DNA of 64,000 nt from positions 93,062,001-93,126,000 of the forward strand of contig OZ024741.1 of the NCBI GenBank assembly GCA_964016885.1, read 5' to 3'. The translations under genes were made by a program, and so were the position numbers. This stretch comes from Eledone cirrhosa (Eukaryota). Shown one piece after another: positions 1-64,000 of the stretch. A model generated the notes under the pieces. That model had not been told where the DNA came from. It worked only from the letters and a program-made list of their open reading frames with translations, and did no database searches. Numbering within the stretch: position 1 is the stretch's first letter; each line of letters starts with the position of its first letter.

Positions 1-1754
1 TCTGTTGTACTCTTCCCAGGCACAAAACCAAACTGCATCTCATCTAGTTTGACCCTTTCTCTAATTAGTTGTGCTAAAATCCTTTCTGCCACTTTCATAA
101 CCTGATCTATCAGTTTTATACCCCTATAATTGCTCCTCTCCAAAGCATCCCCTTTACCTTTGTAGCAATTTATGAGAATACTGCTGCACCAGTCTTTGGG
201 TATGACACCACCATATATAGCCTGATTGATTATGCGTGCAACCAGTTTAGTGCCTACGTCCCCTGATGCCTTCAGCATCTCAGCAACTATTCCCGATGGT
301 CCGGCCGCCTTACCATTTTTCATTTCCCTAATCGCCTCTTGGACCCTATATTCGTCAATCTCAATAGCTGGTCCCTCTGTCGGATCTACCAAGGGTAATT
401 TCTCTCTCTCCCATTCGTTCTCCACATTCATCAGTCTCTCATAATGACATTTCCAGGCCTCCTTTTTCTGGTCATTCGTGACACTAAGTACACCGGCATC
501 ATCCCGGACACATTTATCACCAACAACATCCTGATTTGCATTGACACACTGCCTTGCAATGTGGAACACCGCACGCCTCTGATCTTCCCGTCGCAGAACA
601 TTGGCAAACCTCCTCCTACTCTCTGCCTCCCTGCGTGCTAAGTACACCTGACGTCTAGCTTCTCTCTTAGTGGCTGTATATTCTTCCCTACTCCCACCCT
701 TATTCCAAGCCTTCCATGCTAGTCTTTTGTCTCTAATAGCCTTATCTACACTGCTGTTCCACCACCAGGTCACTCTCTGTCTGGTTGGAGCTCTGCTCCA
801 GCCACAGGTTTCATCAGTAGCCTTCAGCAAGTTGTCACGTAAGAACTTCCAGTTATTATCTATGTCATACGTCTCTAAATCGTCTTCTTTTTCGTCATAT
901 ACATCTTGAAGGGCTTTCCTAAATTTGAATTTTAGTGAAAGGTCTTTTAGCTTCCAGACCTTTCTTCTCCACACCTTCCTATATGTCTCATTCCATCTCT
1001 TGCTTACTGAGATATCACTAACAACTAACCTATGCTGTGGGGTACATTCTTCCCCAGGGTATGCCTTGGTATTAGACACTATCTGCCTGTCCCGCTGCCT
1101 AACTAGCAGGAAGTCAATCTGGCTTATGTGCTCACCAGATTTGTAGGTTATTAGGTGATTGGCAGGTTTCTGGAAGTTTGTGTTGCAAATAGTCAATGTA
1201 CTTGCATCACAAAATTCAAGAAGTCTCACTCCTTCTTCATTTCTTGAACCGTAACCGTGCCCACCATGTACCCCAGTGTAACCATCCTGGAGCTGTCCAA
1301 CATGACCATTGAAGTCTCCTGCTAGCATAACGATGTCTCCGTCCTCTGTCATTGTGGTTGTTTGCAAAACTTGCTCATAAAAGCAGTCTTTCTCATCTTT
1401 GCCTAGGCCTGCTTGGGGAGCATAGACCGAGATGATTGTCAGTAGTCTCCTACCTACAACTAATCTAAGCTTAATTATTCGATTACTAACTCGAACTACC
1501 TCTATTGTCTTATTGATCCATTTCTCAGCCAGGAAAATGCCTACTCCCCCTAACCCATCATTCTTACCTACCCAGAATAGCTTATAGCTAAGACGCTTGC
1601 CTACGACTAGTCTCGCAGAGGCACCCCTCCATCTCACCTCTTGCACGCAGCACACATCCACCTGCCTTCTCTCCAGCATCTCCGCTATTTCAGCAGACCT
1701 ACCTCTGAGAGTGCCAACATTAAGTGTTGCAACTCTGAGATGCGACGTCTTCAT
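1..1754 (-). mobile_element. RTE-clade LINE ORF (APE endonuclease and start of RT), running off the left window edge
   Basis: Minus strand from ATG at 1754 reads MKTSHLRVATLNVGTLRGRSAEIAEMLERRQVDVCCVQEVRW... and ends ...[15 protein letters not shown] at base 1. Homologous to, but diverged from, the RTE at 50449-53554. Confidence 0.92.
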
Positions 1755-1809
1755 ATTTTTTTTTTTCTATGCTGTTTTGTTGCTGTGCTGATAAGCTTTT
1801 TGGCATTGA

Positions 1810-1900
1810 TACACTGGTTGGATGCCCTTCCTAACACCAGCGCCACTTTACAGCATGGTCTGGGTGCTTTTATTTGTGCCACCAGCACTAGAGAGGATGT
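1810..1900 (-). mobile_element. Degenerate RTE/SINE 3'-tail fragment
   Basis: Contains ggatgcccttcctaacacc...tttacag...gggtgctttt, also present in the RTE 3' UTRs of this window. Confidence 0.65.
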
Positions 1901-2199
1901 CTTACTAGACTCAAGGGCCCTCTCTACCCCTCCATTTTACAGCATGGTCATTAAAAAAAAAAATAAAAAAAAAAAGAAACTTATTGACACGACTCACACA
2001 CTAATACTCATGCATACAAACCACAACCACACATACCAACACTCATTCATGCATACAATCATGCACACCACTCACAAACATATATATATATACATATATT
2101 ACCGACAGTACTGATACAAAATCAAAATCAAAGTCAAAATCGTCAAAATCACTATCATGTCAACTGTTGACCTTTCCCAGTCCAGTTCGGCTTGTATAT

Positions 2200-2550
2200 A
2201 ATAACAATAACAATAATAATTGTTTGTTTACGCTGGTAATGGCGGTGGTGGATGGTGTCAGTGTGGTGGTGGTGGTGGTGGCAGTTGTTGTTATTGTAGT
2301 TGTTACTGTTGTTGTTGTCCTTCATTTCACTGCTGCTGTTGCTGCAGACAATGGTGTTGATGCTGTTATTGCTGTCGCATATATACAAATACATACACAC
2401 ACATTCAACACAGACGATGGTGTTGTTGTTGTTGTTGTTGGTGTTGCTGCTGTTGTTGTTGTAGTTGTTGCTGTGTTGAAATCTGGTCGCATCCACTGAG
2501 ATATACATATACACACACATACACATATGTATATACACATACATACATCA
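2200..2550. repeat. Compound (GTT/GGT/GCT)n trinucleotide and (CA/TA)n low-complexity tract
   Basis: Directly visible. Confidence 0.85.
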
Positions 2551-2814
2551 AAAGAGAGTCAGCAGTATGTCAACAGGGGACAGGACAGCGACCTTAGAGT
2601 AATGTGGTGATGGTGGGGAGCGAGTGTAGGCGTTATTGTTAGTGTGGTGACGGGGGGGGGGGGGGTCGGTCAGTGAGATGTTACAAGTTCATAGATCACT
2701 TCTCTCTTTTCCTCTCTCTTCAAAATTTTGAATTTATGGCCTTTTGCAATGGCGGACAAGTATATATAATATATATATATATGAAGCAAAGAAAAGAAAA
2801 TTTTTTTTTCACTG

Positions 2815-3072
2815 ATATGAAAGATTTCCTGGTAGAAGTTCAGGTGTATTCAGTAATTGGTATCCAGTTTCGGGGTATCCAATTAGAAAATCCAACGAAT
2901 CTTTAAAAGGGGTCCACGCAACCATTGATATATATATCTATATATGTAAAATGCAAGCAGAAATGACAACGAAAGATTTCCTGGTAGAAGTTCAGGTGTA
3001 TTCAGTGTTGGTATCCAGTGTTAGGGTATCCAATTAGAAAATCCAACGAATTTTTGAGAGGGGTCCACGCAA
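2815..3072. repeat. About 100-bp direct duplication ending in aggggtccacgcaa; possible MITE remnant
   Basis: gaaagatttcctggtagaagttcaggtgtattcagt...ggtatccaattagaaaatccaacgaat...ggggtccacgcaa occurs at about 2820-2921 and 2972-3072. Confidence 0.6.
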
Positions 3073-3079
3073 GCATATA

Positions 3080-3343
3080 TATAGATATATATATGTATAT
3101 ATGCAAAATGCAAGCAGAAATAACAACACATATACTAATGAACATACATTAAACACAGAGGGACTGTAAATGATAATAGCAATATCTAGATATAAATATA
3201 TAAATGTACATATCTCTATTGGTCTCATAAATTTTAAATTTTCTCTTTCCTCTTGTGTGTGTGTAGCAACACGTGGTTGTGTGTTGCTGCTGACTCTAGC
3301 AGAGCCCAAGAAAACACGTCTTGCCCTAACAGCCGCTGCTCCC
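3080..3343 (-). mobile_element. Orphan LINE 5' end/5' UTR abutting a TA tract
   Basis: Minus strand gggagcagcggctgttagggcaAGACGTGttttc...agcagcaacacacaaccac resembles the 5' end of the LINE at 27079 (gagcagttgaagtataaGGACGTGttttt...agcagcaagtcacacagccac). Left boundary approximate. Confidence 0.5.
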
Positions 3344-3920
3344 TATATATTATATATAATATATATTATATATAATATATATTATATATTATATATATAT
3401 ATAATATATATTATATATAATATATATTATATATTATATATATATATAATATATATTATATATAATATATATTATATAATATATATATATATTATATATA
3501 TTATATATCTATATATTATATATAATATATATATATATTATATATAATATATATATATATTATATATATAATATATATATATATTATATATAATATATAT
3601 ATATATTATATATAATATATATATATATTATATATATTATATATATTATATATAATATATATTATATATAATATATATTATATATAATATATATTATATA
3701 TATATATATTATATATAATATATATTATATATAATATATATAATATATATATATTATATATATATTATATATATATATTATATATATTATATATATATAT
3801 ATTATATATATTATATATATATATATTATATATATATTATATATATATATTATATATTATATATATATATATTATATATAATATATATTATATATAATAT
3901 ATATATATAATATATATTAT
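3344..3920. repeat. (TA)n-derived tract, variant unit tatattatatataa
   Basis: Directly visible; the same variant recurs at 4961-5000 and 5413-5620. Confidence 0.97.
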
Positions 3921-4960
3921 CATCATCATCATCATCAGGTTTAGCGTCCGTGTTCCACGCTTGCATGGGTTTGGACGGGGGTTTTCCCACTTGAGGCAAG
4001 AGTGGTTGTCTTGCTCGCACAGGACTGTCTGGCGGGTTTTCTACAGTTGGATGCCCTTCCTAACACCAGCCACATTTACAGTGTGGGGCTGGGAGGTTTT
4101 TACCGTGTTGCCTACACGGCCACATTACAGCGTGGACTGTCTGGCGGGTTTTCTACAGCTGGATGCCCTTCCTAACACCAACCACATTTACAGTGTGGGG
4201 CTGGGAGGTTTTTACCGTGTTGCCTACACGGCCACATTTACAGCGTGGACTGTGTGTTTTTTTGTCGTGACACCTACACGATCTCATTTGTTTCGGCCTG
4301 GATGTTGTTGGACCAACATAACTGTACATTGAAAGGGGCGGTGTGGATGGGGTGGAGGTGGTGGTGGTGGTGGTGGTGGGGGGGGGGGGGGGTGATAGAG
4401 ATGCCTACTGACTGTAGTAGGTTTTTACTTTGTATTTAGGTAAGGCGGGTCTTCTCTATTACTGAGTACCGCCAAAGGTCTCGGTCCAGTGACATTGTCT
4501 TGGAGAGGTGTAAGCATGTGAGGTCGGAATTTATCAGCTCGTCCCATGTTTTTCTGGGTCTGCCTACTCCGTGGCTACCGTCTATCTTTATTGCCCTGCA
4601 CTTTGTTATACAGCTGTCGTCCCTCATGCGCATCACGTGACCGTACCAACGTAGCCTTCTCTTGAGTAAACAACATCTGATCCCTCTTATTTCTAATTTT
4701 TTCCTTAGTTCGTTTATGCTTTGCCGTTCACGTATATTACTATTGCACATCCAGCGGAGCATGCAAGCTTCGTTCCTCTCTAGTCTGCGTATATCCTCTG
4801 CACACAATGCCCAGGTCTCACTGCCATGCAGCATTGCTGTTCGTATGCAGGCATCGTATAACCTGCCTTTCATTTTTAGGGAGAACCCTTTAGCGGCTAA
4901 TAGTGGTATAAGCTCTCTGAACTTTTTCCATCCAGTTCTGACTCTAGCTACTGTACTTTC
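3921..4960 (-). mobile_element. 5'-truncated RTE LINE with (TGA)n tail and ~110-bp tandem duplication in the 3' UTR
   Basis: ORF 4436-4873 encodes the RTE C-terminus ([17 protein letters not shown]...[11 protein letters not shown]...GRPRKTW); catcatcat tail at 3921. Confidence 0.95.
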
Positions 4961-5000
4961 ATATATATTATATATAATATATATTATATATAATATATAT

Positions 5001-5412
5001 CATCATCATCATCAACGTTTAACGTCCGTGTTCCACGCTTGCATGGGTTTGGACGGGGGTAGTCCCACTTGAGGCAAGAGTGACTGTCTGGCAGGTTTTC
5101 TACAGTTGGATGCCCTTCCTAACACCAACCACATTTACAGTGTGGGTCTGGGAGGTTTTTACCGTGTTGCCTACACGGCCACATTACAGCGTGGACTGTG
5201 TGTTTTTTTGTCGTGACACCTACACGATCTCATTTGTTTCGGCCTCGATGGCGCGGCACCAACATAACTTTACATAGAACGGGGTGGTGTGGATGGGGTG
5301 GTGGTGGTGACACGGGGTGTATTTTGTTAGAGATGCCTACTGGCTGGAGTAGGTTTTACTATATATTTAGGTAAGGCGGGTCTTCTCTGTTACTGAGTAC
5401 CGCCAAAGGTCT
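5001..5412 (-). mobile_element. Short 5'-truncated RTE (3' UTR plus last codons)
   Basis: Near-identical to 34545-34990; flanked by TA tracts on both sides. Confidence 0.93.
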
Positions 5413-6087
5413 CTATATATATATAATATATATATATATTATATATATATTATATATATATATTATATATAATATATATATATATTATATATATATATTA
5501 TATATATATTATATATATATATTATATATATATTATATATATTATATATATATATTATATATAATATATATATATATTATATATATATATAATATATATT
5601 ATATATATATATATATATATACATACATGCACACATATATATGTACGTTTGGATTCCTTGAACATTTATTATAATGCTCGGTGTGTTTGTAAACAAACAT
5701 CCCGTATTAAGCTGTAGTGTCTAGCAACCATCGTTGCTCGTTTGTTCAACACTGACAAAGGAAGGTTGTACTAGTTTCAAGCTTATTAGCTTTCGTCAGC
5801 AACGTATACCTTCCTTCCAGATTGTTGAACGTATATACTTACCTTATGCATATTAACGGCTGAGTAGCCCAATTTGCATATCGAGTGGGTTAATCAGCCG
5901 GGTGCACCGAAAACGATAAACGGAAAAAATGAAACGAAATTTCATTTCCCAATCTTAGTACGGCTGTTACTTAAATATAAGTACGTACACATACATACAT
6001 ATATGTATACAGACGTACAGTAGTATGTATATATATATATACATACATGCACACATATATATATATGTACGTATATATATAAACTCA

Positions 6088-6428
6088 TGGAGGCACATGG
6101 CTTAGAGGTTAGAACATTGGCCTTGCAATCAAAAGGTTGTGAGTTCAATTCTCAGACCGGGTGATGTGTTGTTTCCTTGTGCAAGACACTTTATTTCACG
6201 TTGCTCCAGTTTACTCAGCTGTAGAAATGAGATGATAGGGACTGGGGTCCATATCATTCCACTGCAAAGTGGTTGTGGAGGTGCCACGTCAAAAAAGCAC
6301 CCAGCACTCACTGTAAATGAGGTTGGTGTTAGGAAGGGCATCCAGCTGTAGAAATCAAGCCAGAATCAGTTCCCGTCCCACCCTTGCAAGCAGGGAAAAG
6401 TGGACGTAAAATGATGATGATGATGATG
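6088..6428 (+). mobile_element. tRNA-derived SINE with RTE-derived 3' tail
   Basis: A-box-like TGGCTTAGAGG, B-box-like GAGTTCAATTC, a central core, then ~70 nt matching the RTE 3' UTR at ~54855-54926 and an (ATG)n tail. Confidence 0.85.
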
Positions 6429-8399
6429 TATATATATATATGTGTGTGTGTGTGTGTTTGTGTTCCAAATACCATCTTAATGAGGAAGTTACTAAATTGT
6501 TCTAAATTTTTGATTGTTTGAATACAATGGGTAGTGTCTTTCATTAGAAATGCAATAATTACTATGGTGACAACTCCCTACCTACCTTTTCATCTTTCAG
6601 TCTCTCTCAATAACAACAACCTGTCATTATAGTGAAAGTCTCTTTAAAGTTTGTGTTGTGTTGTCTATATGTTGAAGGGCATACAGAAACACATACACAC
6701 AAACAACAAAATAAAAAATTATGTATTATATATGTATATATACATGTGTGACAGACAGATGAAGAAACAGCTCTTCTTTTATAATATAGTCATTTTACAT
6801 TAGATAGTCTGTAGTTTTTGTTATACATTCTACATTTTGTTGTTCTTTGTTCTTATTTGCTTGTTATTTATTGTATGGTTGTTTTGTTCTCTAATGCAGA
6901 TTTCAGTGAGGACCAAATGATACACATTCTACTACTTCATGATGATGTAACTCTCCAGTACTTTATGCCTTCTGTGTCATCCTAAATGTGGGCTTTTATG
7001 AAAACTTGACTTCTGTGAACAAAAAATGATAAACAAAATGGATTTATTCAGTCCAAAGAACAACTCTTCTATTATCACAATTTCACATTAGTACACATTA
7101 GTTTGATAAATATTTGTGTAATTACCGATGTTATAATCAGTGACTCTTTAAAAATAGAAGGTAAGTTCCTGGAAAAATACCTTTTAAACCTGGTTTTCAT
7201 TGTCAATTATAACTTTCACTTCACTCATGTTACTAATGCTTTTGAGAAAGGCATCACAGCAGAACTTCTTTCTCTTATCCTTATATGTCTGGAGAGAACA
7301 GTAGAAAACCACTTCAGTTGATCTTCTAGTCATGTTATGTTTATTTCCTCACTGTCATATGTATATGTATATATATCCTCTTTATTACAACACACAGGTC
7401 ATGTTATACATACACATACTTGGGGGACAGGGGACCCTGTCATCAAAACACTTGAGAAACTTTTTATGAAATGCAACCTTGTAGGAATCCTGCTAAACCT
7501 ACATAAGTGTAAGCTAAAAAAAAATCTATTCATACTTACTTAGATTATGAAAATCATGTCATGTTATATCGGTATCTTCCTTGAGATGTTGTAGTCATGT
7601 AATGTTCATACAACTAAGATACGATACAGTCCAGTTATGTTGATATCATTGATATATGACACATTCATGTCATAAATCTGAACCCCCAGATACAACAAAA
7701 TGATACATTTATCTTGCATAACAGTGACCAAAGCCATTCTAATTAATGGTATGAAGGCCTTACACATCAGGGCTGCAGCCATCATGTTACAGAAACTATC
7801 ATTCTATTATGCAATCATTAGTGCACATACACAAAATCAAATCAACTACCAATTAGCAAACTCTAACCATAAAAAAGAAATCAATTTCAAATTACATTAT
7901 GTTCACACAACACAACTCTAAAAACAAAAACCCACTAAGCTAATAACAATCTCAATGAATAAACCATTGACTTAATTAAAACCAGAGCTGACTGAAATCA
8001 AATTACAACTCAACTAACCCTGTAACTTAAAGCATTAACTTAATCCTTTTGTTACCATATTTCTAATGCAAAGCACTGCATGTGATTTTCAAATAATTTT
8101 GAAAATAATTATAATGGAAGGTTTAAATTTAAATATGCACACATTAAAAGAAACCGATTGAACTAGGGGCGGTTTGGTAACAAATGTTAATAATTAGATA
8201 AAGCCAGAACTGAACAGATCACAACCAAACAAAATTAAATAGGGTAAATAAATAAAAATAAAAAGATTTAGATAAAGCGACACAAGAATAGAAGCATATT
8301 ACACTAAGATACTCAACTAAACAAACAGTTAAATAGACTAAACAAATATTGAAATCAGAAATTTTAAACTAAATAACAAGATTAAAGTAAATTTCAATA

Positions 8400-9350
8400 A
8401 GATCAGCTTGCCCATGTTGTATTTCCTCATGTTACGCCATGCGTTTTTGATATCTGTGAAGCTATGGAATATCAGCTGTTAGTGTTGATTATATTTCTCA
8501 CACAACCTGGAGATTGAATATCTGTTATATGGTGTTTCTTCCTTTACGAAATCCAGCTTGTTCATCCATTTGTTGGTTGAATCATTTCAGAATCACTTTA
8601 AGCATGTTTTTTTTTTTAAAGTCCCAAAGAAGGCATGAAGCCAATTAGTGTAAGGAAGTATGAAGAAGAAATTAAGACAAAAAAGGAATGAATTTACTTT
8701 AGACTTGAAAGAGTTCAGATCATAAGCAGAAGGAAACAATGAGATAGAAGAAAGCTCCAAAGTCTGGCAATTAGCATGACTGATAAGGCACATAGTATGA
8801 TAGTTTGAATACTGTTCAAAATTGCCTTTCTTGGGCAGAGTGGTGACTAGTGATTGTGTCCAAAAGGTCAGCCAGATTTTGTTGCACATGCAAATAAGGA
8901 TGCGTACAACCACTTTCTTCTCATGTTTGGCTTTATTTAGCCACACTTTGGTTCTGGTTTTCACTTGGTTGATTCCTGTCTGGAAACAATTTTGCACCAG
9001 TATATAATGAATTTAGTTGTGATATATTCTGTCTTGTGCATGTCATATCCAATTTCAATATGCTTTGTACTCTAGTAGTGTGTAGCCAATGTCGGGTTAT
9101 TGTAGCTAGCGAATTTCAGCCTACTTGACCTCTTTCATTTGATGAGTAGTTTCATGATGGGTTATTGTAGTTGTTCCAGTTTTCCAATGTATTGACGCCA
9201 ACTTTTGCATTCCAGTCTCCCTGGATGTTGATAGATTAACTTCCCTGCTTGGGTTCAGGGAGGTCCTATTTTTAAGGTTTTAACTGTTTCTGCCCCTGCA
9301 CATATTTTCAACCTCGATGAGGGCTGCTCTGTAGATTTTTATGAGTACCA
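8400..9350 (-). mobile_element. Old, internally deleted RTE LINE remnant
   Basis: Minus-strand pieces IQGDWNAKVG (APE), WTQSLVTTLPKKGN..SNYHTMCLISHA and DEQAGFRKGRNT..IFNL (RT). Confidence 0.8.
8607..8772 (-). mobile_element. Poly(A)-tailed LINE 3' fragment nested in the RTE remnant, with agcatg target-site duplication
   Basis: Encodes FPSAYDLNSFKSKVNSFL, typical of CR1/Jockey-group ORF2 ends; T-run at ~8607-8617; agcatg on both sides, splitting the RTE ISHA motif. Confidence 0.7.
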
Positions 9351-9442
9351 TATTTTTATACTAGTGAAAAGATAAAGTTACTTCCCATTTAAAGTTGCCC
9401 TTTGGTAATCTGAAATTGCTTTGATTTGTAACCCCAGGGATT

Positions 9443-9662
9443 AGGGTGGTGGATTGGCAGTATCAGTAGAGTGTTGGGCGGCATGCTTTGTGGCATAGTT
9501 ACAGCCCTTTATGTTCTGCATTCAAATACTGCTGAGGTTGGCTTTGTCTTTCATCTTTATGGGGTTGATAAAATAAAGCACCAGTAATGCACGGGGGTCA
9601 ATTTAATCGACTCTCCCCTCCCTTAAAATTGTTGGCCTTGTGTCTAAATCAGAAACCATTAT
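9443..9662 (+). mobile_element. Decayed tRNA-derived SINE (octopus-type)
   Basis: ggtggtggattggcag...gttctgcattcaaat...ctttgtctttcatctttatggggttgataaaataagcaccag...ggggtcaatttaatcgact matches my recollection of an abundant octopus SINE consensus. Confidence 0.75.
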
Positions 9663-10089
9663 TACCTCCTGGGATAGCTTTTATTGGATTTTAAATTACC
9701 ACTATTCATGTTATATTCCTCTCTGAATTAGCTCAAATATATTCACTCATGTTTATTGTATAAAACATATGAATCATAATGTTAAAAAAAAAAAAAAAAA
9801 TATCACAAGCATGTTAAATTTTTAAATCCCTCTCTCTAAACATTTATTGTGGCTGTTTTTAAAAAAAGCAATCTTTAAATATAAGATTCAGATTGCAAAT
9901 TGTAATTTTTTCTATTTAAAGAAATTACCTTTACAGCAATATGAACAAAACCACTAAATTAATATTTCTATATTTATTGACATGATTTACAACGAATTAT
10001 GTGAAGAATAGAAGATTCAACAAATTGATTGAATGAACGTAAGGCTGTGTGATGTTAGTGTCGTTATGAATTGTGTTGAAAATGAATAC

Positions 10090-10500
10090 AGAAATTCTGA
10101 ATGAACTGACCTTCAAACGAAGATGAGTTCACCCTCATGCTCTTGTGCTGGTAGCCAGTTCTTCATACAGGTCATTTGGAATCCTCCCATCTGGCATGCA
10201 GTGTATGTGACCTAACCAGAGCAGACAGCGCTATTAGAACAGGGTGAATATGCTGGGTATCTTAGTGCAGTTGATGACTTTGGTGTTGGTGACTCGGTTG
10301 GTCCATTTGATGTCCAGAATGCATTTTAGGATATGAAAGTGGAAGGTGTTAAGACACCACCCTTGTCTGGCGTAAAGGCTTCATATCTCGCTGCCGTAAA
10401 GTGTGCTGAGGACGCACACATTGTAGACTGTAATCTTGGTGTTTGTGATCAAGTTTTCTGTTCTACCAGACTCTCTTGCTCAACCTGGTGAATGTGGAGG
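10090..10500 (-). mobile_element. RTE (BovB-like) C-terminal remnant
   Basis: Minus-strand pieces ILDIKWTNRVTNTKV, WLGHI and DGRIPNDLYEELATSTR, with frameshifts. Confidence 0.75.
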
Positions 10501-11115
10501 TTGCTCATCTCTTGAAGCACTGCAATATCCACTTGAAGTCGTAGCAGTTTGTTGTTGGTCACTGATCTTTTGAAAAACATCTGACAGACAAGTTGTCATG
10601 GTCTGTATGTTCTAACATCCAAGTCTGAATGCTGGTTTCTTTGTTTCTTTATTGTTTTTCTTGGTGTAGCGTTTACAATACACGATTCAGGATACCAGTA
10701 TCCCTAAGCACCACACACCCAGTGGAGCAGGTGGGCTGTGGCAGGACAGCACCTAATTGGCTATGGACTGTTCAGTGAGGAGCAATGGCCTCTCTCTCCA
10801 TCAAAAGCAATCACTGGTGCCTTACTTTATGGCTTATAACCAGTAGACTGCAGGTTCTCAAGAAATGAAGCTTGACATGTGTTGTATCCAAGGTCGTGAA
10901 CAGCCAACAACCAAAACCTTAGTTATTTGCTTTTTTGTTACCAAGAAAGTTTTTTTATAAACCCCTTGAATGGCAGCTACTCTGTCATTCATATTTCTGG
11001 CAAGTTCCTCATTATGTACAAGGGCACAAATTTGAGGTCCATCAAAGTGGGCATATTTGCGTTAACAACATGATCATCAAAAAGGCCTTCTTGTTCAAGA
11101 AGGCCTTTTTGTGCC

Positions 11116-11345
11116 TCAAAAAACTTTTAGCATCATTTTTTCTGCGGAAAGCTGAGTCTTGAATTTTTTTAATGTTAGCAATCCTGGGTGTTTCCACTCC
11201 AAACTCTGCCTTTTGGATTCTGGCTCAAAGTGATGAACCCAGGACTCATTTCCTGTGAGTATTCTCTCCAAAAAAGATTCGCCTTCATTGTTGTAGCAAT
11301 GAAATAAGCTTTGACAGATCTCCACACGATTGCTCTTCAGTAAGT
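11116..11345 (-). mobile_element. Mariner transposase remnant A
   Basis: RVEICQSL...EGESFLERILTGNESWVHHFEPESKRQSLEWKHPG...KKFK.Q.SA.K.ML matches the mariner TGDE-W region. Confidence 0.85.
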
Positions 11346-11349
11346 TCTC

Positions 11350-12120
11350 TAGGCACCTATCTCGCACAGAAAAGTGTCTTGTGTGGCTAAGATCAAACAA
11401 AATGAATACAAAGTGGTGGGCAAAGACAACAGAAAAATGGATGAAACACAAGACAGTCCCTTCTGCCATGTCTAAAAAAAGGTGGTAATCTGATATTGCA
11501 AGGTATTGACTAAGTAGGGTTTGTGCTTGGTCACATTGGCAGTGTGTGCTGGGACATTGTCATGCTGTAGGAGTGTACGTCTTTGATTGACCAATGCAGA
11601 GTAGCGGGCTTCCAAAATATATACTCGCTACAGTTATTGAGCATAAAGGTCAGCGTTCACATGATCATCTGGGACACCCCCTCGAAATTTCACCAAATAC
11701 ACATGACCTTCTGTTCAAACTGACAACAGGTTCTGAAGCCTGGAAGCAACATAAGCCACTGATTTCTTTTACTAGGATTACAAAAAATAGATCCTTTTTT
11801 CATCCCTAATTACAATTTGATGCCAACAATGGGCACCTTGAGTATTTGCCAGCAGTTGTTAGCAAATGTTCACACATTGAGCCTGGTCATTGGTCAGTTC
11901 ATGAGGAACTTCTCAACAGTGTTTGTTCACATGGCCAAGCTTTTGGAGGTGTTGATTGCTGATGCTTTTTGAAGGGCCAAATTCTGCCAACAATGTAGAA
12001 GTGCTTTGTGCTTGGCTGTTGTTCAACTATTTCAAGCAAGGCCTCATCTTTCACAACAGGTTTCTTTCATACATCTACAGAAGCACATGCTTGGACACAT
12101 TGTATTATCAGTGTTGCATC
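11350..12120 (-). mobile_element. Mariner transposase remnant B
   Basis: Minus-strand pieces WHQIVIRDEK, LQHDNVPAHTA and LAISDYHLF (decayed TGDEKW, HDNA and YSPDLAPSDYHLF). Confidence 0.75.
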
Positions 12121-12419
12121 CTTGAGTCAGTGTTTTGCATTTTCAATGTACACCCTCATCCAGGTGATTCAATGAAGGTTTATTAAGCCTCAGCATCTGT
12201 CCAAGTAGTTTTCTACTGACTCCACTGTCCTTTTTTTTTTTTAGCCAGAGCCATCCAGATGCTTTTTTGCTGCTTCATGTTTTTCATAATCTGCCCCCTG
12301 TTCACTCATGTAATACTTAGGGATCCATAGGCCTTACTAAGGGAATGAAATGCAAACTCTCGACTGCTCTAGTCTAGCTTAGAGAAAGAAGTGTCGGTAG
12401 AAATGGAATAGTTAATATT

Positions 12420-13318
12420 TAGACTGAGGTCAATCTTCATTGACATGCACTCATTTTGCCACTAGTACTTTTCTCACTTATGCCTCATCCATCTTCTCCT
12501 TCCAGACCAATTAGCTCCAGTAAAAGGAGCTGTATTGTTACTTCAGAAACTAAGCTGATGTTTTAATTTAACAAGGATTGAGATGTGTGCTTTAAATTGG
12601 GCCTCAATATAACGGAACCAAATAGTTGGACCATGAGGCCAGAATGTCAGGATCCGTAGAGACGGTACTGCTTGTGTCACTGATGATGCTGCCGAAAGTG
12701 CCATGTCATTGATGAAAGTATGACCAACCATGTCAACGTTTTACAGGACTGAGTGATTTTGTATATTCGGGGTCAACAATTGAAGTGAAGTCTGCTGTGT
12801 CTGAGTTGATATGGAGCGAACTTAATTTGAAGAAAAGACAAACACGTTTTAGAAGATTGGTGTTATACATATTTTTATTACTGTTTTAGAAATAACATGA
12901 AAGGCTGATTTACTTTGTTTGTAGATAGGTTTACTTCGTGGAAGTCAAAAGAGAACAATATATAAATTACCGGAGATACAGAATTTGTTGATGTTTCAGG
13001 TCGCTGAATGGATTGAGACCAAAGTATGTGCTGGAGTTTGTTCTTGGAGAGAGAAGGCTCTTAACGTGTTCACTGAAGTAATTTGGTATTTGCCTCCACA
13101 CGTGTCGTGGGAGAAATCTGCTCCGATCTCCAGGGCTGCTACATCGCTAATCAGAGTGAAGGAGCGAAAAGAGAGGAAGAATGCCCTGGCGGTCTCAATA
13201 TATAGTCCCAATGGGCACGTAACTCTGATTACTTCTTGTAGGGAGCACTAGGGGTCACTACCGTCCCAAAGGGATGTAACTCTAATGAGTTCTGGGTTCC
13301 ATCGCTAGGGCCACTACA
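12420..13318 (-). mobile_element. Gypsy-type LTR retrotransposon 5' remnant: LTR 13318-12781, PBS and gag N-terminus
   Basis: On the minus strand the LTR begins TGTAG (13318) and ends CTTCA (12781), with TATA-like and AATAAA signals. It is followed by a PBS-like TGTTGACCCCG and gag-like SLRILTFWPHGPTIWFRYIEAQF (ORF 12543-12731). Confidence 0.75.
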
Positions 13319-13574
13319 ACGTCAAGTATATCAATTCTTTATATACAACAAAACTTCACCCCACAGAAGAGAAATATGATTGCTTCGAATCCTAAAATGG
13401 GTGATCAGAATGTTTAATCAATCCTTTGTGTAGTGCAAGTTGACTTCTATTTTCATTGAGATGTTTTACCTATTTGTGGGCCAAGCTAATCAGTGGGCCC
13501 CCAAATGTATAGAAATGTTGGCATGATTCAGTATCTAATATATATATGATATATATATATATGTTAACACATTA

Positions 13575-14250
13575 TTTATCATCATCATTGTGATTCCTTA
13601 ACCCTTTTTGGGATCATTGGGACACTAATGTTGAATACTCTACCAACTGCCTCCATCACTGGCAGTCATGGGTGAGGGCTTGGGTTGTGGCAAAATTCTT
13701 ACTTTCCACTCAGCTATGGTGTTTGTCCACCACTTCCTCTGCCTCACCTTCTTTCCCTGCACTGTTCCTTGGAGAATTATTTTAGAGAGTCCGTCCAATC
13801 TTGTCCAAACCACCTCAACTTCCTCCGCTTCACTGTCGACAGCAGATCTTCAAAGTGACTCAGGTGTTGGGTGATTCTTTTGCAGACCTCTTCGTTTGCA
13901 ATGTGTTCTGTGTAGGAGATTCCCAGGATTCTTTTATAGCATCTCATCTCCACTGTTTGGATCTTTCTTTGCAGTTCAATGGTCAAGGTCCATAACTCAT
14001 ACGTTTAGAAAGATAGATAGGACCAACACATGCAGGAGTTTTATTTTGCATCTTAGAGGTGTTTTTGTCTCTCCTGAATGGTTTCAATTTAGCAAGTGCT
14101 GTGGGTGTTGCAACATTTCTTGCAAAGACATCTAGCTTGGATCCCTGTTGACTGATATTAACACCAAGGTACTTGAACTGCATCACAGTCTCCAGCTCTT
14201 GTCTACTTCTCTCTATTGGCTTTGTGGAGTTTTCTTTGATGTAATTTCTC
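13575..14250 (-). mobile_element. Old RTE LINE 3' remnant
   Basis: LETVMQFKYLG and KIQTVEMRCYKRILGISYTEHIANEEV...RRKLRWFG; short (TGA)n tail at ~13578. Confidence 0.85.
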
Positions 14251-14720
14251 ATTTAACTGTGCTAAGAACATGAAAAAGACAGATTTGGAGGACAGAGTTT
14301 GGTATTTCTTCACTGAATACAGTTCTTTCAGCCATGTATTTGTCTGTTAGTATAACTCTGATATCTGTCCATTTGGGATGCTTGGTTAAGAGCTGAATCA
14401 TCTGGCAAATCATGTGTTTCTCTTCACTAGTAACTATGAAGGCTACTATGATTTCTGTTTCACCATTGCCATCAACAGGTATCACGAGGTAGAAGGGCAT
14501 CCCAAGTTCATTTGTCTTGTGTGTAGCATCTGCAAGGAGGAGCTCAGGAAACTAGCTGAATGTATGTGTGTGTGTATCTTGGATGAATATGCCAGTCAGT
14601 GTGTTCTCGTCTATTGATAACAGGTTGTTGTTCTTTAGTTCCCCACAGCTTTTTCATAGCTAGCTATTATGGGTACACTATGCTCGGACCAGCTTGTATC
14701 CCTTTTTCATGTCTCAGCAG
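14251..14720 (-). mobile_element. MULE (Mutator-like) transposase remnant
   Basis: FPELLLADATHKTNELGMPFYL...DGNGETEIIVAF...VILTDK..AER.VF.EE.P...LQICLFHVL covers the MULE DDE region and CxxH motif. Confidence 0.85.
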
Positions 14721-14739
14721 ACTTAACAAATTTCCATAG

Positions 14740-17086
14740 CTGCCTATCGTTGCGAAGGCTAAAACTTTCATGTGGTGCTGAGTTTTGAAGGAAGCTACAG
14801 CATGTAGCTTTGGACATATATCAGGTAGTAAACCAGGACGAGTTCGAAAGGTAATTCGATTTTCACCTCCTAGCCTTATCAGACGCTAAATGGTATGCAC
14901 ATGCCTTGTTAGAGCATGTTAATTGAAATAACAAAACTTAGTTTGACTGGAAGCGTAGAATTTGGTTGAATTGACCATCTCGAACCATTAGACGGTATGC
15001 CTAAAAATCCTTGCAAGAAACGCGTTTAGACAATTCAGCACCGCTCGTTTGATTAACCTGGCGCAGTTCAAAGTTGTAGCCGTCTTCCCCGTTTGGAAAA
15101 AACCACGGGGTACTGGAGGCAGTCGTACGCTCGATTACTTGCGCAAACAAATGAAAGTCGACTGTCGCGATGATGAAGCACGATATTGCGCTTACCGTAC
15201 TGTTCACCGACCAAAATGGCTGCTACCTCGTTAGTAGTTGGAGCGTTGAAACGCCTGGGATGTTCTCCAGCAAGACGACGGTCAGCTTTAATGGTTAATT
15301 GAAGTTCGGGTCGGCCGTCCAGCAGTTCCAAAGCGTTCTTAAAATCTCTAACATTAGGGTGAGTTGCATGAAGCATGATTTGAAGGTTAGCAACAATACT
15401 CACGTCAACACTGGAATTTAACTTACATCTTTGGGAAACCTCCTCGTCAGACCCCCGCCCCCCTCCCTCCCCATGAAGACGACCTGCAGAAATTTGGGTT
15501 CCGTTTGGCTGCGGACGAAGACTGCCCATCAGATGGTACACTGACCCTGAATTTTGAAGGTGTACGCGTTTTCCTTTTTTTTTCTTTCAGAGTTGGAGTC
15601 TTCCTCACCACGGCCATTGTTGTTGCTGCCAGTGTTGGTAATTCTGCGTTCCCTGCCATCATTAACACCAAAAGATGTCATAGCAAAACACGAATTATAT
15701 TTCCACGTGTCCTTGCAGAATTTCTTGGTGTCGTTGGAGTTTCTGGTGAGCAGATTTTTCAGAATTTCAGGTGGATCTGCCAGCGCTTGAAGTCGACCCT
15801 TACCTCTAGAACAAAGACCGGGTGCCTTGCCGCCCCACTTCTTAACTCCGCAATACTGGCATATCTTGTTACTTTTACCAAGAGTTATGGCAGGGTGATC
15901 AGTAAAATCTTCAGAACGGCTGTAGTTGAAGCCAGCTTTCATCCAAACAACACCTCTTGCAGAAGCTACATTTCTTTGACGTTTCCCTGCCAGCCTTTCT
16001 TCTCTTACCTCAACCGACTCCCCGAGAAGAGAGCGTTGATTGTGGCTGCGTTTGTCAGCAAGGTGGGGCTCCCTTGCTTCGGCTGACTCTTCGAGAAGAG
16101 AGCGTTCATTGCGACCGCACATGTCAGTAAGGCGGGCCTGCCTTGCTTCTTCGGACTCCTCGAGAACCGAGCGTTCACGATACTGACGTGACGTTGAAAG
16201 TCTGCCTTCCCTTTGGCTAGCCGTTTCCTAGTAAAATAAAGACAAAAAAAGGTTAATTTAAAATAAAATACAGATAAACGTGTATTGCAAAATAAGCATA
16301 AAAAATAGAAGGCGTACCTGTGCTCGCGATTCCCTTTGTCGCAATTTAAGGAGTTTGGTTCTTTTAGAAGAGATAATAGAGCATTTTCGTTTAGACATAA
16401 CCTGTAAAAATGGATGTGAATATTTTTTACAAAAAAGGCGTATTGAAGTAGGGAAACCTGTAGTAGTTTTACACGATCGAACAAACTGTAAATGATTTTG
16501 AAGTGAAAAACGAACCACCGGAATGCCACCCACTTTAAACTGCTTATTGTAGTTAAATAAACTAATGAAATGCTTTATTAATTTGAATGTGTTGTTTATG
16601 CAGTAGAAGTCTGCTTAGAACTGTATTGTCAACTTAAGAATGAAATAAGATACGAAGAAAGCTCACGTGTTATTAAGAGACCAGAATGTACTCAAGTGAA
16701 AACCGCGCAAAAAATCAAATCTCCTAATCAAGAAATCGATAAAAATATTTTTTATCCAATAACCATGCGTTGAAGTTTCGTGGAAAAAGTAAAAAGAAAA
16801 AAAAGTGCTGAAATTTCAAGGGAGAAAATTCTTTTAAAAAATAAGAGATTATCTCCCTTTGTTATTGGATCATTGAATTTCTCTCAGTTCAATTTGAATG
16901 GGAAATTCGTGTTTCATCGATTTTCTCCGTAACCACGGAAGCTTGTAGGTTGAAAGTCGACCCAACGCCTCCTCGGGTCAATCTGCATAACTGTAAATTT
17001 TCGTTGCATTCCACCAAGCCGTTTCGACGTTTATCCGACTACACCTACATATACAACGTCCGACCACTTCCAATTTATAGAGTAGA
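14740..17086 (-). mobile_element. Helitron, 5' half (Rep N-terminal region, frameshifted)
   Basis: 5' end A|TCTACTCTATAAA at 17086. ORFs 15529-16122, 15068-15541 and 15001-15207 give CQYCG..KW..., YNSCFAMTSFG, FKIQGQ, YHLMGSL, EHPRRFNAPTTNEVA, AYDCLQYP and GEDGY. No 3' CTRR end found; left boundary approximate. Confidence 0.9.
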
Positions 17087-17099
17087 TTAACAGGTGTGA

Positions 17100-19920
17100 T
17101 GCAGGTGTTTTTGTATCTAATGTGTTCCAATATTTTTTTCAATATTGTCAGACAATATTTCTATCATGATATTGGCGAAAACAGCCTTTACATAATGGCA
17201 CTTTGCAAAAGGAACACATAAACGTGGTTTGAATTCCATAACATTTCATTTTTTCTCTTTTGCAAAGAGCACATTCGGCAAACCTTCTTCCTCCCATTAA
17301 TTTTCTCTACTTTGTGAAGATCAATATTTTCCGTGTTTACCTCAGATAATTTTGACTATCTCCCAGCTTTGAGTTTATGAGAAGTATATCCTCCACGTAG
17401 CTGAGAGGCAATGTCTACACAAAATTTCATGTGGCAGTAGTCCTTTGGTGGTGGAGGATTCTTGTGACTTTTAGTGAATACAATAAAAGAATTCACAATG
17501 GTTAAATTCACTAAAAACCACAAGATATATCTCCACCATTTCTTCCCAGGGCATCCAACTGGGTAGTAGGCGCAATATTGGTCGGATTTGTCAACCCCAC
17601 CCATATATTTATTATAGGAGATGTTGACTAAAGGTTTACCTTCAGCCTCAACTCCTGGTTGTTGGTTAGACCAGTGCTTCTCAAACTATCTGATGCCCTT
17701 CCCAGGGCGTCCGTGTAGTAGGCGCAATATTGGTCGAATTTGTCAACCCCACCCATATATTTATTATAGGAGAGGTTGACTAAAGGTTTACCTTCAGCCC
17801 CAACTCCTGGTTGTTGGTTAGACCAGTGCTTCTAAAACTATCTAATGTGGCAGACCGGTATTTTATTTTTTCAATGTGCCACGTACCGCTAATATTTTGT
17901 AGTAATATTAATTTATACCGGAAACGATATATATAATGAATATAATAATAGTTGACCATTTTTTTATCTATCTTCTATTTATTTTGTAAACATACAAAAA
18001 AGTAATAAAAAAAATTGCTCAAATGATTCCTTAGCATGGCCTGGACACTGGCCGCGTACCGGCACCTGATGGCTTGCGTACCGGCACAGGTCCGCGGACC
18101 ACCACTTTGAGTAGCACTGGGTTAGACGATAGGAACAAAATTTGCCGCTTGTCTTCATACAATGTGGCTAACAAGTTCCCTTTTTGTACTTGGAGAATGT
18201 CCCCTCTCTTTTTAAATTTTATGACTTTCATTTCTTGGGATAACCCTTTGATTCCCCATTATTGTACCGCAGGTGTACGTATTTACGAGGGCAAGATCCT
18301 CTGCTAGACGCACTAAAGAAAAAAAGGATCAAAATATGTGTGTCTGTTGAGTGGAAGGGTTCAGTCAGAGACCACACATCGTACCCCAAGCCACTTTTTC
18401 TCTCTCCGTTGTGTTTCTTTCCTGTGTAAACATCAAAGTTTACACAGTAGCCTGTGTCCCATTCACAGAGTTCCCACACCTTGATGCCCCATTTAGTAGG
18501 TTTAGCTGGCATATATTGTCTAAAATGAATTCTACTCTTATACCCAATCATAGCTTCATCAAGATTTTTCCCAGGTATATATACACTGTTTAAAATTTTT
18601 CAGAGAGCATTTTAATTACTGGTCGAACTTTATACAGAGGGTCATAATTACTGGTCGAACTTTATACAGAGGGTCATAATTGAAATCATTTCTACCAGGG
18701 GCATTTGAAGTATCAACCAGGTGCAAATATTGGTTTAATTTCAAATACCTTGTTTTTGGCATAAAACTCGATATATAAGCGTCGCTAAACCTTATATCAG
18801 TGTTCCAGTAATTCCACAGTCTTGGTTGGAAATTGTTTTATACCAAACAGTGTTTATGGTAAAAAACGCTTGCATCTCCGCAACATCTGTAGGTTGCCAT
18901 AACTGATCGTGTTTTCTTCGATATGAAATCTGCTGTTGGGCATATCGATTCGTCTCTTTTGCCACAACTTCGAAGACAGTTTGTGGCAAAAACAAAAAGA
19001 AATAATCCAGTGCTTTAGCATCGGAAGGTAATATATGCTGTGGACCAGTATTTTCAACAAAATCGGGAACATGTATTGGTGTGGTATTTTTCGACCATGT
19101 TGCTAAAATATCTTCAATGGCTCCCTGGAGATCTGGTTCGCTTTCACTTTCAAAACAATCATCGTCGGACGAAATTTCAGAAATATAAACATTATATTCA
19201 TTTGATAATATATCACTAATATTATCTTTTGTTTCTTGTTCATTCTGAATGTCGTCGTGTGTAAAACCTTCAAAGTCGGTATCGATACTTTCAGAAGCCA
19301 TGTTTATACAAAAAAAAAAATTTGTTCTACTTTCAAAGTTAAAAATATATAGATATATTAAAAATATATTGAATATATTAAAAATATATTAAATATATTA
19401 AATATTCATTAGTTAAGCAAAACAAGACCACAAACTTCACAAGGAAGGCATTATTAAAAGATTGTCAACATATTTTAGGAATGTAGAGAATAATAATAAT
19501 AATATTAATAATAATAATGTCCGTTTACAATTGTTTCGCTACTCCATATAATATTTCTGGATCAGATGACTATATATCATAATTGATCAGGTTCAGTTGA
19601 AAATAATTAACATATTTAAAAAAAAGAGTGGCTCATCGGAACTCAAAGGAATATAAATTAAAATAATGGGATAATGTTACATAATATAATGTTCCATATA
19701 TTGGTTTTTACTATGGTGTCTTGGTTGCATCAGCTGTCAGCCATAATCAAGCAGTATTCATCTGTCGAGGCTGCATTGTGTGAGATATGCCTATGGGTAA
19801 CAAGATGGCTGCCAAAGAGGGTGGTTTCAGGGGAAGTAACTTCTCGACAGATTGGAGATTGTGAGTATTTATAGTTAAGTGCTAGTTTTTAAATTTTTTA
19901 ATTGAGACAATGTAGGGGAG
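17100..19920 (-). mobile_element. piggyBac (PGBD4-like) transposase pseudogene
   Basis: Acidic N-terminus plus LDYFFLF..ETNRYAQQ (18792-19301), FRQYMPAKPTKWGIKVW (18228-18551), MGGVDKSDQ (17356-17604) and a Cys-rich C-terminus near 17170-17290. Element ends not established. Confidence 0.9.
17824..18119. mobile_element. hAT-type MITE nested in piggyBac, with 8-bp TSD GGTTAGAC
   Basis: Imperfect TIRs cagtgcttctaaaact / actttgagtagcactg; ggttagac at 17816-17823 and 18120-18127. Confidence 0.9.
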
Positions 19921-19943
19921 TTAACTTATAATTATCGAGTTCA

Positions 19944-22030
19944 TAGCAATTTAACTTATTAGCTACAAGTAGAAATGGGGCTACATGACTAAGAAAAAAA
20001 TAAGAATCATCCGCCAACTTGATAGTCCCCACTTCAGACTGAAGAGGTTTACATGGTTTGATTTCCAACCTGATGTTTTATTGGACAAGGTCATTTTTTC
20101 TTTGACATTTATTACGGTAGGATGTTCTATTTCGATGAGAGATCTCATGATTAATCCTTCTCTATCCTCATAGTCCAATCCAGTAATAGAAATAGGAACT
20201 CTAAAAGTACAATTCCTTAATCTTTCAATTCCGTTCATCGTATCATTTTTCCCACAATGTTTCTTTCCAAAGGCTGACTTCCAAACTCGTGATAGTGAAA
20301 TTGAAGAATTGTTGAATGACATATATTTAACATCTTTTGAAGTGACAGCTATTGATTTGTTGAACTGGACATAGAGAACTATGGTCTGGTATAACACCCC
20401 TGCCTGGTTGACATAACCACTAATCCCGCAATATGGCATTTCACAATAATGGTCGAATGGTATGATTATTCCAGCAGAATTTTCAAATCAACATAGTCTG
20501 GTCCGATCTTCATTGACATAGAAGTTTGTCTGTAGGATGGTCAAATTTTTACTACTTGTAGCAATTTAACTTATTAGCTACAAGTAGAAATGGGGCTACA
20601 TGACTAAGAAAAAAATAAGAATCATCCGCCAACTTAATAGTCCCCACTTCAGACTGAAGAGGTTTACATGATTTGATTTCCAACCTGATGTTTTATTGGA
20701 CAAGGTCATTTTTTCTTTGACATTTATTACGGTAGGATGTTCTATTTCAATGAGAGATCTCATGATTAATCTTTCTCTATCCTCATAGTCCAATCCAGTA
20801 ATAGAAATAGGAACTCTAAAAGTACAATTCCTTAATCTTTCAATTCCGTTCATCGTATCATTTTTCCCACAATGTTTCTTTCCAAAGGCTGACTTCCAAA
20901 CTCGTGATAGTGAAATTGAAGAATTGTTGAATGACATATATTTAACATCTTTTGAAGTGACAGCTATTGATTTGTTGAACTGGACATAGAGAACTGTGGT
21001 CTGGTATAACACCCCTGCCTGGAATTTATAAACGGGGTGGAGACCAGTGCTTATGGGATGGAAATAGCCCAGGAGCTCGGAATTTATTTTCCCTGTTTGA
21101 ATTAGTGTTTGTCTTGCAAGTTGACAGGATCGTATATAAAGTTGGACAGAGTCTTCTAACTTGGTTTGTTGAATAATGAGTCTAGTTGTTAAATGCCTGA
21201 TTTTGAAGTCTTGGTGACAAAGAGGTCTATGAGTCAATGATGGAATTTTTACAGAAACAAAAATTCCATCCTGGTTGACATAACCACTAATCCCGCAATA
21301 TGGCATTTCACGATAATTGTCGAAAGGAATGATTATTCCAGCAGAATTTTCAAATCAACATAGTCTGGTCCGATCTTCATTGACATAGAAGTTTGTCTGT
21401 AGGATGGTCAAATTTTTACTACTTGTAGCAATTTAACTTATTAGCTACAAGTAGAAATGGGGCTACATGACTAAGAAAAAAATAAGAATCATCTGCCAAC
21501 TTGATAGTCCCCACTTCAGACTGAAGAGGTTTACATGGTTTGATTTCCAACGTGATGTTTTATTGGACAAGGTCATTTTTTCTTTGACATTTATTACGTT
21601 AGGATGTTCTATTTCGATGAGAGATCTCATGATTTATCCTTCTCTATCCTCATAGTCCAATCCAGTAATAGAAATAGGAACTCTAAAAGTACAATTCCTT
21701 AATCTTTCAATTCCGTTCATCGTATCATTCTTTCCGCAATGTTTCTTTCCAAAGGCTGACTTCCAAACTCGTGATAGTGAAATTGAAGAATTGTTGAATG
21801 ACATATATTTAACATCTTTTGAAGTGACAGCTATTGATTTGTTGAACTGGACATAGAGAACTGTGGTCTGGTATAACACCCCTGCCTGGTTGACATAACC
21901 AATAATCCCGCAATATGGCATTTCACAATACTGGTCGAATGGTATTATTACTCCAGCAGAATTTTCAAATCAACATAGTCTGGTCCGATCTTCATTGACA
22001 TAGAAGTTTGTCTGTAGGATGTTCAAATTT
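19944..22030 (-). pseudogene. G: Endogenous rhabdovirus-like glycoprotein G fragment in three tandem copies (19944-20558, 20559-21425, 21426-22030)
   Basis: Translation C*FENSAG...(C/R)EMPYCGISG....G.F...PLC...SCQ...LLGYFHPISTGLHPVYKFQAGVL...MNGI...RVP...IEHP...SSWRMILIFFLV is colinear with recalled VSV/rabies G motifs. Multiple N-x-S/T sites; hydrophobic C-terminus. Confidence 0.8.
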
Positions 22031-23720
22031 AATGGAAAAACATGCCCAAGAGGATGGAGCAGCCATTGGTGTTAGCATTGCAGGCGACATAGCTAACTTA
22101 TTCATGGTATGGTGGGACAGTAGACTTAAACTTAAACTTAAAGAACAATTAGAAGACAGCTTAACCCTGATAATGTACTCCCGCTACGTAGATGATATAA
22201 ACATCGTAGTTAAGACACCCCCACTAGAGAACAGTCAGGAACTAGAGAAAAACACAATGGAAAGCATCCAGCAAATAGCAAACTCCATCCACCAGAGCAT
22301 TAGAGTTACTATAGACTACCCAAGTAGACACCCCAACCATCGATTACATGTACTAGACACAGAGCTCTGGTTAGATACCATTAACAACCAAAAACAAATC
22401 CTCCATTCCCATTATGCCAAACCCATGACTTCCAAACATCTGATCCACCGAAACTCGTCCATTTCGGACCATACCAAAATCAACATACTGATTGCGGATT
22501 TGGTACGGGTGATGAGAAATGTGTACCGCATGTGCAACCCCGAAGAACTAGAGAGACACATACAACACTTCATCCACCGTTTGCAGTTCTCTGGCTACAA
22601 TCAGAGAGATAGAATCAGAGTGTATAGAGGAGCCAGAACCAAATGGGAAAAAATGGTAAATAATGACATAAATGGGACCTGCCCCTTGTATAGGAGCAAA
22701 TTTTGGAATAGAATAGAAAGAACTAGGAACAAGGCCAATAGAATAAACTCATGGTATGATAGCAATAAATACCAGAGTGTAATGTTCATCAATACAACCC
22801 CTAGATGCGAACTAGCCTACAAATTTAGAAGGGCCCTAAATAAATATAAACTCAATATTAAGATAGTAGAAAGACCAGGTACCTCCGTAAAAACACTTAT
22901 TAGCAAGACATACCCGTTCCAAAGACCCTCATGTATAGATAAGAAATGTATAACCTGTAAAATAAGCCCCCATATTAACTGTAAAACTAGAAATGTAGTG
23001 TATAGCATAAGATGTACTGAAGGACAATGTAGAAACAAAAATATAGTGTACATAGGTGAGACAGCTCGTAGTATAGGGGAACGGATAAATGAACACTGGC
23101 GAGACCTTCAAGATAATAAAGAATCATCTGTACTCTACCAACATGCTAAGATAGAACACAAGGGTAAATTAGAGAACATAGAAATAAAAATAGAATCCAC
23201 ACACAGAAAAGATGCAATGTTTAGGCAAATTACAGAGGCAGTAAGCATAAAAGAATTACAACCAAAATTAAATAGAAAATATGAGTGGAACAGCAACATC
23301 ACAACTTACAATTAAGGACAAAATGAAAACACACACACACATAGAACAAACAACCAACCAACAACATGTAAATAAATAAACAAATAGATAAATGAACACA
23401 AACACACACAGACACCCGGATGTGGCGCATGCGCAAACTGAGCACACAACACACACACAGAAACAAAATGGCGTAGGACAGAAGAAAGGAAAGGCACAGA
23501 AACAAAGAAAGGAATCCCCAGTCACTGAAGAGGTCACAGAGTGTGTGACGAAAGGACTATGACTATATATAAACAACTATCTGGTTGTGGAACCAACCAA
23601 CCAACCAGAAATTTATAGGTTTGTAGATTTGTAAATTTATAAATATATAATAAATTGAAGTGAAAGCAACTGGTGCGTGTGTTTCTTATTGGCAACATGA
23701 CCCTCCCAAAGTATAACAAT
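22022..23720 (+). mobile_element. 5'-truncated Penelope-like element (RT C-terminal half, Cys linker, GIY-YIG endonuclease, 3' pLTR); possibly Nematis-like
   Basis: ORF 22008-23315: GAAIGVSIAGDIANLFM, SRYVDD, VVYSIRC...YIGETARS..ER..EH, EA..I....P.LNRK.E. Clade assignment is tentative. Confidence 0.92.
23520..23564 (+). ncRNA. Minimal type I hammerhead ribozyme in the PLE pLTR
   Basis: agtca-CTGAAGA-g-gtcaca(gagtg)tgtgac-GAAA-ggac-TA^-tgact: 5-bp helix I, 6-bp helix II, 1-bp helix III with tetraloop. Confidence 0.85.
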
Positions 23721-23758
23721 ATATATATATATATATATATATTAAAATAACAGATTAA

Positions 23759-23809
23759 AGTTTAAGCAAAGAATCGCTGCTTTCACCCTTAACGGGATCT
23801 TCTGAAACT
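23759..23809 (-). ncRNA. Variant hammerhead-like fold (core CAGAAGA)
   Basis: agttt-CAGAAGA-t-ccc(gttaa)ggg-t-GAAA-gca(9 nt)tgc-TT^-aaact; about 23 nt from the TA tract. Confidence 0.55.
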
Positions 23810-23855
23810 AACCAAGTCAATCTGAGAACGCAGAAGTGAATATTTCAAAAAACGT

Positions 23856-25157
23856 TGCCCAGGTCTCACTGCCATGCAACATTGCTGTTCGTATGCAGGC
23901 ATCATACAACCTGCCTTTCATTTTTAGGGAGAACCCTTTAGCGGCTAATAGCGGTATAAGCTCTGAACTTTTTCCATCCAGTTCTGACTCTAGCTACTGT
24001 ACTTTCAGAGCACCCTCCCCCACTGCTGATTTTGTCACCCAGGTAACGGAAGCTGTCCACTATTTCTATAGAACCCTCTGCGCAGTTGAAAGAGCTAGTA
24101 TTTTGTGGGCACTTGCTGCTACTTATTGCCCCAGAACACCGGCCACATGTAAAATCTATGTTCTTAGTTAGCTTACCTGTGATCCCACTACATCTTTTAT
24201 GCACCCATACTTTGCATTTGGGACACAAAATGGAGTTTCTACCTACGCCTTTCCTACACACTGAGCATGGCCACTTCCCGGAGGGGACCGCCGCCTTATT
24301 TTCTTTCTTGCAAACTAGAACTTTAGTCTTAGCCAGGTTAATTTTAAGGCCTTTTGATTCTAGGCCGTGCTTCCATGTTTGGAATTTCTTCTCTAGCTCG
24401 GCCATTGATTCAGCTATGAGCGTTAGATCATCTGCGTATAGGAGTTCCCATGGGCAGCCGGTCTTGAACTCCACTGTTATAGCCTGGAGGGCAATAATAA
24501 ATAGTAGGGGGCTAAGAACAGAGCCCTGATGGACACCAACTTTTACACTAAACTCTTCACTATATTCGTTGTTAATTCTAACCTTGCTGACTGTTTCTTT
24601 ATACATGGCTTGTATAGCTCTCACAAGCCATTCATCAACACCTAGTTTTCTAAGAGCCCACCAGATAATGGAACGGGGGACTCTGTCGAAGGCTTTCTCC
24701 AAGTCGACGAAAGCTAAGTATAGGGGTTTACTTTTAGCTAGGTACTTCTCCTGTAGTTGTCGTACAATGAAAAGAGCGTCTGTGGTACTTTTTCCTGACA
24801 CAAACCCGAACTGCATTTCATCTAGATCAATTCGCTCTCTGATTAGTTGCGGTATTACTTTTTCCGTGACCTTCATGACCTGGTCGATTAATTTAATGCC
24901 TCTATAGTTACTCCTATCTAGGGCATCTCCTTTACCCTTATAACAGTTAACGATGATGCTGCTACGCCAGTCCTTCGGAACAAACACATTCTGTATGACT
25001 TGGTTGACTATCCGGGTGACCATGGTGTGTCCCACCGTACCAGATGCCTTCAGCATCTCGGCAACTATTTCCGAAGCAACACCGCCTTACCCGTCTTCAT
25101 ATCTTTGATTGCCTTACTTATTATACTACCCTCGACTAACACGCCTTTCCTACACAC
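23856..25157 (-). mobile_element. Internal RTE RT fragment, truncated at both ends
   Basis: ORF 23938-25056 contains [19 protein letters not shown] and YADD; the RTE 3' end is missing. Confidence 0.95.
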
Positions 25158-25912
<755 letters not shown>

Positions 25913-40343: not shown

Positions 40344-41003
40344 CGTTGATCTAGAGAGAGGGAGAAAGAGAGCTCGTTGATCGAGAGAGAGAGAGAGGAA
40401 GGAAGGAAGGAGAGAGATAGAGACAGCGTGAGAGCGTGAGCAACAGCAGTTCATAAACATAAAAATAAATTTTTAAATTTAAATTTAAATTTAAATTAAT
40501 GAATGGAAGAAACCGGAAACATAGAGATATAGAAACACGATGTAAATGTCTGTTTACAAATATACGAAGTTATTGTAATATCAGCATATCATACAAGAAA
40601 CAACGAAATCGGGTCAAATACAGATAAGATTATACAAAATCAAACAAGATTATATCAAATTAAATTATGTTACTCAGAAAAATCAAAATTAATACAAGAT
40701 CTGCTTAAGTTAAACCAAAATGCTCTGTATGGTAGACAAACAAAAATAGAAAGCACGTGTGTGTGTTGTCTCCTATGAATGAATCATACAGTGAAAATAA
40801 ACATGTTCAAAACGGTAATATATGTAAAATATACTTCAAAATAATTGCGTCAAAGCACAAAAACTTATCTTTTTTGTATGTTTTCCTTGTCCTCTGAAGA
40901 ATTAAAACCATACATAAATCCGATTACTGTCGATTTAAAATATTAAAATTTCAAGAGACGACAATTCACGTCTTATACCAACAAGTGCCAAGCCTACTAT
41001 AAC
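36121..41003 (-). mobile_element. Full-length CR1/L2-group LINE, family B, copy 1 (ORF2 frameshifted near 38855)
   Basis: ORF1 ~39348-40103; ORF2 split into 38819-39235 and 38685 downward; 3' end (GTAAAAGA)2. Confidence 0.95.
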
Positions 41004-41133
41004 TATATATATATATATAAATATGTATATATATAAATATGTATATATATATAAATATGTATATATATAAATATGTATATATATATGTATATAAATATGT
41101 ATATATATATGTATATATATATATATGTATATA

Positions 41134-41171
<38 letters not shown>

Positions 41172-41458
41172 TGTATATATATAATATTATATATATATAA
41201 TATGTTATATATATAAATGTATATATATATAAATATGTATATATATATAAATATGTATATATATAAATATGTATATATATAAATATATATATATATAAAT
41301 ATGTATATATATAAAATATATATAATATATAAATATGTATATATGTAAATATGTATATATATAAATATGTATATATATTAAATATGTTATAATAAATTAT
41401 ATATATATATATATAAAATATATATATATATATATAATATGTATATATATAAATATCT

Positions 41459-41489
<31 letters not shown>

Positions 41490-41490
41490 A

Positions 41491-41531
<41 letters not shown>

Positions 41532-41540
41532 TGTATATAA

Positions 41541-41577
<37 letters not shown>

Positions 41578-41754
41578 TGTATATAAATATGTATATATAT
41601 ATATATATATGTATATAAATATGTATATATATATATATATAAATATGTATATAAATATGTATATATATATATATATAAATATGTATATATATAAATATAT
41701 AAATATGTATATAAATATGTATATATATATATAAATATATAAATATGTATATAA

Positions 41755-41795
<41 letters not shown>

Positions 41796-42315
41796 TGTAT
41801 ATAAATATGTATATATATATATATATATATAAATATGTATATAAATATGTATATATATATATATATATATATAAATATGTATATATATATATATATATAA
41901 ATATGTATATATATATATAAATATGTATATGTATATATATATATATAAATATGTATATATATATATATATATATATAATATGTATATATATATATATATA
42001 TAAATATATATATAAATATGTATATAAATATGTATATATATATATATATATAAATATGTATATAAATATGTATATATATATATAAATATGTATATAAATA
42101 TGTATATATATATATATATAAATATGTATATAAATATGTATATATAAATATGTATATAAATATGTATATATATATATATATAAATATGTATATAAATATG
42201 TATATATAAATATGTATATAAATATGTATATATATATATATATATATATAAATATGTATATATATATATATATAAATATGTATATATATATATATATAAA
42301 TATGTATATATATAT

Positions 42316-42346
<31 letters not shown>

Positions 42347-42347
42347 A

Positions 42348-42402
<55 letters not shown>

Positions 42403-42419
42403 AATATGTATATATATAT

Positions 42420-42450
<31 letters not shown>

Positions 42451-42517
42451 AATATGTATATATATATATATATATATATAAATATGTATATATATAAATA
42501 CGTATATATGTATATAT

Positions 42518-42548
<31 letters not shown>

Positions 42549-42575
42549 AATATGTATATATATATATGTATAGAT

Positions 42576-42608
<33 letters not shown>

Positions 42609-42609
42609 A

Positions 42610-42656
<47 letters not shown>

Positions 42657-42683
42657 GTATAGATATATATATATATAAATATA

Positions 42684-42723
<40 letters not shown>

Positions 42724-42740
42724 TGTATATATATATATAA

Positions 42741-42833
<93 letters not shown>

Positions 42834-42835
42834 TG

Positions 42836-42917
<82 letters not shown>

Positions 42918-42958
42918 TGTATATATATATATATATATATATAAATATGTATATATAA

Positions 42959-42995
<37 letters not shown>

Positions 42996-43119
42996 TGTAT
43001 ATATAAATATGTATATATATATATATAAATATGTATATATAAATATGTATATATATATATATATATGTATATATATAAATATGTATATATATATATATAT
43101 GTGTATATATATAAATATG

Positions 43120-43171
<52 letters not shown>
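41004..43171. repeat. (TA)n-derived tract, 2.2 kb
   Basis: Directly visible. Confidence 0.97.
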
Positions 43172-43172
<1 letters not shown>

Positions 43173-43245
43173 TCTTTTACTCTTTTACCTGTTTCAGCCA
43201 TCCGGCTGAGGCCATGCTGGGGCACCGCCCTTGTTGCTACACATT

Positions 43246-46200
43246 TTATCTCCAGCCTGCATAGGTTGGCCACTGGTGTAGGAGGGAGTTTGTTGCTGCT
43301 GCCCTTAGGTTTCCCTCGTGTCTTGCTGTGGGCTCATCCGGGATCCTGGACAACAAGGTGTTGAGATGTTTCTTAAAGACATCCACCTCCACGTCATGCA
43401 AGTCTCGCAGATGCCTCGGCAGCCTGTTGAAGAGTTGAGGGCCCTTGAATCCCAGGCTATTGCAATACCTGCTCCTTATTCTAGATGTGGAAGACGGGAC
43501 CTTTGGCACCACACAGTGACGTCCTGTTCGATGGTTGGTCCAGCTCCCAATGCCAAAGTTTGGTGCTAGTCCCTCCAGGATTTTCCACATGTAGATCACT
43601 GTGTATCTCTCCCGTCTTCGCTCCAAGGAGTAGAGGTTCAGCTCCTTCAGCCTCTCCCAGTAGCTTGTCTCCCTCATCTTGGCAATCCTCTTGGTGTAGC
43701 TTCGCTGGATTGCCTCAAGCTCTGTGGTTAGTTTGACACTATGGGGTGACCACAGCTGGGAGCAGTAGTCCAGGCGGCTTAGGACAAAAGTCCTCCACAG
43801 TGTCAACATGGTGTCTCGATCTCTTGTAAGGAAAGTCCTCAAGATCCAGCCAGCGAATCGTCTACATGCTGTCGCCACCTTCATGATGTGTGAAGAAAAA
43901 GATGCATCATCGCTCATGTCTATGCCCAGGTCTCGTATCGATTTTGACACGGGGATATCGGTCCCTCCTGGTCCTGTGTAGCTGTGTTCTGCTATATTTG
44001 TGTTTGTGTTTGCAGGTTTGTATTGTAGGGCTTGGAATTTGCCAGCATTAAACTGCATGTTGTTTTCTTCCGCCCATCTGTATATGGCATCCAGATCCTG
44101 CTGTAAGAGGGCAGCGTCAGCCGGGTTTATGATTGCCTGTGCTACCTTAGTGTCATCAGCATAGCTAGTGAGGGATGTTGTTGCATGCACCACAGAGGGC
44201 ATGTCTGAGAGAGCCACCAAAAACAGTAGTGGTCCCAGGACTGTCCCCTGAGGCACCCCACTTGTTATCGGTGTTTCCCTCGAGAGGGCCCCATTTGCTG
44301 CGACTGCCTGGCTTCTGTCCCTTAGGAAGCCATGCAGCCACTCACCTACTTTTCCAGTTATGCCGAGTCCGTGTAGTTTGTGACATATCATTCCGTGGTC
44401 GACCTTGTCAAAGGCCTTCGCAAAGTCAAGATATATCACGTCTACATGTGAGCTGTCTAGTAGTTGTCTCAGTACCCAGTCGTAGTGATGTAGCAGCTGT
44501 GTAAGGCAGCTTCTTCCTGGGCGGAAGCCATGTTGCGTGCTAGTCAGGTGGTCATTTTCTTCGAGGAAAGTGTTTAGTTTCTTTCTGACGACTCGCTCCA
44601 TGACCTTACTGATATGCGACGTCAGGGAGACTGGCCTATAGTTCTTGGCCTCCGCTCTACTACCTCCTTTATGGATAGGGCATATTGTGCCTTCTTTCAG
44701 CTCCCTGGGTAGTACACCGCTAGCCAAGGAGCTTCTGAAGAGCATCTTCAGTGGAGTTGCTAAGGCCCGCTTACATATTTTTAGGAGAACTGCTGGGAAT
44801 CCATCAGGTCCAGCAGCCGAGTTTGTTCTAATTTCATCAATGGCGTTCACCACATCCTCCTCCGTTATGTCTATGTGGTTGATGGTTGCCATTTCTTGAT
44901 GTAGTGTTGTGGCATCAAAGAACTCCTCTGGCTTCGTTATTTGCATGTGCCTCAGTGGACATGTGAAGACACTTTTGTACTGTTCGTTCAGTATTTCACA
45001 TATCTCTTGGGGATTTTCGGTTAATGAACCGTCCGTGTGGAAGAGTGGTCCAATCTTGCAGTGTACTGAGGCAGTTTCTTTTGCAAATTTAAAGAAGGCC
45101 TTAGGGTTTGTTTTAATGTTTTCTATGGCCCTGTTCTCTTTCCTTGCCCTCTCATTCTCATGTGAAAGCTTGAGTGCAATCTCGGTGTCAAGTAGTGCAC
45201 GTTTCAAATAGGATTCCTTCTTGTTTTGGTTTTGTTGACTATTCAACTGGTTTGAGAGTTTAGTTTTACGTCTCATAAGGATTTTCCTATCTCTGGGAAT
45301 AAGATTTTTGTGTCTGTTTGCCTCTTTCTCCGGGACACACTTTTTGCATATGGTGTGTATCGTTGTCATGAAGTGTTGAAATTGTGTGTTAGTGTGTTGT
45401 GTGGCGATGTTTGCACTCCATGTTTGCTTCCGGATTTCACTCTTAATCTTCTTCCAGTCAGCCCCGTAGACGTTAAGGCTGGATAGCGTCCCGGAGCTTC
45501 TTGGTGGTTTTGTCTCTGTTGGTTCTCTTGGACCACATATCATTAGCTCTACCAAGTTATGATCCGAGAGAATTGTTGGTGTCACCTTTACATTGTGGAT
45601 GAGCACTTCGTTGTTTGTAAAACAGAGGTCCAGGACATTTTCGCCTCTTGTTGGGAGGAGTATTGCTTGCTCCATGAACAGCCTGTGTGTGAGGGCCAGC
45701 AGGGATTCCGTCTGTCTCTGTTCTATTGACGTCATTCCAGGGAGGAGGTGGCCCTCAGGCCATTTGACCTTTGGTAGGTTGAAGTCTCCCAGCAGTAGGA
45801 TGTTGAGACCCTGGTCCAGTTTGTCAAGGACCTCTTCTATCCTACTTAGGCTATCCTCAAATTTACCCTCATGACTGGGGGCATCGGCCGGCCGATATGT
45901 GACACATATTACCGTCTGTAGTTGCTTCATATGTATTATCAGTGTGTCACAGACTGAGTTTGAATGTGTCAACAGTACAATTGGTGTGACATCTTCACGG
46001 ATATACAGAGCAACCCCACCATGAGTTCTCTCCTTCCTGTCCGAACGAAATACAGTATATTTCGGTATATGTATTTCTGCATCTGCTATACTGCTTGTCA
46101 GGTGCGTTTCGGTTAGTGCCATGCATAGTGCTTGATTGCTTATGGCTAAGTCTCCCAGGTAGGAAATTTTACTCATGTTGCTGAGTTTCACCAGGCCCCT

Positions 46201-46287
46201 GACATTCAGCAGCAGCACTGGTGTGACTTTTGGGGTGCCAGTAATGGCTGTCGGTATGACACCTGGTCTGGTGTCAGCAGCGGCCAC
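43246..46287 (-). CDS. Intact LINE ORF2 (APE and RT), 1013 aa, no ATG at the frame start
   Basis: [42 protein letters not shown]. Confidence 0.95.
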
Positions 46288-46399
46288 TCTGGCTTAACTG
46301 CGGTGGTCTCGAGTGCTGGTGTGGATGACCCTGGCTCTGGAGACGATGCAGCCAGGTCAACTGTCCCACAATCTTCTCTGCCATCACTAAAAAATTTTT

Positions 46400-47155
46400 C
46401 TAATCTGCTGCTGCCATCTGTATCTCGTCGGCATGTGCGTGCCTTCTCCTTGTTGGTGCAGCACGCGCGACATCAGCATACTTCTGGAGCGGCTTATTTC
46501 GGCTTAGGCTGGGGCATGTTGCGCGAGTATGATGGGCATAGTTCGTTTGAGACCTAGGGTGGGCGAATCTGCATCCCATCCCTGTCTCTCCATGCCAGCA
46601 TGTCCCGTTCTTGAAAAACTTGCACATTACTTGGGGTTTTTTGCTCCCAGTGTCTCGGTGCTTTCTGTTCTTTCTTTGAACAGTTGTCCACTGGTCCCTC
46701 TGCGCTTGGTTCTCCTTCGGAAGGTGATTTCGCTTTTCACCTTTGCCCTTAGCTTGTTGGTTGCCCGGCCTGCCCTCCCTGCCTGTAGCGGAGGGTATAT
46801 CATTTTCTTTCAGGTCCGTGCTTGTGCTCTCCTCCTTTTCTTTTTCCCTTTCCTTTTCCTCTTCCTTTTCCCTCTCCTTCTCCTCATCCCTCCCTTCGGT
46901 TTTCTCCTCCCTGAGGACACGGCTTAGCATCGCCATATGAGGCGCTATGAGGACATACGCCTTCTCAATTTCTTTTCTCTTTCTCTCTATCTGTACCAGG
47001 GTCCTCAGAAACCCATGGCTCTTCAGGTTCTCCGCCATCTTTTTGCTTGGTGGAGACCCATCAGCCATAGTCCACCCCTTGATCAAAACCGCTAGTTCAA
47101 TCTTCGACCAGTTTCGCTGACACCTGATTTCACATTTTTCCTGCATGCAGTCCAT
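46400..47155 (-). CDS. LINE ORF1: Myb/SANT(trihelix)-like domain, charged linker, CCCH finger
   Basis: RNWSKIELAVLIKGW...KKMAENLKSHGFLRTLVQIERKRKEIEKAY; CKFFKNGTCWHGETGMGCRFAH. Confidence 0.8.
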   Translation of the reverse strand: MDCMQEKCEIRCQRNWSKIELAVLIKGWTMADGSPPSKKMAENLKSHGFLRTLVQIERKRKEIEKAYVLIAPHMAMLSRVLREEKTEGRDEEKEREKEEEKEREKEKEESTSTDLKENDIPSATGREGRPGNQQAKGKGEKRNHLPKENQAQRDQWTTVQRKNRKHRDTGSKKPQVMCKFFKNGTCWHGETGMGCRFAHPRSQTNYAHHTRATCPSLSRNKPLQKYADVARAAPTRRRHAHADEIQMAAAD

Positions 47156-47347
47156 TTCGCTGTGGAGGGGGGAAAGAGAGACAGTGGGAGGTGTAGGGTA
47201 GAGGTTAGAGAGGGACAGAGTGAGGGAGGGAGATAGAGATATAACTCCAGCGAGAGAAAAAGAAAGAGAAACAGAAGAAAAGAAAAGAAAAGGGGGAGAC
47301 AGAAGAGGGGAGCGAGAGAGATAGCGGGAAGAGTGGGGGGGGGGTCA

Positions 47348-47396
<49 letters not shown>

Positions 47397-48063
47397 CGTT
47401 GATCTAGAGAGAGGGAGAAAGAGAGCTCGTTGATCGAGAGAGAGAGAGAGGAAGGAAGGAAGGAGAGAGATAGAGACAGCGTGAGAGCGTGAGCAACAGC
47501 AGTTCATAAACATAAAAATAAATTTTTAAATTTAAATTTAAATTTAAATTAATGAATGGAAGAAACCGGAAACATAGAGATATAGAAACACGATGTAAAT
47601 GTCTGTTTACAAATATACGAAGTTATTGTAATATCAGCATATCATACAAGAAACAACGAAATCGGGTCAAATACAGATAAGATTATACAAAATCAAACAA
47701 GATTATATCAAATTAAATTATGTTACTCAGAAAAATCAAAATTAATACAAGATCTGCTTAAGTTAAACCAAAATGCTCTGTATGGTAGACAAACAAAAAT
47801 AGAAAGCACGTGTGTGTGTTGTCTCCTATGAATGAATCATACAGTGAAAATAAACATGTTCAAAACGGTAATATATGTAAAATATACTTCAAAATAATTG
47901 CGTCAAAGCACAAAAACTTATCTTTTTTGTATGTTTTCCTTGTCCTCTGAAGAATTAAAACCATACATAAATCCGATTACTGTCGATTTAAAATATTAAA
48001 ATTTCAAATCCGGAGAGATGACAATTCACATCTTATACCAACAAGTGCCAAGCCTACTACAAC

Positions 48064-50083
<2,020 letters not shown>

Positions 50084-53000
50084 TCATCATCATCATCATC
50101 ATCAACGTTTAACGTCCGTGTTCCACGCTTGCATGGGTTTGGACGGGGGTAGTCCCACTTGAGGCAAGAGTGATTGTCTTGCTCGCATAGGACTGTCTGG
50201 CAGGTTTTCTACAGTTGGATGCCCTTCCTAACACCAACCACATTTACAGTGTGGGTCTGGGAGGTTTTTACCGTGTTGCCTACACGGCCACATTACAGCG
50301 TGGACTGTGTGTTTTTTTGTCGTGACACCTACACGATCTCATTTGTTTCGGCCTGGATGGCGCGGCACCAACATAACTTTACATAGAACGGGGTGGTGTG
50401 GATGGGGTGGGGGTGGTGGCGGGACGGGGTGTATTTTGTTAGAGATGCCTATTGGCAAGGCGGGTCTTCTGTTACTGAGTACCGCCAAAGGTCACGGTCC
50501 AGTGACATTGTCTTGGAGAGGTGTAAGTGTGTGAGGTCGGAGTTTATCAGCTCATCCCATGTTTTTCTAGGTCTGCCTATTCCGTGGCTACCGTCTATCT
50601 TTATTGCCCTGCACTTTGTAATACAGCTATCGACTTTCATGCGCATCACGTGTCCATACCAACGCAGCCTTCTCTCGAGTAAACAACATCTGATCCCTCT
50701 TATCTCTAATTTTTTCCTTAGTTCGTTTATGCTTTGCCGTTCACGTATATTACTGTTACACATCCAGCGGAGCATGCAAGCTTCGTTCCTCTCTAGTCTG
50801 CGTATATCCTCTGCACACAATGCCCAGGTCTCACTACCATGCAACATTGCTGTTCGTATGCAGGCATCGTACAACCTGCCTTTCATTTTTAGGGAGAACC
50901 CTTTAGCAGCTAATAGAGGTATAAGCTCTCTGAACTTTTTCCAACCAGTTCTGACTCTAGCTACAGTACTTTCAGAGCACCCTCCCCCACTGCTGATTTT
51001 ATCGCCCAGGTAACGGAAGCTGTCCACTATTTCTATAGAACCCTCTGCGCAATTGAAAGAGCTAGTATTTTGTGGGCACTTGCTGCTACTTATTGCACCA
51101 GAACACCGGCCACATGTAAAGTCTATGTTCTTAGTTAGCTTACCTGTGATCCCACTACATCTTTTATGCACCCATACTTTGCATTTAGGACATAAGATGG
51201 AGTTTCTACCTACGCCTTTCCTACATACCGAGCACGACCATTTCCCAGAAGGGACCGCCGCCTTGTTTTCTTTCCTACAAACTAGAACTTTGGTCTTAGC
51301 CAGGTTAATTTTAAGTCCTTTTGACTCTAGGCCGTGCTTCCATGTTTGGAATTTCTTCTCTAGCTCGGCCATTGATTCCGCTATGAGTGTCAGGTCGTCT
51401 GCGTATAGGAGTTCCCATGGGCAGCCTGTCTTGAACTCCTCTGTTATAGCCTGAAGGGCAATAATAAATAGTAGGGGGCTGAGAACAGAGCCCTGATGGA
51501 CGCCAACTTTTACGCTAAACTCTTCACTATATTCGTTGTTAATTCTAACCTTGCTGACTGTTTCTTTATACATGGCTTGTATAGCCCTCACAAGCCATTC
51601 GTCAACGCCTAGTTTTCTAAGAGCCCACCAGATAATGGAGCGGGGGACTCTGTCGAAGGCTTTCTCCAGGTCGACAAAAGCTAAGTAGAGGGGTTTACCT
51701 TTAGCTAGGTACTTCTGCTGTAGTTGTCGTACTATGAAAAGAGCGTCTGTGGTGCTTTTGCCTGACACAAACCCGAACTGCATTTCATCTAGATCAATTC
51801 TCTCTCTGATTAGTTGCGCTATTACTTTTTCCGTGACCTTCATGACCTGGTCGATTAATTTAATGCCTCTATAGTTACTCCTATCTAGGGCGTCTCCTTT
51901 ACCCTTATAACAGTTAACGATGATGCTGCTATGCCAGTCCTTCGGAACAAACCCATTCTGTACGACTTGGTTAACTATGCGGGTGACCATGGTGTGTCCC
52001 ACCGTGCCAGATGCCTTCAGCATCTCAGCAACTATTTCCGAAGGCCCAGCCGCCTTACCAGTCTTCATATCCTTGATTGCCTTACTTATTATACTCCCCT
52101 CGACTAACACTGCTGGTCCCTCTATCGGGTCGATATGGGGGAGACTGTCTTTCTCCCATTTATTCTCCTCATTTAGTAGCCTTTCATAGTGACACTTCCA
52201 AGCTACCTTCTTATCAGTGTCGGTGATGGCAAGTATGCCATCATCGTTAAGTACACACTTCTCCCCGACAATATCACGGTTTTCCTTGACGCATTGCCTG
52301 GCAATCCTGAACACCTCACGTTTTTGGTCATCGCGTTGTAGAACATGCTTGAACTTTCTTTCCTCAGCTTCCCTTCTTGCTAAGTACACTTCTCTCCTAG
52401 CTTCCCTCCTGGCCACTTGATAGTCTACTCTACTTCCCCCATCCCGCCATACTTTCCAAGCCTGCTTTTTGGCCTTAATTGACCCCTCCACCCTATTGTT
52501 CCACCACCATGTTACTCTCCTCCTGCCTACAGGCCTGCTCCAGCCACAGACTTCGTCTGTCGCCAACAGCAGGTTTGCTTTCAGAAATTTCCACTGTCCC
52601 TCTATATTGTCCGATTCTAGATGCTCTTCCTTACTGTCGAAAGCATCAAGTAATATGCTTTGAAATTTATTTCTGGCTGTGGGGTCCTTTAGTTTCCATA
52701 TTTTCCTCCTGAGGATAGTCCTCTTCTGCTGTCGGGTACGTCTCGTCCTGACTATGAGGTCGCTAATTATCAGTCTATGTTGGGAGGTGCATTCTTCATG
52801 GGGGAGGGATTTAGTGTTTACAACAGACACTCTGTCACGTCTTCTGGTAAGTATATAATCTACCTGGCTTGTGTGTTCCCCGGATCTATAGGTAATCAGG
52901 TGATTGTCACGTTTTTTGAAGTTAGTGTTACAGATAGTTAGGTTATTTGCATCACAGTATTCCAGAATTCTGGAGCCTTCCTCATTTCTAGTACCAAACC

Positions 53001-54070
53001 CATAGCCTCCATGGATTTCGTCGTAGCCGTCACAATGTTGTCCAACGTGACCATTTAGGTCGCCTGCAATAATTATATAGTCACTGTCAGATATTTGGGA
53101 GGTAGTTAGCAACAGTGTCTCATAGAATCTGTCTTATAGTGCCGGGCAGTCCGGATTGGGGTGCGTACGCAGATATTACTGTCACCGTAGTTCTATTGAG
53201 GACAAGTCTTATTTTAATTATTCTGTCGTTCACTCTATTTACGTCTATTATCTTATCTGCCCACTTTTCTGCTACCATGATTCCTACTCCACCCAGCCCA
53301 TCGTCGTTTCCCACCCAGAAAAGCTTATAACATCGTTTTTTACCCTCAATGAATCTAGCAGACCCACCCCTCCACCTGGTCTCTTGAATACAACATACAT
53401 CGACCTCCTTACGTTCAAGCATTTCTACAACCTCGTTAGCGCGACCCTTTAGGGTGCCTACATTTATGGTACCAACTCTGAAGTTTTGGGCGTCCAGATT
53501 TTTCTCTCCCTTCCACTCTCCAGGATTCCGCAGTCCGTCCGTCCATCCATCCATCCATCATATATCGAAGGCAACCGGGCAAGCGATAGTATATGCCTCT
53601 GGCTTATGATTTGGTCCGCGTAATAATAATAATGGTGATGCGTGGGGGTGGGGGGCTCTGGCTTATAATAATGGTGGTGATGCGGGGGGGGGGGGGGGGG
53701 GGGGGGGCTCTGGCTTATGATTGGTCCACGTATTAAGTATGGTGGCGTGTGGGGGCGGGAGGGAGGGGTGTGGGGTAGCTAGCTGGAAGGTTATGAATGT
53801 TTAACAAGCGATTTAACAAAAAGCAAAACTGCAAGATTTGTTCTGTTCAATACGACAAAAACACCGTATTTAAACCTTAAATAGATAACAAAAAAATACA
53901 GATTTCGGATTTTGCGAGATTGGATGTTTGTTTGGACTATGTACGGAATTGAGCGTGGAAATGGAGAGAAGAATTTGTACTTTACGATTTACATGAGTCC
54001 ATCATAGAAATAATTGAAGCAGCGGTGGATTGGCGAAAGTGAATAAACATATATATATAAGTGAATAAAC
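50084..54070 (-). mobile_element. Full-length RTE LINE (APE-RT with PHD insertion); frameshift near 53135 and small deletion at the stop codon
   Basis: ORFs 53120-53554 and 50449-53112; (TGA)n tail; 5' UTR with three ctctggcttat... repeats (53597-53760). Confidence 0.95.
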
Positions 54071-54082
54071 ATATATATATAA

Positions 54083-54133
<51 letters not shown>

Positions 54134-54179
54134 TGTATATATATATATATATATATATAAATATGTATATATATATGAA

Positions 54180-54540
54180 GATAGAACTGAACCTTTGGCA
54201 TTGAAAAGACCACACTTTAACTCAAATCCTTCTATAAGACTTATATGTCCCTCCAAATCAGATATTGGAATAATTAGCAAAAAAAATTTTGGATAGAGTC
54301 ATCCCACAAATAAGAAAACACGTTATTTTACCACTCTGGGAAAACACCTCCCAGGTAATTAACTGGTTTAAAAATATTAAATGTAAATCTTCTGCTTCAT
54401 TTCTACAATTTGATATAGATAATTACTATTCTTCTATATCACCTATACTCCTGAACAAAGCATTGATATTTGCTAAAAATAGATCTAACTTAACTTTGGA
54501 TGACATTAATATTATTACACATGCTAGACTAACACTTATT
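54180..54540 (+). mobile_element. Internal PLE RT fragment flanked by TA tracts
   Basis: [24 protein letters not shown]...[22 protein letters not shown], homologous to the 61731-64000 ORF. Confidence 0.88.
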
Positions 54541-54542
54541 AA

Positions 54543-54589
<47 letters not shown>

Positions 54590-54662
54590 TGTATATATAT
54601 ATATATATATAAATATGTATATATAAATATGTATATATATATATATAAATATGTATATATAA

Positions 54663-54729
<67 letters not shown>

Positions 54730-54730
54730 A

Positions 54731-55757
54731 ATCATCATCATCATCATCATCACCGTTTTACGTCCGTTCTTCCACGCTAGCATGGGTTAGACGGGTTGTC
54801 CTGTTGTGGGCAGTGTCTGGTCGGCTGACCATGCCTTGCTCATACAGGAACTGATCTGGCTTGATTTCTACAGCTGGATGCCCTTCCTAACACCAACCTC
54901 ATTTACAGTGAGTGCTGGGTGCTTTTTCGTGGCGCCTACACGTCCACTTTACAGTGTGGGCTGGGTGCTTTTTTGCCGTGGCACCTCCACGACCACCTTG
55001 CGGTGGGGGGTGGGGGGGGGGGGCATATTGTTTATATGCTTCAGCATGTACCCATGGGAGGTCGGGTACCCTGTATTACTGCGTGACGCCAGAAGTCACG
55101 GTCGTGTGTCATTGACTTTGAGAGGTGTAGTTGGGTAAGGTCGGCTTTTATCACCTCATCCCAAGTCATCTTGGGTCTCCCCACTCCGCGGTTTCCATCA
55201 ACTTCTAGTGCTCTGCACCTTTTTATGCAGCTGTCATCCTTCATACGCATCACATGTCCATACCAGCGTAACCGCCTCTCCTGCACGCAGCATTTGATTC
55301 CTCTTATGCTCAGTCTCTCTCTCAATTCATTTATGCTTTGTCGTTCACGTATATTACTGTTACACATCCATCGGAGCATGCAGGCTTCGTTTCTCTCTAA
55401 TCTACGTAAGTCTTCCACCTTCAGCGCCCAGGTCTCACTACCATGCAACATCGCTGTTCGGATACACGCATCATACAGTCTGCCTTTCATTCTGAGGGAG
55501 AAGCCTTTTGCAGCTAGCAGTGGTAGTAGTTCCCTAAACTTCTTCCATCCCGTTCTTACCCTAGTTATTGTACTTTCTGAGCACCCACCTCCGTTGCTAA
55601 TTCGGTCACCTAGGTAGCAGAAGCTGTCTACTGTTTCTACAGGGCCCTCCCAGAGATTGGTGGTACTTGTTTCCTGTGGCTGTTTGCTTGCTGTTTCAGC
55701 ACAGCTGCTGCATGTGAATCCTACATTCTTAATTAAGCTTCCTGAGATCCCGCTACA
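54731..55757 (-). mobile_element. 5'-truncated RTE LINE of a second subfamily
   Basis: ORF 55041-55490; distinct 3' UTR; (TGA)n tail. Confidence 0.93.
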
Positions 55758-55778
55758 ATATGTATATATATAAATATG

Positions 55779-55812
<34 letters not shown>

Positions 55813-55916
55813 AATATGTATATATATAAATATGTATATATATATATATATATGTATATATATAAATATGTATATATATATATATATATATAAATATGTA
55901 TATATATATAAATATG

Positions 55917-55988
<72 letters not shown>

Positions 55989-56069
55989 TGTATATCTCTA
56001 TATATATATATATATAAATATGTATATATATATATATATAAATATGTATATCTATATATATATATATAA

Positions 56070-56100
<31 letters not shown>

Positions 56101-56108
56101 AATATGTA

Positions 56109-56184
<76 letters not shown>

Positions 56185-56303
56185 CATATTTATATATATA
56201 CATATTTATATATATACATATTTATATATATATATATACATATGTATATATATATATATAAATATGTATATATATATATGTATAATGTATATATATATAA
56301 ATA
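55758..56303. repeat. (TA)n-derived tract with an internal inverted block
   Basis: taaatatg units switch to catattta at ~56125-56240 and then back. Confidence 0.92.
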
Positions 56304-58520
56304 TGGTTATACTTGGGGAGGGTCATATTTGTGTAATATTGCCAGAATTGATAACAGAACACACTCACTGTTTGGTTGGTTTTCGCTTCTCGCTGTCTTT
56401 TATATCTGTAATCTAGCTTACTCGGTCCTCAATGTTGCCATTGACTGACCGATGGTGAAAAAATATTACAAATACAATATAGACATAAACACATATATAT
56501 AGTGTACATAATTTACATAAATCTTTCGTTGCACATCTGCAACATCGTCAGTGGTGTTATATTTTTTCCTCCTGTTGTGTTGTATGTCTACGCCATTTTT
56601 TATTCAGTCTGTCTATATATTTATTTATTTATTTGCTTCTTTGTTTATTTTGTCTTCTTTGCGCATGCGTTTGTGTGTGTGTATAGTGCTATGTGTGCTG
56701 TGTGACTAGTGTGTATAGTGCTGTGTTTGCTGGGTGACTAGTGTGTTTATGTGCTTGTTGTTATTGTGCTTGTGTATGTATTTATTTATCTTATTTTATT
56801 TACTTATTTATACTTCTCTTAGGTCAGTGTTGTTTGTTTGGGTGTTGTTGTTGTTGTTCCACTCATTCTTTCTGTTTAGCTTTGGTCTTCTAATTTCTAT
56901 TTCACTGGCCTCTCTGATTTGCCTATCTGCTGGGTCATTCCTATGTTTAGATATTATTCTAATTTCTATGTTGTCTATGTTACCGTCATGTTGTCGTGCA
57001 TGTTCGTATAGTACTGACCCGTTTTTTCGTCCTTTTAGTTCCCCCCAGTGTTGGTCTATCCTTTCACCTATGCTACGAGCTGTCTCACCTATGTATGTTG
57101 TTGTCATGTTTCTGCAAGTACCCTCTGTACATCTTATGCTATAGACTACGTTTCTAGTTTTACAGTTTATCCGGGGGTTCACCTTACATATGATACATTT
57201 CCTATTGGTACAGTGGGTTTTCTTAAAAGGGTAGGTTTTGCTGATCAGGGATTTTACGGTGGTTCCTGGCTTTCCTACCACCTTTATTTTTAAGTGGGTC
57301 CTTCTCAGGGCCTTTCTACACTGGTTAGCTAATTTCCCTCCAGGGGTGGCGTCCACAAACATGACACTCTGGTATCTTTGGTTGTCGTACCATGATGTGG
57401 CTTTCCCTATCTTATGTCTAGCCCTATCTAAGCTATTCCATGATTTGCTCCTGTATAGTGGGCAAATTCCTTTCATGTCCAGTTCTATGAGGGTCTTATA
57501 CTTTTCCATGGCTCCTTCGTATACTCTGACTCTGTCTCTTTGGTTGTAGCCAGAGAACTGCATGCGGTTGATGAAGTATTGGATGTGTCTTTCCATTTCT
57601 GTTGGGTCGCACATGCTGGACACATTCTTCATCACTCGTACCAAATCTGCGATCAGAATATTAAACTTAGCACTACTGGACATTGCTGAGTTTTTGAGTA
57701 TCAGGTATTTGGAGGCCATGGGTTTAGCATAGTGTGGTTGGAGAATTTGGGCTCTCTCGTCTATAGTGTTAATCCAGAGTTCTGTGTCTAATACAGGTAG
57801 TCTATTGTTAGGGTGTTTGGAAGGGAAGTCGATAGTTACAGTTATACTCTGGTGTATGGAATTAGCTATCTGCTGGATGCTTTCCATCGTGCTACGTTCT
57901 AAATCAAACTTGTTAGTGCTCTCTAGTGGGGGTGTTCTTATAACTATATTGATATCGTCTACATAACGAGAGTACATGATGAGGTCTATGGAGCTTTCAT
58001 TAAGGAGATCTTTAAGTCTCCTTTCCCACCATACCATGAAAAGGTTGGCAACATCACCAGCTATGCTGACGCCGATGGCTGCTCCCTCATTTTGGGTGTA
58101 GATTTTCTCATTGAACTTAAATATGTGGCCCTTTAGGGTAGTTTTGATACTAGCCCCTATTGCATGTGCGACCATTTTTCTTACCTGATCATTGTTTTGG
58201 GGGGTCCGTATAGCTTTGGTCCACCCAATCCACCTTCCCATGGGAGTCTTTTTTGCATTGAGGTTATGGTGGGGGGTCTACCTCTTATGGGTCTACTAGG
58301 GCAGAAACATCTAAGGTCATGGCTGTCTAGGTAGTCAGTGTCGTAGGTAAGTCTAAGTAGGAGGCCCAGTTCGTCTGTGTCGAAGTCGCAGAACTCCACC
58401 TCACTCTCAATGATCATCTCCACACATCTTTTCACAGCAAAATCAATGTTAATGGATGGGTACAGTGACACCACATCCATGCTGCCTATTATGCAGTTGG
58501 ATAGGCTCCTGTTTTTGTTG
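56304..58520 (-). mobile_element. 5'-truncated Penelope-like element (RT, GIY-YIG, pLTR), related to 22022-23720; frameshift near 58240
   Basis: [12 protein letters not shown]; ORF 56808-58241 with SRYVDD and VVYSIRC..YIGETARS. Confidence 0.93.
56512..56557 (-). ncRNA. Minimal hammerhead in the PLE pLTR (weak helix I)
   Basis: ca-CTGACGA-t-gttgca(gatg)tgcaac-GAAA-gatt-TA^-tg; same position in the pLTR as the 23520 motif. Confidence 0.75.
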
Positions 58521-58618
58521 TATATGTATACATATATATATATATATATATACATATATATATAAATATGTATATATATATATGTATATATATATGTATA
58601 TATATGTATATATATATG

Positions 58619-58671
<53 letters not shown>

Positions 58672-58698
58672 GTATATATATGTATATGTATATATATG

Positions 58699-58729
<31 letters not shown>

Positions 58730-58784
58730 GTATATATATGTATATATATATATATATATGTATATATATGTATATATATACATG

Positions 58785-58831
<47 letters not shown>

Positions 58832-58860
58832 GTATATATATATATGTATATATATATATG

Positions 58861-58929
<69 letters not shown>

Positions 58930-59020
58930 GTATATATATATATGTATATATATATATATGTATATATATGTATATATATATATATGTATATGTATATATA
59001 TGTATATATATATATATGTA
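58521..59020. repeat. (TA)n-derived tract, unit (ta)n-tg
   Basis: Directly visible; same variant at 61340-61730. Confidence 0.97.
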
Positions 59021-61339
59021 TCATCATCATCATCATCAACGTTTAACGTCCGTGTTCCACGCTTGCATGGGTTTGGACGGGGGTAGTCCCACTTGAGGCA
59101 AGAGTGATTGTCTTGCTCGCATAGGACTGTCTGGCAGGTTTTCTACAGTTGGATGCCCTTCCTAACACCAACCACATTTACAGTGTGGGTCTGGGAGGTT
59201 TTTACCGTGTTGCCTACACGGCCACATTACAGCGTGGACTGTGTGTTTTTTTGTCGTGACACCTACACGATCTCATTTGTTTCGGCCTCGAAGGCGCGGC
59301 ACCAACATAACTTTACATAAAACGGGGTGGTGTGGATCGGGTGGGGGTGGGGGTGGTGGGACGGGGTGTATTTTGTTAGAGATGCCTACTGGCTGGAGTA
59401 GGTTTTACTATATATTTAGGTAAGGCGGGTCTTCTCTGTTACTGAGTACCGCCAAAGGTCTCGGTCCAGTGACATTGTCTTGGAGAGGTGTAAGTGTGTG
59501 ATGTCGGAGTTTATCAGCTCGTCCCAGGTTTTTCTAGGTCTGCCTATTCCGTGACTACCGTCTATCTTTATTGCCCTGCACTTTGTTATACAGCTATCGA
59601 CTTTCATGCGCATCACGTGTCCATACCAACGTAGCCTTCTCTCGAGTAAACAACATCTGATCCCTCTTATCTCTAATTTTTTCCTTAGTTCGTTTATGCT
59701 TTGCCGTTCACGTATATTACTGTTACACATCCAGCGGAGCATGCAAGCTTCGTTCCTCTCTAGTCTGCGTATATCCTCTGCACACAATGCCCAGGTCTCA
59801 CTGCCATGCAGCATTGCTGTTCGTATGCAGGCATCGTACAACCTGCCTTTCATTTTTAGTGAGAACCCTTTAGCAGCTAATAGTGGTATAAGCTCTCTGA
59901 ACTTTTTCCAACCAGTTCTGACTCTAGCTACAGTACTTTCAGAGCACCCTCCCCCACTGCTGATTTTATCGCCCAGGTAACGGAAGCTGTCCACTATTTC
60001 TATAGAACCCTCTGCGCAATTGAAAGAGCTAGTAGTTTGTGGGCACTTGCTGCTACTTATTGCACCAGAGCACCGGCCACATGTAAAATCTATGTTCTTA
60101 GTTAGCTTACCTGTGATCCCACTACATCTTTTATGCACCCATACTTTGCATTTAGGACATAAAATGGAGTTTCTACCTACGCCTTTCCTACACACCGAGC
60201 ACGACCATTTCCCAGAAGGGACCGCCGCCTTGTTTTCTTTCCTACAAACTAGTACTTTGGTCTTAGCCAGGTTAATTTTAAGTCCTTTTGACTCTAGGCC
60301 GTGCTTCCATGTTTGGAATTTCTTCTCTAGCTCGGCCATTGATTCCGCTATGAGTGTCAGGTCGTCTGCGTATAGGAGTTCCCATGGGCAGCCTGTCTTG
60401 AACTCCTCTGTTATAGCCTGAAGGGCAATAATAAATAGTAGTGGACTGAGAACAGAGCCCTGATGGACGCCAACTTTTACGCTAAACTCTTCACTATATT
60501 CGTTGTTAATTCTAACCTTGCTGACTGTTTCTTTATACATGGCTTGTATAGCCCTCACAAGCCATTCGTCAACGCCTAGTTTTCTAAGAGCCCACCAGAT
60601 AATGGAGCGGGGGACTCTGTCGAAGGCTTTCTCCAAGTCGACAAAAGCTAAGTAGAGGGGTTTACCTTTAGCTAGGTACTTCTCCTGTAGTTGTCGTACT
60701 ATGAAAAGAGCGTCTGTGGTACTTTTGCCTGACACAAACCCGAACTGCATTTCATCTAGGTCAATTCTCTCTCTGATTAGTTGCGCTATTACTCTTTCCG
60801 TGACCTTCATGACCTGGTCGATTAATTTAATGCCTCTATAGTTACTCCTATCTAGGGCGTCTCCTTTACCCTTATAACAGTTAACGATGATGCTGCTATG
60901 CCAGTCCTTCGGAACAACCCCATTCTGTACGACTTGGTTAACTATGCGGGTGACCATGGTGTGTCCCACCGTGCCAGATGCCTTCAGCATCTCAGCAACT
61001 ATTTCCGAAGGCCCAGCCGCCTTACCAGTCTTCATATCCTTGATTGCCTTACTTATTATACTCCCCTCGACTAACACTGCTGGTCCCTCTATTGGGTCGA
61101 TATGGGGGAGACTGCCTTTCTCCCAATTATTCTCCTCATTTAGAAGCCTTTCATAGTGACACTTCCAAGCTACCTTCTTATCAGCGTCGGTGATGGCAAG
61201 TGTGCCATCGTCGTTTAGTACACACTTCTCCCCGACAATATCACGGTTTTCCTTGACGCATTGCCTAGCAATCCTGAACACCTCACGTTTTTGGTCATCG
61301 CGTTGTAGAACATGCTTGAACTTTCTTTCCTCAGCTTCC
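59021..61339 (-). mobile_element. 5'-truncated RTE LINE with intact RT half
   Basis: ORF 59416-61281, 621 aa. Confidence 0.96.
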
Positions 61340-61536
61340 GTATATATGTATATATATATATATGTATGTATATGTATATATATATATATATGTATATATG
61401 TATATATATATATATGTATATATGTATATATATATATATGTATATATGTATATATATATATGTATATATGTATATATATATATGTATATATGTATATATA
61501 TATATGTATATATGTATATATATATATGTATATAAG

Positions 61537-61571
<35 letters not shown>

Positions 61572-61590
61572 ATATATATATGTATATATG

Positions 61591-61661
<71 letters not shown>

Positions 61662-61698
61662 GTATATATATGTATATATATATATATGTATATATATG

Positions 61699-61730
<32 letters not shown>

Positions 61731-64000
61731 AGCGTAGTTTTAATAATTATGGCTTTAAGACATATAGGAGCCCCCCGCATAATAGCCTATTGGATAATTT
61801 CGAAAGTGAGCTATTATCCCTTGTTAGGAATATTAGGTATAAAAAATCTAGATGTACCAATAAATTTCAGAGTAAACTAAGTTCCATCGTTAGGGACTTT
61901 AGGGATAATAAATCCATTCTGGTCCCCTCTGACAAAACTAAAAACTTGTATAGTATGGATTATAAAACCTATCGCGGCTTCATTTATAATGAACTACATA
62001 GGAACTACAAAAAAACAACGCAGAGTAATTTAGATAATATTAATCTGGAGGGGTATAACATAGTGGTAAAATTAGGTCTAGATAAACACACTCAACCATA
62101 TTACCCCAAGCAGCCTAGATTCACCCTCAAGGACCATAAGGAAAATTTTATTAGCAGACCCTCAGTTAGGCTTATCTGCCCCTCCAAGTCTGATCTGGGG
62201 ATTATTAGTAAGGGAATCCTAGATAGCGTTATTCCCCTGGTTAGAGAAAAAACTTTCCTTGAGCTTTGGGGTAACACTAGTGAAGTCATTAGGTGGTTCT
62301 CTACGGATTGTGGTCGTGACTCACTCAGGTTCATCCAATTTGATATTGATGCTTATTATACATCTATATCTCCTATTATCCTCAATAAGGCCCTTATCCT
62401 AGCCATGCAGAGAGGGGCAATTACACGGCCACAGATAGATATTGTTCTCGCTGCACGTAAAACCATTATCATGTTTGAGGATAATCTATGGACGAGAAAA
62501 AAAACACCGGATAATTTTGACATTACTATGGAGTCAAGTGATTCTGCTCAGGTCACTGACTTAGTTGGGCTATACCTTCTCAATGAACTACATAGTAACT
62601 TCCCATTCCTTAGGGGTGGGTTGTGCCGGGATGACGCCCTACTCTCCATAGATACTAGTAAGTATAATATAGTGCGCATTAGGACAAAGCTGCATAGTTT
62701 CTTTAAAACCTTTAATCTGTCCATTACTATGGATATAAATGATAGAACTGTTAACTTCCTTGATGTTACATTAGACTTGGATAACCATACGTACACACCG
62801 TACCATAAGCCTAATGAATTGCTGACTTACGTGATTACCAACTCTAACCACCCTAGGTCGGTCATCAGTGGTATATTGAAGGGCGTATCTAACAGAATAA
62901 GTTCACTCTCACATAGCGAAGAGGCGTTTAACTCGCAGGCTGATTACTATAATGATGCCTTAGCTAGATCCGGCTTTAGGGACAAATTGCATTATACCCA
63001 GGGAAATAATAGTCCTAATAGTAGCTCTACCAGTGTTGTTATAACACATAATATGTCCATTGGTAATAGAGGTGTCTCGAATAGGAGGGTTCTAAATGCC
63101 GGTGAAATGAACCAGCAGGGTACCATTAGTCTAAGTAATAGCAATGGTAGGCCTCGCAGCTCCCCGCATAAATTAGGTGAACATAGTAACCATAGAAATA
63201 ATAATATTAATAATAATAATAATAATAATAATGATGGAAATAAAAAGAATAGAAGAAGATTGAATACATATTTCAACCCCCCTTTTAACTCTGAAGTGGC
63301 TATAAATATTCCTAGGGCCTTCTTCTCTGTGTTAGAAAGGAACTTCCCTCCTGGTAATAGGTACCACTCTATCCTCAATAAGAATGTTGTTAAACTTTCG
63401 TATTCTACAACCCAAAATCTGGCCTCTCATCTAGCCAATACTAATAATAGGAAAATTAAGGAAGGCCTGGACAACCTAAGCCTAGGGGAAAACACGGTAG
63501 TGGACAGAGGGAGCCTGGACACACGTGGTCAGCAAGCTGGTGATCATTCTGAGAATAGCATCACCAGAAATTGTAACTGTAGAAGGGCTTCGGGCTGCCC
63601 CCTGAATGGTTTCTGCCTTATTAGAAACATAGTTTACGCGTGTAATGTGGTAACTACGGCGTCCACTAAAACTTATATAGGATCAACTTCCACCCCCTTT
63701 AAGACCAGGTTTAACTCTCACCAGTGCACTTTTAGACACAATAAACTGAGGAATTCCACCTCCTTGGCAGCGTACGTCCACAATTTAAAAAATGCACAAA
63801 CACATTACACCCTCACTTGGCGGCAGGTTGCTAAATCCCATCCATATACTCCTCATAATAGAGTATGTAACCTATGCCTTGCTGAATCCCACTCTATTAT
63901 ATTTGCTAAATGCTCTCTACTAAACAGAAAGTCAGAAATATTTTCCTCTTGCCCCCACCGAATATTAAGCTCTTTCTTCTACTTTAAACCTATTAGCTAG
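61731..64000 (+). mobile_element. Penelope-like element ORF (RT, CxC linker, GIY-YIG) of a second PLE clade, possibly Hydra-like; 3' UTR lies outside the window
   Basis: [48 protein letters not shown]...[11 protein letters not shown]...YIGST...[27 protein letters not shown] in place of YxDD suggests a defective RT. Confidence 0.88.

What the first reader, a model, noticed from the sequence alone, without database searches (positions are those of the whole stretch)
19944..22030. Endogenous rhabdovirus glycoprotein (G) in a probable cephalopod genome, triplicated in tandem
Seen: minus-strand ORFs 19981-20439, 20596-21306 and 21634-21921 plus upstream in-frame sequence. Colinear by-eye matches to recalled vesiculovirus/lyssavirus G: RLC*FENSAG ~ rabies KTCGFVDERG; CEMPYCGISGYVNQDGIF ~ VSV CKMQYCKHWGVRLPSGVWF; SCQ ~ LCQ; LLGYFHPISTGLHPVYKFQAGVL ~ DLSYLAPKNPGTGPAFTIINGTL; MNGI..RVP ~ PNGV..KFP; IEHP ~ FEHP; GLSSWRMILIFF ~ WFSSWKSSIASFF before the TM segment. 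Rhabdoviruses encode no RT, so integration needed a host retroelement. All three copies share the TGA at the likely Gly codon, implying one integration and later DNA-level amplification. I know of few or no cephalopod rhabdoviruses, so this may record an unknown viral lineage.
Basis: partly seen in the sequence, partly recalled or inferred. Interest (0 to 1): 0.9.

Follow-up and report, generated by a model that had tools for sequence, protein, structure and literature searches.

The report
Rhabdovirus gene fossil captured by Penelope
A broken half of a rhabdovirus envelope gene sits in three tandem copies in this probable octopus chromosome, joined at one end to a Penelope retrotransposon and at the other to a probable second one that likely copied it in, a route into genomes I found no report of for RNA viruses.

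Summary
Real. The minus strand at 19994-22030 carries rhabdovirus glycoprotein G: Pfam PF24833 E=1.7e-11; 41% identical over residues 201-470 of an unnamed intact 520-aa G. Only the C-terminal half of the ectodomain is present, without signal peptide, fusion domain or anchor. Copies 1 and 3 lack 252 nt; all three share one stop. Each repeat unit includes 50 nt of a host element, so amplification followed fusion to host DNA. Both are about 1% or less from their families, so the event is young. Best reading (0.55): PLE-B reverse transcriptase jumped onto viral mRNA; triplication and PLE-A followed. The genome holds 13 further rhabdovirus-like loci (N, L, G); none lies beside these PLEs and at least three N loci sit in LTR-like repeats. 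Cephalopod rhabdoviruses are already named in a 2023 paper title; I found no report of cephalopod rhabdovirus EVEs or of PLE-mediated capture.

The parts
17070..19345 (-). Older piggyBac-like DNA transposon, the apparent insertion target; its last ~200 bp (5' terminal repeat) are missing from the window
   Evidence: DDE_Tnp_1_7 hits; 44/1188 = 3.7% from the majority of 14 family copies; their continuation finds no match in the window
19380..19993 (-). PLE-B: stop codon and 3' UTR of a probable Penelope-like element, 5'-truncated 2 nt before its stop, same sense as G
   Evidence: Family copies carry an RT-motif/GIY-YIG-type ORF ending here (Pfam GIY-YIG only E=0.04); 6/586 = 1.0% from the majority of 19 copies
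19994..20551 (-). Rhabdovirus G fragment, copy 3, with the 252-nt in-frame deletion; stop at 20488-20490
   Evidence: tblastn to P0001 residues 201-258 and 333-470; 1 private change in 593 nt
20552..20608 (-). Internal junction: 7 nt that fold back on the adjacent host sequence, plus 50 nt of PLE-B
   Evidence: hairpin -9.6 kcal/mol
20609..21418 (-). Rhabdovirus G fragment, copy 2, undeleted; stop at 21355-21357, then a 252-codon open frame
   Evidence: PF24833 E=1.7e-11; 41% to P0001 residues 201-470, E=6e-63; 8 private changes
21419..21475 (-). Second internal junction, identical to the first (7-nt fold-back plus 50 nt of PLE-B)
   Evidence: bridged by X1 contig 21337-21460
21476..22030 (-). 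Rhabdovirus G fragment, copy 1, with the deletion; stops at 21970-21972 and 21634-21636; last 12 nt (22019-22030) are the microhomology shared with PLE-A
   Evidence: 11 private changes
22019..23742 (+). PLE-A: 5'-truncated Penelope-like element (RT C-terminal part, GIY-YIG endonuclease, 3' UTR, TA tail), head-to-head with G
   Evidence: 39 other copies listed at 98-99%; family copy hits GIY-YIG E=1.2e-4 and RVT_1 E=6e-4; 7/1482 = 0.47% from the majority of 11 copies

Best explanation
This is a dead, young endogenous viral element: the C-terminal ectodomain half of a rhabdovirus G gene, likely written into the germline when the reverse transcriptase of a probable Penelope-like element (PLE-B) jumped from its own RNA onto viral G mRNA, and then likely triplicated as DNA and clipped by a second Penelope-like insertion (PLE-A). 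Steps: (1) inferred: PLE-B primed at an AT-rich tract in the 5' region of an older piggyBac and copied about 610 nt of its own 3' end; (2) inferred from the same-sense, gap-free junction at 19993/19994: it switched onto plus-sense G RNA at the start of the anchor-coding region and copied at least 0.8 kb; (3) shown: one stop is shared by all copies and every repeat unit holds 50 nt of PLE-B, so amplification came after the fusion; the 7-nt fold-back at the unit junction suggests end-joining repair (inferred); (4) shown: two copies share a 252-nt deletion between 5-nt microhomologies; (5) inferred: PLE-A inserted later and joined its 5' end to copy 1 through an 11/12-nt microhomology, deleting what lay between. 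No protein function is expected; any function would be as antisense or piRNA template (untested).
For: Identity. Both viral ends abut a PLE 5' end with no other host DNA between. Same-sense fusion of a foreign RNA to a 5'-truncated retroelement is the template-switch geometry described for U6/LINE chimeras (PMC4476161, passages); Penelope elements form head-to-head structures, join 5' ends by microhomology and mobilise other sequences in trans (PMC3846280, passages), and head-to-head pairs occur in this genome (L050, L051, L055). PLE-B (1.0%) is coeval with copies 1 and 2 (1.9%, 1.3%; Fisher p=0.33 for copy 1); PLE-A (0.47%) is less diverged than either (p=0.006, 0.044). Copies 2 and 3 keep the non-PLE form of the 12-mer, so they predate or parallel the PLE-A join; 33 of 784 viral 12-mers have so good a match anywhere in PLE-A. 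No further G sequence of this lineage lies beyond either PLE or elsewhere in the assembly.
Against: No target-site duplication or empty site could be reconstructed: the piggyBac end is missing, so insertions with deletions happened and order is not proven. PLE-B copies are sometimes truncated near this same point without viral DNA (2 of 19 within about 25 nt), so a later PLE-B insertion is possible. PLE-B's class rests on motifs read by eye and a weak Pfam hit. 0 of 13 other rhabdovirus-like loci lie beside PLE-A, PLE-B or the right-flank repeat. The 20 differences between copies are clustered (p=0.004) and uneven (11, 8, 1; p about 0.01), so they are a poor clock and weaken the 'PLE-A later' step. 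PLE-B's low divergence leaves little time for the shared stop to arise before duplication. No listed contig bridges the PLE-A junction.
Confidence: 0.55

Rival explanations
1. Viral cDNA was made by another reverse transcriptase (LTR element or LINE), inserted by end-joining, and both Penelope-like elements landed later and clipped its two ends.
For: At least three N-gene loci in this genome sit between LTR-like direct repeats (L042, L043, L045). In Aedes aegypti LTR elements, not Penelope, are enriched beside viral integrations (PMC5497376 Table 3, passage). PLEs are abundant here (617 and 1962 first-look candidates).
Against: Needs two independent clipping insertions on a 0.8-kb target, both leaving no trace of the original flanks or of an LTR; PLE-B must precede the triplication and is as old as the copies.
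Confidence: 0.2
2. One twin-primed event: PLE-B and PLE-A primed on opposite strands of the same break, viral cDNA was captured and re-copied between them, and the two cDNAs joined by the 12-nt microhomology.
For: Head-to-head geometry typical of PLEs here; PLE-A and PLE-B divergences do not differ significantly (p=0.21); twin priming gives inverted chimeras in LINEs (PMC4476161, passages).
Against: Copies 1 and 2 are more diverged than PLE-A (p=0.006, 0.044); the shared stop would have to be a copying error; the sampled inverted pairs are of one family, not two.
Confidence: 0.17
3. PLE-A alone was the vehicle, jumping by the microhomology onto genome-sense viral RNA; PLE-B came later.
For: 11/12-nt match exactly at the junction.
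Against: PLE-B was attached before triplication; copies 2 and 3 extend past the PLE-A junction; PLE-A looks youngest. Genome-sense RNA is encapsidated (general knowledge).
Confidence: 0.05
4. Assembly artefact: viral contamination, or a mis-assembled repeat number.
For: Copy 3 carries the majority base at 19 of 20 variable sites, as a polished consensus would. X1 may be the assembly's own sample.
Against: The locus lies inside a 416-Mb contig among host repeats; it has stops and deletions; X1 contigs bridge an internal junction and cover the copy-2-only segment without differences, shared segments at depth 21.6 against 9 for unique ones; a second sample (X4) bridges the PLE-B/G junction with 100 nt of flank. 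Only the exact copy number (2 or 3) and copy 3's bases remain in some doubt.
Confidence: 0.03

Closest known systems
Rhabdovirus glycoprotein G (VSV, Chandipura, lyssavirus G; Pfam PF00974/PF24834/PF24833)
   Same: Central domain over the curated cut-off; its intact relative P0001 hits the fusion and central domains, the PH domain weakly, and solved G proteins at E 3e-17 to 1e-3.
   Different: Fragment only (residues 201-470 of 520); no direct phmmer hit to any solved G; 23-27% to the next relatives: a divergent lineage with one unnamed close relative.
Rhabdovirus-derived non-retroviral EVEs (NIRVS) of Aedes and other arthropods
   Same: N, G and L fragments, post-integration duplications, retroelement neighbours (PMC5497376, passages).
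   Different: Host is a mollusc, probably an octopod; the neighbours here are Penelope-like, a class not enriched near Aedes NIRVS (0.2% against 0.42% genome-wide in that table).
LINE template-switch chimeras (U6/L1) and twin-primed chimeras
   Same: Foreign RNA copy fused in sense to a 5'-truncated retroelement 3' end; inverted partner possible (PMC4476161, passages).
   Different: Passenger is viral mRNA; the element is a PLE; no target-site duplication; later tandem amplification.
Penelope-mediated trans-mobilisation of host genes in Adineta vaga
   Same: PLE termini flank foreign sequence; head-to-head repeats; microhomology 5' junctions (PMC3846280, passages).
   Different: There a host gene framed by one family's pLTRs with a TSD; here a cytoplasmic RNA virus fragment between two different families.
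Cephalopod rhabdoviruses of Rey-Campos et al. 2023 (Front Mar Sci 10:1209103)
   Same: Same virus family and host class according to the title.
   Different: Title seen only. Whether their sequences match this lineage, or whether some are transcribed EVEs, or whether they discuss EVEs, I could not see.

Membership tests
Rhabdovirus G (class III fusion protein) | Central domain PF24833 | tested here: met
   E=1.7e-11, 44.7 bits, cut-off 27.2; genome-wide search finds only this place
Rhabdovirus G (class III fusion protein) | Fusion domain PF00974 and signal peptide | tested here: not met
   Absent at this locus; present in relative P0001. Filed as a fragment derived from G, not as a working G
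Rhabdovirus G (class III fusion protein) | C-terminal transmembrane anchor and tail | tested here: not met
   Homology ends at P0001 residue 470; host PLE-B begins at 19993
Rhabdovirus G (class III fusion protein) | Class III fold | tested here: inconclusive
   Model pLDDT 44; Foldseek's named top hits are rhabdovirus glycoproteins (best E=8.7e-6) but TM-scores are about 0.2
Rhabdoviridae subfamily or genus | Placement in an L-protein phylogeny and N-P-M-G-L gene order | not testable with these tools
   No L linked to this G. An L EVE elsewhere scores higher on VSV L (460 bits) than on 6ueb (364; rabies L, recalled) and far lower on other families (44 or less)
Non-retroviral EVE | Embedded in host chromosome with host junctions | tested here: met
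   G000:C2, 416 Mb; left and internal junctions bridged in contigs of X4 and X1
Non-retroviral EVE | Disabling changes and neutral decay | tested here: met
   Shared stop, extra stop, deletion; 8 of 20 differences synonymous against 0.255 expected, p=0.11
Non-retroviral EVE | Inherited across individuals or species | tested here: inconclusive
   Seen in 2 samples of one study; not in the organism B run; RAD-seq run does not cover it
Penelope-like element (PLE-A) | RT followed by C-terminal GIY-YIG endonuclease | tested here: met
   Family copy L057: RVT_1 E=6e-4 (below cut-off), GIY-YIG E=1.2e-4 (at cut-off)
Penelope-like element (PLE-B) | RT followed by C-terminal GIY-YIG endonuclease | tested here: inconclusive
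   RT-type motifs and a Cys-rich YIG domain read by eye in L120; Pfam GIY-YIG E=0.04, nothing; blastp to PLE-A E=0.004 in that domain
Penelope-like element | Inverted head-to-head or partial tandem copies | tested here: met
   L050, L051 (PLE-B), L055 (PLE-A)
Penelope-like element | Hammerhead ribozyme in the terminal repeat | tested here: inconclusive
   None among 113 sub-threshold Rfam matches in 4 loci; minimal hammerheads can be missed
Template-switch retro-chimera | Passenger in the same sense, directly 5' of a truncated retroelement | tested here: met
   G/PLE-B junction at 19993/19994
Template-switch retro-chimera | One insertion framed by a target-site duplication or matching empty site | tested here: not met
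   Left flank piggyBac does not continue on the right; so the chimera is inferred, not proven

The most novel reading that the evidence does not exclude
First case of a Penelope-like reverse transcriptase endogenising an RNA virus by jumping onto its mRNA, in a cephalopod germline that has been hit repeatedly (14 loci) by an undescribed clade of rhabdoviruses whose close relative still has an intact G.
Probability: 0.6. Interest if true: 0.72.

Novelty: new variant of a known kind. Interest (0 to 1): 0.6.

Why it matters
It shows that rhabdoviruses infect this cephalopod itself, germline included, rather than its food or parasites, which transcriptome surveys cannot show; it warns that some rhabdovirus reads from cephalopods may be endogenous; and, if the junction reading holds, it adds Penelope-like elements to LTR elements and LINE-1 as a third reverse-transcriptase route for RNA-virus endogenisation. 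The locus is young enough (about 1%) that empty and intermediate alleles may survive, which makes the mechanism directly testable.

Tried and rejected
Word-indexed protein searches found nothing for the G fragment among longer proteins, only P0001 itself for P0001 and nothing for an N EVE; the full HMMER scan gave 4 hits, of which P0002 (repetitive, no Pfam G domain) was dropped as spurious. IMG/VR scans with the L EVE and the G alignment found no relative. Atlas look-alikes for G scored 0.85 or less, leads only. Direct PDB search with the fragment: 0 hits. I first read the 50-nt repeat as a DNA-transposon terminal inverted repeat; longer copies showed it to be the end of a retroelement ORF in inverted pairs. 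A rolling-circle RNA template was considered: no hammerhead found, and deleted-full-deleted order does not fit simple rolling. Copies from different viral RNA molecules were considered: synonymous excess not significant (p=0.11) and the shared stop argues against. No RNA holder listed. Earlier scan notes: none. Literature: 9 searches answered; none listed a cephalopod rhabdovirus EVE or PLE-mediated capture, judged from listings and from passages of 8 papers; no supplements were read, and Rey-Campos 2023 with its supplements, which may bear on novelty, is not held.

Full report
Observation. The three minus-strand frames exist as described and are 97.6-98.9% identical. The middle frame matches the rhabdovirus G central domain (PF24833, E=1.7e-11). 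HMMER over 1.84 billion representatives gave 4 hits: P0001, an unnamed intact 520-aa protein from Logan (42%, E=3e-55), P0003 and P0004 (27%, 23%), and one repetitive protein without G domains, dropped. P0001, P0003 and P0004 all hit the G fusion and central domains, and P0001 hits 17 solved G sequences. tblastn places the fragment at P0001 residues 201-470, 41% identical, across one stop. The fold prediction was poor (pLDDT 44); its named Foldseek top hits were rhabdovirus glycoproteins with TM-scores near 0.2, so it adds little. Signal peptide, fusion domain, anchor and tail are missing here, and P0001 finds nothing else in the genome.

Host. The window is G000:C2:93.06-93.13 Mb of a 3.0-Gb assembly. 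It has molluscan haemocyanin genes whose best single-unit match is 1js8 (octopus by recall). A cephalopod, probably an octopod, is therefore supported.

Repeat anatomy. The unit is 50 nt of a host repeat plus antisense G plus 7 nt that fold back on the host part. Copy 2 is 867 nt; copies 1 and 3 lack the same 252 nt between 5-nt microhomologies. Over 593 shared sites copy 1 has 11, copy 2 has 8 and copy 3 has 1 private change. All share one stop; copy 1 has a second. Because host sequence is inside the unit, amplification followed the fusion to host DNA. The changes are clustered (p=0.004) and uneven (p about 0.01), and 8 of 20 are synonymous (expected 0.255, p=0.11): neutral decay with some conversion, burst mutation or consensus polishing of copy 3.

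Flanks. Right: a 5'-truncated element begins at 22019 on the plus strand, 98-99% identical to the 39 other copies listed; a longer copy encodes RT and GIY-YIG: a Penelope-like element, PLE-A. Its first 12 nt match 11 of the 12 nt found at that place in copies 2 and 3; 33 of 784 viral 12-mers match that well anywhere in PLE-A. Left: 19380-19993 is the 3' end of a second family whose longer copies carry a 698-codon frame with RT-type motifs and a terminal YIG domain and form inverted pairs; Pfam support is weak, so PLE-B is a probable PLE. The G frame joins it in the same sense 2 nt before its stop codon. Beyond PLE-B lies a piggyBac-like element, 3.7% from its family majority, whose last ~200 bp are absent from the window; PLE-B is 1.0% (6/586) and PLE-A 0.47% (7/1482) from theirs. 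At an assumed 2-4e-9 substitutions per site per year (assumption, not measured) that is a few million years.

Reads (4 of the 8 listed runs were laid, on 19650-22700). X1 contigs cover shared segments at depth 21.6 and unique ones at 9, include the copy-2-only segment without differences, and bridge one internal junction; X1 may be the assembly's own sample and summed depth is not a copy number. X4, a second sample of the same study, bridges the PLE-B/G junction. No listed piece bridges the PLE-A junction or spans the array. The organism B run and the RAD-seq run have next to no depth on the viral part.

Mechanism. Rhabdoviruses have no DNA stage (established knowledge). A foreign RNA fused in sense to a 5'-truncated retroelement is the template-switch pattern of U6/LINE chimeras (PMC4476161, passages), and PLEs make head-to-head structures, microhomology junctions and trans-mobilised passengers (PMC3846280, passages). 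I put 0.55 on PLE-B jumping to G mRNA, then DNA triplication, then PLE-A; 0.17 on a single twin-primed event; 0.05 on PLE-A alone; 0.2 on another RT with both PLEs arriving later; 0.03 on artefact. So about 0.75 that a PLE enzyme made the insertion, less the doubt about PLE-B's class. Against: no target-site duplication, 2 of 19 PLE-B copies truncated near the same point without virus, and an unreliable clock.

Genome context. Family searches found 8 L matches at 4 loci (stricter first look, a floor), 8 N loci and one more G piece (the other 2 of 3 matches there are simple repeats): 13 further loci. None matches PLE-A, PLE-B or the right-flank repeat in the fetched flanks of about 1.5 kb; three N loci lie between LTR-like repeats and the long L lies beside an LTR integrase. 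The L EVE is rhabdovirus-like, nearest VSV L among solved structures; that it comes from the same virus as this G is not shown.

Known and new. Rhabdovirus EVEs with duplications are common in mosquitoes and are LTR-associated there (PMC5497376, passages). Cephalopod rhabdoviruses are announced in the title of Rey-Campos et al. 2023, which I saw only as a reference. My searches listed no cephalopod rhabdovirus EVE and no PLE-mediated capture of a virus; the library lacks most subscription journals. Other papers seen as passages only, with nothing bearing on this: PMC12548735, PMC10101049, PMC9550988. Verdict: a real, non-functional EVE; new host class for the kind, probable new capture route; new variant of a known kind; interest 0.6.

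Noticed in passing
L045 (G000:C5:74.85 Mb) 1139-2862 and L042 (C4:337.14 Mb) 1158-2861: The same unit, a truncated LTR-like repeat, an antisense rhabdovirus N gene, a purine tract and a full TG...CA repeat, at two unlinked sites, 92% identical with different flanks: an N-carrying LTR chimera that seems to have moved after capture.
   Followed up: partly
L043 (G000:C2:55.89 Mb) 836-2872: N gene fragment between two 98%-identical LTR-like repeats of about 180 bp.
   Followed up: partly
L044 (G000:C2:47.05 Mb) 716-3112: N plus the start of a following frame (P?) with an A-run gene junction between them, framed by 102-bp direct repeats: copied from genome-length or read-through RNA rather than one mRNA.
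   Followed up: partly
L034/L035/L037 (G000:C3:130.160-130.165 Mb): Long L-polymerase EVE (E=5e-146, few stops) reaching the methyltransferase domain, next to an LTR-element integrase on the opposite strand; closest solved structure VSV L.
   Followed up: partly
L040/L041 (G000:C27:16.99 Mb): Scrambled L fragments in partial tandem and inverted copies, 74-77% identical in DNA to the C3 L EVE.
   Followed up: no
L123:4907-5352 (G000:C2:14.13 Mb): A second G EVE: N-terminal and fusion-domain piece (PF00974 E=1e-6) of another lineage, closer to P0003 than to P0001, not beside these PLEs.
   Followed up: partly
L042-L049: The eight N loci are 65-92% identical where they align, pointing to repeated integrations from a clade of related viruses.
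   Followed up: partly
X4 contig on window 19894-20317: In a second sample the leftmost copy shows two bases private to copy 2 and two private to copy 1: a mosaic allele or a contig path through collapsed copies.
   Followed up: no
window 23856-25086 (-), 56846-58124 (-), 15068-16227 (-): An RT-plus-PHD LINE fragment (RVT_1 E=1e-31), a second PLE-A-like copy at 71%, and Helitron-looking frames (by eye).
   Followed up: no
window about 36000-50000: About 7-kb segmental duplication separated by 2-kb TA microsatellites, seen as repeated rows.
   Followed up: no

Follow-up and report, generated by a model that had tools for sequence, protein, structure and literature searches.

The window analysed in this study is a stretch of 64,000 nucleotides from Eledone cirrhosa, in which two Penelope-like elements (PLEs), of families C and A, stand head-to-head, with a tripled viral fragment enclosed by their 5' truncation points. 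The left host flank contains a decayed piggyBac-type transposase fragment on the minus strand (17900-19345; PF13843, E 1.7e-6; 89% identical to a copy in locus L093). The left PLE piece, arm C (19402-19993, minus strand), is the 3' arm (3' UTR) of the putatively Hydra-type family C. It is followed by three minus-strand viral units that carry the C-terminal half of a rhabdovirus-type glycoprotein (G) gene: unit 1 (19994-20552), without an in-frame segment of 252 nt; unit 2 (20609-21419), the long unit, with this segment (21023-21274); and unit 3 (21476-22021), with the same deletion as unit 1. The units are separated by two identical joints on the plus strand (20553-20608 and 21420-21475), each composed of a 6-nt filler and a 50-bp copy of arm C. 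On the right, the end of unit 3 shares a microhomology of 11/12 nt (22019-22030, plus strand) with a young, 5'-truncated family A PLE (22019-23722, plus strand), which ends at a (TA)n target (23720-23743), and the end of a third high-copy repeat, D, follows on the minus strand (23744-23856). Repeat D also adjoins TA runs and is interrupted by an RTE-type LINE; it is no continuation of arm C or of the piggyBac fragment, so that no target-site duplication surrounds the insertion. The two flanks are unrelated to each other, and neither a target-site duplication around both parts nor an empty allele came to light. Target-site duplications of PLEs are often not discernible in microsatellites, as described in the available part of PMC8557442.

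The viral nature of the repeated unit, which the first-pass annotation had proposed, was borne out by the central domain of class III G proteins in unit 2 (PF24833, 44.7 bits against a cut-off of 27.2, E 1.7e-11). The nearest relative is P0001, a rhabdovirus-type G of 520 aa that carries fusion and central domains and is about 41-42% identical; unit 2 aligns to its residues 201-470 (41%). The three tandem units occur at one locus in the 3 Gb genome and are integrated in the host, being located on a 416-Mb contig with a joint to host repeat that is spanned by a contig of run X1. No L gene is linked to the glycoprotein fragment. Searches with the fragment gave no homologue among longer proteins or in PDB, the search with P0001 returned only P0001 itself, and 53 pattern matches among viral contigs yielded 0 confirmed relatives; a further candidate, P0002, was dropped as a spurious repeat protein. 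In the mRNA sense, the viral 3' end lies inside the membrane-anchor codons and is joined to arm C, and the hallmarks of an L1-type processed pseudogene, a poly(A) tail and a target-site duplication, are absent at the locus. At the other end, unit 3 stops 13 nt before the viral end that is present in units 1 and 2, where the viral frame continues beyond the position of the family A join. Units 1 and 2 match P0001 from residue 201, with identity at K and L immediately beyond the A crossover, and the A-joined reading of unit 3 matches only from residue 213 (207 in another alignment); the support for these terminal viral letters comes from one homologue only. Derivation of the last letters of units 1 and 2 from the PLE, by a duplication ending 12 nt into A, was also considered and is disfavoured by the same homology to this single homologue. 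The locus also records a divergent rhabdovirus-type virus in the host lineage.

In each joint, the 6-nt filler is an inverted copy of arm C sequence, and the 50-bp piece is an exact copy of the arm C end (19944-19993), so that each repeat unit holds 50 bp of left flank. Joint 2 is spanned without differences by a 124-nt contig of run X1. The 252-nt deletion of units 1 and 3 is in frame and lies at a 5-nt microhomology (20403-20407 in unit 1). Differences among the units were clustered, 7 of the 20 falling within 25 nt (p 0.0013), and this clustering is not explained by simple DNA duplication. Eight of the 20 were synonymous (p 0.04 plain, 0.10 with transition bias), and by inspection no ADAR-type bias was seen among them. 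Run X4, from another sample of the study of X1, gave 324 nt of unit with mixed unit variants, which was not reproduced in a second look-up. The RAD run X5 was at most 3 reads deep on the viral parts, contig depth is no measure of zygosity or copy number, and no RNA run was present among the listed sequencing runs that hold the stretch.

The 5' truncation of arm C coincides exactly with the left viral junction. The break falls 2 nt before the stop codon, and the virus begins directly there, in viral mRNA sense and thus in the same sense as C; the 3' end of the arm adjoins AT-rich DNA. Family C shows a DKT motif, a CxCX5C linker, no CCHH, CxxC and CxH around E and N, and a (TA)n target, all Hydra-type features according to the available text of PMC8557442, and by these sequence motifs it is assigned to the Hydra clade. 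An RWK motif and a canonical hammerhead were not found in 5 longer family C loci, none of them full length, and Rfam reported no hammerhead in loci L008 or L210. Interpretation of 19400-19993 as a fold-back DNA transposon, or as further viral coding sequence, was discarded when longer copies gave reverse transcriptase and endonuclease. Among 54 uncensored family C arm ends, TA follows 6 and is missing from 48, and in many listed cases the arm passes into a further piece of C, so that jumping at the 5' break is common in this family. A truncation hot spot at the break was rejected: just 2/54 uncensored ends lay in 620-630, of which one is artefactual, caused by a 17-nt reference gap, and the search for such a site gave 1 close match and none in 37 further loci. 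On the one side that could be scored, the C-virus join showed no microhomology. Some five indels are private to arm C, one of them being unique genome-wide (a 24-nt pattern search returned this copy only), and these indels may mean that arm C is older than the virus; a 54-nt pattern was too long for the C subfamily to be judged. A piece inside the C copies L008 and L018 that had the look of captured sequence proved to be a SINE-like insertion in an ATT run, and an in-frame fusion of G to the last codons of C was dropped since it holds against one deleted C copy only.

The family A element is 96-99% identical to other copies and differs from the family majority at 11 of 1704 letters, 5 of them private. 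Its motifs comprise DKS, YVDD, a CX4CxxC linker and VVY..C....C...YIG, with a GIY-YIG endonuclease of CCHH type. Compared with the available description in PMC8557442, it has the reverse transcriptase and GIY-YIG domains, the two internal Cys and the CX2-5CxxC linker of canonical PLEs with a C-terminal endonuclease (EN+). The linker motif points to the Neptune/Nematis type, the two not being told apart. Hammerhead-like core letters occur at 23525, with no Rfam match there or elsewhere in 19300-23900, and Pfam offers no useful model for the PLE endonucleases here.

The viral sequence is joined directly to the 5'-truncated reverse transcriptase of this element, as the first-pass annotation had described: 29 other family A copies continue through the breakpoint, reading CAT-ATGTTCAAATTT-AATGG at the truncation site. 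Its letters for 22017-22030, its reading of the sibling units 1 and 2 and the FKFNEK motif of the PLE at 56808 were reproduced. So was the anti-mRNA orientation of the viral part relative to family A, so that at the 5' break of A the viral mRNA is not in the sense of the element. The microhomology it reported is real, and its length is 11/12 nt and not about 8, with the crossover inside the ATG at 22019-22021, placed there since the T by which unit 3 departs from its siblings is a family A letter. A match of 11/12 would be expected at about 1 in 10,000 random joins (p 9.5e-5) and exceeds anything seen at 28 other internal PLE joins, of which the best matched at 9/12. The missing TA spacer, previously regarded as unusual, is ordinary: of 29 family A loci, 3 ran past the sequence examined, and among the 26 scorable 5' ends TA stands directly upstream in just 3, one further end being TA-rich, in line with the arm ends of family C. 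Short re-copied fillers, small versions of the joint described here, are present at five family A 5' joins, and a 2-bp loss, private to this copy, lies 20 nt from the virus join. The join is seen in the assembly alone, since it is bridged by none of the contigs listed for the four runs that hold the stretch.

The relative ages of the parts depend on what is counted. With indels included, private events numbered 6/1704 bp in A against 10/594 bp in arm C (p 0.002), and differences of all kinds numbered 20/1629 in the viral units against 5/1704 in A (p 0.002); A is therefore younger than arm C and the viral units if indels or all unit differences are counted. Substitutions alone gave 6/594 in arm C against 11/1704 in A (p 0.41), and scattered unit changes gave 11/1629 against 11/1704 (p 1.0), so that substitution dating alone does not separate arm C, the viral units and A.

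Elsewhere in this genome, the predicted enrichment of PLEs near viral integrations did not appear: a PLE protein match lay within 2.5 kb of 0/12 other viral loci, against 9/40 random 10-kb stretches, which also illustrates how dense these elements are. Protein probes would miss arms of unknown PLE families that consist of 3' UTR only, and the viral survey covered three Pfam families, with a stricter first look for L, giving at least 13 loci in total. Two of the 12 other loci hold mRNA-sense pieces of the L gene that are joined to same-sense 5'-truncated ends of RTE LINEs, and the C3 L locus sits within an LTR pair. Head-to-head arms are common in A and C, and mixed-family mirrors occur at L029 (B then A) and L045 (an RTE end then A).

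The reading that we prefer, with a probability of about 0.4, is that the reverse transcriptase of C captured viral mRNA and that A annealed later by microhomology. The virus likely entered through a jump of the left, Hydra-type reverse transcriptase onto viral mRNA; the right element need not have copied any viral RNA and was probably attached afterwards. In such a sequence of events, C cDNA, synthesised from left to right as the plus strand, would have switched template within the membrane-anchor region, passing to the G mRNA, of which about 810 nt were copied. Folding back on arm C, the free end would then have left the inverted filler, annealed anew 50 nt short of the break and been re-copied to give a tandem unit; one unit may have lost 252 nt at microhomology, and the array would have expanded to at least three units. 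Finally, A would have primed at the neighbouring (TA)n, and the 11/12 match would have let the end of its cDNA pair with that of the viral DNA, a join present in the assembly whose timing is conjectural, and this attachment may have trimmed the last viral letters and anything in between. Genomes of negative-strand viruses are wrapped in nucleoprotein, and mRNA is the accessible template; U6-L1 chimeras have the same-sense shape of the C-virus join. This reading is supported by arm C being a PLE 3' end with the virus at its truncation in mRNA sense, and by the two same-sense RTE-L joins among 12 loci together with the fillers at five family A joins. The frequent jumping of C at its 5' break, the viral letters of units 1 and 2 past the A crossover and the younger age of A by indel counts speak for it as well. 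It is weakened by the single locus, by the 0/12 PLE neighbours and by a PLE density that makes chance neighbours easy, and also by the rejected hot spot, the overlapping substitution ages, the private indels of arm C and the clustering of unit differences.

Much of the same anatomy would also arise if viral cDNA, made by any reverse transcriptase, had been end-joined into a break in an older C copy, followed by fold-back filler and tandem amplification, with A joined later by a microhomology deletion and both PLE neighbours incidental. Repair of the polymerase-theta type typically leaves a templated filler in inverted orientation, a re-copied flank and multiple microhomology deletions, and the filler, flank copies and deletions found here fit it; the higher number of indels in arm C than in A, the dense PLEs, a right-hand match exceeding all 28 other internal joins and the lack of a target-site duplication also speak for such an origin. 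We consider it possible but somewhat less likely, given that it presupposes that a PLE of the matching sense was hit by chance and that the rest of C was lost entirely, that two other loci of this genome, with their same-sense RTE joins, indicate capture by retroelements as a route, and that similar fillers occur at ordinary family A joins. A single mirror-type event, in which arm C and captured mRNA, possibly of several molecules, were primed on the left and A on the right until the strands met at the 11/12 match, is unlikely. It agrees with the head-to-head arms common in both families and known for PLEs (available text of PMC8557442), with the mixed-family mirrors, with overlapping substitution ages and with a match at the very end of the viral unit, and unit differences that cluster and are partly synonymous would be consistent with several viral templates; however, joints and a deletion that are each identical twice are hard to obtain through separate RNA rounds, and A is younger by indels or by all unit differences. 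The bolder form of this idea is given a similarly low chance: two unrelated PLE families would have made one mirror insertion in a germ cell, the Hydra-type reverse transcriptase re-copying G mRNA three times, with one or perhaps more viral RNA molecules as template, and the end of the product being sealed against Neptune/Nematis-type cDNA.

The broad idea of the first-pass annotation, PLE-mediated virus capture, survives, whereas its choice of the join at 22019 as the capture point is not favoured. A switch of the family A reverse transcriptase at 22019 onto genome-sense viral RNA, with the rest following, would account for a seamless, homology-guided join at the 5' truncation of A, and template jumps of A do occur, at L029 onto another family. 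Such a switch is nevertheless improbable: units 1 and 2 hold viral letters absent from unit 3 and, with their frame running past the A join, cannot be DNA copies of it; a second PLE arm, in the sense of the mRNA, forms the left end; the 11/12 match, against a best of 9/12, is atypical of A's joins; A is no older than the other parts; and genome-sense RNA is a poor template. The alternative raised earlier, viral mRNA copied on an inverted arm, comes close to the anatomy; the annotation had missed that the left flank is this second arm. Very improbable, finally, is an assembly artefact in which the tandem array was mis-joined to a high-copy repeat at a chance overlap. None of the listed contigs bridges the virus-A join and both sides are repetitive, but unit-specific variants, the private segment of the long unit and joint 2 are represented by contigs from the runs of sample S1 (perhaps the source of the assembly itself), the overlap spans just 12 nt, one of them mismatched, and the A copy has its private 2-bp loss close to the join.

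Germ-line entry of RNA viruses without reverse transcriptase is usually credited to LTR elements and L1. In the available part of PMC5497376, such integrations in Aedes are linked to LTR retrotransposons (Gypsy, Pao), and Penelope elements are not enriched near them (0.2-0.28% against 0.42% genome-wide). The present locus resembles those cases in having a rhabdovirus gene fragment beside a retroelement, for which template switching of the reverse transcriptase was proposed, and the C3 L locus is of the same kind; unlike the LTR cases, the neighbours here are PLE arms. As in L1-made bornavirus-like elements (PMC8554740, available part), the mRNA of a negative-strand virus would be the template for target-primed reverse transcription; unlike them, this locus has no poly(A) and no target-site duplication, and the virus is internal, 5' of the retroelement 3' end. 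With respect to PLEs, the available text of PMC8557442 describes complex tandem/inverted insertions with an inverted 5'-truncated arm by the main copy, (TA)n targets and no visible target-site duplication, features which are shared here, and notes that an in vitro system for PLE transposition is lacking. Transport of a 4-kb host module by PLE repeats has been reported (PMC6431247, available part); unlike that cargo, the sequence here is viral, was tandemly re-copied with 50 bp of arm and, being at one locus, was not moved again. In the open, non-subscription literature searched, no report of a PLE-made RNA-virus junction was found. In U6-L1 5' chimeric retrogenes, foreign RNA lies in the same sense at a non-LTR 5' truncation, and L1 twin priming gives head-to-head arms with microhomology. 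This locus is similar in its same-sense foreign RNA at a 5' truncation and in head-to-head arms joined by microhomology, and it differs in having viral RNA as the partner, a PLE as the element and arms from different families.

In conclusion, a PLE-made junction, if true, adds a telomerase-related reverse transcriptase to the known entry routes of RNA viruses. A foreign single-copy sequence amid a mirror insertion is a natural marker of the strand and template used by each arm, and the three junctions of the locus, with their differing empty-allele predictions, allow a direct test of the readings. If the mirror insertion of two families were true, then together with the two RTE-L joins it would make 5' template switching by non-LTR and telomerase-related reverse transcriptases a regular route of RNA-virus capture in this genome.

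In the window (G000:C2:93062001-93126000, in a 3.0-Gb animal genome), where retroelements and TA runs are dense, a repeated minus-strand unit carries the coding sequence for the C-terminal half of a glycoprotein, G, of rhabdovirus type (PF24833, E 1.7e-11), and its closest relative in a search of 1.84 billion representative proteins was P0001, an unnamed 520-aa G (42% identity). From left to right, the locus consists of a piggyBac fragment, an arm of a Penelope-like element (PLE) of family C (19402-19993, minus strand), three viral units (19994-20552, 20609-21419 and 21476-22021) separated by two joints (20553-20608 and 21420-21475), a 5'-truncated PLE of family A (22019-23722, plus strand), a (TA)n run and a third repeat end. 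DNA and protein searches of the genome found the glycoprotein fragment at this locus only; the locus is real and unusual, and it is a single case. A continuation of C or of piggyBac was looked for in the right flank and neither was found, so there is no target-site duplication. Elsewhere in the window, 35000-53200 holds several long, near-identical LINE copies with TA microsatellites between them, as well as RTE-type copies in which a PHD finger follows the reverse transcriptase (RT), and at 61160-64000 a frame without a Pfam match stays open for at least 946 aa.

The flank to the left of the virus belongs to a high-copy repeat, family C, whose features (DKT motif, CxCX5C linker, no CCHH, CxxC and CxH around E and N, (TA)n target) match those that PMC8557442 lists for Hydra-clade PLEs. 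Neither an RWK motif nor a canonical hammerhead was found in five longer loci, none of full length (the latter with Rfam on L008 and L210). In the window, the arm comprises 3' UTR and breaks off 2 nt short of the stop codon; viral sequence in mRNA sense starts at this break. Judged from its sequence, the C-virus join has the right shape for a capture: same sense, a putative mRNA template, and a position directly at the 5' break. No truncation hot spot of the family was found at this break. Arms of family C ended without TA in 48 of 54 uncensored cases, and many ran on into another C piece. The arm at 19402-19993 carries about five indels and six substitutions; several of the indels lie at 2-nt microhomologies, and they are more numerous than in sister copies, which may reflect either error-prone copying or greater age. 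In L008, L018 and other copies of family C, the same ATT runs have repeatedly received a SINE-like insertion of about 190 bp.

The two joints are identical: in each, the viral end is followed by 6 nt of filler, which match arm C in inverted orientation, and then by the final 50 bp of arm C, which have the same letters in all three places. An in-frame stretch of 252 nt, present in unit 2, is absent from units 1 and 3 at a 5-nt microhomology. One in-frame stop near the unit start is common to all three units, and unit 3 has another besides. Over 543 shared positions, units 1, 2 and 3 have 1, 8 and 11 private differences, respectively, of which 8 of 20 are synonymous where 21% would be expected (p 0.04; allowing for transition bias, 0.10). 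These differences are clustered (7 of 20 within 25 nt, p 0.0013), with runs of synonymous codons (p 0.00015, a post hoc statistic), which may mean that more than one viral RNA was copied. The clusters lie at 21927-21951 and 21730-21736 and are mostly synonymous or conservative.

The first-pass annotation placed the capture at the right-hand end, where, as one of two options, the RT of family A would have switched at 22019 onto genome-sense viral RNA. Family A is a young family with many copies: of 541 candidates, the 40 that were scored were 98-99% alike. The letters at the join are as described there, and the microhomology is present but longer than the reported 8 nt or so: family-A copies read CAT-ATGTTCAAATTT-AATGG at the break position and viral units 1 and 2 read GG-ATGGTCAAATTT-TTAC, a match of 11 of 12 nt (chance per random join 9.5e-5), with the crossover within ATG 22019-22021. 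The missing TA spacer, taken as exceptional, is ordinary for the family, since TA stands at only 3 of 26 scorable 5' ends. At five family-A 5' joins (L023, L024, L026, L027 and L035), short stretches were re-copied two or three times.

Three results indicate that the A join is probably not the point of viral capture: the frame beyond it, the match length and the age of A. Units 1 and 2 keep the viral frame past the join: their alignment to P0001 begins at residue 201 and includes an identical K and L, but that of the A-joined reading of unit 3 begins only at residue 213. Unit 3 therefore cannot have been the DNA template of units 1 and 2. The 11/12 match looks like annealing of DNA ends and not an ordinary RT jump, because the best 12-nt identity at 28 other internal joins of A, B (a further PLE family) and C pieces ranged from 2 to 9, with two joins at natural ends set aside and joins with filler poorly registered. 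A suitable site was available: between unit 2 and family A, 12-mers of this kind number 29 and form about 14 clusters; the join lies at the last one along the unit. By some counts, A appears to be the youngest part of the locus: its 1704 bp hold 5 private substitutions and a single indel, while the 594 bp of arm C hold 5 private substitutions and about 5 indels (p 0.002), and the 5 substitutions of A compare with 20 unit differences in 1629 (p 0.002). By others, A does not differ from arm C (substitutions against the family majority, p 0.41) or from the units (the 11 scattered changes only, p 1.0). A switch by the RT of A onto genomic RNA is accordingly very doubtful; negative-strand viral genomes are encapsidated.

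The anatomy of the locus, the families and their orientations, the microhomology and the restriction of the fragment to one place are established; the RNA template, the enzyme and the order of events we infer as follows. In the best reading (probability roughly 0.4), C captured viral mRNA, the array formed and A was attached later. After priming at the AT-rich target on the left, the RT of C would have reverse-transcribed its own 3' UTR and then jumped onto G mRNA; the loose end would have folded back and been re-copied into the array. Later, A would have primed at the adjoining (TA)n, and its cDNA would have paired with the viral DNA end. U6-L1 chimeras have a comparable same-sense shape, and L1 twin priming yields head-to-head arms. 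That capture by C and arrival of A were a single event with the same chemistry is rather improbable, although mirror insertions of mixed families exist at L029 (family B with A) and L045 (an RTE end with A). Taking both timings together, capture by C is slightly favoured. Fillers are typical of polymerase-theta repair, and a repair-driven insertion of the virus into an older C copy is the strongest rival, though less likely. An assembly artefact is hardly credible: joint 2 is bridged by one contig of the sequencing run X1, although the runs of this sample may be the assembly's own source.

A survey with three Pfam families found 12 further viral loci, comprising four L and eight N, whose element context was RTE in two, an LTR pair in one, beside Gypsy in one, next to a Helitron in one and unassigned in seven. 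At L080 (G000:C27:16996369) and L076 (G000:C23:16220923), mRNA-sense L fragments join directly onto the ends of RTE LINEs that are 5'-truncated and have the same orientation; viral homology ends about 140-150 nt short of the joins, with the frame open up to them. These two loci parallel the C-virus join in shape. The L fragment of L080 is scrambled into many pieces, 57-100% like the L copy on contig C3 in short protein matches. That copy, L074-L075 (G000:C3:130159731-130173709), is a long rhabdovirus-type L fragment lying with antisense Gypsy pol between 245-bp direct repeats 99% alike and, on this structure, is a candidate for viral sequence transported within a young LTR element. At L098 (G000:C28:117479801-117485050), an N-fragment tandem array stands beside Gypsy, with a period of 1796 bp and at least three units 98-99% alike, and may extend further left. 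In the N copies L091, L092, L093 and L094, frames of 320-393 aa are open; the sequence downstream is common to L091 and L094, which may mean that one copy duplicates the other or that a single virus gave rise to both. The suggested enrichment of PLEs near viral loci was not borne out: no match to a PLE protein lay within 2.5 kb of any of the 12 other loci, against 9 of 40 random 10-kb stretches that contained one, so chance neighbours are easy to obtain. At one of the 12, a PLE-like RT lies some 3 kb off.

LTR-linked integration with template switching (PMC5497376) and bornavirus elements made by L1 (PMC8554740) are known routes for RNA viruses, mirror insertions of PLEs and host cargo are on record (PMC8557442; PMC6431247), and R1 LINEs with viral domains are known, a direct template switch being held unlikely there (PMC4686597). 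No report of a PLE-made integration of an RNA virus was found in titles, abstract starts and passages of the open literature. Should the left junction prove to be the capture that its shape suggests, the locus would be a new form of virus capture by a retroelement.
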